In this document: in pieces, positions 1 to 64,000 of the stretch
Position numbering within the stretch: the first letter of the stretch is position 1
Layout of the letters: the number at the start of each line of letters is the position of its first letter
NCBI GenBank assembly: GCA_963769425.1
Contig: CAVYLP010000002.1
Coordinates: 1 to 64,000, forward strand
Source of the DNA: Candidatus Bathyarchaeota archaeon
GTDB taxonomy: Archaea; Thermoproteota; Bathyarchaeia; TCS64
Length of the DNA: 64,000 nucleotides
Reading direction: 5' to 3'
Position numbers and translations under genes: made by a program
The notes under the pieces: model-generated
Database searches by the model: none
Told to the model about the DNA's origin: nothing
What the model saw: the letters and a program-made list of their open reading frames with translations, nothing else

Positions 1-450
1 GTCGTGGGGCCCGTCGTTGCTCTTAATCGGCGTGATGACGAGGTTTCCGTTCTTGACCCCGTAGGTGCGGACCCCGCTGAACTCGATGTTATTATTCTCT
101 AGGAGCTTCACCGCCTTCTCCTCGGCGCCCTCGGGGACGTACAGGAAGAACTTCTTCACGAACCTGCCCTTGCCAGCGGAGTCGCTGAAGAGTCTCCACT
201 TCGGCACGTTTGCCACGTTCACCTCGCTCTCGAACTCGACTTCGCCAATCTCCTGGATGCCCCCGTCGGCTCGGGTTATAACGATGCTGGGATAGACGAT
301 CTCCGTCCCAGTCTCTATCCCCTTCCTCTTCACCTCGTCGTTCACTATGGTGATGTAGCCCTCACCCCAGTCCTCCTGGTCGACGAAGGGGAAGCGTGTC
401 GCCGCTATGATCCTGATTATCCTGTTACGGAGGGTCTCGTCGCCAACCAT
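1..450 (-). CDS. hypothetical protein (runs off window), weak PD-(D/E)XK-like pattern
   Basis: Own translation from ATG at 450: MVGDETLRNRIIRIIAATRFPF...YPSIVITRADGGIQEIGEVEFE...KKFFLYVPEG; open to the window edge and directly downstream of the HD gene. Confidence 0.75.
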   Translation of the reverse strand, partial: MVGDETLRNRIIRIIAATRFPFVDQEDWGEGYITIVNDEVKRKGIETGTEIVYPSIVITRADGGIQEIGEVEFESEVNVANVPKWRLFSDSAGKGRFVKKFFLYVPEGAEEKAVKLLENNNIEFSGVRTYGVKNGNLVITPIKSNDGPHD

Positions 451-460
451 CCGATGGCAC

Positions 461-1012
461 CTACAGTCCCAACTCGCCGCCGACCTTCGCCATCGAGTCA
501 AGGCCGATGCGGAAGAACTCGTCAAGCTCCAAGCCAAGCTCAGTGCACTTAACTATGTTCTCCCTGTTCACACCCTTGGCGAAGCTCTTGTCCTTCATCC
601 TCTTGCCGAGGCTTGAGACCTTGATGGAGGCTATCTTCTTGTCGGGCATCATGAGCCCCTGAGCGATGATGAGGCCGGAGAGGCCATCGGCGGCGTAGAG
701 GCTCCAGTCCATCTTGCTCTTGGGGAGCGAGCCCGTCTGGGGGTTGTGGGCCCTTATCGCGTATAGCCCCTCCTCAGGGATGAGACTCTTCACTATCTCA
801 GCCGAGACCGCCCCGTGCTTCGTCCAGTCCTGCCCTACCTCCTCGTAGTCAACGTCGTGGAGGATGCCAGCCGCCTCCCAGAGGTCGGGGTCGCCACCCA
901 GCTTCTCGGCGAGCCCCCTCATGATCGCGCCCACCGCAATCATGTGTTTGACGAGGTTCTCGTTCTTCACATGCTGCTTCACGATCGCGATGGATTCCTC
1001 GCGGGTAATCAT
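461..1012 (-). CDS. HDIG/HD domain metal-dependent phosphohydrolase
   Basis: H...GILHDVDYE...H..RAHN...AAD motifs; start moved to MITREE. Confidence 0.9.
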   Translation of the reverse strand: MITREESIAIVKQHVKNENLVKHMIAVGAIMRGLAEKLGGDPDLWEAAGILHDVDYEEVGQDWTKHGAVSAEIVKSLIPEEGLYAIRAHNPQTGSLPKSKMDWSLYAADGLSGLIIAQGLMMPDKKIASIKVSSLGKRMKDKSFAKGVNRENIVKCTELGLELDEFFRIGLDSMAKVGGELGL

Positions 1013-1250
1013 GGCATATGGGCAGGTTTCAGCGTGTTTAAGTCTTAGCCATTCCATCGCTCACTCCTTAGAAACGATGTTTACCAGCCTTTTACACAGT
1101 TGCTAGTACGCCAAATTCTCGCGCTTACATAAAAGTGAAAAACAGGTGGATTCCACAATGTGTTATTCACCGGTGCCGGCAAACCCTTTTTAAGGCGGAT
1201 TAGGTTAGAATGGGCGAACGAGAGAAGGAGAGTCGAGGAGAACCAGCGCT

Positions 1251-1955
1251 TTGTTCATGCCCCGTGCCTATGACCGCGCCATAACGATCTTCTCACCAGA
1301 GGGAAGACTCTACCAGGTCGAATACGCCCTGGAGCTGGTGAAAAGAGGCGCACCAATCGTCGGCGTCTCGTCACCTCAGGGGGTAGCCATAGCGGCTAAC
1401 GAGTCCCCTGAGAGCGTGCTGGAGGACGGAGACTACTTCCGCAAGATATTCCAGCTCGACGCACACGTCGGCATGGCCATCGCGGGGCTCAGCAGCGATG
1501 CACGTGTACTCATAAACCAGGCACGCGTGTTCTCCCAGAGCAACAGGCTCCTCTACGACGAGCCCGTTGACGTGGAGATGCTGGCGAGGCGCTTAGGTGA
1601 CATCGCTCAGATTTATACGCAGCACGCGGGCGTCCGCCCCTTCGGCGTCAGTACAATCCTAGCAGGTGTAGATTCCGAGGGCAGCAGAGTGATGACGACG
1701 GACCCCAGCGGCAGCTACAGGGGCTACAAGGCCACGGCTGTTGGGAGGAAGAGTGAAGAAGCCAACAAGCTCCTGGAGGAGAAATACAACGACGACATAT
1801 CGCTGGACGGCGCGATCAGCCTCGCAGTAGAGGCAGTGAAGACCGCGTCCGACGGGAACGTGGCCCCAGAGAACGTTAAGGTAGCCGTAATCCCAGTAGA
1901 GACGAAGGTTTTCCGAAGGCTCTCCGACTCCGAAGTGCAGAAGCACATGAGGTAG
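1251..1955 (+). CDS. psmA: proteasome alpha subunit
   Basis: YDRAITIFSPEGRLYQVEYA signature, RPFGVS. Confidence 0.97.
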   Translation: MFMPRAYDRAITIFSPEGRLYQVEYALELVKRGAPIVGVSSPQGVAIAANESPESVLEDGDYFRKIFQLDAHVGMAIAGLSSDARVLINQARVFSQSNRLLYDEPVDVEMLARRLGDIAQIYTQHAGVRPFGVSTILAGVDSEGSRVMTTDPSGSYRGYKATAVGRKSEEANKLLEEKYNDDISLDGAISLAVEAVKTASDGNVAPENVKVAVIPVETKVFRRLSDSEVQKHMR

Positions 1956-1968
1956 AAGGGCCAAAGGG

Positions 1969-2658
1969 ATGGGAAGCAACTACACCCTAGTTCGTTACCA
2001 ACACGGTGGAGAAAAGTACGAGATTCTCGTAGATCCAGACAAAGGATTCGCCTATAAAAAAGGGGAGCCCATCGACATCTCCAACGTGATCCTCATCGAC
2101 ACCATCTTCACTGACGCGAATAAGGGGGAGAAGGCGTCGGAGTCTAAGCTGAAGGACGAGTTCAAGACGAGTGACCCACTCGAAGTCGCGAAGATAATGT
2201 TCGAGAAGGGCACGTTCCTCCTTACTGCCGCCCAGCGGAAGGAGATGACGGATCAGAAGCTCAGACAGATCATCACAATCATCTCCCGGACCTACGTCGA
2301 CCCCGCCACGAAGCTACCACACCCCGTCACCCGCATAGAGAACGCCATGGAGGAGGTCAAGTTCAACATAGACCCCTTCAAGACAGCGGAGGAGCAGGTG
2401 AAGGAGCTAGTCCAGCTACTCAGACCCATCCTACCCATGAGCAGTGAGAACATCCAACTCGCCCTCAAGGTTCCCCCTGAGCACGCCGCCAGGTGCTTCG
2501 GGATAGTCAAGAACTACGGCGAGATCAAGAGGGAGGAGTGGCAGCGCGACGGCAGCTGGGTGGCCGTCGTGGAGCTACCCGCGGCGATGCAGCTCGAGCT
2601 ATTAGATAAGCTCGGAAAGGCCACGCAGGGGAACCTCCAGTCAAAGATCATGAAGTGA
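1969..2658 (+). CDS. ribosome assembly factor SBDS/Sdo1
   Basis: GEKYEILVDP, IFTDANKG, PHPVTRIENAM; conserved position after psmA. Confidence 0.95.
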   Translation: MGSNYTLVRYQHGGEKYEILVDPDKGFAYKKGEPIDISNVILIDTIFTDANKGEKASESKLKDEFKTSDPLEVAKIMFEKGTFLLTAAQRKEMTDQKLRQIITIISRTYVDPATKLPHPVTRIENAMEEVKFNIDPFKTAEEQVKELVQLLRPILPMSSENIQLALKVPPEHAARCFGIVKNYGEIKREEWQRDGSWVAVVELPAAMQLELLDKLGKATQGNLQSKIMK

Positions 2659-3359
2659 TGCTGAACATGAGTGCAAACTTCCAGGATAGGGAAATTGTCG
2701 TCCCCGGGGATGTCGTGTACGAAGGAAAGATCAGGACAGGTGAGAACACCTACCGCGATCAAGACCACGTGTACGCGACCCGCCTCGGCCTAGTCAACTA
2801 CTCCCCGGACAACGTCTACGTAGTCGCCCTCTCGGCGGGGTACACCCCCCTCGTCGGCGACGTCGTGATCGGGCAGGTCGTCGACATCGACCTCGGCGAG
2901 TGGAAGATCGACATAGGGGCGCAGGACCTAGCCGTGATGGGCATCCCCGACGCGGTCGACCGCCCATTCAGGACAGAGTTCGTCATGACGAGGGTCCTAA
3001 ACATCGGCGACACAATAATCGCAAAGATAGTAGACCTCGACAGGAGGAGGACGGTTATACTAAGCATCCTCGGCCCCGGCCTCGGCAGGGTCTACGACGG
3101 CTTCATGATGCGCATCACGCCGTCGAAGATCCCCCGCCTTATCGGCAAGAAGGGGAGCATGATCAACATGATAATCAGGGAGACGGGGTGCCGCGTCGCC
3201 ATAGGGCAGAACGGCCGCATCCTCATCTCCGGACCTAACAGGGAACGCGAAGAGATGGTGGTTAAGACAGTCACCAAAATAGAGCTAGAGGCTCACACCT
3301 CCGGGCTCACAAACAGGACTCAAGAGTATTTGAGACAACTTAAGGAGAGTTCACGATGA
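2655..3359 (+). CDS. rrp4: exosome RNA-binding cap subunit Rrp4
   Basis: VVPGD, S1 domain, KH motif [18 protein letters not shown]. Confidence 0.95.
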
Positions 3360-4195
3360 GTAAGAAACCAACGACAAAGAAGACGGCGGCCCGGAAGCCA
3401 GCAACGAGGTCTAAAAAAGCAAAAGTCGACAGCTGGAAGAGAGCCGACGGGCGAGCTTTTGATGAGCTCCGCACACTGAAGATTGAGAGCGGCGTCCTTC
3501 CAAACGCGGATGGTTCCGCATACATAGAAATGGGCAGAAACAAGATACTCGCAGGAGTCTTCGGGCCCCGCGAGATGCACCCGAAGCACAACGCGAAGCC
3601 CAACGAGGCAGTGCTCCGCTGCAGGTACCACATGGCGCCCTTCAGCGTCGACCCTCGCCGATCCCCCGCCCCCTCACGCAGGGACCAAGAGATAAGCATG
3701 GTCATGAGGTCCGCCCTCGAGCCCGCGGTCTTCCTCGACCGCTACCCCAGAGCCAGCATCGACGTTTACATCGAAGTACTCGAAGCCGACGGCGGCACAC
3801 GCTGCGCGAGCATTAACGCCGCGGCGGTTGCCCTCGTCGACGCCGGCATCCCCATGAGGGACCTAGTAGCCGCATGCGCCGTTGGCAAGATCGATGAAAG
3901 AATTATCGTCGACCTCGGCGACTACGAGGACAAGAAGGGACAGAGCGATATGCCCGTGGCCTACATGCCGAAACTTGGCAAGGTCACCCTCCTCCAAATG
4001 GACGGCATCATGACCCCGGAGGAGAACGAAAAGGCACTCAACCTAGCAATCGAGGGATGCAAGAAAGTCTACGAGGTTCAGCGCGAGGCGCTGAAGAAAA
4101 AGTACGGCATTGACCAGCCACAGGATAAGCCGCCGAAGGAGTTCCCGCCGGAGGAGCCCTCCGAGGAGCCCACGAGTGAGGAGGGTCCACAATGA
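3356..4195 (+). CDS. rrp41: exosome exonuclease Rrp41
   Basis: [28 protein letters not shown] RNase PH motifs. Confidence 0.96.
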
Positions 4196-4992
4196 GCAAG
4201 AACAACATAGTCAGTCACCTAAAGCAGAAGAAGATCTCCGAGGTCCTCTCTACAGGCAAACGGATGGACGGGCGCGGCTTCAGTGACTTCCGCGAGCTAA
4301 CCATCAAGAGCAACGTGCTATACAAGAGCGAAGGGAGCGCCGAGGTCTGGCTTGGCAAGTCCCACATCATGGTCGGCGTGAAAGTCGGAACCGGCACACC
4401 CTTCGAGGACACACCCAACGAAGGCGTCCTCATGACTAACGCAGAATTCACACCCATCGCCAACGCGGCATGGGAACCCGGCCCACCGAACGAGGCCAGC
4501 ATCGAGCTAGCCAGAGTCGTCGACAGAGGCCTGCGCAGCGCGAATGTACTCACAACCGAGTCACTCTGCATAATCCCCGGCAAGTTCGTTCAGATAGTCT
4601 TCGTGGATCTCTATGTCCTCAACTACGACGGTAACCTCATCGACGCCTGCAGCGCAGGTGCCGTCGCCGCCTTAATGGTCGCTAAGAAGCCAGTCTTCAA
4701 CGTCGTCGAGAAGGAGGCTAAGCCCACTGGCGAGAAGGTGCCACTCATCGTCTGCAAGAAGCCAGTCGCGGTCAGCGTCATAAAGATCGGGGACAGCCTG
4801 ATCCTAGACCCCACCGCCGACGAGGAGGACGTCATGGACGCCCGCCTAACCGTCACGTTCGACGAGGACGACCACATCTGCACGATGCAGAAGAGCGGCT
4901 CAGCCGGCCTAACGGTGGACGAGATTAAGAAATGCATAAATATGGCGCAGGAGAAAGCGCCCCAGATCAGGGCCAAGGTCTTAGGCGACTAA
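4192..4992 (+). CDS. rrp42: exosome subunit Rrp42
   Basis: [30 protein letters not shown]. Confidence 0.96.
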
Positions 4993-4994
4993 TC

Positions 4995-5246
4995 ATGACG
5001 AGGAAAAAGAAGACGTTCGGTCTACGACTCAGGACGCGCGGAGGAGCCGCCATACAGAAGCGCTGGACACGCATAATGCTCCAGATGAACATGCCCCACA
5101 AGTGCCCTAGCTGCGCCAGCCCGAAGGTGAAGCGCACCGCCGCCGGCATATGGAGCTGCAGTAAGTGCGGCTACAAGTTCGCGGGCGGGGCCTACGTGCC
5201 GTCGACGAAGACCGGCCAGGCCTCCACAAGGGTCCAGGAAGTCTAG
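4995..5246 (+). CDS. rpl37ae: 50S ribosomal protein L37ae (eL43)
   Basis: [26 protein letters not shown]; ATG at 4995; synteny. Confidence 0.93.
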
Positions 5247-5259
5247 ACCCAACCAGGCG

Positions 5260-5523
5260 ATGTTTTTGGAGCCTCGAACACAAGCCGAGGCAAAGATTCT
5301 AGTCGAGGCGCCGCGAGGCGCCGTCGACATAATAATCAAGGCGCTCAGACCGGAGCTTGAATCCGGCATCTCAGACAGATCGAAGGTTTTCATCAACGCA
5401 TCTGAGAAGGGGTTAGTCATCGAGGTTTCAGCAGATGACATCACCGCCATGAGGGCCGCGGTGAACAGCTACCTGTACTGGGTGCAGGGGATCATGGACA
5501 TTGGCAGCAGGGTCAGCCCATAG
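5260..5523 (+). CDS. pcc1: KEOPS complex subunit Pcc1
   Basis: ALRPE...ADDITAMRAAVNSYL motif; synteny. Confidence 0.88.
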   Translation: MFLEPRTQAEAKILVEAPRGAVDIIIKALRPELESGISDRSKVFINASEKGLVIEVSADDITAMRAAVNSYLYWVQGIMDIGSRVSP

Positions 5524-5572
5524 GAAGGGCTACCGCTATCAGTCGAAAAAGAAAAAAGGGGAAGGATTCTGG

Positions 5573-6091
5573 CTAGATGTTGAGGTCCAATAGTTTCCTC
5601 TTCCAGATTATGTAGATTATCACGCCGCTGATCAGCATCTCCGGTAACATGTAGCTCGCATTGTAGACTGCGCTATAGACGACAGGACTCCACCCCTCGG
5701 GCGCGTACATCGCGAAGAATACGACGCCTGAGACGAAGTGTGAGAGGAGGCGACCGCCGAGTGCTACGACGACGCCTATGAGGGGTTGCTTCTTGAAGAA
5801 TCCTGCCAGCCCGAGGCAGCCGAAGGCGAGCGGGTAGTCTAGAATCATCCCTATCGGGTTGTAGATGAACCCGTCTAGAGCCATCTGGACTAGGCCGAAG
5901 ACGACACCCGTGAAGATGCCGACCTTCGCCCCGCGCCTGTAAGCTATTAACAGAACTGGGACCATGCTACCGAGCGTGATACTGCCCCCGTAGGGCAGCT
6001 GGAAGATCTTGATGTAGTTCAGTACGACGGAGAGGGCTACGGTTATAGAAACCTCAGCCAGTATCCTCGTGTTCGTGCTTTTTGCGCTCAT
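5573..6091 (-). CDS. thiT: ECF transporter S component, thiamine transporter ThiT
   Basis: LPYGGSITLGSMVP, LDYPLAF, HFVSGVVFF, YSAVYN; TPP riboswitch directly upstream. Confidence 0.92.
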   Translation of the reverse strand: MSAKSTNTRILAEVSITVALSVVLNYIKIFQLPYGGSITLGSMVPVLLIAYRRGAKVGIFTGVVFGLVQMALDGFIYNPIGMILDYPLAFGCLGLAGFFKKQPLIGVVVALGGRLLSHFVSGVVFFAMYAPEGWSPVVYSAVYNASYMLPEMLISGVIIYIIWKRKLLDLNI

Positions 6092-6096
6092 GTAGA

Positions 6097-6184
6097 TCTC
6101 CCTTCGCCGGTATTACCCGGATCAGGTTCAAAGGGTCGACGACTTTCGTCCTCTCAGCCGGGCTCGAGCCCAGCTCCCCTCCTC
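6097..6184 (-). promoter_or_regulatory. TPP riboswitch (thiT leader)
   Basis: Minus strand GGGGAGCTGGGCTCGAGCCCGGCTGAGAGGACGAAAGTCGTCGACCCTTTGAACCTGATCCGGGTAATACCGGCGAAGGGA: THI-box elements CUGAGA, ACCUGAUC, UAAU, GCGNAGGGA; TATA-like TTTTATTAA at 6205-6213. Confidence 0.93.
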
Positions 6185-6228
6185 CTCGAAAGGAATGTGG
6201 CGGGTTAATAAAACTTACCAAAAAGCTG

Positions 6229-6882
6229 CTAATTCCTATGATTCGCCATTTTTACAGCGATGACCCCCGCTTTCGGGCTCGGCTCCACGATGTTGCCTCC
6301 AGGAGCAGGATCGGTGGGGCCGGTGGTCAGCGTCCCATGCGCCTCAACAAGGGTAAGCCCAGCGGCTTGTGCAACCTCCTCCACATCCTCCAGCGAGTAA
6401 AGGTGAGCGTAGCGGAATATCGGGTCGCCCTTGCTGGTCATCTCCGCGTAGAACCTCCCCCACGAGCTGTCCCTGTTCACGAAAAGTACGACGAGAGACT
6501 CGCCAATCTTTGCTGCCTCCCCAAAGGCTTTCACTGGAGCTGGGAGGAACTCCATAACCGTGATCATGTAGGTGAAACTTAGAATCCCCTGTCTTATTGG
6601 CAGGGACTCCGCGCTGCCCAAAACACAGGGAAGCCCCCTTCGCCTAGCCCTTGTCAGCATGTTCACAGAGAGATCGATGCAGACGATGATGCGGTTATCA
6701 TTGGTGAGCGATTCCGCGAAGACTCCGGTACCCGCCCCGATCTCCAGCCCCACACCGTCAGCCGGTATGAGCGCGTCGACTAGAGCGCTTTCGGCCTCTA
6801 GCACCTGCCGCCCCTTCTCCTCCATGTACCAGTCGTCGTAACCACTCGCTGACCTATCGAAGGCCCTGACGGCTTCAGACAT
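6229..6882 (-). CDS. class I SAM-dependent methyltransferase
   Basis: YDDWY, LEIGAGTG motif I, GSAESLP. Confidence 0.9.
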   Translation of the reverse strand: MSEAVRAFDRSASGYDDWYMEEKGRQVLEAESALVDALIPADGVGLEIGAGTGVFAESLTNDNRIIVCIDLSVNMLTRARRRGLPCVLGSAESLPIRQGILSFTYMITVMEFLPAPVKAFGEAAKIGESLVVLFVNRDSSWGRFYAEMTSKGDPIFRYAHLYSLEDVEEVAQAAGLTLVEAHGTLTTGPTDPAPGGNIVEPSPKAGVIAVKMANHRN

Positions 6883-8308
6883 ACTTGAGCAGCTCTCTGA
6901 GGGTCTCGATCAGTGACTCAGGTGTGGTAGAAAGGATCGTGGTTGTTGACTCTATCCCGAACGCCCCGGGGTGGCTGTAGGCGTCGGCCATGTTGCCACC
7001 CGAGAATAGGAACCGTGCGACGGGGCACCCCTCTCCTATGGATTCCGGAGGCAGATCCACAACGCTCAGCCCCATGCCCCTAAGGGCCTCAGCGATGTCC
7101 TCGCCACCCCTAAGATCGACTGCGGCGCGTAGTCTCGGGTCCCTCCTCTGAGCCTCGACGATTACGGAGGCGAGGAACCTCGAACCACCGTACTCGACCT
7201 CCCCACACGCCTTTGGCTTGCCCTTGCTCACGATGACGCGCCCGTTGAGCCCGACGACGTCGAGGGGGCCCATGGGATCGGGCTTGGAGTAAACTAAATT
7301 GAGGCCAACCTGGGGGATCAGCTTCTCAGCCCCCTTCAGTAGCTCGATCTCCTCGAGTGCGTGGTTCACGGAGTCTTCCAACTCGTCCAGCTTCCTGAAG
7401 CTACCGTAGAGCTCGTCGATCTCAATCCTCGCCCCTTCCTCGACCCTCTTCCCGTCCACGATGAGGCCGGAGCCGCTCCGTAGTGAACCGAGGCGGGACA
7501 CCTTAACGCCCAGATCGGAGCATTTCGCGATTATCTCACCCGCGGATCTGGGGTCAACTATGGCGATGATTGTGCCGTATGTTGGGGCGCGGAGGAGGTC
7601 CTGTTTCAGATTCTGGGCCCCCCTAGCGTAAGCTACGTCGGCGGAGTCGAAGCTGAGGCTCACGCTGAGGCTCCTGAGGACCTCACCGAGGGCTCCTTTG
7701 ACTCCCCCCTCAGAGACGTCGTGGAGAAGCTTAACCCCCTCCACCTCTCCGAGGGCGAGGATCGTCTGGAGCGCCGTAAGGCCCCTCCACCTCTCGTCGG
7801 AGCCCCCCCTGCTCAGACTTGTGAGCCACACCGCCTCCCCCCCGACCTCGCCGACGAGAAGGACGACGTCCCCCTCCTGTGGCTTCTTCGGTATCCGAGT
7901 CTGCTCGCCGAGACAGGTGGTTGAGACGAAGGGTATCTCCAATCCGTAGTAGGTGGCTGTCTGCCCCGCAGCGATCTTCACACCATACTTCCTCGCCTCA
8001 TCACCGAGGCTCTTAGCGATAGTCCTTAGATCCGCCTCCCTAGTCCTGAGAGGGAGGTAGATGCCCGTGATCATGTGGGTGGGTCGCCCAAATCGGCAGG
8101 CAACGTTGCACGCCGCGTAGTGAAAGGCGAAGAAGCCCAGCGCCTCGAGGGGGACCCCTATGCTTGGGCTGTGGGAGATAACAGTCCTATCCGTCAGCTT
8201 CACCGTGGCCCCGTCCAGCTCCAGCTCCCTGTCTAACGGGATGAAGGGCAAGACGCTTCGCTCAAATATCTCCCTGGAAACTTTCCCGAGCCCAAGGACG
8301 CCGCTCAT
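6875..8308 (-). CDS. PurM/AIR-synthase-like domain fused to ThiN (thiamine-phosphate synthase family) domain
   Basis: N-term LGKVS, AGQT, LHDVSEGG (PurM-like); C-term LIPQVGLNLVYS, DVVGLNGR, YGGS, HPGAFGIES (ThiN-like). Confidence 0.82.
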   Translation of the reverse strand: MSGVLGLGKVSREIFERSVLPFIPLDRELELDGATVKLTDRTVISHSPSIGVPLEALGFFAFHYAACNVACRFGRPTHMITGIYLPLRTREADLRTIAKSLGDEARKYGVKIAAGQTATYYGLEIPFVSTTCLGEQTRIPKKPQEGDVVLLVGEVGGEAVWLTSLSRGGSDERWRGLTALQTILALGEVEGVKLLHDVSEGGVKGALGEVLRSLSVSLSFDSADVAYARGAQNLKQDLLRAPTYGTIIAIVDPRSAGEIIAKCSDLGVKVSRLGSLRSGSGLIVDGKRVEEGARIEIDELYGSFRKLDELEDSVNHALEEIELLKGAEKLIPQVGLNLVYSKPDPMGPLDVVGLNGRVIVSKGKPKACGEVEYGGSRFLASVIVEAQRRDPRLRAAVDLRGGEDIAEALRGMGLSVVDLPPESIGEGCPVARFLFSGGNMADAYSHPGAFGIESTTTILSTTPESLIETLRELLKYV

Positions 8309-8326
8309 AGCCTTCCAACACTACCT

Positions 8327-8863
8327 CTACGTCAGTCTATAAATCCCTAGTCGACTCCGGACAGCCGCAACGACGGCCACTGAGATTGGGATGAAGATCA
8401 GATCGACCAGCGTGGCGATGTCGATCATGGCCATCCCGGGGCCGAAGAGGAACCAGTCTAGGGATAGGAAGCCTACCGTCTCCCAGACGCAGCCTATGCC
8501 CATTGCGGCTATCTCCCATTTGCTCACCGTCTTCGGCGGGTTACCCTTCCTCCAGCGAACGAGGACGCTGATGAGCACCGCCTCAAGCCCTCTAACGACC
8601 ATAGCGCCGATGACGAAGACCGGCGGGAAACCGAAGGTGACCATCTTGTAGCTGACACCGATACCCATAGCCACAGCGACGGTCGCACCTGCAAGCAGCG
8701 GGTCCATGAGCACCCCCAGGGCGTAGATCAAAATAGGCGCAGCATCGTACTGTGCCAGAGGCTGCGGCATAGGCACCATTATCAGGTTAGCGACAACCGT
8801 GACGGCGGTCATTATGGCGAAAAGCGCCAGCTTACCGCTCGTAGACTTGAACCTTGACTCCAT
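8327..8863 (-). CDS. ECF transporter S component (probable thiamine-precursor uptake)
   Basis: Hydrophobic ~180 aa, LALFAIMTAVTVVA..P, VRGLEA; under a TPP riboswitch. Confidence 0.75.
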   Translation of the reverse strand: MESRFKSTSGKLALFAIMTAVTVVANLIMVPMPQPLAQYDAAPILIYALGVLMDPLLAGATVAVAMGIGVSYKMVTFGFPPVFVIGAMVVRGLEAVLISVLVRWRKGNPPKTVSKWEIAAMGIGCVWETVGFLSLDWFLFGPGMAMIDIATLVDLIFIPISVAVVAAVRSRLGIYRLT

Positions 8864-8924
8864 TTCACTTCATGCATCCTAGAGGGGATGCAGGCGTCAA
8901 CCGCTTGGCAGGTTGACGATAACG

Positions 8925-9020
8925 CGCACCTCCCTACGCCGGCATTATCCGGATCAGGTTCCTAGGGTCGACGTTTACCGTCCTCTCAGCCGGGCACCCG
9001 CCCAGCTCCCCTCTGACACA
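8925..9020 (-). promoter_or_regulatory. TPP riboswitch (leader of ECF-S / PurM-ThiN / methyltransferase operon)
   Basis: Minus strand AGAGGGGAGCTGGGCGGGTGCCCGGCTGAGAGGACGGTAAACGTCGACCCTAGGAACCTGATCCGGATAATGCCGGCGTAGGGA; TATA-like TATTTAAG at 9037-9044. Confidence 0.94.
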
Positions 9021-9130
9021 GCCAGACCGTCAACGGCTTAAATAGCTTTTCCTCCTGAAAACGCTCAGAAAACACCCCTTTAGGGTTAGGGCTTAAATAT
9101 CGTAGCCATTCACTGAGGAAGGTGAAGGGA

Positions 9131-9904
9131 ATGGCCGATCTCTCCATAGACCTAATTCTAGGAGTAGTAGTCGTCGCTGTCGCCGCCATCGCGATATTCA
9201 TGTTCTGGCGCGCAAGCGGCGGGTCGAAGAAGAAAGAGGGTGAAGCCACTGCCAAACCCGAGGACCCCCCGAAGGAGGAGGATCCCCTCAGGGTCGAGCT
9301 ACAGATGACCGAGCGCAAGGTCAAAGTCCCGCCCCTCGAGAAGAAGATCGCCTCAACGGACATCGATCGAGCGAAGAGCCAGATCAGGACCCTCACCCTC
9401 AAGCAGGAGATCAACAGCATGGTACTCCGACGCCTCTTCGAGGCTGAGGACGAGGGCGAGGTCAGCCGCGAGGAACGCGTCCGCCTCGGGAAGAGCTACG
9501 AGGACGAGATGAAGCAGATCGCCGATGACCTGAAGCGAAGTGAGATGCTCGTCAGCCTCGCGGAGCTGGAGTCGATACGCGAGGAGATCGTGAAGAAGTT
9601 CGAGGACAGTCTAAGCCAAACCCAGGGCCGCATAGACCAGATAATAAAAGAGCTGAAGATCGAGGAACCCCCCAAACCGACTGAGGAGGAGAAGCCGAAA
9701 CTCCCCGCGGCCACTAAGAAGCGCCGCGTGGTGCCTAAGGTGAAGACCGAGGAAGGGGAGGAGGAGAGCGAGGAAACAACGGAGGCAGAGGGGGAGGAGA
9801 AGCAGCCGGCCGGCAAGGGCGATGTCGAGACCCGCCTAGAACAGCTTAAGAAAGAGGTAATGAAGGAACTAGACGAACTCGACAAGCTTGAACTGGAGAC
9901 CTAA
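9131..9904 (+). CDS. membrane-anchored coiled-coil hypothetical protein
   Basis: N-terminal TM helix followed by a charged helical region; genome-typical codon usage. Confidence 0.8.
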   Translation: MADLSIDLILGVVVVAVAAIAIFMFWRASGGSKKKEGEATAKPEDPPKEEDPLRVELQMTERKVKVPPLEKKIASTDIDRAKSQIRTLTLKQEINSMVLRRLFEAEDEGEVSREERVRLGKSYEDEMKQIADDLKRSEMLVSLAELESIREEIVKKFEDSLSQTQGRIDQIIKELKIEEPPKPTEEEKPKLPAATKKRRVVPKVKTEEGEEESEETTEAEGEEKQPAGKGDVETRLEQLKKEVMKELDELDKLELET

Positions 9905-9906
9905 AC

Positions 9907-10626
9907 TTGAGTGCAAGCACAGCAGCCAAGAAGAAGGCCGCCATGAGGGCGGTTAAACACATAGAGAACGGCATGATACTCGGCCTCGGGAGCGGCACAA
10001 CCGTCTCCTTCGCCATAAGGTACATCGGGGAACTCATCGCCACCGACGAGCTCTACGACATCTACGGGGTCCCGACGAGCATCCAGACTACTTTCGAAGC
10101 GATAAAAGCCAAGATACCGCTAACGAGCCTCGACGAGCACCCACAGCTTGACCTCGGCATAGACGGCGCGGATCAACTCGACGTCAAGCTCAACGCAATA
10201 AAGGGGGGCGGCGGCGCCCTGATGAGAGAAAAGATTGTCGCAGCCGCCTGCAAAGAGTACATCCTAATAGCGGACGAGTCGAAGCTCACGGATGTCCTCG
10301 GGACTGGAAAAGTAGTCCCTATCGAAATTCACCCCTTCGCCGTCACTCCCGCTCTGAAAAATGTGGAGAAGCTGGGGGCAAAGGTCAGCCTGAGACAGAG
10401 CTCGGGCAAGCTCGGCCCACTCGTCACCGACAACGGCAACTACATAATCGACGCCGACTTTGGCCCCATCCAGGATCCGTGGTGGCTGAACAGGGAGCTG
10501 CATGCCATACCCGGGATAATCGAGACGGGGATGTTCCTCGGCTACGCACACATCGCTTACATCGGCGGCAGGGGCTCGGTGAAGAAGCTCAAGCCTCAGC
10601 CCGACGCCACACTTAAGAAGATTTAA
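9907..10626 (+). CDS. rpiA: ribose-5-phosphate isomerase A
   Basis: GLGSGTT, DGAD, IKGGGGALMREKIVA, VTDNGN. Confidence 0.97.
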   Translation: MSASTAAKKKAAMRAVKHIENGMILGLGSGTTVSFAIRYIGELIATDELYDIYGVPTSIQTTFEAIKAKIPLTSLDEHPQLDLGIDGADQLDVKLNAIKGGGGALMREKIVAAACKEYILIADESKLTDVLGTGKVVPIEIHPFAVTPALKNVEKLGAKVSLRQSSGKLGPLVTDNGNYIIDADFGPIQDPWWLNRELHAIPGIIETGMFLGYAHIAYIGGRGSVKKLKPQPDATLKKI

Positions 10627-10627
10627 T

Positions 10628-11200
10628 CTATTCTAGGAACGAGTCCGAGCTCTTAGAGTAAGCAGCGTACGCGAGGTAATAGACGAGTGCGATTATTCCC
10701 AGACCTCCTATTAACCAGAAGTCTCCAGCGAAAGTCAGGGCATTTGTTGCGAAGTGGAAGAAGACGGCGATGCCATAGTACATCAGGAATTTGTGCTTAG
10801 CCACTCCGTAGGCGACTAGGGAGGTGTTCGCGGCGTGGAAGAACATCTCCGGAAACCTAATCGAGATAGGGGCGCCGAAAAAAGCGACGTAGACGACGAA
10901 CTCAGCGATCCCGAAGCCCAGCCCTGACAGAAAGCCCAGCTTGATGATCGACTTCTCAGTCTCAGCATGGCGGTTAAGCAAGGGAAAGATTTTGGTGAAC
11001 TCTTCTATCAGGGGGGCGAAGACGGTGACGAGGATGACATACCCTATGTCTCCGGGGATGGTGACAGCGACGTAGTCCCGCGCCAGTGTCTCGAGGAAGA
11101 CTGAGATCGCTACGCTGACTATAAGCCCTTGCACGAGGAAAGATGTCATCTCGAGGGTGCCGGGGTGGTGGAGCGGCACCGTCGTTGATTGGTTCTCCAT
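10628..11200 (-). CDS. PrsW family intramembrane metalloprotease
   Basis: APLIEEFTK, GLGFGIAE, H and HxxxN motifs. Confidence 0.85.
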   Translation of the reverse strand: MENQSTTVPLHHPGTLEMTSFLVQGLIVSVAISVFLETLARDYVAVTIPGDIGYVILVTVFAPLIEEFTKIFPLLNRHAETEKSIIKLGFLSGLGFGIAEFVVYVAFFGAPISIRFPEMFFHAANTSLVAYGVAKHKFLMYYGIAVFFHFATNALTFAGDFWLIGGLGIIALVYYLAYAAYSKSSDSFLE

Positions 11201-11312
11201 GTTGACTCTTGGAACAGTTTTTTTAGATATACCTTTCCGATCTCGTTTCTAGAAAGGCTTAAAATGGCTGGGAGGGTTGCATAGAAAGCGGTGCCCCGGT
11301 ATGGGGCGTCGC

Positions 11313-11398
11313 GCTGGGGTCTCCTAGCCTGGTAGGGAGCGGGCCTGCTAAGTCCGTGAGCCTTGCTCACATGGGTTCGAATCCCATCCCCGGCGCCA
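11313..11398 (+). tRNA. tRNA-Ser(GCT)
   Basis: Acceptor GCTGGGG/CCCCGGC, anticodon loop CTGCTAA, long variable arm, TTCGAAT, encoded CCA. Confidence 0.95.
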
Positions 11399-11439
11399 AA
11401 TTTTATTAGCCATATATAAAGGAGTAATTCAATATTAGT

Positions 11440-11880
11440 ATGGAAGTAGCTATGTCATACTACGTCAAGGACTACATGGACAAGGAGTTCCCCACCATAG
11501 AGGTCGAGGCGATGGTCGTCGACGCGGCGAAGATCCTCGACAAGGAGAAGAAGGGCTACGTCATCGTCCTCGAGAAGGGCAAGCCCTATGGGATCGTAAC
11601 CGAGTGGGATATAGTGAGCAAGGTGGTCGCCGCCGAGATGGATCCGAAGAAGCTGACGGTGAAGCAGATCGCCTCCACGCCCCTAGTGACTATCGACCCC
11701 GACTTGGACCTGCTCAAGGCGTCCGAGCTCATGCAGAAGAAGGACATAAAGAGGATACCCGTCGTTAAGGGCGGCGTCATCTACGGCGTGGTAACTGCGA
11801 CGAACATCGCACAGAAATGCGGCGAGTACGTCAACAAGTCCGTCAAGGACATCCTGCGCTGGTCCTTTCCCATAGGCTAA
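11440..11880 (+). CDS. CBS domain pair protein
   Basis: VKDYM, GIVTEWDI, IKRIPVV. Confidence 0.92.
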   Translation: MEVAMSYYVKDYMDKEFPTIEVEAMVVDAAKILDKEKKGYVIVLEKGKPYGIVTEWDIVSKVVAAEMDPKKLTVKQIASTPLVTIDPDLDLLKASELMQKKDIKRIPVVKGGVIYGVVTATNIAQKCGEYVNKSVKDILRWSFPIG

Positions 11881-12509
11881 ACTTTCTGAATGGTCACTCC
11901 CCGAGTGGGGAGTTCTTTCCTCAACTGCTCAACGTTTTCAAATTTTATCGATCGTATCCCCATGGACTCGGCAGCACTAACGCAATTGACGTTGTCGTCG
12001 ATGAAAAGGCACTCATCCGCCCCAAGACCAAGGCGTCTCATTGCGAGCCTGTAAATCTCCAGATTCTCAGGGGTGCACTTTGATATGTCAGGTTTTCTCA
12101 ACCCGACCTCACACGAGAAGACAACGGCGTCGAAGAGGGCCTCTATCCCGTGAGCTCTGAGCCACCTCGCCCTTGATGGTTCGAGGTTTGAGAGCGCGGC
12201 TACGCGGTATCCTGCCGTTCTCAGTTCAGTTAGCAGTTCGAGTAACTTGGGATTGTATCTCGCTGCCTCGAACGTCTTCCCCCAGACCTCATTGAAGCAG
12301 GGGGGTGGGGGACCGAAGCGGCTGAACGTCTCCCTCAGCCAATCGACTTCTGTTACCTTCCCCGTCTGTGCGTCTGGCATACCCCTCTCTGCAACCGACT
12401 TGAAGCTCTCCGCGGGTATGCCGTATCTCTCCTCAATGTAACGGTAAGTTGTAGAGTTGGTCCACTCGACGACGACCCCACCGAGGTCGAAGATGAGCCC
12501 CTTGATCAA
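11877..12509 (-). CDS. HAD family hydrolase
   Basis: IFDLGGV, LSN, KPD, FIDD; TTG start at 12509 overlaps the upstream stop. Confidence 0.9.
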   Translation of the reverse strand: MIKGLIFDLGGVVVEWTNSTTYRYIEERYGIPAESFKSVAERGMPDAQTGKVTEVDWLRETFSRFGPPPPCFNEVWGKTFEAARYNPKLLELLTELRTAGYRVAALSNLEPSRARWLRAHGIEALFDAVVFSCEVGLRKPDISKCTPENLEIYRLAMRRLGLGADECLFIDDNVNCVSAAESMGIRSIKFENVEQLRKELPTRGVTIQKV

Positions 12510-13306
12510 CTCTGGCTCGCACCCTCGACGGCCTTCTTGATCTCGCCCACGAGTTTCTCCCTTTGGTGTAGGCTGCCGCTTATCTGGACGCCGTTGACGG
12601 TCAGCTCGTGGTTCGCGAGGCGGATCGACTCCTGGGGCTCCTCCCACTGGTTAATGATCGCGACGGGCATGACGGGAAAGATGCCGGTGATGAGATCCCT
12701 CACCCTGAGCGCGGTGGGGTAGGAGTACTCGCACGTCGGGTTGTAGACGATGATGGCCCTGCCCTCGTCACGTTTCGATTTAGTGTAACTCAGTTCGTGG
12801 GGAGGGATGTATTTTCCGGCTACCTCGTACGCCATCTCCGTGTCCATCTTCCTGAAGCCGTTCGCCTCGTAGAGCCTCTCCATCGGGACGCCCTCCCCCG
12901 TGTTGAAAGCCTCGGAGGCGATGAAGCTGCACTTGCCCCCGTTCAGGCATCTAGGTCCGCGTTTGCACTCGTCGATGAGGTTCTTGATCAAGGCGGTTGA
13001 TGCACCCTTCCCCTGGGCCTCCTTGAAGGGGTTGTAGACGCATCGGAGGAGGACGACCCCAGTCCTCGGGTGTGGCTGATAGGGGACCGAGGTTTCGGGG
13101 TAGAATAGGAGCTGGGCGACCGGGTGCCCGTCGAGATAGGCGACCTTGACGCAGGCCCCAGTCACGGCCAGCATTTTTCTAATCCATCGCCGCCTGAGTT
13201 CGATTCCCTGCATCTGAAGTGGGTCCCCGAGCCTCCCATTGCTGCAGACCCTGAAGGCGTCGTCCAGGTTCTCCTCGGTAACATCCCGGACGGTGACAGC
13301 GCTCAT
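12506..13306 (-). CDS. GNAT N-acetyltransferase, YoaP-like
   Basis: VRDVTEEN..C, QGKGASTALI acetyl-CoA motif, C-terminal thioredoxin-like CEY segment. Confidence 0.7.
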   Translation of the reverse strand: MSAVTVRDVTEENLDDAFRVCSNGRLGDPLQMQGIELRRRWIRKMLAVTGACVKVAYLDGHPVAQLLFYPETSVPYQPHPRTGVVLLRCVYNPFKEAQGKGASTALIKNLIDECKRGPRCLNGGKCSFIASEAFNTGEGVPMERLYEANGFRKMDTEMAYEVAGKYIPPHELSYTKSKRDEGRAIIVYNPTCEYSYPTALRVRDLITGIFPVMPVAIINQWEEPQESIRLANHELTVNGVQISGSLHQREKLVGEIKKAVEGASQS

Positions 13307-13344
13307 GGGTGCAGAGTGCGGGGGGCGGGGTATCAGTTTTCCGC

Positions 13345-14433
13345 CTAGAGCGCGGTGAAGCCCTCGACGGTCTTCGCGTCGAGCCTCTTCGTCAGCTCCA
13401 TGATGAGGCGCACGGTGTTCTCAGTGTCCTTGAGGCTGAGGAGGCCACTGTGGCTGTGTATGTGCCTCGTGGGGACGCTGATGACGACGGTTGGGCAACC
13501 CGCCCTGCTCATGTGAATGGGTGCGCCGTCCGTCCTGCCGCCCTTCATCTGGCTGAGCTGGAGGGGTATCTGACTCTGCCTCGCGACCTCAATCACCCAC
13601 TCCTTCAGGGGCTGGTTCGGAATCATCCCCGCGTCGAAGGTAAGCAGGCTTGGGCCCTTACCCATCTTCGCCTGGGCGTCCTGAGGTTTGATCCCGGGAA
13701 CATCCCCCGCGATGTCCACCTCGAGGATGATCGCCACGTCGGGGTCGACGACGTGCGCTATTGTTTGGGCCCCCCTGAGGCCGACCTCCTCCTGAACGGT
13801 GGCTACGCCGTAGATGGTGTTGGGGTGGCTTATCTTCTGGGCCTTCATTCTCTTGATGGCCTCGGCGAAGACGAATGCACCGATGCGGTCGTCGAAGGCC
13901 TTCCCCATGGCGACCTTTCCGTTCTGGATGAGTTGGAAGGTGCTGTAGGGTACGACTGGGTCGCCGACTTTAACTCCGCAATCCTCGGCCTCCTGCCTAC
14001 TCGTGGCGCCGACGTCGATGAACATGTCCTTCTTCTCGACAACCTTCTTTCTCTCCTCCTCAGAGAGGATGTGCGGCGGCTTAGAGGCTATGATGCCATG
14101 TACGTCGCCCTTGCTCCCCCTGATGACGACGCGCTGCCCGAGGAGGACCTGGTCAAACCAGCCACCAAGCTGGTTGAATGTGAGGAAGCCCTCATCGGTC
14201 ACGCTGGAGATTATGAAGCCGACCTCGTCCGTGTGTCCTGTGATAAGGACGCGTGGGCGGTCGGAGCTGCCCTTAGCGACGAAGCCGACAGAGCCGAGCT
14301 TGTCGGTTATCACCTCGTCGGCGTAGGGCGCCATGTGCTTCTTGAAGAGGCTGTTGACCTCCCTCTCGAAGCCTGAGGGGCCGAAGGCCTCCATCATCTC
14401 CTTCATGAGCTTCATGGATTTGTTGTCGAACAA
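13345..14433 (-). CDS. M42 family aminopeptidase (TET-like)
   Basis: GPSGFE, HTDEVG, KAFDDR, QEEVGLRGA, TDG, HSH. Confidence 0.95.
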   Translation of the reverse strand: MFDNKSMKLMKEMMEAFGPSGFEREVNSLFKKHMAPYADEVITDKLGSVGFVAKGSSDRPRVLITGHTDEVGFIISSVTDEGFLTFNQLGGWFDQVLLGQRVVIRGSKGDVHGIIASKPPHILSEEERKKVVEKKDMFIDVGATSRQEAEDCGVKVGDPVVPYSTFQLIQNGKVAMGKAFDDRIGAFVFAEAIKRMKAQKISHPNTIYGVATVQEEVGLRGAQTIAHVVDPDVAIILEVDIAGDVPGIKPQDAQAKMGKGPSLLTFDAGMIPNQPLKEWVIEVARQSQIPLQLSQMKGGRTDGAPIHMSRAGCPTVVISVPTRHIHSHSGLLSLKDTENTVRLIMELTKRLDAKTVEGFTAL

Positions 14434-14759
14434 CTTGTTTCGATACTCGTTGGATTCATCGGCGATTTAGCTTAATCGCCTCCGCCCGCGCGCGGAGCAC
14501 GCTCTCTATAGTATATAGGCTCTATGTTACTAATCGACTGCTCCTTGTTTCCGCCATCGTGAAACTGAACGCCGTGGTGACCCCTCAACATTTCACGGAG
14601 GTGTTGTTATTGGGAACCGTCAGGGTCCCGTGGTAGAACACCCTATTATTAACATGATAGAATCAAATACCATCTCTTTTCCGATTGTTTTTGATTCATA
14701 TAGTTATGGATTGTTGAAGTGGGGGTTTTATCCGTATGTCACAGGGGTCTTAGAAGTAA

Positions 14760-14878
14760 GGAGCCGCACCGCGTCGAGCGTCGTTCCGCGTTGCCGTTGG
14801 GGCGGTCTCCCCCGGTGGTATTCGAGGAGCGACAGCCTTACCGTTCCTTGGAAGCCCGCTGCCCGCGGTCACGGCACC
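14760..14878 (-). ncRNA. candidate structured RNA, family unassigned
   Basis: GC-rich island in an AT-rich intergenic region; ends pair (GGUGCCGUGACCGCG / CGCGGUGCGGCUCC); TATA-like element ~25 nt upstream. Confidence 0.45.
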
Positions 14879-14914
14879 TTAAAATTATGATTGTATCAAC
14901 GTAAAAGGTTATTC

Positions 14915-14967
14915 TCTCATCAAATGAGAACAACTCAAATGTATGGGATTGTCTCAAAATAATGAGA
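14915..14967. promoter_or_regulatory. tandem palindromic operator-like sites TCTCA-N5/6-TGAGA
   Basis: TCTCATCAAATGAGA (14915-14929), TCTCAAAATAATGAGA (14952-14967), degenerate copy between. Confidence 0.5.
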
Positions 14968-14972
14968 ACGTG

Positions 14973-15980
14973 CTAATTCTGGACTCCGGATTCCTGATAT
15001 CTTAACCTGCACCCGATCGCATCCAAAGATGCCCTAACCCCGACGGGGATAGTCGCAATCGGATTAGTGTGCCCTAGGTCAACGCCCGTCACGATCGGGA
15101 AATCGTACCCCTCCAAGCATTCGTCGAGGATCATCTCCAGCGAGTCGCCCTCCTTCAAACCCACGACGGAGGGAATCCTTCCAACCATCAGACCACTTAT
15201 CTTCTCGAACGCGCCCGTCTGCTCAAGCTGTTTGAACTCCCGGGCGATCCTCCCCGTCGGCCCACCGTCCTCATCCTCCTCGACGAAGAGTATCCTCCCC
15301 TCTAGATCTGGCCAGTAGTCTGTCCCCGCGAGCGTGAGGAGTGTCCCAAGGTGGCCCCCCAGTAGTGTGCCGTCGGCCTCTCCCCTTCGATAAGTTTTCC
15401 AACCCGTGTTCGGGATCTCCTGCGGCGGCTTCTCCGGATGTTGCCAGTAGTAGGGGTCGTCGATGTATGTTGGCGCCGCCTCAAGCGTCCTCGGGGCAGT
15501 AGTGGTCATTGTGGCCCTCTTGAAGTCCTCCACCTCCCAGTCCATGAGATGGGCGTGTGTCCATGTGACCAGTGCGGGTCCCTGGAAGTTGACGAGCCAC
15601 GCCTTCTCGAGTAGCGCGACGTTTAGCACGGTTATGTCGCTGTACCCGACGAAGACCTTCGGGTGTCTTCGGATTGTCGCGTAGTCGAGGAGGTCGATGA
15701 TGTCGTTGGAGTTCCAGCCCCCCCAGACAGTCATTATACCGTCGACGTTGGGGTCTGTGAAGGCGTTCATGAAGTCTGCAGCTCTTTCATCTGGGGTCCC
15801 TGAGGTGTGGCCGTGGCGGTGGCTAGCTAGGGGGCTCACCTCGACCTTGAACCCGAGTTTCTTGAGGTTCTCCACACCCCTGTCGACGACGCTCTTGTCG
15901 AGTATGTCCATGCTGCTCGCTGGGGCAACGATTCGTATTGTGTCCCCCACGCGGAGGCGCCTGGGCTTGACTAGCTCCAT
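14973..15980 (-). CDS. S66 family LD-carboxypeptidase (MccF-like)
   Basis: GDTIRIVAPAS, GYSDIT, GG.L, ILFVEE, GHT. Confidence 0.93.
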   Translation of the reverse strand: MELVKPRRLRVGDTIRIVAPASSMDILDKSVVDRGVENLKKLGFKVEVSPLASHRHGHTSGTPDERAADFMNAFTDPNVDGIMTVWGGWNSNDIIDLLDYATIRRHPKVFVGYSDITVLNVALLEKAWLVNFQGPALVTWTHAHLMDWEVEDFKRATMTTTAPRTLEAAPTYIDDPYYWQHPEKPPQEIPNTGWKTYRRGEADGTLLGGHLGTLLTLAGTDYWPDLEGRILFVEEDEDGGPTGRIAREFKQLEQTGAFEKISGLMVGRIPSVVGLKEGDSLEMILDECLEGYDFPIVTGVDLGHTNPIATIPVGVRASLDAIGCRLRYQESGVQN

Positions 15981-16015
15981 GCATTAGAAGAATTTCTAAG
16001 AGGTAAATAAGTTGG

Positions 16016-16786
16016 TCAGGGGATGACCTTGCGCGCCGTGGTCAGGTAGCCGCTGTGCCCGATCATGAGGGTCTCGGGGCGCGTCTTGTTCTCCGCCACC
16101 GTGATGCGGCGCATGATGAGCTCCACCGTCTCCACCTCAATGAAGGGCTTCGCCTCCAATGCGTAGACCGTCTTCATCACCTGCTCGATTGTGGGGCTGA
16201 AGCTGAGGAAGACGCCACTCCCAGCAAGGGCCTCCCAAGCGTGGTCGATGACGAGCCACGGGGTCGCCATGTCAAGCGTCACAGCGTCCACTCCCCTCTC
16301 GGTGATACCCTGCGTGATGTCCCCTAGCTTCATCTCGACTATGGGTCGGAGGCCGGACCTGTCGATGTTCCCTGCCGCTATTCGCTGGCTTCTCTCATCT
16401 ATCTCGTATGTGTAGATCTTTCCGTCGGGCATGACGGCGTTCGCGAGAGACATGGTCAGCGCCCCACTCCCGGTACCAGCCTCCACGACGGTGGAGCCGT
16501 TCCCGATCCCGAGCTGGTAGAGGATGTACCCGATGTCCTTTGGGTAGAGGACCTGGGTTCTCCGGTCTGTTTTCAGAACCCTGTCCCTTATTAATGGTTT
16601 CAGGGCGTAGAAGCTGATGTCGAGACTACTGACGACTGTTGAGCCGTAGGGCTTACCGACGAGGTCGTCGAGGATTATGAATCCTTTGTGGGTGTGGAAC
16701 TGCTCCCCCGACTCGACCCTGATCTGGTAGGTCCGCTCCCGGTCTAGATAGAGGAGGACGTCGTCGCCCTCGGCTATTGTCTTCAC
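16016..16786 (-). CDS. trmI: tRNA (adenine-N1)-methyltransferase
   Basis: TQVLYPKD, EAGTGSG, LDM..PW, FSPTIEQV, GHSGY. Confidence 0.95.
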   Translation of the reverse strand: MKTIAEGDDVLLYLDRERTYQIRVESGEQFHTHKGFIILDDLVGKPYGSTVVSSLDISFYALKPLIRDRVLKTDRRTQVLYPKDIGYILYQLGIGNGSTVVEAGTGSGALTMSLANAVMPDGKIYTYEIDERSQRIAAGNIDRSGLRPIVEMKLGDITQGITERGVDAVTLDMATPWLVIDHAWEALAGSGVFLSFSPTIEQVMKTVYALEAKPFIEVETVELIMRRITVAENKTRPETLMIGHSGYLTTARKVIP

Positions 16787-16867
16787 GGCGAAGCATGGGT
16801 TGGAGCGGAATAAAACCTTCACCCCCCGTGGCAGAGCTTTTAACCCCGCGACGCGGAGACCCCGACC

Positions 16868-17242
16868 ATGAAGAACCTGGAAGAGTACAACAAGTTCAGG
16901 AAGGAGATGAACGAGCGCATCCTAAACTGCGGCCACCTTGGGTTGAAGAGGTTCTGGGCGCTGGATAGTCGTGCCTACGAGAAGGGGGCTCTCGACGAGA
17001 AGACTCTGGAGCTCCTCGGGCTGACCACGAGCATGGTGCTCCGCTGCGACGACTGCGTCACATACCACATAGTCAGGTGTATTCAGCTCGGGATAACCGA
17101 CAAGGAGCTCTACGACGCCCTCAACGTCTGTGTCATAGTCGGCGGCTCGATCACCGTCCCCCACATCAGGCGGGCATTCGAGACCATCGACAACTGCAGG
17201 GAGCTGGAGAAAAGCGACCCGGGACTGAAGAGCCTCCTCTAA
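16868..17242 (+). CDS. carboxymuconolactone decarboxylase / AhpD-like protein
   Basis: GALDEKT.EL, RCDDCVTYH, VGGSI. Confidence 0.9.
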   Translation: MKNLEEYNKFRKEMNERILNCGHLGLKRFWALDSRAYEKGALDEKTLELLGLTTSMVLRCDDCVTYHIVRCIQLGITDKELYDALNVCVIVGGSITVPHIRRAFETIDNCRELEKSDPGLKSLL

Positions 17243-17275
17243 ACTTTTATTTACATTTAACATTATATTTTAGTC

Positions 17276-18763
17276 ATGGCGTCCACGGTCTCCCACTCGA
17301 AGCGGGACTTACTGCTGGTGCTAAGCTTAGCTCTCGCGATCAGGGCGCTCAGCTGGCAACTCCTCCCCCTCGACTGGAACTGGGACAGCTACCACCACTG
17401 GCAGATTAGTTGGCTGAGCCTCAGAGTGGGCTTCCCACAGTGGAGGCTCTGGGACCTGAACGGGTGCGAGTACTACTGGGCGATTTTCCCCCACCTGGTC
17501 GAGTCCGCCACGATGGCGCTGTCGGGGTCCCCAGGGATCCAGACCTTCAGGTTGCTGAACTCCATACTCGGGGGAGTGAACGCGGCGCTGGTCTACTTAG
17601 TCGGGAGGAGGTACGGTTCACCCCGGGCGGGGCTGTGGGCGGGCCTACTCTTCGCCGCCTTCCCCGTCGCGGCCATCTTCGACGTACTCGCCCTGCAGGA
17701 CACGATGGCCCTCACCTTCCTCCTCGCTTCCCTCTACATATCAAGGGGGAAACTCTTCTGGTCGGGTGTGCTGCTCGGGCTCGCGGGGCAGAGCCGGACG
17801 GAGTTGCTCCTTGTCTCGGTCGTGGTTGTGGTCTGGGTCGCGCTCATCGATCGCCTCTCGACGGAGCGGCTTCCAACGGTGATAGGGTGGCTCCTCGTGA
17901 CTGGGGTCGCCTCCTTCTACCTCTACAGCCAGACGGGGAATCCCTTCTACAACCTGTACTGGAGTCTCTACAACGTTTTCAGCGGCTCCCCGGGTTCGGG
18001 GGGCTTGTCATTCCTCGGCTCGATGTGGAATTGGGTGTCTTGGAAGCTGAGCGTCTGGCCCTACAAGGCAACAGGCATACTAATCCTGACCGCGACGGCA
18101 TCCACCTTCGCCTACTTCTTCTACTCCCTCATCCGGAGGCCCCGAGACTATCAGCTAGTCTACTTCCTCCCCACGGCGGCGGTCTCCGCGCCCATCTTCC
18201 TCACCTACATCGGCTCCGATGTACGAATGCTAACGATCATGCTTCGGGTCGCCACGCCCGTCGTCGCCTTGGGGGCACCCATCTTATTTGGATTCGTCTT
18301 GTCGCGGGTGAATCCAGGGTTCAAGGGTTACTCGGTCGCCCTTCTACTAATCATCACGGTGGGCTTCTACGCGCTAATCCCAGCGTATACAATCTATCAG
18401 GAGGAGGCGGCGAGAACGATGAAGATCGCCGACGAGGTGATTGGGCTCTACCCAGGGGGGACTCTTGTCTGCGACTACCCGATGATGAACTACCGCTTCG
18501 TCACCCGGTGGGAGCTTCCAGAGAAGTGCCTGCTCGGCAACCACTACGCACCCCAATACGCAGGAACAGCGGAGCCGATCGATTACGTTAAGTGGCTCTA
18601 TAATAACAGGGTGACTCTCTGGGTGAGGTACGGGGCGGATGCCGAGGTCGTCTACTCCGCCGTCCAGAGAATGTCGCCGAAGCTGTTCGTCGAAGCCTAC
18701 GAGAACTCGGGGATCAAGGTGTACCTCGTGGACCCGGCGGAACTCTCACAGATTCTGGGATGA
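17276..18763 (+). CDS. GT-C fold membrane glycosyltransferase (ArnT/PMT-like)
   Basis: Multi-TM, WDSYHH acidic motif after TM1, RLLNSILG..LVYL.GRR pattern. Confidence 0.75.
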   Translation: MASTVSHSKRDLLLVLSLALAIRALSWQLLPLDWNWDSYHHWQISWLSLRVGFPQWRLWDLNGCEYYWAIFPHLVESATMALSGSPGIQTFRLLNSILGGVNAALVYLVGRRYGSPRAGLWAGLLFAAFPVAAIFDVLALQDTMALTFLLASLYISRGKLFWSGVLLGLAGQSRTELLLVSVVVVVWVALIDRLSTERLPTVIGWLLVTGVASFYLYSQTGNPFYNLYWSLYNVFSGSPGSGGLSFLGSMWNWVSWKLSVWPYKATGILILTATASTFAYFFYSLIRRPRDYQLVYFLPTAAVSAPIFLTYIGSDVRMLTIMLRVATPVVALGAPILFGFVLSRVNPGFKGYSVALLLIITVGFYALIPAYTIYQEEAARTMKIADEVIGLYPGGTLVCDYPMMNYRFVTRWELPEKCLLGNHYAPQYAGTAEPIDYVKWLYNNRVTLWVRYGADAEVVYSAVQRMSPKLFVEAYENSGIKVYLVDPAELSQILG

Positions 18764-18842
18764 AGGGTTTAAAATTATTCAATCCATGGCTCCACTTGCC
18801 GCGAATTAAACTTAAATAGTCTGTCAAGTTCGTAGTTTTTCC

Positions 18843-19331
18843 ATGTCGACTATCACACTCGACGACAAGGATCGGGAGATCCTCCGGATGCTCATGGACG
18901 ACGCTAAGGTGTCGGCGAAGGACATCAGTACCAAGATAGACTCACCGATAACCACCGTCTACAGCAGGATAAAGAGGCTCGAGGACTCAAGAGTCATAAG
19001 GGGCTACAAGCCCGTCCTCGACGCGGGTAAGCTGGGGAGGCCGACGACGGCTTTCATCTTCGTCAGCTTCACCTACCGCCCGCCGGGGATGGATAAGGAT
19101 CTGGACCAGAGGGAGGTCGCAAAGAAGGTTGGGAGGTTCCCCGAGGTCCAGGAGGTCCACATAATCACTGGGGACTGGGACTTCCTAGTCAAGGTGAAGG
19201 AGAAGGACGTGAACGCCGTGGGCAAGTTCGTCGTGGACAAGCTCAGGACGGTCCCTGGGATATCCAAGACACTCACCATCATGGTCTTCGACCCCGTGAA
19301 GGAGTCTATGGACGTCCCACTAGAGCCCTAA
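18843..19331 (+). CDS. Lrp/AsnC family transcriptional regulator
   Basis: LDDKDREIL, RIKRLE..VI.GY, ITGDWDFL. Confidence 0.95.
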   Translation: MSTITLDDKDREILRMLMDDAKVSAKDISTKIDSPITTVYSRIKRLEDSRVIRGYKPVLDAGKLGRPTTAFIFVSFTYRPPGMDKDLDQREVAKKVGRFPEVQEVHIITGDWDFLVKVKEKDVNAVGKFVVDKLRTVPGISKTLTIMVFDPVKESMDVPLEP

Positions 19332-19367
19332 CCCTCTTATAACGAGTCGGAACCAATTTACTCGTCG

Positions 19368-20531
19368 GTGGCATCGGTTTTGGCTTCACGCTACAGAGAG
19401 CTGGGAGTTGACGTGAGCAAGCCCGGCGTTGAGCGGTTCAAGGGCGGCATAGACGACCTATTCCCCGGCGCGTTCTGCGTTGTCTACCGGGACCCAAGCG
19501 ATACTTCCATGGGACTCGTCCTCCACACCGACTCGGCGGGGAGCAAGCCGATTCAAGCGTACCTCATGTACAAGGAGACCGGCGAAGCATCCTGGCTCAG
19601 TGGGCTCGCGCAGGACGCCCTCGCAATGAACATAAACGACGTCCTCTGCGTCGGCGCCGAGCCGGTGAGCTTCGTGGACTACGTTGCCTACAACACGCTG
19701 AACATCAACCGAGTCGCGATGCTCACCGCCCTCGCCGACGGATTCACCGAGTGTAAGAAGGTGCTCGCGGATGAGGGCTCCTCCATCGCATTCGCGGGGG
19801 GCGAGACCGCGGACCTACCAGACCTCCTCAGGACTCTTGATGTCTGCGTCACCATCCACGGGCGTGTAAAACTAAACAAGGTGATCTCGGGGGAGGCGGT
19901 TAAGCCAGGGGACGTCATCATCGGCCTTAGGAGCGGCGGGAAGGCCCGCTTCGAGAAGCGCGTAAACAGCGGGATAATGAGCAACGGCCACACCCTCGCG
20001 AGGACCAGTCTCCTCTCACCGAGTTACCTTAAGAAGTACCCGGAGATATCCCACCCCAGCAGGGGGAGGTACACGGGGAGATTCAGGCTTGATGACACAC
20101 CGGCGGGCCTCGGCGAGTCGGTGGGGGAGGCGCTACTACACCCCACTCGGCTATTCTCACCGATAGCATCGGCGATCCTCAGGGAAGTAGGCACGGGCGT
20201 CCACGGCATGGTCCACAACACCGGCGGTGGGCAGACGAAGTGCCTACGCGTCGGGAGTAATGTAAGGTACATCAAAGACAGCCTACTCGAGCCCGACCCC
20301 GTCTTCCACCTCATCAAGGGCGAGTCCGGCGTCGAGTGGAGGGAGATGTACCAGGACTTCAACATGGGCGTCGGCTTTGAGGTCACAGTCGGCCAAGGGT
20401 GTGTTGAGCGGGTCCTCCACGTAGCCGAGGGATTCGGCGTCGGCGCGCAGGTAATAGGGCGATGCGAGAAGTCCAGCGGGAAGAATTCCTTGGAAATTCG
20501 GTCGCCTTACGGCAATTTCCGATACGAATAG
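19368..20531 (+). CDS. purM: phosphoribosylformylglycinamidine cyclo-ligase (AIR synthase)
   Basis: Y..LGVD, D.AG.K, AMNIND, GGETAD, SNGHTLAR, HNTGGG, FNMGVG. Confidence 0.88.
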   Translation: MASVLASRYRELGVDVSKPGVERFKGGIDDLFPGAFCVVYRDPSDTSMGLVLHTDSAGSKPIQAYLMYKETGEASWLSGLAQDALAMNINDVLCVGAEPVSFVDYVAYNTLNINRVAMLTALADGFTECKKVLADEGSSIAFAGGETADLPDLLRTLDVCVTIHGRVKLNKVISGEAVKPGDVIIGLRSGGKARFEKRVNSGIMSNGHTLARTSLLSPSYLKKYPEISHPSRGRYTGRFRLDDTPAGLGESVGEALLHPTRLFSPIASAILREVGTGVHGMVHNTGGGQTKCLRVGSNVRYIKDSLLEPDPVFHLIKGESGVEWREMYQDFNMGVGFEVTVGQGCVERVLHVAEGFGVGAQVIGRCEKSSGKNSLEIRSPYGNFRYE

Positions 20532-20939
20532 TCAGTGTTTCCTTTCCTTGAAGTACTTCTTCATGGGCTCCCAATAGTAGTCCTTCCACCCCTGGTCTAT
20601 GTCTTCGGCCGCGTCCTCAGGGACACCCGAGTGGATCATCGTCAGCTCCGTCCCGCCCTTCGCTTCCTTCAGGCTGATCTCAAACCTGGACGGTGGCGCT
20701 CCCTCAGGGAAGTCGGTGGATGTCCATTCCTGCACTATCTTTTTACCCGGCTCAAGCTCAAGGTACTTTCCTGTTATGTACCCGTCCCAAGCCGTGAACT
20801 CGCCACCGACTCTCGAGTCGGAGGTGGCCTTGCTGCCAGTGAATTCGGTCTGCTTCTCCTCGTCGATATAGGCCTCGTAGACTTCTATCGGCGTTGCGGG
20901 GATTATGACCTTCTGCGTGATTTTAACAGTCTTCGCCAT
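20532..20939 (-). CDS. SRPBCC / AHSA1 domain protein
   Basis: VGGEFTAWDG, LEPGKKIVQEW, GTELTMIH, GWKDYYW. Confidence 0.9.
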   Translation of the reverse strand: MAKTVKITQKVIIPATPIEVYEAYIDEEKQTEFTGSKATSDSRVGGEFTAWDGYITGKYLELEPGKKIVQEWTSTDFPEGAPPSRFEISLKEAKGGTELTMIHSGVPEDAAEDIDQGWKDYYWEPMKKYFKERKH

Positions 20940-20996
20940 GTGTCGTCGCCTCGTGTTCCCAAAAGAAGGCCAGTTCATAAATCTTGAGAACGTGAT

Positions 20997-21753
20997 GTGG
21001 CAAGTTACTTATTCGAAGGCGGGCACCAGTCCACCGTTCCCACTTTGATCGGCGAAGGTAGAGCCGAGTTCATTGAGAAGCTCATCAATTCATGCAGGGC
21101 GCTCCACAGGGAGGTGCCCTCCGTCCATAACCCCAACCCGATGGGCCACTTCAGCGCGAGGATACCCGGGACGGACGAGAGAGTAATCAAGCCCCGAGAC
21201 GTGGCGTGGAACAAAGTCACCGATGATGATCTGATCACCTATACCCTCGACTATCGCAAGGTGTCGGGGCCCGACTACGAGATAGTCGAGATACCCATCC
21301 ATATCGAGTGTATCATAACAGAGCAGACGTTGCCGCAGTTGTACACACCCACCAGACCTATGCCACCCTCATGGGGACGCTCGGTCTCAAGTTGGAGCTA
21401 CTAGACCCGAGTACACTCGCTTTCACCAACGGGATACCAACCTACGACGAGGTCGATGACTCGACGTACTTCACCAAGGAGTGGGAACCCTGATACGGAA
21501 CGAGACTCAGGGAAGAATCGCAGCGAGGAAGATCGGCTCCTCAAGCGCCCTCATACTGAAGGCACACGGCCCTATCATCGTCGGGAGAAGCGTAGAGGAG
21601 GCATGCATGCTTACGATAGCCCTCGAGAACGCGGCGAAGTCACAGATAATGGCTGCTATGGTCTGCGGAAGCAGGCCCCCGATCGAGAGCTTGGGCATCG
21701 CCCCGCGCACCCCGTCCCCCAACCTCTGGAGATCGCTGCTCAGATCGTATTAA
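20997..21753 (+). pseudogene. class II aldolase/adducin family, frameshifted twice
   Basis: GHFSAR, E.PIH, VVHTH, LILKAHG motifs spread over three ORFs; shifts near 21310 and 21483. Confidence 0.8.
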
Positions 21754-21988
21754 TCATCGAGAATGAGACGCGGGGTGGGATTCCGATGCGGACGCGTCCG
21801 TGAAAGATCCCTGCGCCTAGATAACTCTCCGAAACGATATTTTTAGACGTTACCAAATCCAAGCTCGTGAACACGCATTAAAACGGGTCACTTCTTCCGC
21901 GGATGTTTATTGCTGACGCTTCCAATTTTCAAATCGGTGACCAACCTTATCCGAGTATAAAGAGACGTTAGCCGACATCAAGAAGACC

Positions 21989-22336
21989 ATGGGAGTCGTC
22001 CTAGATCAGTTTGAGGCGATCCCTAAAGACACCCTCCCACACGAGTGGGCGGAGATGAAGGCGTACTCCTTCGGTGAGACGAAGATCCCTGCCAAGTACC
22101 GTGAGCTCATGGGGCTAGCCGTGGCTGCATCGATTAAGTGCCCCTACTGCGTCCACTTCCACACCCGCGCGGCGAGGATGAATGGTGCGACGGACGAGGA
22201 GATTGCCGAGACGGCTTTCCTCACCCGCTTCACGACGGGGTGGAGCTCGATCCTTCATGCCTCGGACATCGACCTCGAAGATTTCAAGAAGCAATTCGCC
22301 GAGGTCGAGAAGTATATGAGTAAACACTCTAAATGA
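21989..22336 (+). CDS. carboxymuconolactone decarboxylase / AhpD-like protein
   Basis: IPAKYRELMGLAVA, KCPYC..FH, GATDEEI. Confidence 0.9.
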   Translation: MGVVLDQFEAIPKDTLPHEWAEMKAYSFGETKIPAKYRELMGLAVAASIKCPYCVHFHTRAARMNGATDEEIAETAFLTRFTTGWSSILHASDIDLEDFKKQFAEVEKYMSKHSK

Positions 22337-22430
22337 GGATGTGGCGTTTTCAACGCAATAGCAATCTCCGTGATAGACGTATTTTTTCGGTTTAATTGAT
22401 GATCACTTAAGTCCCTACTAAACAGTTAGA

Positions 22431-22451
22431 GTAGTCTTAGTGTAACTCTGA
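22431..22451 (+). repeat. cassette-boundary repeat copy 1
   Basis: GTAGTCTTAGTGTAACTCTGA. Confidence 0.85.
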
Positions 22452-22871
22452 CTCCACCAGACTTATAACAGTGAAATATGAAAGACGCGCGCTACCTTTT
22501 TACAACGTGATCCTTAAAAAAATTAAGCTTTTATCGGGGCATCTTCAACCTTTTTGGGCGCGCGTAGAAGCCCATACCCTTTCAATTCCTTCTTATGGGC
22601 TTTTCTATCATGATCCTTCTTCTTAGTCATTCTACTCGTTGGCATACTTACAATTCACCCTTTCATGATATCTACGCGTGCGTGGCTATTATAGGTTCAG
22701 GACATATAGGAGCAGCGGGTGAATATGGTCCTTTATTTTTCAGATTATCTGAAACCTGACAAGGGAAGATTTGAAGATTTTCATAACTATGAACATGGGA
22801 CAATGTTTCCACTTTACCTCGTGAGGATGGGAGCACGTGTTTCAGGGCTCCTTTTCTCTAGTCGAAAATCA

Positions 22872-22893
22872 TAGTGCCTCAGTGTTACTCTGA
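22872..22893 (+). repeat. cassette-boundary repeat copy 2
   Basis: TAGTGCCTCAGTGTTACTCTGA. Confidence 0.85.
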
Positions 22894-22969
22894 TCTTACT
22901 GCACGTATATGCGGTTTAACATGCATGCTCAGACTAACACTATAGCCCCCCGAGGGGATAGCCGACGAG

Positions 22970-23956
22970 TCAGATACCGAGCATCTTGGCCGGGTTCACC
23001 GATAAAATCGCCTGCTTCTCCGAGCAAGTCAGACTCCCCAAGCTGTTGATCCAGTTAACTGAGTCCACCATCTCCATGGGGCAGGGGTAGTCCGTCCCGA
23101 ATACGACCCTATCGATCCCCACAGTGTCTATCAGGAATCGCAGAGTCGGTTCGCTGAAGGTGGCACAGTCGTAATAGAAGCTCCCCACGTAATGGCTCGG
23201 AGGCTGGGGGATCGACTGGCGGGCATCCTCACCGGCAGAGTACTCGACCATGTAGTCCAGCTTCTCCGCTTCCCAACCCTTGTCCATTCGTGCAACCCCG
23301 AAAGCAACATAGCCGCCTCCGTGTAGCAGACAAATCTTCAGCTTGGGGAAGCGATCGATGATCCCACCCTGCACGAGAGCCCCGAAGGTGAGGGTCCGCT
23401 CCACTAGGTTGCCCACGGTGTTCTCCAGGAAGTAGCGAGGGATCCGCTGCGCCACGATCGTGCTGCCCTGATGAAATTCAATGACGGCTCCCAGACGCTC
23501 GGCGGCCTCCCAGAATGGAAGGAACCGCGGCTCGTCCAGGGTATTCCCATTGACGTGGTCCTTTATAGTGACGCCCTTCAGCCCGAGATCGGCGACCACC
23601 CGCTCGAGCTCAGCCACCGATGCCGCCACGTCCTGCATGGGAAGAATGCCCAAGCCCACGAACCGGTCGGGATATTCATCGACCATAGCCGCCACCTCGT
23701 CGTTGCAGGCTCTTACCGCTACCTTGGTGAGCTTCGGGTCCCGGTCGTATTTGTTAAAGTCCCCGTAGACGGTGAGCGCCTGCATTCCCACCCCGAGTCG
23801 ATCCATGTCGGCGATCCGCTCCTCCAGTGTCCAATGGTTTCGGGGGTTCTCAAGCTCACCGTGCTCGGCGGTGAACCCGTGCCAACTGTGACCGGCTCGC
23901 ACCGCCTCCAGGAATGGACGCGGGTTCACATGGTTGTGGACATCGATGACTTTCAT
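22970..23956 (-). CDS. amidohydrolase family protein (ACMSD-like decarboxylase)
   Basis: IDVHNH, PDRFVGLG, HGGG, FGTDYP. Confidence 0.92.
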   Translation of the reverse strand: MKVIDVHNHVNPRPFLEAVRAGHSWHGFTAEHGELENPRNHWTLEERIADMDRLGVGMQALTVYGDFNKYDRDPKLTKVAVRACNDEVAAMVDEYPDRFVGLGILPMQDVAASVAELERVVADLGLKGVTIKDHVNGNTLDEPRFLPFWEAAERLGAVIEFHQGSTIVAQRIPRYFLENTVGNLVERTLTFGALVQGGIIDRFPKLKICLLHGGGYVAFGVARMDKGWEAEKLDYMVEYSAGEDARQSIPQPPSHYVGSFYYDCATFSEPTLRFLIDTVGIDRVVFGTDYPCPMEMVDSVNWINSLGSLTCSEKQAILSVNPAKMLGI

Positions 23957-24029
23957 TCGTTTCTCCTCACGGAGCCGCCAGATGCTCCAGCTCAAGTTAA
24001 CTGAGTCGCAGACGCCTTAAAATATAGAG

Positions 24030-24050
24030 GTAGCCTCAGAGTAACTCTGA
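24030..24050 (+). repeat. cassette-boundary repeat copy 3
   Basis: GTAGCCTCAGAGTAACTCTGA (perfect 7-1-7 palindrome). Confidence 0.9.
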
Positions 24051-24146
24051 CCCCATTGGACTTATATACAGTACAATATGAAAGATAAACGCCTCATATG
24101 CGGAAAAGATTACATAAGTACACTATACTAACTTGAGTGATGAGCT

Positions 24147-24431
24147 TTGGAGTCCACTATAATCGGAGTTATGGATAGAAGCCTCGACCTCTTCATAGGG
24201 GAGGACAACTTGGATAGGCTGGTTAAAGGCTGGGCTGTTTGGAAGGAAAACGGGGTAATCGATTCGGTGATTGACGCTGTGATTGGTCAGATATGGTCTT
24301 ATTTGGAGAATCAGTGGGCATTGCTTCATGGCAACCATGTGACATCTGATCAGGAGAGGGAGTTCACGAATTGGATGCGTAGGAATAGCTACCTCATTAG
24401 AAGTAAAGTTGAACTCGCCTGCGAGAGATGA
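24147..24431 (+). CDS. hypothetical protein
   Basis: 94-aa ORF, AT-richer codon usage, no recognised motif. Confidence 0.55.
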   Translation: MESTIIGVMDRSLDLFIGEDNLDRLVKGWAVWKENGVIDSVIDAVIGQIWSYLENQWALLHGNHVTSDQEREFTNWMRRNSYLIRSKVELACER

Positions 24432-24503
24432 AGTCCGCCTCTCCGCAATTCTGATCTACTTCTAATCATGGAAGAAAGAAAAAGAGGGGGGTTTAGATTG
24501 AGG

Positions 24504-24851
24504 CTATTTGGCTTCTTGGAACCAGTAGAATGTTGCAGGCTCGTTTCCCACGACCCAGCCATCATGCCCCGGCGGAATATCGACCACATCACCCGGACCC
24601 ATATCGATTTCCTGGCCATCGTCAGCTTTCACATGTAATTTACCTGACAACAATACTCCGAAATGGTGCATTTGACAAGACTTCGTTCCAGCGATGGCCT
24701 TCTGGTCTTTTGACCATCGCCACCCAGGTTGATACGTTTGCTTCAGAACAGACATATCGCCTATTTTGATGGTGTCTACCCTTGAATTTGGAGGCGTCTT
24801 CGTCTCATCAGGTTTCTGGAAATTCTTCTTTTGAAGAACCAAATTTTTCAC
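24504..24851 (-). CDS. cupin domain protein
   Basis: QPGWRWS, C..HH.G..SG, IPPGHD.WVVG.EP. Confidence 0.92.
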   Translation of the reverse strand: MKNLVLQKKNFQKPDETKTPPNSRVDTIKIGDMSVLKQTYQPGWRWSKDQKAIAGTKSCQMHHFGVLLSGKLHVKADDGQEIDMGPGDVVDIPPGHDGWVVGNEPATFYWFQEAK

Positions 24852-24967
24852 CCGATATTTTTTTCTGAATCCTAGATATTAAACGTATAATTTTCTGCGC
24901 GCGTGTTTGATTAGATACTCCGCGACCTTCGATATAGAAGAAACTAAAACGATGTAAGCATGTGATT

Positions 24968-25255
24968 TTAGATTTCTTTGGTTATCTTAATCATCAGGTC
25001 TGGAGAGAAGGCTCTGAATGTCTCTATTTTCAACAATCCCTTGCTTCCCCAACTAAGAACTGCCTTAGCCATCGTCTCTTCATCAGGAGCTTCCATTATC
25101 GAAACAACGTTATAAGGTCCATTCGTAAAAACTAAATTAGTTATCTTTACCCCGAATGATTCGAAGACACTCCTACTCTCCTTAATTGATGCTTCAAGAT
25201 CTTTGATGGTCTCGATTCGTTTCTGAGTAAACTTTCCTAGCATAACGAATTGCAT
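24968..25255 (-). CDS. GYD domain protein
   Basis: F.MLGKFT, GPYNVVSIMEAPD, ETFRAF. Confidence 0.85.
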   Translation of the reverse strand: MQFVMLGKFTQKRIETIKDLEASIKESRSVFESFGVKITNLVFTNGPYNVVSIMEAPDEETMAKAVLSWGSKGLLKIETFRAFSPDLMIKITKEI

Positions 25256-25380
25256 TATTTTTTCACCTGTTTAGGCGTTTGGAATCGTGAATAATAAACA
25301 AGTGTCGCAAACTCTTGTGTGAGCTGTGATGAGATTAAAACTCCTCAATAGGAATTGAACGGGCGCGCACTCACTGGACT

Positions 25381-25400
25381 TAGCCTCAGTGTAACTCTGA
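25381..25400 (+). repeat. cassette-boundary repeat copy 4
   Basis: TAGCCTCAGTGTAACTCTGA. Confidence 0.9.
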
Positions 25401-25656
25401 ATATTTCACACAAAACATCTGAGTATTTTCACATCTAAATATTTAGATTATTAATATTTTAAAAATAACCCTTAAATTCAACTTTTTAAAGCCATTCGAT
25501 ATTTGGCGTTGAGGTTTCTCAGGATATCATGGATTCGCTTTCGAGGAGAAGACTGTCGCAGGTAAGCCGAAGTTTACAAAAAGGTATGCATGTAAATAGC
25601 AAAAATTTAACCTGTTCCATCTTGTAATAAACGACAGTTTACAGATGTGGAGAGAT

Positions 25657-26163
25657 ATGATGACAAAAATTACCAACAATCCAAAGATCACAAACGAGGA
25701 ACTAGTCAACGTCAACAGAAGCGCCATCGAGCACCGCGCCACCTGGATGGGCCTCACCTACATGGAGGGGAAGAAGGCGGGTGCAGACGCGGAGAAGATT
25801 GCGCGAGCCGCCGTTGCCCAGACCGGGGGCATGCACGGCGCCGGATTCAAGTCCAAGATGAAGACTGCGGGAAAGATCGAGGAGTTCGCAGACGTCTTCC
25901 TCACGCCGCTGGGCATGAAGACCTTCGAGATGGAGGTCAAGACGAAGAACAAAGACGCCCTCGAGATCCAGTTCCACTACTGCCCACTCGTCGCCGCGTG
26001 GCTCAAGGCAGGCATTCCCAAGGAGGAGATCCCCACGCTTTGCGACATAGCGATGGATGGCGATCGCAACATCGCGAAGACCGTCGGCGCAGAGTTCAAA
26101 CTAGGCAAGACCATCGCCGCCGGCGACGCCATCTGCGAGGTCAATTTCTACAAGAAGAAGTGA
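25657..26163 (+). CDS. L-2-amino-thiazoline-4-carboxylic acid hydrolase family protein
   Basis: RSAIEHRA, FHYCPLV.AW, LCDIAMDGD, GKTIA.G...C. Confidence 0.85.
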   Translation: MMTKITNNPKITNEELVNVNRSAIEHRATWMGLTYMEGKKAGADAEKIARAAVAQTGGMHGAGFKSKMKTAGKIEEFADVFLTPLGMKTFEMEVKTKNKDALEIQFHYCPLVAAWLKAGIPKEEIPTLCDIAMDGDRNIAKTVGAEFKLGKTIAAGDAICEVNFYKKK

Positions 26164-26330
26164 TCAAACCGGATGCATGGGAGACGCGTCTGCCTAGTTA
26201 ATTTCATTTTAGTCGTCGAAAGAGGTTTTCTCGATATTTTTATAGTTTAACGATCTCTCGTTGCCCTACATCTACCGCTTTTTCAATTACGCGGCATTCA
26301 AGTTCGAGCCACTATAAAACATTCAAACGG

Positions 26331-26351
26331 GTAGCCTCAGTGTAACTCTGA
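26331..26351 (+). repeat. cassette-boundary repeat copy 5
   Basis: GTAGCCTCAGTGTAACTCTGA. Confidence 0.9.
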
Positions 26352-26555
26352 TCGCTCACGAATCGCTCTAATGCCTTCACATCATCGGCTGACAAACCTA
26401 TGAGCCGTCAGGATAAATAGGTTCCCCTAATTTTCATTTATAATAATGTATTAATTTTGTCTATTTAACCCTCGATTAACTAAGTGCAATTCAATATCCC
26501 TTAAAATTGCAGAAATAAATCCCAAGATGATTGCTTCATGGAGCACTAGCGCAGA

Positions 26556-27158
26556 TCACTGGATCATTATGCTCCGCCCGGAGCCCCTGTCTCGCTTCCT
26601 CTTGATTATCGTCTCAAGCACACCGTTCCTGTATGTGCTCGTCGCCGATTCGTCGTCCACCTCGAAGGGCAGCTCCAGCTCCTTGTGGTATCTGTGCTCC
26701 GGGTTCGTGACGTCGATGGTGAGCGATCTTTCCGTGGCGAAGAGCTGGATGTCTTCCTTCTCGACGCCGGGGAGCTCGGTGATAATCTTGACCTGTTCTG
26801 GCTCCTGGATGACGTCTACGAGGGGCTCACGCGCCTCCTGGAGGTTGAGTTGCCTCTTATCCTCCCCCGCGGATGGGTTCGGCTTCATGTTACCGAACTC
26901 GCGGACGACCGGCTTCCCATCCGGCCCTACCTTGACCGAGTAACCGTAGACGAATGGGCCGTACTCCTTCCTCACGGAGCCGTCGGGGAGGACATGCTCC
27001 TGCGCGAGATCATCAGGCACTTCCGCCTCGATCTCTTTGAAGAAGTCTGCCATCTCCTTCTCCATCTCCTCGACCATCCGCTCGAGGTCGGGGAAGAAGA
27101 AGGGCGACCCACGCTTTCTGCGCTTCTCCCACTCCTCCCAGAAAGACAAGTGCTGCAC
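26556..27158 (-). CDS. hsp20: archaeal small heat shock protein Hsp20
   Basis: GPFVYGYS..GPDGKP..REFGN, REPLVDV, ELPGV.KEDI, YRNGVLE. Confidence 0.95.
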   Translation of the reverse strand: MQHLSFWEEWEKRRKRGSPFFFPDLERMVEEMEKEMADFFKEIEAEVPDDLAQEHVLPDGSVRKEYGPFVYGYSVKVGPDGKPVVREFGNMKPNPSAGEDKRQLNLQEAREPLVDVIQEPEQVKIITELPGVEKEDIQLFATERSLTIDVTNPEHRYHKELELPFEVDDESATSTYRNGVLETIIKRKRDRGSGRSIMIQ

Positions 27159-27237
27159 CTTGTAGAGTGTGAAGACGCTCCCGTTTTAAGGGTATCCCGA
27201 GCAGCTTAAGAGGCTCCGCAGCGTAGAGCCAACTGCG

Positions 27238-28399
27238 ATGCCGATACTAGTGGCCTACAACGAGATAGCCCTCAAGAGCAGGTACGTCCGAGCGACATTA
27301 GAACGGAGGCTGGCAGCGCAGATCGAGTTCGTTCTGAGGAGGGAAGGTTATAACGAGGTTAGGGCTAGGAGGCAGTTCGGCAGGATAATAGTCAGCGGCG
27401 CGCCCGCGGAGGCTGCGAAGGTCGTAGCAAACATCTTCGGAGTGGTCCACGCCATCCCTGCGGAGGAGTCTAGTTCCGAGATCAACGATGTGGTAGCACT
27501 CGCCGTTAAGGTAGCAGGCACCGCACTGAAGCCCGGTTCAACATTCGCTGTCAGGCCTAAGGTCGTTGGCGATCAGCCGTACGGAAGCCATGATCTCGCC
27601 ATCAAAGTCTGGGGCGGCAATCAACGAGGCTCAAAAGGACAGAGGCGTGAAGGTGAACCTGACCTCACCCGACATTACAATTGGGATCGAGGTGAGGGAT
27701 AATGACGCCTACGCCTACTCAGGCAAGATCGATGGCGTAGGTGGCCTTCCATACGGATCCCAGGGCCGGGCCGTCTCCCTATTCAGCGGTGGCATCGATA
27801 GCCCGGTCGCGACGTGGTTGATAATGAAGCGGGGAGTTGAGACCCTCCCACTCTTCATGGACCAGACCCCATACGTAGGGGAAAGCTACCTCGTTCGAGC
27901 TAAAGAGACATTCACCTGGATGTCAAAGTACGCCCCAGCCGAGGGCTTCGCCCTATACTCGGCACCGATGGGCCCAGTCATGGAGAGGATACTAGATTCC
28001 CCCGAGCCCAGGTTCACCTGCGTCCTCTGCAAGCGCTCTATGTACAGGATAGCGGAGGAGTTCTGCAGGCACAAGAAGGCGAAGGCGATAGTGACGGGTG
28101 AGAGTATGGGGCAGGTGGCGAGCCAGACACTCGACAACCTATTCGTCCTAGACTCGGCCGTCAGTATCCCCCTCCTGCGTCCCCTCATAGGGCTCGACAA
28201 GGTTGAGATAGAGGACAAGGCAAGGATCATAGGCACCTACTCGCTGACCGCCCATAGGGTCGAAGGGTGTAAAGTTGTACCATCCACACCCGCCACGACG
28301 AGCAGAGTGGAGAAGATCGAGAAGATCGAGGCCTACCTTGGGTTGGTTGACCTCTGCGGTGAGGTCGCGAAGAAGATTGAGCGACTTTCCACGGGCTAA
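27238..28399 (+). pseudogene. thiI: tRNA 4-thiouridine synthase ThiI with one frameshift (real or sequence error)
   Basis: YNEIALKS and THUMP domain, then SGGIDSPVA, CVLCKR, TGES.GQVASQT, RPLIG; frame change near 27610. Confidence 0.85.
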
Positions 28400-28428
28400 A
28401 GATAAATTGCCGACCCCCATAGTTTGGG

Positions 28429-28701
28429 GTGGGTACAATCATGGCATTACCAGCCGATGCACTAAACGAGAGCGTTGACCTTGACTTCACCGAGATCGAG
28501 GAACACTGGAATACCTATCAGCTCAGCGACGGGACCAAGCTGAAGGTCAAGCTCATTGTTAGGGGTGTGAAGAGGCTCAACCAGTTTGAGCCTGACGGGA
28601 CCCCCGTCTACCTAATCAACTCCATGAACGTCGTGAGGGCGATCGACATCCCCCCCGCGGTCAAAGCGAAGCCGAAGAAGAGCAGCATGCCGCCGGTGTA
28701 G
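28429..28701 (+). CDS. hypothetical protein
   Basis: E.WNTYQLSDGTKLKVK, GTPVY; typical codon usage. Confidence 0.8.
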   Translation: MGTIMALPADALNESVDLDFTEIEEHWNTYQLSDGTKLKVKLIVRGVKRLNQFEPDGTPVYLINSMNVVRAIDIPPAVKAKPKKSSMPPV

Positions 28702-28705
28702 AACC

Positions 28706-29116
28706 TTGAAGCTAAGGCTCCTAGCCTCGACGCCCGCCGTTGAGACACTCATCGCGACCGCGATGCTAACAACGACGAGCGGCGCGTTGCCATCAAGTCT
28801 CTTCCACAGGCTCTCAGCCAACCCAACAAAGGTGGCGGAGACCGTTGGGAGGATCGAGGTACAGCACGGGAGCATACTTGAACATAACCGGTTAGACTGG
28901 CTCCTCGAGGCCGAGGAGAGGGAAGTCCTCAAGATAATCCTCGCGAATAGGTTTTTCACAGTAACGAGGCTCAGTTCCGATAGATGGCTCGTGAGCGCGA
29001 ACCTCCGAACCATCCTCGAATATCAGGAAGAGGGAGACGAGTTCTCGGGACTCCTCATGGCTTCCATCGAGAATCTAGTTCCCTCAGCGTACTCATTTGG
29101 GAGGCTCAAGAAGTGA
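28706..29116 (+). CDS. ThyX-related protein lacking the RHR motif
   Basis: HGSILEH and SANLR resemble ThyX motifs; stop overlaps the thyX start. Confidence 0.65.
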   Translation: MKLRLLASTPAVETLIATAMLTTTSGALPSSLFHRLSANPTKVAETVGRIEVQHGSILEHNRLDWLLEAEEREVLKIILANRFFTVTRLSSDRWLVSANLRTILEYQEEGDEFSGLLMASIENLVPSAYSFGRLKK

Positions 29117-29721
29117 AGGTGGAACTCCTCGCGCACACGTCGAGCAGAGAACTCCTCGCCGCGCTTCCCGCCTCAGAAATACCAGAGAAAGAGTTCTTAG
29201 GCCACCTCTCCTTCACATTCGCCGTCGAGGGAATAAGCAGGGCCTGCAGCCACCAGCTCGTCCGCCACAGGGTCGCGAGCTTCAGCCAACAGAGCCAGAG
29301 ATACATACAGGTCAAGAGACTCAATGAACACGTCGTAACCCCAACAACGGTAGCCGAGAAGGCGGGTGGCGAATTCTCCTCATTCGTCGAGACGGCGAGC
29401 AGGGTCTACTCTAAGCTGGTTGAAGAGGGGGTGCCGAGAGAGGATGCCCGCTTCGTCCTGCCAAACGCCACCGAGACGAGCCTCCTAATTACGATGGACG
29501 GGAGAAGCCTCATGCACTTCTTCGGCCTGAGACTATGTAACAGAGCCCAGTGGGAGGTCAGGGAGATGGCGGAGGAGATGCTACGTCAAGTACGGTTGGC
29601 TGAGCCGGAACTGTTCAGCCTGGCGGGCCCATACTGCGTCCAGCTAGGTAAGTGTCCTGAGGGACGTTTCAGCTGCGGGAAAGCCGCTGAGATGAAGACC
29701 TTGTACGGTCAAGCTGAGTGA
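29113..29721 (+). CDS. thyX: FAD-dependent thymidylate synthase
   Basis: HQLVRHRVASFSQQSQRY (RHRx7S), EDARFVLP, AQWEVR; GTG at 29113. Confidence 0.95.
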   Translation: MKVELLAHTSSRELLAALPASEIPEKEFLGHLSFTFAVEGISRACSHQLVRHRVASFSQQSQRYIQVKRLNEHVVTPTTVAEKAGGEFSSFVETASRVYSKLVEEGVPREDARFVLPNATETSLLITMDGRSLMHFFGLRLCNRAQWEVREMAEEMLRQVRLAEPELFSLAGPYCVQLGKCPEGRFSCGKAAEMKTLYGQAE

Positions 29722-30257
29722 ATCGTCTTCTCCAGAACCGAGTCAATTCTGAGCCCGAGCAGGCTCACGAGGGCGCCCGAGATGAATGCGAGGACCGCCA
29801 TGAAGGCTATCACCTCGATGGGAAACGCATAGAGAATGAGGAGCCTCAGCACAATCACATTGCCGACGGCAGACAGTCCACCCGATAAGACTACCGATGC
29901 TTTTCTTTTGCCCAGCAAAATCAGGCCCGCCTCAAGTATTGCTCCTTCGAGAAGGGAGATCGGGATTGCGGTTATACCTTGGGCGCTGAAGAGGGTAGTC
30001 TCGACTAGGCCCTTTATTGCGCCTGTGGCAAGGGCGGAGCCACGGCGCTTATTGTAGAGGGCGGCAATGAGGAGCCAGAGAATGTGTATGCCAGCGAGCA
30101 GTTGTGGCGCACCGAAAGGAAAAATGGCGAGCGCGTTCAGCCCCTGACTTAGGTAGCCGAGTGGGACGCTGACCACAGCGCCCAGGGCAGCCATGAGAAC
30201 GATCACCGCTAGTTCCCGAGTCGAGAAGTAGTACCTCGTCGCGCCTCGCTGAGTCAT
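29709..30257 (-). CDS. ECF transporter S component
   Basis: FSTRELAVIVLMAALG, six hydrophobic helices, G..E pattern. Confidence 0.8.
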   Translation of the reverse strand: MTQRGATRYYFSTRELAVIVLMAALGAVVSVPLGYLSQGLNALAIFPFGAPQLLAGIHILWLLIAALYNKRRGSALATGAIKGLVETTLFSAQGITAIPISLLEGAILEAGLILLGKRKASVVLSGGLSAVGNVIVLRLLILYAFPIEVIAFMAVLAFISGALVSLLGLRIDSVLEKTIHSA

Positions 30258-30369
30258 ATATCGACATAACGCGGATACTTCGCTAATAAACTCAGCCGCC
30301 TAGCAGACGTGATCGATAGGGGCAGTTTAGATGGCAAAGAAGTAGCTTAGGACGATGGTGTTAAAAGGG

Positions 30370-31449
30370 TTAGTCGCAGGGCTCGGGGTCGCGCTCGAGG
30401 CTCCCGCTGGTGCAGTGGATGCTGCCGCTGTTTCGTGGGCGGGTGAGGCTGCTGCACTCGACCTCGGTGACGTCGACGCCGATTGATTCGAGCCACTTGA
30501 CGTTCTTGGGGCTCCCCGTTGGAACCATGATCTTCATGGGTCCTAGGACGACGCCGGTGTCAGGGCCCTTCTTGAAGCCGCGTGTGTCGATGCTGACGAG
30601 GTCTTCGGGTGGGGTGATGAAGTTCCAGTTCATCTCCCTCTTCATCCACTCGACGAGGTATGGGTCGTAGAAGCTGGGGTCGGCGACGCTTGTGTGGCGG
30701 TCGATCATGCTGTAGTGGATGGTGCCCTTGCGTGTGCCGTAGCCTGGACCGAGGCGTATGTCGACCTCCGGGTCCTGCTGCTTCACTATCCGAGCATACT
30801 GCTCGTGCCCAGACTCGTTAGCGCGGTGGATTGCGGGGTCGCCCGTGTTTCCGCGGGGGTAGTGGACCTCGATGAGGAGATGCTTCTCGTCGAGCCACCC
30901 GCAGGGCCCACCCTCGACCATGCCGTTGCCCGTGATCATGCCCACAACGGGGCAGCCGATCCTCGCAAGCGTCTGGTAGGTGGGCTTCTCCTCCCCCATC
31001 CTGATCCAGTCGTACATTCGGAGGATTACCTGACCGTAGACGGCTGCGTGGCAGACGTCGTCGGTGTAGATGGCCTTAACCTGGTAGGGCGGATCGTATG
31101 GGTCTGGGTCGCGGACGATGACGTTTATGCCGTTGTCTTTGTACGCCTTGATTAGGTTCTCATGGTGTTCGACGAGTTCCTTGAGGTCGGGCTTGTAGGT
31201 CATGCGCCAGGCGGCGAGGCTCGACTCGTGTGGCGGCCACGGCGTCTTCTTGCCCACGCTCAGAAACTCCTTTCCGGGGCGGTGGACGAGGACGGTGCGT
31301 AGCTTCCCTATGCTTGAGTTGGCCTTCCACTTGCTGCCCCAGTACTTGGGCATCATCTCCTCGAACTCGGAGAGAACCTGGGGATGGAGCCTCGTGTATA
31401 TGTCCTTGAGCTCCTCCTCGGCGTTCATCTTCTTCTTTGGTTCCGGCAT
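30370..31449 (-). CDS. amidinotransferase / arginine deiminase (pentein) family protein
   Basis: GKLRTVLVHRPG.E, YTDD, R.GEE, VEGG, GSIHC. Confidence 0.85.
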   Translation of the reverse strand: MPEPKKKMNAEEELKDIYTRLHPQVLSEFEEMMPKYWGSKWKANSSIGKLRTVLVHRPGKEFLSVGKKTPWPPHESSLAAWRMTYKPDLKELVEHHENLIKAYKDNGINVIVRDPDPYDPPYQVKAIYTDDVCHAAVYGQVILRMYDWIRMGEEKPTYQTLARIGCPVVGMITGNGMVEGGPCGWLDEKHLLIEVHYPRGNTGDPAIHRANESGHEQYARIVKQQDPEVDIRLGPGYGTRKGTIHYSMIDRHTSVADPSFYDPYLVEWMKREMNWNFITPPEDLVSIDTRGFKKGPDTGVVLGPMKIMVPTGSPKNVKWLESIGVDVTEVECSSLTRPRNSGSIHCTSGSLERDPEPCD

Positions 31450-31450
31450 T

Positions 31451-31849
31451 TCAGTCGCTTAGATGTACTGGGGAGGGTTTAAAACACCTGCCCCGGGCCG
31501 TATCGCCGTGTTGGGAGGGGCAGAAGGGGACGCACCTGTTCACTGGGTCATTTACTATACCGAGGATGGCCTTCCCCAGCGGCGTCAGCTCCGCCTCATC
31601 CGGCTCCGACTGTGTGCCATAGCGGATTAGCCTGAGCTCCCGGAGTATCTTCGCGTTGAGCTTCAGCGTTGAGAGGGGGACGCCACGGAAGTCGCTTATC
31701 CTCTGCAGGATGCGAGACACCCTCTCTCCCCTTCCGCCGATGTTGCTCAGAATCAGGATCTGGTTCTCGTTAAGCGCTCTTAGTAGAAGCCGCCTGAGGT
31801 CTTCCTCGTCGGCTTCTAGTAATCGAATTGGTGGGACATTGTTCACCAC
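31451..31849 (-). CDS. winged-helix DNA-binding protein
   Basis: VPLSTLKLNAKILRELRLI...AELTPLGK. Confidence 0.7.
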   Translation of the reverse strand: MVNNVPPIRLLEADEEDLRRLLLRALNENQILILSNIGGRGERVSRILQRISDFRGVPLSTLKLNAKILRELRLIRYGTQSEPDEAELTPLGKAILGIVNDPVNRCVPFCPSQHGDTARGRCFKPSPVHLSD

Positions 31850-31931
31850 TCGACTGGTAGCTGATGGTTGACGGTTTTAAAGGCTTATGGTACACACAGA
31901 ATTTGCGTGGCTGTAAATAACTGTTTTTTTC

Positions 31932-33017
31932 GTGGAGATCAGCATGGTGCCAAACCTCGGCTCGGAGAAGGCAGTTAAGGTCGTCGATGAACTGGGCATT
32001 AGGGCGACCGAGAGTCCGATAGTTGCGGACGGGATATGGGACCGGAGCCAAGCCGCCGACCTTAGGACCAAGTGGATCGGTCTCGAGGCGGGGCTGAAGA
32101 AGCTCGATGAGGCGGAGAGGTTCGCCAAGAGCTACACCGGCGCCTGCGGCGGACGTCTTATCCCCGCTATCTACGGGGACATCGTCGACAAGTGTAGCGC
32201 AGAACTACAGAAGGCGATACGTGCCAAGGCGAACGAGTTGAAGGTACCTATCACGATCCACGGCGGGCAGTGGGTGGTTGAGTTCAACAACATGATCAGG
32301 ATGTACCGCAGGACCCCCATCGAGTTCCTCAGTGATACGGGGCTCCTCGGCCCCGACCTCATTGTCGGCCACGGTTGGGCGATAGCGGGCCACCCAGTGG
32401 TTAGCTACCCGCCTGTCGATGGTTGAGATCTCGCCATACTCGCAAAGAGTGGCGCTACTGTGAGCCACGACCCACTTGTCTTCGTTAAACGCGGCAACAA
32501 GATGCACAGCCACACCGCCTACCTCAAGGCGGGTGTCAACGTCAGCATAGGCACAGATACGGTGCCGCAGGACCTCCTCAACGAGATGAGGATGGCGAGC
32601 TACACATCGAAGCTGGCGGACTGGGATTGCCACAGCGGGGCGAGCAGGGACATATTCAATAGCGCCACCCTCGGGGGCGCGAAGGGTTTGGGCAGGAGCG
32701 ACCTTGGTCGCCTCGCCCCCGGGGCTCTAGCCGACATCGCCGTTGTCGACATGGAGACCTTCAACGGCGTCCCCTACCGCGACCCCATAAAGAACCTCAT
32801 AAACAGCAGCCAGCGCGCCGACGTCAAATGGGTTATAGTGGATGGTAATGTAGTCGTTGAGGATGGAAAACTAACAACAATCGACGAAAAGAAGCTACTA
32901 AGGGATGTCCAGAAGGCAGGCGAGGACATCTGGGCACGGATACCAGAGCACCACTATCTTAAGCAGACCGCCGACGAGGTAAGCCCACTCGCGTTCAAGC
33001 TTTGGGATGAAAAATAG
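31932..33017 (+). pseudogene. chlorohydrolase-like amidohydrolase, 5'-truncated and frameshifted
   Basis: ITIH, VGH, IGTD, ATLGGAK.LG, GALADI; N-terminal HxH missing; frame break near 32425. Confidence 0.8.
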
Positions 33018-33021
33018 ATAG

Positions 33022-33621
33022 TCACTGCGATTCCCTAAACGCCTCGGCCCCAAACCTGAACGCCTTCGTGTTCAGCTCTAAGAATCGGGCTGAGATTGAC
33101 TCATTCATCATCGCTGTTATCTCATCCTCGCCGAAGGGGAGGACGTCCGAGGCAGCGAGGGCTCCTAGCATCACCATGTTGGTGGCTATGGGGTCCCCTG
33201 CCTTTTCGGCGAGGCTGGTCGCGTCGAAGACTGCGACCTTGCTCGACACCCTCTTAAGGAGCTTTATCAGCTCCTCCTCCTTCGGGTACTTGCGCATGCC
33301 ACTGATGACCTCGACAGGGGGTATCTTCTTGCTGTTGACTATGGCGAGGCCGCCCTGCTTGAGGTAGGTGACTCCCCTCCGCGTGGCCTCAGCGAGCTCG
33401 AAGCCAAGTAGGGCGTCTGCCTCACCCGGCCTTATCTGTGGAGAGTAGGCTTCACCGATCTGGATGTGTCCCATGACGGGGCCGCCCCTCTGCGCCATCC
33501 CGTAGGTCTCACCAATTCGGACGTTTAACCCCTGCCTGATCGCCGTCTCTGCGATGAGGCGTGTAGCTAAGAGCGTCCCCTGGCCCCCAACACCGGCGAT
33601 TACTACGCGAGTCGTCTTCAT
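33022..33621 (-). CDS. iorB: indolepyruvate ferredoxin oxidoreductase beta subunit
   Basis: AGVGGQG, ETYGMAQRGG, NMVMLGA, N.KAF..G. Confidence 0.92.
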   Translation of the reverse strand: MKTTRVVIAGVGGQGTLLATRLIAETAIRQGLNVRIGETYGMAQRGGPVMGHIQIGEAYSPQIRPGEADALLGFELAEATRRGVTYLKQGGLAIVNSKKIPPVEVISGMRKYPKEEELIKLLKRVSSKVAVFDATSLAEKAGDPIATNMVMLGALAASDVLPFGEDEITAMMNESISARFLELNTKAFRFGAEAFRESQ

Positions 33622-35017
33622 CACTCGTCCCTCCTGTTGATGCAGCCGACGTAGCACACCTGCGCGCATACGCCGCAGCCCATGCAGATGGTCGGGTCGA
33701 TGCTCGCCTTCTTCTTCTCCTCGTCGAAGCTGAGCCCAGGGCACCCGAACGTGCTAAAGCACTGCTTGCAGCCAACGCACTTCGATTCATCGACTTCGTA
33801 TTGGACGGGGCGCTTCGGTCTCATCCTGCGGACGGCCTCGGTGGCGCAGACGCGTCTACTGATGACCATGGCGACTCCATCGGTCTGTAGCATCCTCTTG
33901 AACGCGGCCTCAGTCGCCTTAGTGTCGTAGGCATCTGCGACCTCGACATGCTCGACGCCGACGGCCTTCGCGATGGCCTCGATGGGTATGCTTACCGTGG
34001 GCTCACCCGTCGCCGTCTTGCCCGACTGGGGGTTGGGCTGGAACCCGGTCATGGCGGTGACGCTGTTGTCGGCGACGACTACCTTGATATTTGTCTTCAT
34101 TTGGACCGCGTTCATGAGGGCGGGTATGGCGGCGTGGAAGAAGGTGCCGTCCCCGATCCAGGCGATGGTGTCGACGCCGACTTGGCTCATCCCCTGGCTC
34201 ACGCCGAGGCTTGCCCCCATGCAGAAGTAGGTGTCCTCGTAGCTCATCGGAGGCGCCCAAGCGAGGCCGTAGCAGCCGATGTCCCCATTTATGACGACCT
34301 TGTGTATGTCGCCCTTCACCGCCTTGACTGCCTTTTTGAGGGCGTAGATGCTCGGACCTGTGTGGGCAGCCCTGCGCAGACGGTGAGCATCCTGCCGAAT
34401 ATCATGTCTTTAGCCTCCTTCTCAACCTTAGAACGCGGATTCGGCGGGATTTTCTCGCCCGAGCATCTCGGCGATGACGCCGTCCACCATCAACAGGCAT
34501 CAGCTCGCCCTCGCCGGGGAGCTTACCGTTAATGACGCCCATAGAGTTCCACACTTCGGGTTAACGTCCTTCGCCAGCGCCTTGACGTGCAGTTCGACGA
34601 ATGGGTCGGGTTCCTCGGTGACGAGGACCTTGTCGACATCCTTTAGGAGCTTAGAGACGAGCCCCTCGGGGAGAGGGTTTGAAGTGCCGAGCTTTAGGAC
34701 TGCGATCTTATCCTTCGCACCCAGCTTGACGAGGGCGTCCATCACGTAGTTGTACGTCTGCCCCGTCGCGATGACGCCGACCCTCTCCTTTCCAGTCATC
34801 ACGAGCTTGTTCAGGGGCGAGGAGTCGAACTCGACCTTGATCTTGGCGATCTTCTCGTTCGCTTCCTTCTCCTGCCGTAGAAGAGCTTGTCGAAGCCCGC
34901 AGCGATGTAACTGAACTGCTCGAAGTCGAACTTCGCCTCTCTGTTAATCTTCTGGGCCTCGTTGCCCATGAGGAGCACCGTCTCCCCCGGCTTATCCACG
35001 GTTACTGGGTTGCTCAT
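33621..35017 (-). pseudogene. iorA: indolepyruvate ferredoxin oxidoreductase alpha subunit, fragmented
   Basis: LLMGNEA start then large deletion; VTEE..PFVE; CAG.PH; GDIGCY, IGDGTFFHA, DNSVTAMTG.QP and ferredoxin tail in different frames. Confidence 0.85.
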
Positions 35018-35071
35018 GGAGTAGGTTTTCTAGCTGAACCATTTATTAGCCTTCATGACGCTTCCTCCTTT

Positions 35072-36118
35072 ATGGCATTAAAGAAGAGAAGACTCGGGAA
35101 GACCGGCCTCCAAGTCACTGAGATGGGCTTCGGCGGGATACCGATACAGAGGGTCTCCGAAGAGGAGGCCATCAGGGTCGTTAAGCGGTGCTACGACCTT
35201 GGCATAAATTACTACGACACCGCCCGGGGCTACACAACTAGCGAGGAACGCATCGGGAAGGCCCTAGATGGTGTGAGAGATAAAGTATACATAGCGACGA
35301 AGAGCCACGCCAAGACGGCGAAGGAGCTACGGGAGAACCTCGCGACAAGCCTCAAGAACCTGCGCACCGACTACCTAGACCTCTACCAGCTACACAACGT
35401 GACGGATGATAGCTGGAAGATAGTCAGCGCCCCTGGGGGAGTCTATGAGGAGATACTGAAGATCAAGGAGGAGGGCATCGCCCGCCACATAGGCGTGACG
35501 AGCCACAGCCCAACATTCCTCACCCGAATCGTCGGCGAGGGCAGCCCCTTCGAAACCATCATGGTCGGGTACAACTACATCGCCCTCGAGCCCTCGAAGG
35601 AGCTCCTCCCCACCTGCAAGAGGATGGACGTCGGTACGATCATAATGAAACCCTTTGGTGGAGGCGCCTTTACAAACGCGCGTACGGCACTCAAGTTCGT
35701 CCTCGCGGACAAGAACGCTGACTGCACCATCCCTGGGATGCAAAACGTAGCCGAGGTTGAGGAAAACATCGCGGTCTGCGGCGGGAGTCTTACTCTGTCG
35801 AAGGACGAACTCGACTCGATCGAGATTGACCGCGCCGCCCTCGGAGACGAGTTCTGCGCTGCGTGCGATTACTGCCAGCCCTGCCCTGTCGGCATTCCCA
35901 TCAGTTTTGTGCTCCGCACCGAGATGAGCACCCTGCGTCGTATGGGTTGGACTGAGGGCACGATAAAGCAGACGAGGGAGACTGCACCCAAGGTGGCGGC
36001 CTGCCTTGACTGCGGCGCCTGCGAGACACGCTGCCCATACCAGCTCCCGATAAGGAAACTCCTCCCAGAGAAGATGGACGCCCTACTCAAGCGCCTTGAG
36101 GAGCGGAGCATCCCATAG
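35072..36118 (+). CDS. aldo/keto reductase with C-terminal 4Fe-4S domain
   Basis: RLGKTGL, DTARGY, LRTDYLDLYQLH, MKPFGGG, CxxCxxCxPCP, CxxCxxCxxxCP. Confidence 0.93.
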   Translation: MALKKRRLGKTGLQVTEMGFGGIPIQRVSEEEAIRVVKRCYDLGINYYDTARGYTTSEERIGKALDGVRDKVYIATKSHAKTAKELRENLATSLKNLRTDYLDLYQLHNVTDDSWKIVSAPGGVYEEILKIKEEGIARHIGVTSHSPTFLTRIVGEGSPFETIMVGYNYIALEPSKELLPTCKRMDVGTIIMKPFGGGAFTNARTALKFVLADKNADCTIPGMQNVAEVEENIAVCGGSLTLSKDELDSIEIDRAALGDEFCAACDYCQPCPVGIPISFVLRTEMSTLRRMGWTEGTIKQTRETAPKVAACLDCGACETRCPYQLPIRKLLPEKMDALLKRLEERSIP

Positions 36119-36226
36119 ACAACAGCCTTTTCTATACTCCCCTTTATACAGCAGAGTTCATCGAAGACCGATCCAAAGTATAAACAGGGAAAGTGGTAAA
36201 ACTACCTTCCACAACACTTCCACCGT

Positions 36227-37522
36227 ATGAGTGTCTCAAAGGTTTTCGCGGAAGCGGACAAGACATCGAAGGAAGTCGCTGAGCTCACGTCGGGGCTCGT
36301 GAAGTTCAACAGTGCCCATCCCGAGGGGCGTACCGACGAGATAGTTCCCTACATCGCAGAGTACCTCGAGAAGTACGGCATCGAGCACGAGGTGCACGCT
36401 GAGGACCCGAAGAAGCCGAATATAGTAGCAAAGCTTCCGGGGAGGTCCGATCACAAGATCCTTTGGCTGGGACACATCGACGTCGTCCCCGAGGGGAAGC
36501 CGGAAGCGTGGAAATACCCCGCCTACGACGGTGTCATAAAAGACGGGATCGTCCACGGCAGGGGCAGCAGCGACATGAAGGGAAGCGACGCCGCTGCGTT
36601 GGTAAGCACCCGAATACTCAGCAAGATGAGGCTACCCCACCCAGTCGAGTTCTGGTTCACATCCGACGAGGAAATCGGAGGCGGCGCAGGGGCGAAGTGG
36701 CTCGCCGAATCAGGCCGCTTCAAGGGAGAGGTTTGCATCATAGGCGACGGTAACGGAGGGGGAGCTGAGAATCCGAGCATTGATCTTGGGTGCAAGGGTG
36801 GCGCGCAGACTCGCCTCATCGCCAGGGGCAAGACCGCCCACGGCAGCACACCCTTCCTAGGCGACAACGCTATCACCAAACTCATCAAGGTAATACCCGA
36901 AGTCTACAAGATTGGCAACTTTAAGCTAACCCTACCCGAGAACCTCAACAAACCCATCAGGGACAGTGTCAAGTTCTATATGGGCGATGCAAAGAGTCCC
37001 GAGTTAAAGAAGGCGGTCAAGCGACTCTTCAACTACCCTACCGTCACCTGCAACATCATCAACGGCGGCGTCAAGATCAACGTCGTCCCCGACTACGCAG
37101 AAGCAGAGTTCGACATTCGCCTTACACCAGGCGCAAGTGTTTCAGCCGTGAGGAAGGAGATTGAAAAAATAGTGAAGGCGGCGGGAGTCCCCGGCGTCGA
37201 GATAGCCGCCGGTACTGAGACACACGCAAGGGCTTCTGGGAAGCTCGGAGACCAAGCAGGATTCTACGAGAGCCCCGACACAGTCTTCGCCAAGCAGCTC
37301 TCCAAGACCATAAGGAAGGCAATCGGAAAGAGACCCGGCATGAAGATACTCACCGGCGGAACAGATGGAATCAGCACTAGCAAGATCTCGGGCATACCCA
37401 GCCTCGGCTACGGCACAAGCATCAGCGGCGTTGCCCACCAGCCGAATGAGTATATCACGGTAGAGAACTTAGTCCTCGGTGTCAAGATCTACGCTGCTTT
37501 CCCCTACTTCTACAAACCGTAA
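36227..37522 (+). CDS. M20 family metallopeptidase (ArgE/DapE-like)
   Basis: GHIDVVP, GRGSSDMKG, DEEIGG, AHGS, AHQPNE. Confidence 0.93.
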   Translation: MSVSKVFAEADKTSKEVAELTSGLVKFNSAHPEGRTDEIVPYIAEYLEKYGIEHEVHAEDPKKPNIVAKLPGRSDHKILWLGHIDVVPEGKPEAWKYPAYDGVIKDGIVHGRGSSDMKGSDAAALVSTRILSKMRLPHPVEFWFTSDEEIGGGAGAKWLAESGRFKGEVCIIGDGNGGGAENPSIDLGCKGGAQTRLIARGKTAHGSTPFLGDNAITKLIKVIPEVYKIGNFKLTLPENLNKPIRDSVKFYMGDAKSPELKKAVKRLFNYPTVTCNIINGGVKINVVPDYAEAEFDIRLTPGASVSAVRKEIEKIVKAAGVPGVEIAAGTETHARASGKLGDQAGFYESPDTVFAKQLSKTIRKAIGKRPGMKILTGGTDGISTSKISGIPSLGYGTSISGVAHQPNEYITVENLVLGVKIYAAFPYFYKP

Positions 37523-37640
37523 ACCGGCTCTGAACGCCACTAAACCATCCTTTTTCCACCATATCTAAAAAGAGTAGAATAACACCCCAGACGGAGCCCA
37601 AAACGAAGCTAATTATCGAAAGAACCCTAAAAACAGGGCA

Positions 37641-38205
37641 GTTATTATTCTGTGAATTAATGATATTTAATTGTAAAAATTATCGCCAATATTTATTATT
37701 ATCAATTTACGTAGATCTCCGTATCCATCTACATCTATCAGTTGTTCTATCTCAGCTCCGTGAATAGATACTTCCTCATGATAACCATCCCGCACGGATA
37801 CCTGCCACTAGGAATCGATTCTCGTCGCGGCTATATTTGGTGTATTCTAATCCGAGATCGTCATCGAGCCCCTTCCTCCTCTTAACCTCGGTAAAAATGC
37901 ATGACTTCATTCGACTACACCGCAGACTGTTGATCCAGTGTCGGGATCAAGTGATCCAGTGGCAGGATCAGTTGATCCCACTAGGGGGGTATAGGCTGAT
38001 CCAAGTAGCGGATCATCTGATCCAGTAGGGGGGGTATAGGTGTACATGATCTCTGTCCATCTGATCCCAGTAGCAGGGTATCCGATTCCCAGTAGGGGGG
38101 ATCGGTGTACCCAATAGGGGGGGTATAACGTTTTTTTTCGCGTGTTTGATCCAGTAGGAGGGTACAGCGTCTACGCCTCCTACTTTCATTTCCCCAGTGG
38201 AAGTA
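37641..38205. repeat. AT-rich tract plus GATCCAGTAG(G)n repeat cluster, candidate replication origin
   Basis: AT-rich 37641-37710; about ten degenerate direct repeats at 37931-38165; TCCCCAGTGGAAG near 38191. Confidence 0.6.
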
Positions 38206-38380
38206 GGTCTTTGAAGGGCGATGGTGGTAGAGCCGGTAATCCCCTATGGGTTTGAGAAGGAGCGTGACATGTGGAGGATACGGTTCGTGGACACAGTAAA
38301 CACACATAGAATTCACTTACCCATTAGTCCAGAAAACAGTTATCTCACGATTATGTACCAAAATGAGACAATTAAGCGTA

Positions 38381-38956
38381 TTACCCGAGGTTTCTGGGTT
38401 TTGCTACAATCTCCCTGATCTCCAACTCATAGAATTTCCTCGGGTACGCGGGCTTAACAACTATGCAGGTATCGGTGCCCTCGGCGGTTCCTGCTATGGC
38501 CATTACCTCCTTATCCATAGGGATCAATCCCGCGTCGGCCGCCATGAGGACGATCTCGACACAGACCTTCATACCCTGCCCGAAGCGGTAGAGGGTGTCC
38601 CTCACGACCTCTTCGATGCTCTTCCCACCACTCTTCTCAGTGAAGCTGCTAGCGACGCCGTCGCCTAGGGCATGGCTAGCGACGAGGGGCTTAATCCCCG
38701 CCCTCTCAAGTCGTTTCTTCTCCGCGTCGGTGAAGCACCAACCATTCTCCTTATAACCTTCAGCTATTCCAACAGCGACAAGGTTGATGCCTGGGTCGGC
38801 GAAGACCTCCTTCGCCTTGATCGCGGTTCCCCCGTGCGTCGAGGCTACGACGACATCTTTAATCTTCAGCTCCGTCGCTCGCTTCTTCGCTGCGGCGAGG
38901 ACGAGTTCGGTACTCCCAGAGCCGGTCGACTCACAGTATAGAATCGTCTTCTCCAA
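38381..38956 (-). CDS. pyruvate kinase alpha/beta domain protein (MTH1675-like)
   Basis: VVVASTHGGTA, FGQGMKVCVEIVLMAADAG, IREIVAKP. Confidence 0.9.
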   Translation of the reverse strand: MEKTILYCESTGSGSTELVLAAAKKRATELKIKDVVVASTHGGTAIKAKEVFADPGINLVAVGIAEGYKENGWCFTDAEKKRLERAGIKPLVASHALGDGVASSFTEKSGGKSIEEVVRDTLYRFGQGMKVCVEIVLMAADAGLIPMDKEVMAIAGTAEGTDTCIVVKPAYPRKFYELEIREIVAKPRNLG

Positions 38957-39005
38957 TCAGTACACCGGATGTATGAGAGGTTACAATCCAGATAAGTTGT
39001 TGGGG

Positions 39006-39081
39006 TGGCGCGGCCGGCAGGATTCGGACCCGCGACCATGGGCTCCGAAGGCCCACGCTCTATCCGCTAAGCTACGGCCGC
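39006..39081 (-). tRNA. tRNA-Arg(TCG)
   Basis: GCGGCCG acceptor, anticodon loop CTTCGGA, encoded CCA; T-loop reads TCCGAAT. Confidence 0.92.
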
Positions 39082-39180
39082 ACCAGCAGGGATGCATGCA
39101 CCAACGCAGTTAAGCGTTATCACGCCGGGCGAACCCATAATAAGGCAGCGCTAGACGAATACAACAAAAAGGGAGCCCCA

Positions 39181-39636
39181 ATGCAAGAGGAGAGACTCGC
39201 CAAGGTCGCGGAGATAAGCGTCTTCGCACACGCCACGGAGGACGAGGAAAAGGTCAAGCAGGCCGTCAAGAGGATCGCCCCGTACGAGCACGTCTTCGAG
39301 TCCCAGCGTCTCTCCGGCCACTATGAGGACCCGATAATCCTCATCACCTCGAAGACGACTAAGAAGAAGGAGGCTACAGACCTCCTTGCCAACATCGTTA
39401 GGAAACTCTCAAGCTTAGATAAGCAAACCCTTCTCGATGAGCTCCCAAACCACATCGACCCACAGGGCAACCTCTACCTACGTTTCGACAAGCAGAGGGC
39501 GTTCAACGGCAGGGTCACCCTGCAGGAAAACGACCCCATACGCGTCAAGATCAAGTTCCAGCTCCCCCACAAGGCCGACCCAGTCGTCGTCATAAGGGAG
39601 TGTATCATCAACCTGGAGGACGACACCGGGGAATGA
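39181..39636 (+). CDS. predicted RNA-binding protein (DUF54 / exosome-associated)
   Basis: HATEDEEKV, GHYEDPI, LYLRFDKQ. Confidence 0.88.
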   Translation: MQEERLAKVAEISVFAHATEDEEKVKQAVKRIAPYEHVFESQRLSGHYEDPIILITSKTTKKKEATDLLANIVRKLSSLDKQTLLDELPNHIDPQGNLYLRFDKQRAFNGRVTLQENDPIRVKIKFQLPHKADPVVVIRECIINLEDDTGE

Positions 39637-40289
39637 GACACTACGTCGACCTCCACCTCAGACCCTCCGCTTCGGAGCAGGCGCTTGAGATGGTTAACCT
39701 CGCCCACCGGCTCGGGTACACGCACGTCGCCTCGACGAAATCCCCGACAGATTCAAACGATAAAATAACGGCAGCTACCCGCATAGACATCGAGGCGAGG
39801 CAATGCAAGGAACTGGTCGACGGCCTCAAGAGGAACAGGAGGAGGGTCGACGTAATCGCGGTCAGGTGCTACTCCAAAGAGGTGGCGAGGCAGGCCGCCA
39901 AGGACGACCGCGTTGACATACTTCTCTTCCCCGACGACCCGGCTCAGAGGAAGCGGAACTGGCTCGACCACCACGAGGCCGAGCTAGTCGAGGGAACCGG
40001 GCGCGCCTACGAGGTGAACGCCTCGGACCTACTAGCGACGAGCCCGACTCATCTGGCTAAGGTGATTACCCAGCTCAAGCGGGATCTAGTGGTGGCGATG
40101 AGGCACGACATACCTATCGTGCTGTCAAGCGGGGCGACGACGCCTTTCTCAATGAGGGAGCCGAGGGCGCTATCCGCACTAGCCAGCCTCCTCGACATCG
40201 ACGAGGAATACGCCGTCGATATGATATCCACCGTACCCGAGGCGATCCTCGAGAGGAACCATACCAAACTCAGAGAGGAGGGACCATAA
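39633..40289 (+). CDS. rnp3: ribonuclease P protein Rpp30
   Basis: YVDLH, RVDIL, LSSGA..MREPR; synteny. Confidence 0.88.
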   Translation: MRHYVDLHLRPSASEQALEMVNLAHRLGYTHVASTKSPTDSNDKITAATRIDIEARQCKELVDGLKRNRRRVDVIAVRCYSKEVARQAAKDDRVDILLFPDDPAQRKRNWLDHHEAELVEGTGRAYEVNASDLLATSPTHLAKVITQLKRDLVVAMRHDIPIVLSSGATTPFSMREPRALSALASLLDIDEEYAVDMISTVPEAILERNHTKLREEGP

Positions 40290-40639
40290 TGCCGGTCAGG
40301 GGAATCAGGCGTAGGTATCTGCTCTTCAACGTCGCAGGGGAACATTCGCTAGGTGAGAAGGCTATCTGGGAGACGATCAGGGACTCTATTCTTACCCTCT
40401 ACGGCTCGAAGGGGCTTTCACTCATCGACCCCAACTTGATCGAGTATAACGAGGAGACTAAAAACGGGATAATCAGGTGCACCCACGACACAGAGAGGTT
40501 CCTAAGGGCCTCACTCGCCTCTATCATGATCGTGTCGAGCATACCAGTTGCCTTCAGGGTCCAGAGGACCAGCGGCACCATCAAGGCGCTCCGCAGGAAG
40601 GCGGGGATCGAGAAGCCAAAAAAAGAAGAGGATAAGTGA
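40289..40639 (+). CDS. rnp2: ribonuclease P protein Pop5/Rpp14
   Basis: RRRYLLF, LYG..G, GIIRC, TSGTIK. Confidence 0.9.
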
Positions 40640-40716
40640 ATAGAGAAGTATTTTTATTCCTCCTGATAGTTGACAAGGTAGAATCGCCACAGAGACGTGG
40701 GAAGGAGACTGAAAGA

Positions 40717-40938
40717 ATGATAATACCCGTGAGATGTTTCTCGTGCGGGAAGGTAATAGGCGACAAGTGGGAGCCGTTCAAGAAGCGCGTCGAGGCAGGC
40801 GAAGAGCCCGGCAAGGTTCTCGACGACCTGGGCGTCACCCGCTACTGCTGCCGCCGAATGATACTATCCCACGTAGAGATCATAGACGACGTGATCAAGT
40901 TCCACGAAGGACAGAAAGGTCTAGAGGTCAAGGGGTAA
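40717..40938 (+). CDS. rpoN: RNA polymerase subunit N (Rpo10)
   Basis: [24 protein letters not shown]. Confidence 0.97.
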
Positions 40939-40943
40939 ACTAG

Positions 40944-41570
40944 TTGGAACCGGAGAATGAGGCACAGCAGCCGATCAACGAGAACCTACTGCTACCGCAG
41001 GAGGTCCTACTATCAGCGGGCGTCCACATCGGGACACGCGTGAAAACAAAGGACATGGAGCCATTCATCTACAAGGTCCGCCCAGACGGCCTCTACGTCC
41101 TCGACATGGAGCAGATGAATGAGCGCGTCAAGGTTGCCGCGAAGTTCCTCAGCCGAATGAACCTCAGCAAGGTAGTCGTCGCCTCGAGCAAGCGCTACGG
41201 CAGGAGCCCAGTCGAGATGTTCTGCGAGACCGTCGGCTGCAAGGCCATCACGGGCAGATTCACCTCAGGCACCTTCACAAACCCAGTCTACGCGGGCTTC
41301 TTCGAGCCAACAGCAGTCATCGTGACCGACAGCCTCGCCGACGACCAGATAGTCGTCGAGGCGAGCCAGATCGGCGTCCCGGTGATCGCCCTAGCCAGCA
41401 CGGATAACAGCAAGAGCAACGTCGACCTCGTAATCCCCATGAACAACAAGGGTCGCCGAGCACTCGCCATCGCCTTCTGGCTCATCGCGCGCGAGATACT
41501 CAAGGAGCGCAACGAGCTACCCGCCAGCGGCGAGATGAAGTACAGCATCGACGACTTCGAGACCAGTTAG
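40944..41570 (+). CDS. rps2: 30S ribosomal protein S2
   Basis: AGVHIGT, RPDGLYV, GRFT.GTFTNP, IPMNNKGR. Confidence 0.97.
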   Translation: MEPENEAQQPINENLLLPQEVLLSAGVHIGTRVKTKDMEPFIYKVRPDGLYVLDMEQMNERVKVAAKFLSRMNLSKVVVASSKRYGRSPVEMFCETVGCKAITGRFTSGTFTNPVYAGFFEPTAVIVTDSLADDQIVVEASQIGVPVIALASTDNSKSNVDLVIPMNNKGRRALAIAFWLIAREILKERNELPASGEMKYSIDDFETS

Positions 41571-41581
41571 GAGGACTCAAG

Positions 41582-42436
41582 TTGTCGGTGAGGCGCCCCT
41601 ACGTCGCGGGGAGCTTCTATCCCCGCGAACCCCAGCGCCTCAGACAAGATATTGAAACTTGTTTCAAGCACACCCTAGGGCCGGGGAGACTTCCCATCGA
41701 GGGCTATAAACCAAGGACCATCACAGCTATCGTCTGCCCACACGCCGGTTACATGTACAGTGGCCCAGTCGCGGCACACAGCTACCTAGCACTCTCAGAG
41801 GAGAAGAAGCCGGACACAGCCATCATCCTCTGCCCGAACCACACGGGGAGGGGTAGCGCCCTCTCCCTTATGGGAAAAGGCGTTTGGGAAACTCCGCTCG
41901 GCAGGGTCAACATCGACGAGGAGATGTCGAGGGCTATCTTCGACGCCTCCGGCATGGTCGACATGGATGATACCGCTCACGCATATGAGCACTCGATCGA
42001 GGTCCAGCTCCCGTTCCTCCAGTACCTCTACGATTCAGCTATCTGCATAGTCCCAATCTGCATGGGACTCCAGGATCTCGACATCAGCAGGAACCTCGGC
42101 GAGGCAATAGCAGAGGCCACTAAATCGAAGAACACAGTTGTCATCGCCTCAACCGATATGACACACCAAGAGTCCCAGCAGTCCGCCACGCGAAAAGACC
42201 GACTCGTCCTCGACGCTATCGAAGCCATGGACGAGGAAAAAGTCCAAAAAACCGTCGAGAGCCACCGAATCACCATGTGCGGATACGGCCCAGTCTCAGC
42301 CGCCCTCGTCGCCTCAAAGCGCTTAGGAGCGAACAGGGCAGAAATCTTATCATACCACACGAGCGGGGATATAACGGGTGACCATGGGGCGGTGGTCGGA
42401 TACGCCTCTGCGAAGATCACCCGAACGGTGCAATAG
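41582..42436 (+). CDS. MEMO1 / AmmeMemoRadiSam protein B
   Basis: RRP.VAGSFYP, PHAGYMYSG, EHSIEVQLPFLQ, TMCGYGP. Confidence 0.94.
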   Translation: MSVRRPYVAGSFYPREPQRLRQDIETCFKHTLGPGRLPIEGYKPRTITAIVCPHAGYMYSGPVAAHSYLALSEEKKPDTAIILCPNHTGRGSALSLMGKGVWETPLGRVNIDEEMSRAIFDASGMVDMDDTAHAYEHSIEVQLPFLQYLYDSAICIVPICMGLQDLDISRNLGEAIAEATKSKNTVVIASTDMTHQESQQSATRKDRLVLDAIEAMDEEKVQKTVESHRITMCGYGPVSAALVASKRLGANRAEILSYHTSGDITGDHGAVVGYASAKITRTVQ

Positions 42437-43432
42437 ATGAGCGCAGAGGCGACGGCTCCAGGGAAGATAATCCTATTCGGAGAACACAGCGTGGTCTACA
42501 AGGGACCGGCAATACTCCTCGCCGTTGATAGACGCGCCACCGTCACCGCCTCCAAACGCGACGATAAACGAATCTACATAGACTCTGAGGACCTCGGCTT
42601 CTCCGGCTACTTTAACGACAGCGAGTACACCGCCGTCACCGGGAAGGCGTGGAGAGGTAGGAACATGATGGCACTCGACGTCGCCGCGCGGAAGGTCATG
42701 TCCCACCTCGGCGTCGACGCAGGGGTTAACCTCAAGGTCAGGAGCATGATACCCATCGCCGTCGGCCTCGGCTCCTCCGCAGCCGTATGCGTCGCAACAA
42801 CCGCGGCCGTGGGCGAGCTATTCGACGCCAATCTTACAAAGGAGAAAATATCCGAGCTCAGCTTCGAGGGAGAGAAGGTCATACACGGCAATCCAAGCGG
42901 CGCCGACAACAGCATTGCTACCTACGGGGGTATAATGCGGTACGAGCGCGGCGTCGGCCTTAAGAGACTCCAACTCGACGCCCCCCTCCCCTTCATCATC
43001 GGCAATACACGCAGGAAGCGCTCCACACGCAACATGGTCGAGGGCGTCAAGGAACTAAAGGACAAGAACCCGGAGGTCGTCGACCCGATAATATACACCA
43101 TGGCGGGCCTATCCCAGACCGGCCTAGACGCCCTCCTCCGGGGGGATAAGCAGAAGCTAGGCGACCTCATGAACATCAACCATGGCCTCCTCTCCGCTAT
43201 CGGCGTCTCGACGATCGAGCTAGACGACCTCGTCTACGCAGCCCGTCGAGAGGGGGCTCTGGGCGCAAAGCTCACCGGCGCCGGGGGAGGAGGCTGCATG
43301 ATCGCCCTAGCTGAAGAGGAGCATCTAAGCAATATCGAGAAGAGCATCAGGGCCTCGCGCGGCCAATCCATGAGGGTCAACGTCACCGACGAGGGTGTGA
43401 AAACGAGGAAGATCAAGGATGGAGATTCTTAA
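42437..43432 (+). CDS. mvk: mevalonate kinase
   Basis: APGKIILFGEHSVVY, PIAVGLGSSAA, HGNPSG.D, KLTGAGGGG. Confidence 0.96.
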   Translation: MSAEATAPGKIILFGEHSVVYKGPAILLAVDRRATVTASKRDDKRIYIDSEDLGFSGYFNDSEYTAVTGKAWRGRNMMALDVAARKVMSHLGVDAGVNLKVRSMIPIAVGLGSSAAVCVATTAAVGELFDANLTKEKISELSFEGEKVIHGNPSGADNSIATYGGIMRYERGVGLKRLQLDAPLPFIIGNTRRKRSTRNMVEGVKELKDKNPEVVDPIIYTMAGLSQTGLDALLRGDKQKLGDLMNINHGLLSAIGVSTIELDDLVYAARREGALGAKLTGAGGGGCMIALAEEEHLSNIEKSIRASRGQSMRVNVTDEGVKTRKIKDGDS

Positions 43433-44198
43433 GCTCGGCGGCTCAGTCGTCACCCACAAGGACAGGAAACGGACACCCAACAACGAGGCAATAGCCCGCC
43501 TCGCGACGGAGGTCGCAACCGCAGGGCCGAGAAGGCTCATAATAATCCATGGCGGGGGCAGCTACGGTCACCCCCTAGCCAAGGAGTACGACATAGCAAC
43601 CGGCTACAAGTCCCCCAATCAACTAGCCGGCTTCTCCCTGACGCATCAGGCCATGGTCGAGTTAAACAAGCTGATAGTTGATGCCTTCCTTGACGCGGGT
43701 GTGCCAGCCATCTCGATCGCGCCGTCATCATTCATCACAACCGAGGACCGGAGAATCACAACAATCGACTTCGGCATCGTTTCGAGAGCGGTCGAATCTA
43801 GCTTCGTCCCCGTCCTCTACGGAGACGCAGTTCTTGACACGATGCTCAAGTTCACGATCCTATCAGGGGACCAGCTCGCCGCGAGGCTGGCTACAGATCT
43901 AGGAGCGTGCCGGATAATCTTCGGCGTTGACGTCGACGGCGTTTACACAGCCAACCCCAAGCTAGTAAAGGAGGCCCGATTGATTGAAGAACTGTCCTTA
44001 GAGCAGATGAGGGGCATGATCAAGGTGGGTGAGGCGCTATCAACGGATGTCACCGGCGGGATGCTGGGGAAGATCAGGGAGGCCGGGGCAGCCGTCGAGG
44101 CGGGGGTCGAGGTCCAGCTAGTAAACGCCCTCAAACCAGGAGTTGTCCACGACGCGCTCCGCGGCGAAAAAGTGGCGTGCACGTGGCTAAGGAGGTAA
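43419..44198 (+). CDS. ipk: isopentenyl phosphate kinase
   Basis: LKLGGSVVT, HGGGSYGH, SGD, DVTGGM. Confidence 0.94.
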   Translation: MEILKLGGSVVTHKDRKRTPNNEAIARLATEVATAGPRRLIIIHGGGSYGHPLAKEYDIATGYKSPNQLAGFSLTHQAMVELNKLIVDAFLDAGVPAISIAPSSFITTEDRRITTIDFGIVSRAVESSFVPVLYGDAVLDTMLKFTILSGDQLAARLATDLGACRIIFGVDVDGVYTANPKLVKEARLIEELSLEQMRGMIKVGEALSTDVTGGMLGKIREAGAAVEAGVEVQLVNALKPGVVHDALRGEKVACTWLRR

Positions 44199-44202
44199 GG
44201 AC

Positions 44203-45294
44203 ATGAGCATAGAGGAGAGAAAGCAGAGACACATCAGGATCAGCCTCGAGGAGAACGTCGAATCAGAGATACCGACCGGTTTCGGCGATATCAACCTAGT
44301 CCACAGGGCCCTCCCAGAGATCGACCTCAGTGACGTCGACGCAAGCGTAGAGCTCCTCGGGAGGAGGCTCTCCGCGCCCATCATCATCTCGGCCATAACA
44401 GGCGGCACCGAGGAGGCTAGGAAGATAAATGGAACCCTAGCTAGGGTCGCCCAGAGAACCGGTATCGGAATAGGCGTAGGTAGCCAGAGGATAGCTATCC
44501 AGCAACCCGAGGTCGAGGGGACCTTCCGCGTCGTCAGGGACGAGGCCCCAGACGCCCTAATAATAGGCAACATAGGCTGCCCCCAGCTAAGCCTCGGCTG
44601 GGGCGCCGAGGAGGCCAAGAAGGCCGTCGACATGGTCGAGGCGGACGCCCTCGCAATTCACATGAACCCCCTACAGGAAGCAGTTCAGGTCGGTGGCGAT
44701 ACAAACTACCGTGGTCTTGTGGAGAAGATCGGTTCCCTCACCTCGTCCCTCGGGGTCCCGGTTATCATGAAGGAGACGGGTGCGGGTATCTCATACGAGG
44801 ACACCGCGAGGCTCGAGAAGGCCGGGGTATCTGGATTTGAGATAAGCGGCCTCGGGGGCACGAGCTGGGCAGCCGTGGAGCATCACATCGCGAGAGAGGT
44901 CGGCGACGCCCGCCAGGAGTACCTCGGCAAATCCCTCTGGAGCTGGGGCATACCCACGGCCTGCAGCCTCGTCGAGGTCAGGGCAGCCTCGAAGGGAAAG
45001 ATCATCGCCTCCGGTGGACTCAGGAGCGGTCTAGACATCACTAAAGCCCTCGCGCTTGGAGCTGACGCCACAGGGATCGCCAAACCCTTCCTCCAGAAGG
45101 CGATCGAGGGCGAGGAGGCCCTCCAGAAATACGTCGAGACCATCATCACTGAGACCAAGATCTGCATGTTTCTAGTCGGTGCACGGAACGTCGCGGAGAT
45201 GAGGCGCGTCCCCGTCGTCGTCACAGGGTGGACCGCGGAATGGCTAAGGACGAGGGGCCTCGACACCGCCCACCTCGGAACACGGGGGAGGTAG
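44203..45294 (+). CDS. fni: type 2 isopentenyl-diphosphate isomerase
   Basis: RK..HI, TGG, GSQR, HMNPLQE, KETG.G, GGTSW. Confidence 0.96.
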   Translation: MSIEERKQRHIRISLEENVESEIPTGFGDINLVHRALPEIDLSDVDASVELLGRRLSAPIIISAITGGTEEARKINGTLARVAQRTGIGIGVGSQRIAIQQPEVEGTFRVVRDEAPDALIIGNIGCPQLSLGWGAEEAKKAVDMVEADALAIHMNPLQEAVQVGGDTNYRGLVEKIGSLTSSLGVPVIMKETGAGISYEDTARLEKAGVSGFEISGLGGTSWAAVEHHIAREVGDARQEYLGKSLWSWGIPTACSLVEVRAASKGKIIASGGLRSGLDITKALALGADATGIAKPFLQKAIEGEEALQKYVETIITETKICMFLVGARNVAEMRRVPVVVTGWTAEWLRTRGLDTAHLGTRGR

Positions 45295-45338
45295 GACAGC
45301 TTTTATCTCCGTCGGGGATTTGCTACCGAGTGGTCGGA

Positions 45339-46343
45339 ATGTCAAGCGGCGACGTCATAAAGAAGAAGCTGGTGCAGAGCGTCAAACCAGTGGACGCCTT
45401 CATCGATGAGATACTAAAGCCAAGGAGACCAGAGGTGCTCTACGACGCCTCGAGGCACCTTGTCATGGCGGGTGGGAAGAGGCTCCGCCCGTTCCTCACA
45501 ATGAAGTCATGTGAGGCCATGGGAGGCCACTCCAAGGACGCGATCCCCTTCGCTGCGGCCCTCGAGATACTCCACAACTTCACCCTCGTCCACGACGACG
45601 TCATGGACAACGACTCGATGAGGCGGGGGGCACCGACCGTCCACACGAAGTGGGGCGTCCCCATGGCCATAGCCGCAGGGGACCTACTCTTCGCAAAGGT
45701 CTTCCAGGCGATGACAACCTACGCCCCCGAAGGAATGAACGCCAGGCGCATCAACGAGTGTATCGAGATCGCCACGACGGCGACCATCGAGATCTGCGAG
45801 GGGCAGGCACTGGACATCTCCTTCCCGAATACGGTCGATGTCACCGAGGACGACTACATAACTATGGTCGGTGGAAAGACGAGCGCCCTCTTTAAGGCGT
45901 GCGCCGAGGTGGGCGCCATAGTCGGCGGGGGTAAGAAGCGTCAAGTCAAGGCGATAGGACAGTTCGCATGGGACGCGGGAATCGCCTTCCAGCTCATGGA
46001 CGACTACCTTGGGGCAACCGCCGACGAGAAGACCCTCGGGAAGCCTGTGGGGAGCGACCTCAGAGAGGGAAAGAAGACCTTCATCATCCTCCACGCCCTC
46101 CGGAAGGCTAAGCCACGCCAGAAGGAGAGGATACTCACCGTCCTCGGGAACCCAGCCGCGACCAAGCAACAGATCGAGGAGACTAACACCCTCCTAAAGG
46201 AGATCGACTCAATCGACTACACGCTGAAGAGGGCGGACAAGTACATTGCGACTGCCAAGAAGCACATTAATAAACTCCCCGACACTGAGGCGAAGAGCGA
46301 CCTGTTGGCGCTAATCGACTACTTCATTAACAGACAGTATTAA
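45339..46343 (+). CDS. polyprenyl (geranylgeranyl) diphosphate synthase
   Basis: GGKRLRP, HDDVMD..RRG, FQLMDD, SDLREGKKT. Confidence 0.94.
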   Translation: MSSGDVIKKKLVQSVKPVDAFIDEILKPRRPEVLYDASRHLVMAGGKRLRPFLTMKSCEAMGGHSKDAIPFAAALEILHNFTLVHDDVMDNDSMRRGAPTVHTKWGVPMAIAAGDLLFAKVFQAMTTYAPEGMNARRINECIEIATTATIEICEGQALDISFPNTVDVTEDDYITMVGGKTSALFKACAEVGAIVGGGKKRQVKAIGQFAWDAGIAFQLMDDYLGATADEKTLGKPVGSDLREGKKTFIILHALRKAKPRQKERILTVLGNPAATKQQIEETNTLLKEIDSIDYTLKRADKYIATAKKHINKLPDTEAKSDLLALIDYFINRQY

Positions 46344-46363
46344 AAAAAGCGAAGACGGTACAT

Positions 46364-46711
46364 CTACTTCTTCGTCGTGTACGTGTACTTGACGCCGAGA
46401 GGCTTCAGAGTATCGTCGATCTTCTTCATGATCATACTCAATTGGTCCTTGCTCGGCTCCTTGAACCATTCGAAGACGAAGTCATAGCCCTTCATGTCCT
46501 TGGATTTGCTTATGATGTTTGCGCAGCGCTTCTCCATGGTTTCCCCTTCAGCCGCAAAGTAGTTCATTGTACCAGTCTGCGTGTTGAACATAGGCTCCTC
46601 TGATTGGATGTACAGATCCATGATGCACACCTCGGGCGTCTCAAGAGCAAGTTTCTCCAGGGCCTTTACCCCGTCCTTTACGGGTCCTTCAAGTTTGAGG
46701 AAGGTCTTCAT
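46364..46711 (-). CDS. hypothetical protein
   Basis: ORF with coding-like codon usage, no recognised motif. Confidence 0.7.
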   Translation of the reverse strand: MKTFLKLEGPVKDGVKALEKLALETPEVCIMDLYIQSEEPMFNTQTGTMNYFAAEGETMEKRCANIISKSKDMKGYDFVFEWFKEPSKDQLSMIMKKIDDTLKPLGVKYTYTTKK

Positions 46712-46840
46712 CTTAATCACTGGGTTTTTTCACGTAATCGCTGTTAATATATTCGTTTTATTTTTTGTGACTATAACCAATGGTAAATTTGGAAAAGGAT
46801 AAGTGTTTTCCACCTGCCTATTGGGGCGTAGTGGTCTCCT

Positions 46841-48559
46841 GTGGGCCTAGATAAAATGAAGGAGTCTGCGGTCAAGTACGCCGTCTTCAACGCGTCCCAG
46901 TATGGCGGTAAGGCGAGCCTCGGCTCGGTGATGGGGAGGATATTCGCCGAGTACCCAGAGGCGAAGGCAAATGCCAAGGACGTCCAGCGCCTCGTAATGG
47001 GCGTAGTCGCCGACGTCAACTCCTGGCCCCTAGAGAAGATAATGGAGACCGTTAAGCAGTGGCCTGAGCTGTTCGAGGTGAAGAAGGCGAAGGAGAAGAA
47101 GACCCTCCCACCGCTAAAAAACGTAGACGAGTGGCCGATAGTCAAGGTGAGGTTCGCCCCTAACCCCGATGGGCCCCTCCACCTCGGGAGTGCCGAGTCC
47201 ATCATCTTCAGCGACGAGTACGCCAAGCAGTATAAGGGTCACTTCATACTTCGCTTTGAGGACACGAGCGCCGACGTGAAGCCACCGATCCCCCAGATGT
47301 ATGAGTGGATCCAAGAGGACCTCAAGTGGCTCGGCGTCAAGGTGGACGAGACGTACGTCCAATCCGACAGACTCCCCATTTACTACGAATACGCCGAAAA
47401 GATCCTCGGCATGGGCGCTGCCTACGTGTGCACGTGCGAGTCAGAGGAGTACAAGAGGCTCTACATGGCGAAGGAACCATGTCCCTGCAGGAACATGTCT
47501 CCGGAGGAGCACCTAAGGCGTTGGCATATGATGATTGATGGCGGCTTCAAGCGGGGGGAGGCAGTCGTCAGGGTTAAGACGGACATCACACACCCAAACC
47601 CGGCTGTCAGGGACTGGCCAGCCCTCAGAATAAGCACTCGGTCGCACCCACTCCAGAAGAAAAAGTACCGCGTCTGGCCCCTCTATAACTTCAGTTGTGC
47701 CGTGGACGACCATTTAATGGGCGTCAGCCACGTCATCAGGGGTAAGGAGCACGAGGTGAACAGCGCCCGCCAGAAATACCTCTACGACCACTTCGGCTGG
47801 CAGTTCCCGGAGGTCATCAACGTCGGGCGTCTCGGGCTCGAGGCGGGGATTCTGAGCAAATCGAAGATCAGAGCAGGGGTGGACGCCGGCGTCTACACCG
47901 GCTGGGACGATCCTCGGCTCGGCACCCTCAGAGCACTGAAGCGCAGGGGCCTACAACCCGAGACGATCAGAGAGATAATGCTGCAGATTGGGCCTAAACC
48001 GATCAACGTAATGATCAGCTGGGGGAACTTCGCTGCCGCGAACAAGAAGATAATCGACCCAAATGCTAACCGTTACTTCTTCGTCAACGAGCCCGTCGAG
48101 CTAAAGGTGAAGGGGGTAATGGATGCCCTCAAGGCGAAGCTGCCCCTTCACCCCGATCACCCTGAGAAGGGATATCGTGAGTACGTTGTTTTGCCTGAGA
48201 ATGGTGTTTGCACCTTCCTTCTCTCTTCAAAGGACTTGGATGACGCGAAGGGAAAAATCATCCGCCTCATGGGACTCGTCAACGTCGAGGTGACGAAGAC
48301 GGGTAAGAGAGCTGAGGCAAAGTTCCACTCCAAGGAGCACCAAGTCGCACGCGAGAAAGGGGCGCCTTTCATACACTGGCTAACCAAGGACAACTCAGTG
48401 GATGCTGAGGTCGTCATGCCAGACGCGTCCACTGCCAAGGGTAGGGCTGAGAGGCTCGCCTCGGAGCTCGATGTCGACGCCATGCTCCAGTTCGAGAGGT
48501 TCGGCTTCGTACGTGTCGACTCGAAGGAGCCCCTCAGGTTCTACTACGCCCATGACTAG
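46841..48559 (+). CDS. gltX: glutamate--tRNA ligase
   Basis: RFAPNP.GPLHLG, RFEDT, WPLYN, RGKEH, LSKS, QFERFGF. Confidence 0.97.
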   Translation: MGLDKMKESAVKYAVFNASQYGGKASLGSVMGRIFAEYPEAKANAKDVQRLVMGVVADVNSWPLEKIMETVKQWPELFEVKKAKEKKTLPPLKNVDEWPIVKVRFAPNPDGPLHLGSAESIIFSDEYAKQYKGHFILRFEDTSADVKPPIPQMYEWIQEDLKWLGVKVDETYVQSDRLPIYYEYAEKILGMGAAYVCTCESEEYKRLYMAKEPCPCRNMSPEEHLRRWHMMIDGGFKRGEAVVRVKTDITHPNPAVRDWPALRISTRSHPLQKKKYRVWPLYNFSCAVDDHLMGVSHVIRGKEHEVNSARQKYLYDHFGWQFPEVINVGRLGLEAGILSKSKIRAGVDAGVYTGWDDPRLGTLRALKRRGLQPETIREIMLQIGPKPINVMISWGNFAAANKKIIDPNANRYFFVNEPVELKVKGVMDALKAKLPLHPDHPEKGYREYVVLPENGVCTFLLSSKDLDDAKGKIIRLMGLVNVEVTKTGKRAEAKFHSKEHQVAREKGAPFIHWLTKDNSVDAEVVMPDASTAKGRAERLASELDVDAMLQFERFGFVRVDSKEPLRFYYAHD

Positions 48560-48622
48560 CGTCGCCGTTTACATAACGTTTAAAAAGAAAGAGTCGGCGT
48601 CTACTATGCACAACTGGAGGAA

Positions 48623-49012
48623 ATGACAATGTCCGATCCTTCGAAGAAACCATTCTACGTAAAGTTTGAAGTCCCAAAAGAAGTAGTCGAAGCCGCCTAT
48701 GAGGCCCTGAAGGTCGCCCGAGAGACGGGTAAGATCAGGAAGGGCACGAACGAGACGACCAAGACGATCGAGAGGGGCAAGGCGAAGCTCGTCCTCATCG
48801 CCGAGGATGTATCGCCCCCAGAGGTAGTAGCACATCTTCCCCTCCTCTGCGATGAGAGAAAGGCCGCCTATGTCTACGTGCCGGAGAAGCAGCGCATCGG
48901 CGAGGCTCTCGGCCTGACAGTGGGCAGCGCCGCTGCGGCCATCGAGGAGACGGGTGACTCCGAGAAGCTGGTCGCCGAGATCGTCGAGAAGCTCAAGGGT
49001 ATAGTAAAGTAG
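48623..49012 (+). CDS. rpl7ae: 50S ribosomal protein L7Ae
   Basis: KGTNETTK.IERG.AKLV.IAEDV.P. Confidence 0.97.
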   Translation: MTMSDPSKKPFYVKFEVPKEVVEAAYEALKVARETGKIRKGTNETTKTIERGKAKLVLIAEDVSPPEVVAHLPLLCDERKAAYVYVPEKQRIGEALGLTVGSAAAAIEETGDSEKLVAEIVEKLKGIVK

Positions 49013-49023
49013 GGTGAACCTCA

Positions 49024-49236
49024 GTGTCCGAGGAACAGGAGAGCCTGACGCAAGCGACGGTCATCCAGATACTGGGCAGGACCGGTCTGACCGGTGAGGT
49101 CATGCAGGTCCGCGTCAGGATCGAGGATGGCAGGGACAAGGGTCGCATCATCACCAGAAACGTAAAGGGTCCGGTGAGGATAGACGACCTGCTGCTGCTA
49201 CGCGAGACTGAGCGCGAGGCTAGGAAGATCAGGTAG
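49024..49236 (+). CDS. rps28e: 30S ribosomal protein S28e
   Basis: [22 protein letters not shown]. Confidence 0.97.
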
Positions 49237-49245
49237 GTATAGTAT

Positions 49246-49431
49246 ATGCCGACTGTCTACAAGTGCGCGTTCTGCGGGAGCGACATCGCTCCCGGCACCG
49301 GGATAGGCTTCGTCCGCAGGGACGGGCGTGTCCTCAGGTTCTGTGGCAGTAAGTGCAGGAAGTGCAGCCTGAAGTTGAAGAGAGACCCTAGGAAGTTCAA
49401 GTGGACAAAGGCTTGGGGCCAGCAGCGGTAA
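49246..49431 (+). CDS. rpl24e: 50S ribosomal protein L24e
   Basis: CAFCG..I.PGTG..FVRRDG..FC..KC, PRK.KWT. Confidence 0.97.
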
Positions 49432-49647
49432 GACCACACTTTTCATCAATATTTTAAATCATTTTAAAATGCATTAAATGTACGTTTTTGCATATAATCG
49501 ATCCCAATCGGCGCCTTATTCGAGCCCCATTTTCATCTCAAGTGCCCTATTTTGGCCTGGATGGTGAGCCCCCTTTTTAAGTGGCGACATCCACCAACTA
49601 CCAATTTTTCTAGAAGAATTGAAGTAGCCTCGATTGCTTCTTCAACC

Positions 49648-50082
49648 ATGAACGTAATCGAATCAAAGGGGCCACCGGGGCTGGTCGCCATCGGTCTAGG
49701 GCCCGACGATAAACTCCTAGAGTCCATTCAAGCCGTGATTAAGAGCCACAACATCCGTGATGGCACAGTGGTCTCGGGGATAGGCACGCTGAAGCGGTGC
49801 CACATGCACTACGTCAACACGACGACGTTCCCGGCGGAGAATAGGTTCTACGTTATCGAGGAGCCTCTTGAGATTGGCTCGATCAGTGGGTTGATCGCGG
49901 ACTATGAGCCCCACTTGCACATGACGGCGGGCTGCAGGGATCAGAGGACATACACCGGACATGTTGAGCCAGGATGCGTTGTGCTCTACTTGGCTGAAGT
50001 ACTAATCATGAGAATCGACGATATGAAGCTGGGTAGGGACCTGAATGGACGCGGTGTCTCTCTCCTAGTGGAGAGGCGTTAA
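49648..50082 (+). CDS. PPC (DUF296) domain protein
   Basis: SGIGTL, EI.SISG, PHLH, GHV..GC.V. Confidence 0.9.
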   Translation: MNVIESKGPPGLVAIGLGPDDKLLESIQAVIKSHNIRDGTVVSGIGTLKRCHMHYVNTTTFPAENRFYVIEEPLEIGSISGLIADYEPHLHMTAGCRDQRTYTGHVEPGCVVLYLAEVLIMRIDDMKLGRDLNGRGVSLLVERR

Positions 50083-50088
50083 ATTAGT

Positions 50089-50173
50089 TGGTGCAGGGGG
50101 TGGGGTTCGAACCCACGGAGGACTAACCATCAGGTCCTGAACCTGACCCCTTTGGCCACTCGGGAACCCCTGC
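50089..50173 (-). tRNA. tRNA-Leu(CAG)
   Basis: GCAGGGG acceptor, anticodon loop TTCAGGA, long variable arm, encoded CCA. Confidence 0.95.
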
Positions 50174-50188
50174 ACAATAATTAGGTGG

Positions 50189-50589
50189 CTAGTGCTTGAG
50201 CGTCGTGAGGTGTTGTTTATACTTTTCGGCGTCCATTAGTTTTGCTGCGTTAGCCTCCCAGTTGCTGGGCTTTACCTTCGCGATCCATCCCTCACCGTAG
50301 GGGTCAGTGTTGATCTTCTCTGGGCTGTCCAGGAGAGCCTCGTTGACTTCTACAACAGTGCCCGTGACGGGGCTGTAAAAGTCTGAGACCGCCTTCACGG
50401 ATTCAACGGCGCCAATCGCCTCACCTTGAGCGATGGCGGCTTCCTTCTTTGGTAGCTCAACATAGACTATCTCGTGTAGCTGCGCCTGTGCGTAGTCGCT
50501 TATGCCGATTGTGACGACCTCGCCGGCGGGCTTAGCCCACTCGTGCTCGCTCGTGTAGAATAATCCGGTTTCAACCTTTACTTCATCTG

Positions 50590-50593
<4 letters not shown>
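50189..50593 (-). CDS. gcvH: glycine cleavage system H protein
   Basis: HEW, GISDYAQ, VESVKAVSD lipoyl motif, N.DPYGEGW. Confidence 0.97.
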
Positions 50594-51715
<1,122 letters not shown>

Positions 51716-51777
51716 ACCGGATTACCGGTTAGATATGCAATGGGGGGATGGTTAAAACCCTATCTGGAAGGTATACT

Positions 51778-51948
51778 CTACTTACCGCCGGTAGGGCGGA
51801 CGTCGACGCCCTCGGTGGAAAACTTTAGCTCCTTCTTGCACTTCGGGCACTTCCCCTCATACTTCTTTATGACATCCTGCGGAGACTTCAGGAGGTCCCC
51901 CTCGTAGAGAACTTCCTTACACGATTTGCAGACAATCTTCTGAGGCAA
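51778..51948 (-). CDS. small zinc-ribbon protein (56 aa)
   Basis: Own translation MPQKIVCKSCKEVLYEGDLLKSPQDVIKKYEGKCPKCKKELKF...; two CxxC; GGTGG upstream of TTG. Confidence 0.8.
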   Translation of the reverse strand: MPQKIVCKSCKEVLYEGDLLKSPQDVIKKYEGKCPKCKKELKFSTEGVDVRPTGGK

Positions 51949-52080
51949 TTCGCCCACCGTCTAGAGAAGCTCCAAGCCAATGGCATATAAACCTCATCAT
52001 CAGGGAGCCCCTTTTCGTCCCTTCCACGGCGCAAAAGGATATATTGGTACCGAGCACATCATTCCGAGAAGGGGTCTAAG

Positions 52081-52479
52081 GTGGCTCACCCATCAGGCAA
52101 GGCAAAGGATGTCCCAAGGATACGCCATAATAAACAGCTTGAGACGATATCAAGCTACGCGGGCATAGCGATGGTGGTCTTTATAATCTTCCTTTTAGGC
52201 GGGGGAGTTTACGACATAATTGAGACGCCCGCGGCGGTTCTCCAGACGTCAAGCGGCTCCTACACGTCCATCAGTCCCTACGCTGGGGAGCAGACCATCA
52301 ACGAGAGCATAGTCAGCATGTTCCTGATTGGCTTCTGTTTCGTCGGCCTTTTCCTCGTCTACAGGAGCGCGCAGGTACTCTACGACAAATCGAAGGCGAA
52401 CATAACCCTGATGATAGGTCTGAGCCTGGCCCTCGTGGGTGCCGCGGGAGCCTACGTTCTGCTCCTTCTAAAGGGTTAG
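52081..52479 (+). CDS. three-TM protein resembling oligosaccharyltransferase subunit OSTC/DC2 (OST3/OST6 family)
   Basis: LGGGVYDIIETP...EQTINES...FL...G pattern and three TM helices. Confidence 0.7.
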   Translation: MAHPSGKAKDVPRIRHNKQLETISSYAGIAMVVFIIFLLGGGVYDIIETPAAVLQTSSGSYTSISPYAGEQTINESIVSMFLIGFCFVGLFLVYRSAQVLYDKSKANITLMIGLSLALVGAAGAYVLLLLKG

Positions 52480-52590
52480 AGGAACACTTTATCTTGGAAT
52501 TCCAGTAGCCAGTTTCTTATATTCGATTATTCTACGACGCCCTTGAAAAGGTCTTATGAGCATTGGGTGTGTATTGGATCCGTGATCTAG

Positions 52591-53475
52591 TTGAAGCGGA
52601 TTGGTTTCATAGGGTTGGGCCTCATGGGCAGCGGCATGTCCATGAATATCCTCAAGGCTGGTTTCCCCATTACGGTTTGGAATCGGACAGTTTCCAAGAC
52701 GGAACCACTTGTGAAGGCTGGTGCCAAGTTGGGAAAGTCTCCTAAAGATGTTGCAGAGCAGAGCGACATCGTCATCGATATAGTCACCGACTCGAAGGAT
52801 GTGGAGGAGGTCCTTCTGGGGCTTAATGGAGTCATCCATGGCGTCAAGCCGGGGACGATAGTCATCGACATGAGCACCATAAGTCCCATTAGGACGAGGG
52901 AGATGGCAGCGAAGTTCAGGGAAAAGGGCATCAAGATGCTCGATGCTCCAGTCAGCGGCGGAGACATAGGCGCGCGAAACGGTACCCTAAGTATCATGGT
53001 CGGCGGCGATAAGGATGCCTTCGATGAGGCTGTCCCTATCTTCCAGGCGATGGGGAAAACCATCACACACATCGGTGGGAACGGGGACGGTCAGATCTGC
53101 AAGGCTGTGAACCAGATCCTCGTTGGTATGAATATGCTTGGGGTCGCAGAGGCCCTCGTCTTCGCTAAGAAGGCGGGCGTCGACGTAAAGAAAGTCCACG
53201 CCGCAGTCTCTCCCGGCGCAGCGGGGAGTTGGCAACTCACTAACAACGGAGCCAAGCTCCTCGTCGGAGACCATGAGCCCGGATTCAAGGTGAAGGACTA
53301 CCTTAAGGACCTCCGTATCATAATGGAGACAAGTGACAGTGTCAAGATGCCTCTCGTAGGGACTGCTGTTGTCCAGCAGATGTTCAAGAACCTCGACGCT
53401 GAGGGGCTCAGAGACAAGGGAACGCAGGCTGTGGTCGTCGCCGTGGAGAAACTGGCGAAGGAGAAGCTCGCTTAG
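52591..53475 (+). CDS. NAD(P)-dependent beta-hydroxyacid dehydrogenase (tartronate semialdehyde reductase-like)
   Basis: IGFIGLGLMG, DMSTISP, DAPVSGG, GQ.CK..NQ, KDL. Confidence 0.93.
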   Translation: MKRIGFIGLGLMGSGMSMNILKAGFPITVWNRTVSKTEPLVKAGAKLGKSPKDVAEQSDIVIDIVTDSKDVEEVLLGLNGVIHGVKPGTIVIDMSTISPIRTREMAAKFREKGIKMLDAPVSGGDIGARNGTLSIMVGGDKDAFDEAVPIFQAMGKTITHIGGNGDGQICKAVNQILVGMNMLGVAEALVFAKKAGVDVKKVHAAVSPGAAGSWQLTNNGAKLLVGDHEPGFKVKDYLKDLRIIMETSDSVKMPLVGTAVVQQMFKNLDAEGLRDKGTQAVVVAVEKLAKEKLA

Positions 53476-53698
53476 CTCCATGCGGCTCCAATGGGTTTGA
53501 AGCGTCCCGTGGCGTGCCGATATCTTGCGGGAGAGAAGTGAGATATATTTTAGGTCTCCTAAATCGGCAGCGTCATCGACACCGACAAGATGTCTCGAGA
53601 ATACTTTACGTCTACAGGAGCGATGACTTCATCTTCGCTATATCGCCGAGAGGACTATAAGTTGGGGCGATATAGCTCCTCTTCGCCTACACTTGCAG

Positions 53699-54424
53699 CT
53701 AGCTCTTCTGCTTATAGAGGTCGATGAGCGCGTCCACAAGTTCCTCCTCAGATATGAGGCGAGAGTACCCGAGGGGTATCCCCTCGTGCTCAGCTAGGCT
53801 AACCGCGAGGGGGTCGATCTTCTTGATCTTACCATGTAGGATGACGACCCTCGGCTTGAAGGGGCTTATCTTAACAGCGATCATCGGGCTGCGTCCCTGT
53901 GTCACTTGGGTGAAGACGAGTGCCCTCTCACTCGTTGCACCGAATATCCTGTAGAAGTCTAGCCCCGACAGCGTCGTGATCGCCTTCACGCTGTCGATTA
54001 TCGTGTAGCCTAGGACCTGATTCTCAAGCTTCTCCTTACCTGTTAGCACCTCAGCGTCCACAGCCCTGCAGAGCTGCTCAACCGTAACCGGCTGGGTGAA
54101 CTCGCGTATGTCGGTGAAGACGTCGCTAGGGTCGATGGTTATCCTAGCCATCTGCCGGATGTAGTCCCCACCCCTGCTCTGATCGATGTCCAGAAGCGCC
54201 TCAACGTACCGCTTGATGAATCCGCTCCCCGGCGACTGCCTCCTCCCAGTCTCGTAGTCGCTGATCACCGACGGCGAGAGATCCAGCTCGTCAGCCAACT
54301 CCATCTGGTTCACGTTCAGCAGCCCCCTCCACTTCCTCATGGTCTGGCCCGGGTTGCTACTCAATACGATCTCGCCGGCGATCCTCTTTGCAAGCGTATC
54401 CCTGACTGGATTGTAGGCTGACAT
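53699..54424 (-). CDS. archaeal XRE-family HTH regulator
   Basis: RIAGEIVLS.NPG..MRKWR, SPSVISDYE.GRR.SPG, GRSPMIA. Confidence 0.9.
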   Translation of the reverse strand: MSAYNPVRDTLAKRIAGEIVLSSNPGQTMRKWRGLLNVNQMELADELDLSPSVISDYETGRRQSPGSGFIKRYVEALLDIDQSRGGDYIRQMARITIDPSDVFTDIREFTQPVTVEQLCRAVDAEVLTGKEKLENQVLGYTIIDSVKAITTLSGLDFYRIFGATSERALVFTQVTQGRSPMIAVKISPFKPRVVILHGKIKKIDPLAVSLAEHEGIPLGYSRLISEEELVDALIDLYKQKS

Positions 54425-54466
54425 CAGAAACAGAAGCACCTATCTAGGTAAAAAGTGTGAAGGCGG

Positions 54467-55441
54467 CTAGACGCCTGCCTTCTCGCAGAGTATCTGCCAC
54501 CTGGTGTCGATCGAGTCCTGAAGCTCCTTCAGGAGTGCCTCGTTCCTCGCAGGCCTGAAGAAGTGCCTGAACCTGCCCTGCTGCTCGAGGTACGCCTCGA
54601 TGGGCTTCTTAGACTCGGGCTTCTTCGCGATGGCGAGGCTCGGTGCCGATAGCTCGTAGACTGGCCTCCCCTTCTCCTGCGTGCACTCGAAGAGGGGAAA
54701 GACGCATGTCTGCGTGGCTAGCCTGCTGATCTCTATCGTCTTCTCCGGCGGGAACCTCCAGCCCCTGCTGCACGGAGCGAGGCTGTGGAGGAACGTTGGG
54801 CCGTCGACCTCGATGGCCTTCCTCGTCTTCTTCATCACGTCGAGGGGCCAGGCGGAGTTGATCGTCGCAACGTACGGCGTGCCGTGGGCGATGATTATCT
54901 CGTCGATCGGCTTCTTAGTCTCCGTTTTTCCGAAGATTACCTTACCGGCGGGTGTAGTAGTCGTAGCAGCCCCGAAGGGCGTGCCGCCGCTCCTCTGGAT
55001 GCCTGTGTTCATGTAAGCCTCGTTGTCCAGCAGCACGTAGGTGAAGTCGTGACCACGCTCGATGGCCCCGGACAGAGCCTGGAACCCGATGTCGTAGGTC
55101 CCGCCGTCGCCGGCGAAGCTGATCACGTCGACGTGCGGGTACTTGGCGAGGTGACCCTCCTTCTTCTTATGCATCGCCTTGATGGTGGCCTCTATGCCGC
55201 TCGCGACCGCGGCGACGTTCTCGAAGGCGCAGTGGATCCACGGGACCTCCCACGATGTGTATGGGAATATGGTCGTGGAGACCTCGAAGCACCCCGTCGC
55301 GTTCGTCACGATCGTCGGGCCCCTCGTCGCCTTCAGCACCTGTCTGGCGACGATGGTCTCGTCGCAGCCAGCGCACAGGCGACCACCGCATATCAGCGCA
55401 TCGGGCTTCCTAGCCATGTCCTTTAGAGTTATGTCGCTCAT
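54467..55441 (-). CDS. porB: pyruvate/2-ketoisovalerate ferredoxin oxidoreductase beta subunit
   Basis: CAGC, ATGC.EV, GDGGTYDIG, DNEAYMNTGIQRS. Confidence 0.95.
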   Translation of the reverse strand: MSDITLKDMARKPDALICGGRLCAGCDETIVARQVLKATRGPTIVTNATGCFEVSTTIFPYTSWEVPWIHCAFENVAAVASGIEATIKAMHKKKEGHLAKYPHVDVISFAGDGGTYDIGFQALSGAIERGHDFTYVLLDNEAYMNTGIQRSGGTPFGAATTTTPAGKVIFGKTETKKPIDEIIIAHGTPYVATINSAWPLDVMKKTRKAIEVDGPTFLHSLAPCSRGWRFPPEKTIEISRLATQTCVFPLFECTQEKGRPVYELSAPSLAIAKKPESKKPIEAYLEQQGRFRHFFRPARNEALLKELQDSIDTRWQILCEKAGV

Positions 55442-55443
55442 GT

Positions 55444-56664
55444 CTATTCCCTCACACCGATGTAGCTGACCGGCTCAGCCACGGAGCCCTTCTCCTTGAT
55501 CTGTTGGAGGCTCTTGAAGATGTCACGTATCATCTCGGGGCTCGTGTCCTTGCCTCCGAGGCCGTTTATGTAATCGGCGACGAGCGGCTTCTTCGGCTGG
55601 TCGTAGAGCGCGGTCTTGACCTCCATGTAGAGGGGAGCACCCGGGCCGCCGATGCTGTACGCCTTCTCCATTACGCCAAGCGCCGGAACATTCCTGATCG
55701 CCTTCACGACCTCATCGAGGGGGAAGGGACGGAAGAGGCGGAGCTTGACCATCCCAGCCTTTACGCCCTCGGCACGCAGCTCGTCCACGACCTCGCGGAC
55801 GGTGCCCATCATCGAGCCCATCCCGATGACCGCGACCTCGGCGTCATCCATCTTGTACGGATAGACGTACTCAAGCTTCCTGCCCGTAATCTTCTCAAAC
55901 TCCTTGTCCACAGCCTTGATCGCCTTGAGGGCGCCCTTCATCGCCTCCATCTGCTGAACCTTGTGCTCGAAGTAGTAGTCCTGCAGGTCGAGTGGACCGA
56001 TGGTTATCGGGTGCTCGGGGTCGAGCTTGAAGTCGACCTCGCCCTGGGTACCCTCGGTCTTCATGTAGACTCTCTTACCGACGAACTTCTTCACGTCAGC
56101 GTCCTCCATGATGTAGACGTTCTCCATCGTGTGGCTGATGGTGAAGCCGTCGAAGTTGACCATGACCGGCATCTGGACGTCGGGGTGCTCCGCGATCCTC
56201 CAAGCCTCAACGCTCGTGTCGTAGACCTCCTGGTTGTTCTCGCAGAATATCTGGATCCAACCCGTGTCCCGTGCGCCCATGGCGTCGCTGTGGTCGTTGT
56301 GGATGTTGATTGGACCACCGACACACCTGTTCGCCACCGCCATCACTATCGGCAGGCGTAGACCCGCTGCGATGAAGAGAATCTCCCACATCAATGCGAG
56401 GCCATTAGCCGCCGTCGCCGTGAAGGCGCGCGCACCAGCCGCGGATGCACCAACGCAGGCGCTCAACGCGCTATGCTCGGACTCCACCGCGACGAACTCG
56501 GAGCCAACGAGGCCGTCAGCGACGTACTCGCTGTACTTCTCGACGATGATAGTCTGAGGCGTGATAGGATAAGCGGCCACCACATCCGGGTCGACCTGCT
56601 TCGTAGCAAACGCTGAAGCCTCGTCACCATTGAGGCCAGTCATCTTCTGCTTTACGACCATCAC
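55444..56664 (-). CDS. porA: pyruvate/2-ketoisovalerate ferredoxin oxidoreductase alpha subunit
   Basis: AAYPITPQT, ESEHSA, ANR, DHSD, FRPFP. Confidence 0.95.
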   Translation of the reverse strand: MMVVKQKMTGLNGDEASAFATKQVDPDVVAAYPITPQTIIVEKYSEYVADGLVGSEFVAVESEHSALSACVGASAAGARAFTATAANGLALMWEILFIAAGLRLPIVMAVANRCVGGPINIHNDHSDAMGARDTGWIQIFCENNQEVYDTSVEAWRIAEHPDVQMPVMVNFDGFTISHTMENVYIMEDADVKKFVGKRVYMKTEGTQGEVDFKLDPEHPITIGPLDLQDYYFEHKVQQMEAMKGALKAIKAVDKEFEKITGRKLEYVYPYKMDDAEVAVIGMGSMMGTVREVVDELRAEGVKAGMVKLRLFRPFPLDEVVKAIRNVPALGVMEKAYSIGGPGAPLYMEVKTALYDQPKKPLVADYINGLGGKDTSPEMIRDIFKSLQQIKEKGSVAEPVSYIGVRE

Positions 56665-56942
56665 TTCTTCATCTCCATCTTAATACACTTCACCGGGCAC
56701 TCGTTAGCGCAGACACCGCAGCCCTTGCAGTACTCCTCGTTAACCTCGGTATACCCGTCCGCCCTCACAGTTATCGCCCCCTCCGGGCAGAAGAAGTGGC
56801 AGAGAGTACACTTGGTACACTTCTTATGGTCGATGACGGGCTTAGCTACGCCCCAGTCACCGGTCTTATAGTCCTTGCTGGACTTGTATGGGACCGCGCC
56901 CTTAGGCAGCGTCTTCCAGCCCCGCTTCTTCTCCTCACTCAA
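56661..56942 (-). CDS. porD: 2-oxoacid ferredoxin oxidoreductase delta subunit
   Basis: TGDW, two 4Fe-4S motifs, YCKGCGVCA.ECP. Confidence 0.95.
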   Translation of the reverse strand: MSEEKKRGWKTLPKGAVPYKSSKDYKTGDWGVAKPVIDHKKCTKCTLCHFFCPEGAITVRADGYTEVNEEYCKGCGVCANECPVKCIKMEMKK

Positions 56943-57493
56943 CCCTTGACGGCCTCCTTATACGCGGCCTCGACGACCTCCAGGTTCTGGTCCCTTACCT
57001 TGCCCTGGAACCTCTCCTTCACGACGGCGAGGACCGAATCCAGCTTAACAGCTCCTGAAGCCTTTACGACAGCCCCGAGCAGGACCGTGTTCGTAATGTT
57101 CACGCCCATTATTCTCATCGCCATACCCGTCGCGTCGACGACCCAAGTTTCGTTATCAACACCAAGCTTCTTCTTGACAGCCGTAGCGGTCTCAGTCGTG
57201 TTAACCACAATCTTACTGGATGGTTTTAGGCCTTCAGCCACAGCCGGGCCAAGAAGTGTGGGATCCAGCACGACCACCATATCCGGCTCGTAGACGCTGG
57301 AGTGTATCTGAATGGGCTTATCGCTTATGCGAGTGTAAGCCGTCATGGGCGCCCCCGCCCTCTCAGGGCCGAAGGCCGGGAAGCTCTGAATCTGCTTCCC
57401 CTCCAAGAGACCCGCCTGGGCCAATAGGAGTGATGCCGTCCAAGCTCCCTGGCCACCGCGGCCGTGGAACCTGATCTCGTAGAGCCTGTCCAA
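56939..57493 (-). CDS. porG: 2-oxoacid ferredoxin oxidoreductase gamma subunit
   Basis: EIRFHGRGGQG, FGPERAGAP. Confidence 0.95.
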   Translation of the reverse strand: MDRLYEIRFHGRGGQGAWTASLLLAQAGLLEGKQIQSFPAFGPERAGAPMTAYTRISDKPIQIHSSVYEPDMVVVLDPTLLGPAVAEGLKPSSKIVVNTTETATAVKKKLGVDNETWVVDATGMAMRIMGVNITNTVLLGAVVKASGAVKLDSVLAVVKERFQGKVRDQNLEVVEAAYKEAVKG

Positions 57494-57747
57494 ATCGACT
57501 ACTCTCCTCTTGACATAGTCCCCAACGGTTTAAACGTATATGATCAGGATACTAAAAAACCGAATCAATCGGCATAATGGCAATAGCCTCCTCGGCGATG
57601 GCAATCTCCTACGGCGTCTCGACTACCTAAAGACGCCGAAGACCGGCGAATCACTGTCACTCATGGGAACCGTCACGCCCCTAACCTTCACGAAGGAGGG
57701 GAGACCAAGGCAGTCTCTACCGCGTTACCGTAAACAGCCTTAGCTGG

Positions 57748-58620
57748 CTACTTACCCGCTTTCCGCCTCAGCTCGTTCATCTCGTCTTTACTCTTTTTCG
57801 CCTGGATCGCGGATGCCTCAGCGAACCTCTCCCAGCCCCACCCCATCACCTCATAGGCGTAATTTACGCTACGGCTAGAAGAGACTAGGAGTCCCTCTCC
57901 ATCACCGTTGGATCCAAGCCTGATGGCAGCGGAGGGATCGCCACCCTGAGGCCCGAGCCCCGGGGATAGGATGAGTCTCTCCTCACCGATTATCCCCCTC
58001 ACTATCCCGAGCTCCTCCGACGCCGTGCAACCAACTACGAAGCCATTCGACCCGTGCTCGGTCGCGTCCATCGCGAGCCTCTGATAGAAGGGGACCCCCT
58101 CCATGTCTCTCGATTGATAATCGTGGGTACCGGGATTAGACATCCTACAGAGTGCGAATATCCCCTTCTGTCTCTCCTCCGACCACCTGTAGACGGAATC
58201 GACGCCGTTCTTGTAGCCCGGGAAGGGGCTGAACGTTACCGCGTCGTAGCCCAGCTCACCGATCCAGTGAAGAGCCGCATCCATCGTGGTCCCTATGTCC
58301 GAGAGCTTACAATCAAGAAGAGCTAGGCATCCCCCTTCATGTATGGCATCGGCGATGGCCTTCAGCCCATCGTACCCTAATGGGTAGACGAGGAACTGGG
58401 CGTTCGGCTTAATTATCGGCGTGTACGGTGCCACGGCCTTGACGAAGTCGACGCAGAACCTCTCGATGCCCCCCGCTACCCCATGCCTATCAATGAGGGG
58501 TTGGGGGACCACATACTTGTCCCGGAATGCCCTCGTCGCCGGGTCGAGGCCCACACAAAGAAAGCTATTCTTCTCCCTACTCAGCTCGTAGTATTTCTCG
58601 ACGAATCTTCTCCCGAGCAT
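57748..58620 (-). CDS. pyrF: orotidine 5'-phosphate decarboxylase
   Basis: LCVGLDP, KPN, DCKLSDIG.T, SNP, PGLGPQGG, SSR. Confidence 0.93.
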   Translation of the reverse strand: MLGRRFVEKYYELSREKNSFLCVGLDPATRAFRDKYVVPQPLIDRHGVAGGIERFCVDFVKAVAPYTPIIKPNAQFLVYPLGYDGLKAIADAIHEGGCLALLDCKLSDIGTTMDAALHWIGELGYDAVTFSPFPGYKNGVDSVYRWSEERQKGIFALCRMSNPGTHDYQSRDMEGVPFYQRLAMDATEHGSNGFVVGCTASEELGIVRGIIGEERLILSPGLGPQGGDPSAAIRLGSNGDGEGLLVSSSRSVNYAYEVMGWGWERFAEASAIQAKKSKDEMNELRRKAGK

Positions 58621-58736
58621 TCGAACACCAGAGGGAAAGGGCACTCACATGAATAAAAAAGGGGGCACACGGGGGCATGCCTTTAAACGTCTAATACCCC
58701 ACTTCATTCAGAACCTCCTCTAAGTTGGGACCAAGG

Positions 58737-59336
58737 ATGAGCAACGAGGCGGATATACGCAAGCTACTGAAGATCCGAGCGGATCTCGAGGAGCGCGCCG
58801 AGCAGCTTCAAACCGAGGTAGACGACCTAAAGGTGGCCATGGCTGAGATCGACAAGGCCATCGTGCAGCAGGGGTTTCGACAGCCAGACGCGGGCTTCCA
58901 ACCGATGAAGCTGTCTGACACCAAGAAGGAGGAACTTAAAGTCGAGAATAAGCCTCTTGAGGGGATGACCGAGCAACACGGTGACGGCTCATCTATCCAG
59001 GCGAAGGACGGCACGGCGCTGGGGAGGGTTCAGATCGCCGGCGACGACTTAGTATTCACCCCCCGCGAGGGACTCTCATTCACGACCTCCACGCCCCCCT
59101 TCCAGTCCTTCCTCATCGACCGGGTCCTCGCCAATATGAAGACCACCGACGAGGCCCGAGCAGCCACGGGCGAGATAACCCCCGAGCAGGTCCTCAGTTA
59201 CAAGGTCGAGGCGGATGGAGAGGTCATCAAATCCATAGCCATTCGAAACATCGGCGGAGAGAGGCGCCTACGCGAAATACAGAGCAGCCTCCGCTGGAGC
59301 CTCGATAAGATGTATGATAAGGTAAAGCGAGGATAG
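58737..59336 (+). CDS. hypothetical protein with N-terminal coiled coil
   Basis: Long ORF, typical codon usage. Confidence 0.8.
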   Translation: MSNEADIRKLLKIRADLEERAEQLQTEVDDLKVAMAEIDKAIVQQGFRQPDAGFQPMKLSDTKKEELKVENKPLEGMTEQHGDGSSIQAKDGTALGRVQIAGDDLVFTPREGLSFTTSTPPFQSFLIDRVLANMKTTDEARAATGEITPEQVLSYKVEADGEVIKSIAIRNIGGERRLREIQSSLRWSLDKMYDKVKRG

Positions 59337-59340
59337 AGCC

Positions 59341-59562
59341 ATGGAAAGCGACATCGAGAAGAGCCCACTTTGGGGCGTACTCGTCGAAGTAGTACACTGC
59401 CTCCCCATATACAAGAGTCACAAATCCTACGTGAGGGAGACTATCCTTCCACAGAAGCCAGATGTCTCATCCGAAGAACTGTCGGGTAGGCTCGGCATAC
59501 CAGTAGGCGAGGCTATGGTTATACTGGAAGAATTGAAAACCGATAAGCCGAAGACAGATTAA
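59341..59562 (+). CDS. small hypothetical protein (HTH-like C-terminus)
   Basis: EELSGRLGIPVGEAMVIL; follows the previous gene by 4 nt. Confidence 0.7.
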   Translation: MESDIEKSPLWGVLVEVVHCLPIYKSHKSYVRETILPQKPDVSSEELSGRLGIPVGEAMVILEELKTDKPKTD

Positions 59563-60107
59563 ACGACGTACCTATACGAGATGGCCGTCCCGGCGGTCTC
59601 GCTCTTCTGTGTGACCTTCACAACGTCCCCCCTCTTAGCCCCAAGAATGATGGCGATAGGATCGTTTAATTTTATCCAAGGGAACTGGAAGGGCTCGGCG
59701 TGGTACTTCTTCGTGACCTCTGTCAGCTCCTCCTCGGAGACTATCTCGTGGCGGGGGACCAAGGCGTGCTCGAAAATGTCGAAGGTCGGGAGGGTCGGCG
59801 GGATCAGCTCGATGCCTAGCTCCTCCGCGCTGCTCCTAGCCGAGTACGTGTACTTCCCGTCACCCACAAGGATACCCTTAGAGGCACCCTCTTTCTCCAC
59901 AGCTTCTTTGAGCTCCCTGACGTAGCTAATACCGATCGTCTTCTGCCCAAGGACCGCGTGCATGATTATGAGCTGGTTCTTTGGATCGTGTAACCTGTAG
60001 ACGAGCTTGTCCTCCTCGCCGACGGGCTTCTCTGTCTCGGTGGTGAGTTTCCTGTATTTTATGATGAGGTTGGCGCGCTTCTCCTCGAGGGATAGGTTCT
60101 TGCTCAT
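59559..60107 (-). CDS. rpoH: RNA polymerase subunit H (Rpo5) with extra N-terminal domain (RPB5-like)
   Basis: C-term HALVPRHEI, P.IK..DP, GDVVKV..KSETAG..YRYVV; ~105-aa N-terminal extension. Confidence 0.9.
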   Translation of the reverse strand: MSKNLSLEEKRANLIIKYRKLTTETEKPVGEEDKLVYRLHDPKNQLIIMHAVLGQKTIGISYVRELKEAVEKEGASKGILVGDGKYTYSARSSAEELGIELIPPTLPTFDIFEHALVPRHEIVSEEELTEVTKKYHAEPFQFPWIKLNDPIAIILGAKRGDVVKVTQKSETAGTAISYRYVV

Positions 60108-60112
60108 CCTGC

Positions 60113-60313
60113 TTACCTCGCCTTGACCCTCTTAACTATCGGGGCCCGGACCTTCCTGAAGATCCTGTAGCCGCAGTAGGGACAGCGGAAGCTAATGTAC
60201 TTCTCGAGGTCCTCGTAACTGACTCGCCTGCCGCACTGGACACACTCGTATACGGGTCCCTCAGCGGGCGCCTGCTGCTCCTTCTTAGGCTCGTCGACAG
60301 ACAAGAGGTTCAA
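60113..60313 (-). CDS. rpoP: RNA polymerase subunit P (Rpo12)
   Basis: YECVQCG, RCPYCGYRIF.K.R..VK.VKAR. Confidence 0.95.
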   Translation of the reverse strand: MNLLSVDEPKKEQQAPAEGPVYECVQCGRRVSYEDLEKYISFRCPYCGYRIFRKVRAPIVKRVKAR

Positions 60314-60341
60314 CCAGCATTAAGCACTCGATCAGGTCTAA

Positions 60342-61928
60342 TTAAAACATAGCGACTGGCCGCCCGTTTACTATTCTCTCTGAAGCGACGCCCGTGATCT
60401 CTACATCAATGACCCTCCCCTCCATCGGTTCGGGTGACTCGATGAGCACTACTGGGCCGTGCTTGAGAGGATAGGCGACCAGCAGTCTTCGGTTCCGGTC
60501 GAACCTCTCGGCGACAACGACGCGTATCACCTTGCCTACCATGCTCTCCTTCGCTCCCATGTTCGCCTTAGCTGCCGCCTCGTGGATTCTCCTGCTCCCC
60601 GGATCACTTACATTTGGAGGAGCTGATGGAAACAAACTGAAGGCGGACATCGGCAGGGACTGGAATCTGTATAGAATGATGCGCTCCGCTCCCTCGTCCC
60701 TGCTGTCCTCGATGGCCCTGACAGTCTCATTGACGGTCTCCTCCGTTTGCCCGGGTAGGCCATGAATGAAGTAGACGTAAGGCTTCATACCCGCCCTCCT
60801 AAGTCGCCCGATCGCTGCGAGGGTTTCCCTCGGCGTCGAGGGTCTGCCCATAAGTTCACTGTGCGTTTCCGACCCGGTCTCGAATCCGATGCTAACCGGG
60901 GTACCAGCTAAGTATTTCCCGAGGAGCCTCGCCGCCTTCTCAGTGACTAGGGAGGCCTTAATGTTCTCGATCATGATGGCGGCGGTCTCCTCCTTCATCC
61001 GTGGAATATCCATCAAAGAGGACAATAGTTTCTCGATCTCACCATAGTTGGGTTCGGGGCTCCTCGGGTCGGTGAGGGGCTCGGGCTCGACGAGTAGATC
61101 CCTGCCATAGTCGAGGAAGCATGGGGCACTGAGAACGACCCGACTCACCCCCTCCTCCAATAGGGCGACAACCTCCTCCTTGATTCCGCCCGCTGAGCGG
61201 CTCTTAGGGGGGCCGTAGAGACTGGGGACGGAACAGTAACCACAACCAGGAGGGGTACCAATGGGACAATCGTATCTCTCAAGCAGGGAACCTCTCCGAC
61301 ACACACCGCATGATTCACAGTCCCCACCTAATAGCGACCGATGATAGTTGCTGCATCCCCTCAACACCTCGACGTATACTCTGGCTGAACGATACAGTGT
61401 GTAGCCTTTGATTGTCGAGGTCGATGGCTTGTACCCATCGAAGGTCTGCCGAGGCATGACCCCCCTAAGCTGGGTTATCTCGACGCCGCTTCTCGTTTTG
61501 AAGGCTAACCCTCTGATCTTCCTCAGCGAATCCTCGTTAGGCAATTCCCCACTCGCGAGCCCCGCCTCCAGTAGCTCCGACAGGGTCTCCTCCCCCTCAC
61601 CTATAATGGCAAGGTCGCACCCTGTCCTCCTGAGCGCCTGCTCCGGGTCGGAGGTGACTGGACCGCCGATCAAAACCGGGCCTCCCTCCCAGCGTGATAC
61701 CACCTTCCGGATCGATGGTATATCTCCCGTCATCCCACTGACCATTAGCAGGTTGAACCCACTCGGGAAGTCACCGGTCAGGATGACCTCCGCCTCAAAT
61801 ATCGACACAGTAATGTCCCTGGACTCTAAGATACCAGCTACCGCCCTCGGGCCGGCCCCGATGGCGTCCCTCGTCACCTTCCTCTCCCCCTTACCAGAGG
61901 CAAGGGCGTCGACTATCAGAGACTTCAC
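60342..61928 (-). CDS. radical SAM protein with B12-binding-like N-terminus and TRAM-like C-terminus
   Basis: IGGP, GEGE, EVLRGCSN...GCGYC, SR, GFETGS, GLPGQT; GTG at 61928. Confidence 0.88.
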   Translation of the reverse strand: MKSLIVDALASGKGERKVTRDAIGAGPRAVAGILESRDITVSIFEAEVILTGDFPSGFNLLMVSGMTGDIPSIRKVVSRWEGGPVLIGGPVTSDPEQALRRTGCDLAIIGEGEETLSELLEAGLASGELPNEDSLRKIRGLAFKTRSGVEITQLRGVMPRQTFDGYKPSTSTIKGYTLYRSARVYVEVLRGCSNYHRSLLGGDCESCGVCRRGSLLERYDCPIGTPPGCGYCSVPSLYGPPKSRSAGGIKEEVVALLEEGVSRVVLSAPCFLDYGRDLLVEPEPLTDPRSPEPNYGEIEKLLSSLMDIPRMKEETAAIMIENIKASLVTEKAARLLGKYLAGTPVSIGFETGSETHSELMGRPSTPRETLAAIGRLRRAGMKPYVYFIHGLPGQTEETVNETVRAIEDSRDEGAERIILYRFQSLPMSAFSLFPSAPPNVSDPGSRRIHEAAAKANMGAKESMVGKVIRVVVAERFDRNRRLLVAYPLKHGPVVLIESPEPMEGRVIDVEITGVASERIVNGRPVAMF

Positions 61929-62009
61929 GTATGAGCCCCCACGGCGTCTCGTGATAAATGTTCCCAGCGCAAGATAGTGATAAATCAACGCTCCATAATA
62001 CCCTTAGCC

Positions 62010-63041
62010 ATGACTGCTATCCCTCTCTCCATCATCGCCGCCATAGCCTTCTCCTTCACTATCTCGTACCTCAGCATACCTATATTCAACAGATTCATGG
62101 TCGCCGCGGGGATAGTCGGCAGGGACATCATGAAGCGCGGGGGGAAGCCGATCCCCGACATGGGCGGGCCGGGAGTAGTTACTGGTTTCCTCGCGGGGAT
62201 ATTCATCTTCATCGGCTTCGAGGTATTCGCCCTAAAGAACTCAACCGACCTCATCAACATCCTCGCGAGCCTGAACACCATACTGATCATAACCCTGATC
62301 GGAATATTCGACGTGCTGACCTCTCTCATGAAGCAAAAGGAGGGTCTCGGCATCTTCGAGAGGCTGAAGAGGCGGGGCATCCCCTCGTGGTTCTACTTCT
62401 TCATACCCCTGCCAGCCGCCGTTCCACTGATGGCTGTGAATGCGGGTGTAACCTTCATGTCCCTGCCCTTCATTGGGAGGGTCGAGCTAGGGTTGATCTA
62501 TCCACTCGTGCTCGTCCCACTGGCTGTCCTCTGCTGCTCGAACGCGACAAACTTCCTCGCCGGCTTCAACGGATTAGAGGCGGGAATGGGCCTAGTCCTA
62601 CACCTCTCACTGGGTATCTTCGCGTTGATGAGCAACAGGCTGGCCGCGGCCGCCCTCGCCCTCATCTTCGCGGCCGCACTAGCCTCCTTCCTCAGATATA
62701 ACTGGTACCCGGGCAAGGTCTTCCCCGGCGACCTTAACTACACTATAGGTGCCGTTGCTGCCTGCGTCACCGTGCTCGGTAACATGGAGAAGTTCGCGAT
62801 CCTATGCTTCACACCCTGGATAATCGAGGCGGTGTTGAAGGCGCTGTCTGGCTTCAAGGCAGAGACCTTCGGTATTCTTCAGGAAGATGGGACCGTCAAG
62901 CCGAGGGAGCCGAAGATACGCTCCCTGACACACATCATAATGAGGGCGGGGCGCTTCACCGAGAAGCAGGTTACCACGATCCTCATCGGGCTCGAGGTCG
63001 CCGTCTGCTTGCTCGCGTTCTCGATAATACACCTCATCTAG
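62010..63041 (+). CDS. aglH: UDP-GlcNAc:dolichyl-phosphate GlcNAc-1-phosphotransferase (AglH/Alg7-like)
   Basis: GRDI.K, P.MGG, NATNFLAGFNGLE, YNWYP.KVFPGD. Confidence 0.88.
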   Translation: MTAIPLSIIAAIAFSFTISYLSIPIFNRFMVAAGIVGRDIMKRGGKPIPDMGGPGVVTGFLAGIFIFIGFEVFALKNSTDLINILASLNTILIITLIGIFDVLTSLMKQKEGLGIFERLKRRGIPSWFYFFIPLPAAVPLMAVNAGVTFMSLPFIGRVELGLIYPLVLVPLAVLCCSNATNFLAGFNGLEAGMGLVLHLSLGIFALMSNRLAAAALALIFAAALASFLRYNWYPGKVFPGDLNYTIGAVAACVTVLGNMEKFAILCFTPWIIEAVLKALSGFKAETFGILQEDGTVKPREPKIRSLTHIIMRAGRFTEKQVTTILIGLEVAVCLLAFSIIHLI

Positions 63042-63050
63042 GTGCTGAAT

Positions 63051-64000
63051 TTGGGGAAAAGGGTCCTGATTCTGGCCGGCGGTGGGGGCCACACGAGCAT
63101 AGCCCTAGCACTCGCCCAGGCGCTGAGGGGGAAGGCCGAGACCTCCTTTCTGATCCCCGAGAGGGACAGGCTTAGCGGTGAGCTGCTTTCCCCCTACGGA
63201 CCTGTTAAGGAGCTGATCAAGGGGAGGTACCCGCAGACGTCTAACCTCCTCTTTCCCTTCCGCCTCGCGGCGTCGTTCTACCACTCATTCCCGTTGGTGA
63301 AAGTGGATTACGATGTAGTTGTTTCATCCGGCAGCAACTTCTGCATACCCCCAGCCATCATCGCATGGCTTAAGTCCATACCCGTCATAAATATAGAGAG
63401 CCGGGTCGCCATAACCAAGCCCTCCAAGACCGCCCGACTCCTCCAGCACTTCTCAAGGAGGACACTGCTCCAGTGGGAGGAGCAGAAGAAGAACCTCGAA
63501 GGCGTCGTCACGGGGCCGATCTTTCCCGAGAAGAGGTACGAAGCGAGGGACCTAGGGTACGTTCTCGTGACGGGCGGGACCGAGGGCCACAAGCAGCTCT
63601 TCGACGCCATCGTAGAACTTGACTTGGAGAAGGTGGTAATGCAGACGGGGAAGGTTGACCCCGCGCCGTATCGTGAGAAGCACCCGAACTGGACAATCAT
63701 CCCCTACTCGAACGAGTTCGAGAAGCTTGTCGCCGAATCATCGATCGTAATAACACATCAGGGCGGGGGGACCATCTTCGAGGCGCTCCTCTACGAGAAG
63801 CCGCTCATAATCGTCTTCAACCCTGAGCTCACGAGGGCGGCGAACATGGAGGATATGCTCGTGTTGGCTAGGAAAGTGGAGGCGCCTTTCCTCGAAGTGG
63901 TTGACGGAGCCAAGATTAAGTCCCTGATACAAAAGGCTGAATCCCACAAGAAACCCCATTTCGAGAACGGTCGAGTCAAGGCCGCGGAAGTAATACTCGA
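63051..64000 (+). CDS. Alg14-Alg13 fusion-type GlcNAc transferase (Agl24-like), runs off window
   Basis: Own translation: AGGGGHT, GSNF, NIES, LLQWEEQ, VTGGT.G, QTG, ITHQGGGT, KPLIIV.N. Confidence 0.85.
   Translation, partial: MGKRVLILAGGGGHTSIALALAQALRGKAETSFLIPERDRLSGELLSPYGPVKELIKGRYPQTSNLLFPFRLAASFYHSFPLVKVDYDVVVSSGSNFCIPPAIIAWLKSIPVINIESRVAITKPSKTARLLQHFSRRTLLQWEEQKKNLEGVVTGPIFPEKRYEARDLGYVLVTGGTEGHKQLFDAIVELDLEKVVMQTGKVDPAPYREKHPNWTIIPYSNEFEKLVAESSIVITHQGGGTIFEALLYEKPLIIVFNPELTRAANMEDMLVLARKVEAPFLEVVDGAKIKSLIQKAESHKKPHFENGRVKAAEVIL

What the first reader, a model, noticed from the sequence alone, without database searches (positions are those of the whole stretch)
22420..26355. Accessory island divided into modules by five direct, palindromic, recombination-site-like repeats: candidate archaeal gene-cassette array
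Seen: five same-orientation copies of TAGCCTCAG(T/A)GT(A/T)ACTCTGA at 22431, 22872, 24030, 25381 and 26331, and no comparable copy noticed elsewhere in the window. Each interval holds unrelated cargo: gene debris; an amidohydrolase; hypothetical + cupin + GYD (visibly AT-richer); an ATC-hydrolase. Copy 2 lies 3' of a gene and copy 5 between convergent genes, which is a poor fit for a transcription-factor operator. The site reads either as a 7-1-7 palindrome (TCAGAGT-W-ACTCTGA) or as a degenerate left arm (TTAGAGTA, TCATAGT, ATAGAGGTA) + asymmetric core GCCTCAGTG + conserved right arm TAACTCTGA. Known: inverted arms around an asymmetric 6-8 bp core is the layout of tyrosine-recombinase sites (att, dif), and serial integration leaves direct repeats between modules, as in pdif modules and integrons. 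The sites lack the attC RYYYAAC/GTTRRRY pattern and no integrase lies in the window. Inference: a gene-capture platform served in trans, possibly by XerA or another integrase.
Basis: partly seen in the sequence, partly recalled or inferred. Interest (0 to 1): 0.85.

Follow-up and report, generated by a model that had tools for sequence, protein, structure and literature searches.

The report
Gene cassettes inserted at a small-RNA gene
The five repeats are copies of the last 20 bases of a conserved methylation-guide small RNA gene in a Bathyarchaeia archaeon, and they mark a spot where small gene modules have been inserted one after another, much as mobile elements insert at tRNA genes.

Summary
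There are five direct copies of a ~20-nt site at 22432, 22874, 24031, 25381 and 26332. None occurs elsewhere in the 2.55-Mb genome.

The gene lies on the minus strand at about 26332-26391, downstream of hsp20. It is present in 65 of 79 genomes of the order, almost always once.

In relatives, purM and the sRNA 3' end lie 10 to 6596 bp apart, while hsp20 stays fixed. The variable DNA therefore sits exactly at this site.

- Two near-identical metagenome contigs (99.3%) differ by a 1029-bp, one-gene (AbiV) module. It has no integrase and is flanked by a perfect 23-nt repeat of the site.
- In one relative a tyrosine recombinase gene starts 22 bp from the sRNA end.
- Module 1 of this window recurs elsewhere with other neighbours.

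Best reading: an att site in an sRNA gene, carrying an array of 4-5 cassettes inserted by site-specific recombination in trans. The recombinase is unidentified. It is neither an integron nor a Xer/dif system. I rate it a new variant of a known kind.

The parts
19368..20531 (+). purM-like AIR synthase gene. It is the conserved left anchor of the variable region.
   Evidence: Pfam AIRS/AIRS_C. purM lies 10-6596 bp from the site in 16 relative loci.
21815..21832 (+). Probable decayed sixth copy (c0), GCCTAGATAACTCTCCGA, 12 nt after the stop of the aldolase remnant.
   Evidence: About 5 edits from the core. The background density gives p of about 0.01 for this 250-bp gap (that regex run was imperfect). 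It aligns with the intact distal copy and arm that sit just after the aldolase gene in L221.
21989..22336 (+). CMD-family gene. It is the cargo of the outermost (oldest?) module.
   Evidence: Pfam CMD 6.6e-20. No relative locus has homology to 21738-22431.
22432..22451 (+). Copy 1 of the site (2 mismatches). It is followed by a ~35-nt right arm (22452-22486) homologous to those of copies 2 and 3 and of G016 copies.
22523..22645 (-). 40-aa basic ORF inside module 1 (22452-22873).
   Evidence: Translation, and conservation of the module in L210 and L240.
22874..22893 (+). Copy 2 of the site (GTG instead of TAG; GTTAC).
   Evidence: The same variant copy with the same left flank is in L210.
22970..23995 (-). 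Amidohydro_2 gene (module 2). The likely start is the ATG at 23957, with a TATA-like box at 24018-27.
   Evidence: Pfam 4.8e-43. Orthologues (85-90% aa) lie near the sRNA in G017 and G012. The promoter reading is by eye.
24031..24050 (+). Copy 3 of the site (perfect 7-1-7 palindrome variant).
24147..25255 (.). Module 3 cargo: hypothetical 94 aa (+), cupin (-), GYD (-). G+C is 43%.
25381..25400 (+). Copy 4 of the site (identical to copy 5).
25645..26163 (+). ATC_hydrolase-family gene (module 4).
   Evidence: Pfam 5.9e-21.
26332..26351 (+). Copy 5. It is the attB-like copy that forms the 3' end of the sRNA gene.
   Evidence: Homology with 12 of 12 relative loci starts at 26329-26334.
26332..26391 (-). 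C/D-box sRNA gene. Elements in order: terminal stem, C box AUGAUGU, D' guide, D' GCGA, C' GUGAGCG, D guide AUCAGAGUUACA, D box CUGA, stem.
   Evidence: Alignment of 42 distinct homologues. The stem covaries. The D guide has 10 contiguous pairs with the organism's own 23S rRNA. There is a weak Rfam C/D hit only.
26413..26419 (-). TATA-like box about 26 nt upstream of the sRNA 5' end, conserved in relatives.
   Evidence: Read; not tested.
26556..27158 (-). hsp20 gene. It is the conserved right anchor, upstream of the sRNA on the same strand.
   Evidence: Pfam HSP20. The hsp20-site distance is 83-342 bp in 16 loci.

Best explanation
The repeat is an attachment (att) site for site-specific recombination. 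It coincides with the last ~20 nt (D guide, D box, 3' half of the terminal stem) of a conserved, single-copy C/D-box sRNA gene. This gene lies between purM and hsp20 in this order of Bathyarchaeia.

DNA circles carrying a matching site insert at the sRNA-proximal copy. Each insertion rebuilds an intact sRNA 3' end and leaves one more direct copy of the site behind. In this genome that has happened at least four times, and probably five. The result is an array of small modules (0.44-1.35 kb) without an integrase and of different composition: CMD?, a 40-aa ORF, amidohydrolase, hypothetical/cupin/GYD, and ATC hydrolase.

The element-borne sites carry a right arm with a second GAGTAA-like half-site. 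Strand exchange probably lies in or next to GCCTCAG.

Shown: the repeats, the sRNA identity, the hot spot, the insertion polymorphism, module re-use, and one integrase-adjacent case.

Inferred: that a tyrosine recombinase acting in trans does it, that insertion is at the proximal copy, and the exact crossover.
For: 1. sRNA identity. 42 distinct homologues align with invariant C and D boxes and both guides, while the D'-C' loop varies in length and sequence. The terminal stem pair covaries: G-C in 24, A-U in 14, G-U in 3, unpaired in 1, and 0 of 500 shuffles reach the covariation score. The D guide has 10 contiguous Watson-Crick pairs to LSU 2016-2025, and 29 of 5000 shuffled guides do as well.
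2. Single-copy conservation. The site is in 65 of 79 genomes of the order, and only 6 genomes have 2 or more copies.
3. Hot spot. The purM-to-site distance is 10-6596 bp in 16 loci, while hsp20-to-site is 83-342 bp. Homology to this window begins at 26329-26334 in 12 of 12 loci.
4. Polymorphism. L214 equals L221 at 99.31% over 5511 nt, plus a 1029-bp insertion flanked by a perfect 23-nt repeat of the site. The insertion is 36.9% G+C with one AbiV ORF.
5. Module 1 with its copy-2 variant recurs in L210 between other neighbours.
6. In G082 the order is hsp20, sRNA copy, then a 409-aa PF00589 protein starting 22 bp away. A second copy sits next to purM on another contig.
7. L120 and L110 keep the purM stop plus TGGCCTC/TGACCTC, then an insert, then a full site.
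8. The right boundary of identity (..TCTGA) is the same in all extra copies.
9. Contigs from other samples bridge copies 1, 2 and 3. Unitigs from three samples stop 29 nt after the site start, as expected if the assembly graph branches at its left edge.
Against: - No recombinase can be tied to the site in this genome. Its only PF00589 protein (C4, 418 aa) has no close relative in the other array-bearing genomes G011, G016, G082 and G083.
- Only 3 recombinase genes lie within 2 kb of any copy. One of them (G076) is on the far side of hsp20.
- Most genomes with DNA between purM and the site show no recognisable distal copy. In 12 intervals tested, the best match was matched or beaten by 3 or fewer of 200 shuffles in only 1.
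- The amidohydrolase gene in G017 and G012 has no second site.
- Alternative neighbours seen in other samples break 9-52 nt away from the cores (22940, 23979, 25368/25372), not in them.
- Module 3 holds three genes in mixed orientation with no internal site.
- Non-sRNA copies in G011 (C9, C99) sit between ordinary convergent metabolic genes.
- No excised circle or empty site was seen for this genome.
Confidence: 0.75

Rival explanations
1. The modules are eroded remains of several full-size integrative elements, each once carrying its own integrase. These elements integrated in tandem at the sRNA gene and then lost most of their DNA by deletion. On this view they are not small cassettes that move as such.
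For: G082 shows a large element next to the sRNA: integrase, AbiEii, a second recombinase-like gene, an ATPase, and Cas1 at the contig end. L221's 5.2-kb insert holds a DDE transposase fragment and mixed cargo without an integrase. A review of archaeal tyrosine recombinases mentions tandem integration and integrase loss after integration (PMC8371274, passages). Module 3 has three genes and no internal site.
Against: The L214/L221 difference is a clean 1029-bp one-gene unit with perfect repeats in 99.3%-identical backgrounds. So a unit of that size did move as such. Module 1 (~0.45-0.55 kb) recurs as a unit bounded by copies. G016 has one 1251-bp Pyridox_ox_2 module between two copies. No integrase fragments were found in the island by tblastn with four recombinases.
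Confidence: 0.2
2. There is no dedicated recombinase. Circularised DNA fragments that happen to contain the conserved sRNA end integrate by homologous or microhomology-mediated recombination, because the sRNA is the only conserved sequence next to variable DNA.
For: No recombinase is linked to the arrays in G000, G011, G016:C8 or L214/L221. The length of the repeat varies: 7 nt in L120/L110, 20-23 nt in G000/L214, and 45 nt in G011.
Against: The right boundary of identity is fixed at ..AACTCTGA in all extra copies from at least 8 genomes or contigs, rather than scattered through the 60-nt gene. Element-borne copies share arm features: a second GAGTAA-like half-site 17-22 nt to the right, and homologous arms between G000 and G016. 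An integrase gene abuts the site in G082.
Confidence: 0.1
3. The copies are functional motifs rather than scars. They could be an operator for a local transcription factor, or sequences in plus-strand transcripts that pair with the sRNA 3' end.
For: The core is near-palindromic (7-1-7). Several copies lie 15 nt from TATA-like boxes. Any plus-strand transcript across a copy would be complementary to 20 nt of the sRNA.
Against: The motif is absent from the rest of the genome. All copies have one orientation. The conservation of the core across 65 genomes is explained by the sRNA itself. The copies coincide with insertion boundaries and with a presence/absence polymorphism, which an operator does not predict.
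Confidence: 0.04

Closest known systems
Integrative elements that target the 3' end of tRNA/tmRNA genes, with tandem accretion of integrase-less derivatives. Archaeal examples are reviewed in PMC8371274 (passages read). The bacterial CIME/accretion model is recalled from memory.
   Same: The att core overlaps the 3' end of a small, conserved, single-copy RNA gene, and insertion rebuilds the gene. Direct repeats bound the insert. Several inserts pile up at one locus. The integrase is next to the RNA gene in G082 and is absent from other units.
   Different: The target is a C/D-box methylation-guide sRNA gene. The passages I read in that review list tRNA genes, protein-coding genes and intergenic regions as archaeal attB sites ('non-coding RNA' occurs 0 times). 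The units here are mostly ~1 kb with one gene.
Integrons, including archaeal integrons (Ghaly et al. 2022; I saw only the search listing and the start of the abstract).
   Same: There is an array of ~0.5-1.4-kb modules separated by same-orientation recombination sites. The newest-looking copies are nearest the fixed platform site. Cargo is accessory and includes a defence gene (AbiV). No recombinase lies inside the cassettes.
   Different: No IntI was found (best 23.9 bits against a cut-off of 265). There is no RYYYAAC/GTTRRRY attC pattern and no significant hairpin. The platform site is an sRNA gene end, not an attI next to intI. Genes are in both orientations, and at least one has its own promoter-like box.
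Xer/dif-exploiting elements and pdif modules (recalled from memory).
   Same: Modules are bounded by short recombination sites and served by a recombinase encoded elsewhere.
   Different: No XerA equivalog was found (63, 48 and 125 bits against a cut-off of 220). The site has no 11-6-11 dif layout. It lies in an sRNA gene, not at a replication terminus.
Phage attB inside ffs (4.5S RNA) of Enterococcus (PMC12540744; listing and start of abstract only).
   Same: An att core of about 20-27 nt lies inside a small non-coding RNA gene other than a tRNA.
   Different: That case is a bacterial prophage with its own integrase next to attP. This one is archaeal, uses a C/D-box sRNA, and has arrays of small modules.
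Mobility and rearrangement of archaeal C/D-box sRNA genes (Lui et al. 2018, PMC6009581; passages read).
   Same: C/D-box sRNA genes sit at gene ends and in unstable regions. Partial copies of guides occur.
   Different: That paper describes duplication, guide swapping and MITE-like sRNA elements. The stem 'integrat' occurs 0 times in its text. Here the sRNA gene is the fixed target, and foreign DNA is what moves.

Membership tests
Archaeal C/D-box sRNA (the gene that holds copy 5) | Box C (RUGAUGA) near the 5' end and box D (CUGA) near the 3' end | tested here: met
   AUGAUGU (last base U) and CUGA are invariant or nearly so in 42 homologues. The consensus motifs are recalled.
Archaeal C/D-box sRNA (the gene that holds copy 5) | Internal D' and C' boxes with ~12-nt guides | tested here: met
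   D' is NNGA (CUGA in some g8 genomes). C' is GUGAUGA in g8 and GUGAGCG in g1. There are 12 nt between C and D' and between C' and D. The loop varies from 3 to 7 nt (my parsing).
Archaeal C/D-box sRNA (the gene that holds copy 5) | Terminal stem closing the C/D kink-turn, kept by compensatory change | tested here: met
   For pair 5-64: G-C 24, A-U 14, G-U 3, other 1. 92.9% of cells are paired. 0 of 500 shuffles reach the covariation score. Slid controls give 19-49% paired.
Archaeal C/D-box sRNA (the gene that holds copy 5) | Guide complementary to rRNA or tRNA | tested here: met
   The D guide has 10 contiguous pairs with the organism's own LSU rRNA at 2016-2025, and 29 of 5000 shuffles do as well. 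The D' guide has 8 contiguous pairs about 25 nt downstream in the same rRNA region.
Archaeal C/D-box sRNA (the gene that holds copy 5) | Match to a curated Rfam family | tested here: not met
   The best hit is GlsR7 (CD-box) at 19 bits against a gathering score of 75, E 0.82.
Archaeal C/D-box sRNA (the gene that holds copy 5) | Expression and methylation of the target | not testable with these tools
   No RNA run holds the stretch.
att site of a tyrosine-recombinase integrative element | Direct repeats bound the insert, and one repeat rebuilds the target gene | tested here: met
att site of a tyrosine-recombinase integrative element | Occupied and empty forms that differ exactly by insert plus one repeat | tested here: met
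   L214 against L221: 1029 bp with a 23-nt repeat. This is in relatives, not in this genome.
att site of a tyrosine-recombinase integrative element | Integrase gene within the element next to att | tested here: inconclusive
   Met in G082 (22 bp away). Not met in the window, L214/L221, G016:C8 or G011.
att site of a tyrosine-recombinase integrative element | Inverted core-type binding sites around a 6-8-bp overlap | tested here: inconclusive
   Two parses are possible. Breakpoints in L120/L110 (after TGGCCTC) and L210 (before CAGTG) favour an overlap in GCCTCAG.
Integron | Integron integrase (IntI) | tested here: not met
   TIGR02249 best score is 23.9 bits against a cut-off of 265. There is one PF00589 gene in the genome, on another contig.
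Integron | attC sites: R''/L''...L'/R' with RYYYAAC and GTTRRRY, folding as a hairpin | tested here: not met
   The motifs are absent by inspection. DNA folds of 10 core-plus-arm stretches give z from -2.6 to +0.76, and only the palindromic copy 3 stands out.
Integron | Array of small cassettes separated by recombination sites | tested here: met
Xer/dif (IMEX, pdif modules) | XerA-type recombinase and a dif-like site | tested here: not met
   NF040815 scores are 63.1, 47.7 and 125.1 bits against a cut-off of 220. The site layout differs.
Transcription-factor operator | Copies at promoters of a dispersed regulon at a fixed offset | tested here: not met
   There are no copies outside the island.
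IS/MITE ends | Terminal inverted repeats, many genomic copies, a transposase | tested here: not met
   All copies are direct and there are only 5-6 in the genome.

The most novel reading that the evidence does not exclude
Bathyarchaeia possess an integron-like but unrelated gene-capture platform. Its fixed docking site is the 3' end of a C/D-box sRNA gene. This target is kept invariant because it must pair with 23S rRNA. Into it, ~0.5-1.4-kb self-expressed cassettes (metabolic and anti-virus genes such as AbiV) are inserted, shuffled and lost. Each cassette carries its own ~60-110-nt site. The recombinase acts in trans and is not IntI or XerA.
Probability: 0.45. Interest if true: 0.82.

Novelty: new variant of a known kind. 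Interest (0 to 1): 0.72.

Why it matters
tRNA and tmRNA genes are the classic landing pads for mobile DNA. In the papers and passages I could search, a C/D-box methylation-guide sRNA gene is not named as a landing pad in any domain.

The same logic applies as for tRNA genes. A guide that must pair with rRNA is conserved to the base across an order, and its D guide extends beyond Bathyarchaeia. That gives mobile DNA a stable, single-copy address.

If the small units without an integrase really move as cassettes, this is a second way, independent of integrons, to build gene-cassette arrays. It would occur in an abundant, uncultured archaeal lineage and would already carry a defence gene.

It also gives a practical marker. 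The purM-sRNA-hsp20 interval can be used to survey strain-level gene flux in Bathyarchaeia metagenomes. The 20-nt core is a candidate docking site for genetic tools.

Tried and rejected
- Rfam scan of 22000-27000: only sub-threshold C/D-box hits.
- Viral contigs: 6 exact matches to the 17-mer, none with the flanking TAGCC or arms. I read them as chance.
- G011:C9 as a high-copy plasmid carrying attP. Its record title gives coverage 178.7, against 17.0 for C11. I rejected the idea because the contig holds PheRS, Nre and metabolic genes and has no terminal overlap. It is probably a mis-binned chromosome piece.
- Linking G082:C15 to C8 by sequence overlap: none found. The adjacency is inferred from purM/hsp20 synteny and from Cas1 plus CRISPR repeats.
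- One integrase family shared by all array-bearing genomes: not found. The G082 type is in 25 of 79 genomes but next to the site only in G082. The G016:C9 type is in 7 of 79, and its G012 orthologue lacks the TetR-cupin-site segment. The G000:C4 type is in 8 of 79 and absent from G011, G016, G082 and G083. G000:C4 has no tRNA next to it.
- Folded-hairpin (attC-like) site: not supported.
- Distal copies in 12 single-copy intervals: only L100 (3/200) stands out among the alignment scores. L120's 7-nt remnant was seen by eye in that output and confirmed.
- The fuzzy-regex run missed known copies at the low edit threshold. I used it only as a rough background density.
- Parts of the stretch without contig cover in runs X1-X4 carry no weight. 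The two joints listed there (26165/26331, side 23; 26390/26549, side 30) are weak, and I do not use them.
- Serine recombinase in G000: none.
- Supplementary files of papers were not consulted. Supplementary sRNA tables of PMC6009581 and PMC7994747 might name this sRNA family.

Full report
**Observation**

The five direct copies are real. They lie at 22432, 22874, 24031, 25381 and 26332.
- Chance expectation for the pattern with up to 3 mismatches is 0.03 per window, and 0 of 100 shuffles reach the observed 6 matches. The sixth match is the reverse reading of palindromic copy 3.
- In the organism's own 2.55-Mb, 6-contig genome the 18-mer with up to 2 mismatches, and the 20-mer with up to 3 substitutions, occur nowhere else.
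- The modules differ in G+C: 41, 58, 43 and 48%.
- Record titles of relatives place the organism in the Bathyarchaeia.

**What the repeat is**

A search of 41 relatives found the 17-mer in 23 genomes, nearly always once. A search of all 79 held genomes of the order found the 18-mer in 65, again nearly always once.

In those genomes the motif is the left end of a ~60-nt conserved block. Read on the minus strand, this block is a textbook archaeal C/D-box sRNA. It consists of a terminal stem, C box AUGAUGU, a 12-nt guide, D' (NNGA), a variable 3-7-nt loop, C' (GUGAUGA or GUGAGCG), a 12-nt guide, D box CUGA and the stem (alignment of 42 distinct sequences).

Supporting tests:
- The stem shows compensatory change: G-C 24, A-U 14, G-U 3, other 1. 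None of 500 shuffles reaches the covariation score.
- The D guide has 10 contiguous pairs with the organism's own 23S rRNA at 2016-2025. Only 29 of 5000 shuffled guides do as well.
- The D' guide has 8 contiguous pairs about 25 nt further on in the same rRNA region.
- Rfam gives only a sub-threshold C/D-box hit.
- A TATA-like box sits about 26 nt upstream and is conserved (read).

Copy 5 is therefore the sRNA gene's own 3' end, and copies 1-4 are duplicates of just those 20 nt. The near-palindrome arises from the D box plus the start of the guide.

**The locus is an insertion hot spot exactly at the sRNA 3' end**

- In 16 distinct loci holding purM, the sRNA and hsp20 on one contig, hsp20 stays 83-342 bp from the site. 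purM lies 10, 42, 43, 119 ... up to 6596 bp away.
- In the tightest cases the purM stop is followed directly by the site (L092).
- DNA homology between this window and 12 of 12 sRNA-bearing relative loci starts at 26329-26334, the left edge of copy 5. On the other side it ends near 21738, after the aldolase gene.
- Several MAG contigs end within a few bases of that left edge.
- Unitigs from three other samples stop 29 nt after it, as expected if the k=31 assembly graph (value recalled) branches there.

**Direct evidence for insertion at the site**

A metagenome scan for the core plus the G000-type right arm returned 53 stretches. Five of these had 5 or fewer mismatches in the 10 nt preceding the pattern, and four of those carry the site: L210, L214, L221 and L240. 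The fifth, L225, lacks it.

L221 reads aldolase, site copy, 5.2 kb, sRNA copy, hsp20, ThiI, ThyX and orf359 (93% aa identity to this window).

L214 comes from another sample and is 99.31% identical over 5511 nt, but it has an extra 1029 bp at the sRNA-proximal copy. The flanks match L221 exactly, and a perfect 23-nt repeat (the 20-nt core plus AG and T) bounds the insert. The insert is 36.9% G+C and holds one ORF, an AbiV-family defence protein (Pfam 1.7e-15; NCBIfam 58.7 bits against a cut-off of 27). It contains no recombinase.

In L210 it lies between two copies, including the same GTGCC..GTTAC variant of copy 2 with the same left flank, but with different neighbours on both sides.

G016 has one 1251-bp module (Pyridox_ox_2) between the sRNA copy and a second copy.

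G011 has two copies that share 45 nt, a 25-nt left arm plus the core, and nothing else.

**Recombinase**

In G082 a 409-aa PF00589 protein starts 22 bp beyond the sRNA 3' end. It is followed by AbiEii, a second recombinase-like gene, an ATPase, and Cas1 at the contig end. The genome's second copy lies on another contig, next to a 150-aa ORF and purM. It is preceded by small ORFs and CRISPR repeats. This is the expected purM - distal copy - element - integrase - sRNA copy - hsp20 layout, although the two contigs could not be joined.

The proximal copy in G082 begins AAGCC and the distal copy begins TGGCC, like most of its genus. This fits an exchange to the right of those bases.

In L120 and L110 the purM stop is followed by TGGCCTC or TGACCTC, then an insert, then a full site. 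In L210 identity begins at CAGTG.

No recombinase can be tied to the arrays beyond these cases:
- G000 has one PF00589 gene (C4) and no serine recombinase.
- None of three recombinase families is shared by the array-bearing genomes.
- None reaches the XerA or IntI cut-offs.
- Across the order, recombinase genes within 2 kb of a copy number three: G082, G016:C9 and G076. The G076 gene lies beyond hsp20.

**Architecture of the element-borne site**

All extra copies end identity at ..AACTCTGA. They carry a second GAGTAA-like half-site 17-22 nt to the right. The right arms of copies 1-3 are homologous to each other, to two G016 copies and to L240. Single-strand DNA folds are not significant.

The copies decay roughly with distance from the sRNA. 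Copies 5 and 4 are identical. Copy 3 has 1 change, copy 2 has 3 and copy 1 has 2. A probable sixth copy at 21815 has about 5 edits. It aligns with the intact distal copy that L221 has just after the aldolase gene.

That gradient, and the position of the L214 insertion, suggest that new modules enter at the sRNA-proximal copy. This is an inference.

**Evidence that does not fit neatly**

- Most genomes with DNA between purM and the site have no recognisable second copy.
- The amidohydrolase gene lies near the sRNA in G017 and G012 without a second site.
- Alternative neighbours in other samples break 9-52 nt from the cores.
- Two G011 copies sit between ordinary convergent genes.
- Some genomes also have genes inserted between hsp20 and the sRNA promoter.

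**Other samples**

Contigs from runs X1-X4 bridge copy 1 (X2), copy 2 (X1, X2) and copy 3 (X3, X4). These junctions are therefore not assembly artefacts of this MAG. No listed piece bridges copy 4 with 31 nt on both sides.

**Comparison with what is known**

- The system works like tRNA-gene-targeting integrative elements with tandem accretion, and in its small units without an integrase it resembles an integron.
- It fails the integron membership tests (IntI, attC) and the Xer/dif tests.
- My searches found no paper that joins C/D-box sRNA genes with integrase or integration sites (0 papers; listings).
- Passages of the 2021 review of archaeal tyrosine recombinases name tRNA genes, protein genes and intergenic regions as targets.
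- Lui et al. 2018 describe sRNA duplication and MITE-like sRNA elements but not integration.
- These searches cover only the held library. Supplements were closed.

**Verdict**

The key addition is that the site is the 3' end of a C/D-box sRNA gene. I rate it a new variant of a known kind, with interest 0.72.

Noticed in passing
window 27238-28399: thiI is split into two overlapping ORFs in different frames (27238-27702 and 27566-28399). In G008 the two parts are hit in one frame and adjoin (L039). This is either a frameshift or an assembly error in this genome.
   Followed up: partly
window 20997-21803: The class II aldolase is in two ORFs (135 aa and 115 aa), and Pfam matches only part of the profile. 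It is probably a broken gene at the inner edge of the variable region.
   Followed up: no
window 22487, 22558, 24897, 25363: GCGCGC occurs 4 times in the 4.6-kb island (0.87 per kb, against 0.26 per kb genome-wide). All four are in AT-rich spacers near module borders. Similar GCGCGC(GC) runs lie near copies in G005, G011, G012 and G083. Breakpoints in other samples at 25368/25372 fall at one of them.
   Followed up: partly
window 22393-22451 (+): There is a weak C/D-box-like hit on the plus strand (TtnuCD34, 18.2 bits, E 7.8). A UGAUGA lies at about 22400 and the CUGA is at the end of copy 1. It is probably chance.
   Followed up: no
L063, L081, L093, L096-L098, L117, L118, L132, L157, L158; L072, L101, L154, L159, L160, L162, L172: The same D guide plus D box, with other D' guides and a C box on the same strand, occurs in Ignisphaera/Desulfurococcales and in Thermoproteota/Nitrososphaerota records. 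The sRNA's target site seems conserved well beyond Bathyarchaeia.
   Followed up: no
L188 (G082:C15) 10032-18472 and L184 (G082:C8) 1-4636: The island next to the sRNA in G082 carries AbiEii, two tyrosine-recombinase-like genes, an ATPase, and Cas1 at the contig end. The other contig starts with CRISPR repeats. This may be a defence island delivered to this site.
   Followed up: partly
L045 6322-9905, L051, L046: In G011, G009 and G012, 2.8-6 kb of genes lie between hsp20 and the sRNA promoter (in G011: an M24-like peptidase, DHDPS and a nitroreductase). This is a second variable spot on the other side of the sRNA.
   Followed up: partly
L069, L127, L156, L185, L186: Several MAG contigs start or end within 2-20 nt of the left edge of the site. 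G084 has two contigs that both end at an sRNA copy. This points to strain heterogeneity at this spot within samples.
   Followed up: no
L198 (G076:C262) 38-1271: A relative (33% identity, 27%) of G000's only tyrosine recombinase lies divergent from hsp20, about 0.7 kb from the sRNA. Another relative (47% identity) lies 9 kb from the site in G002. So 2 of 9 homologues in the order are on the sRNA contig.
   Followed up: partly
L105 (G083:C60) about 5596-5625: The sRNA copy is preceded by only ~26 nt homologous to the purM 3' end, and then by unrelated DNA. The purM gene itself lies on another contig, 2.1 kb from a non-sRNA copy. This is unexplained.
   Followed up: no
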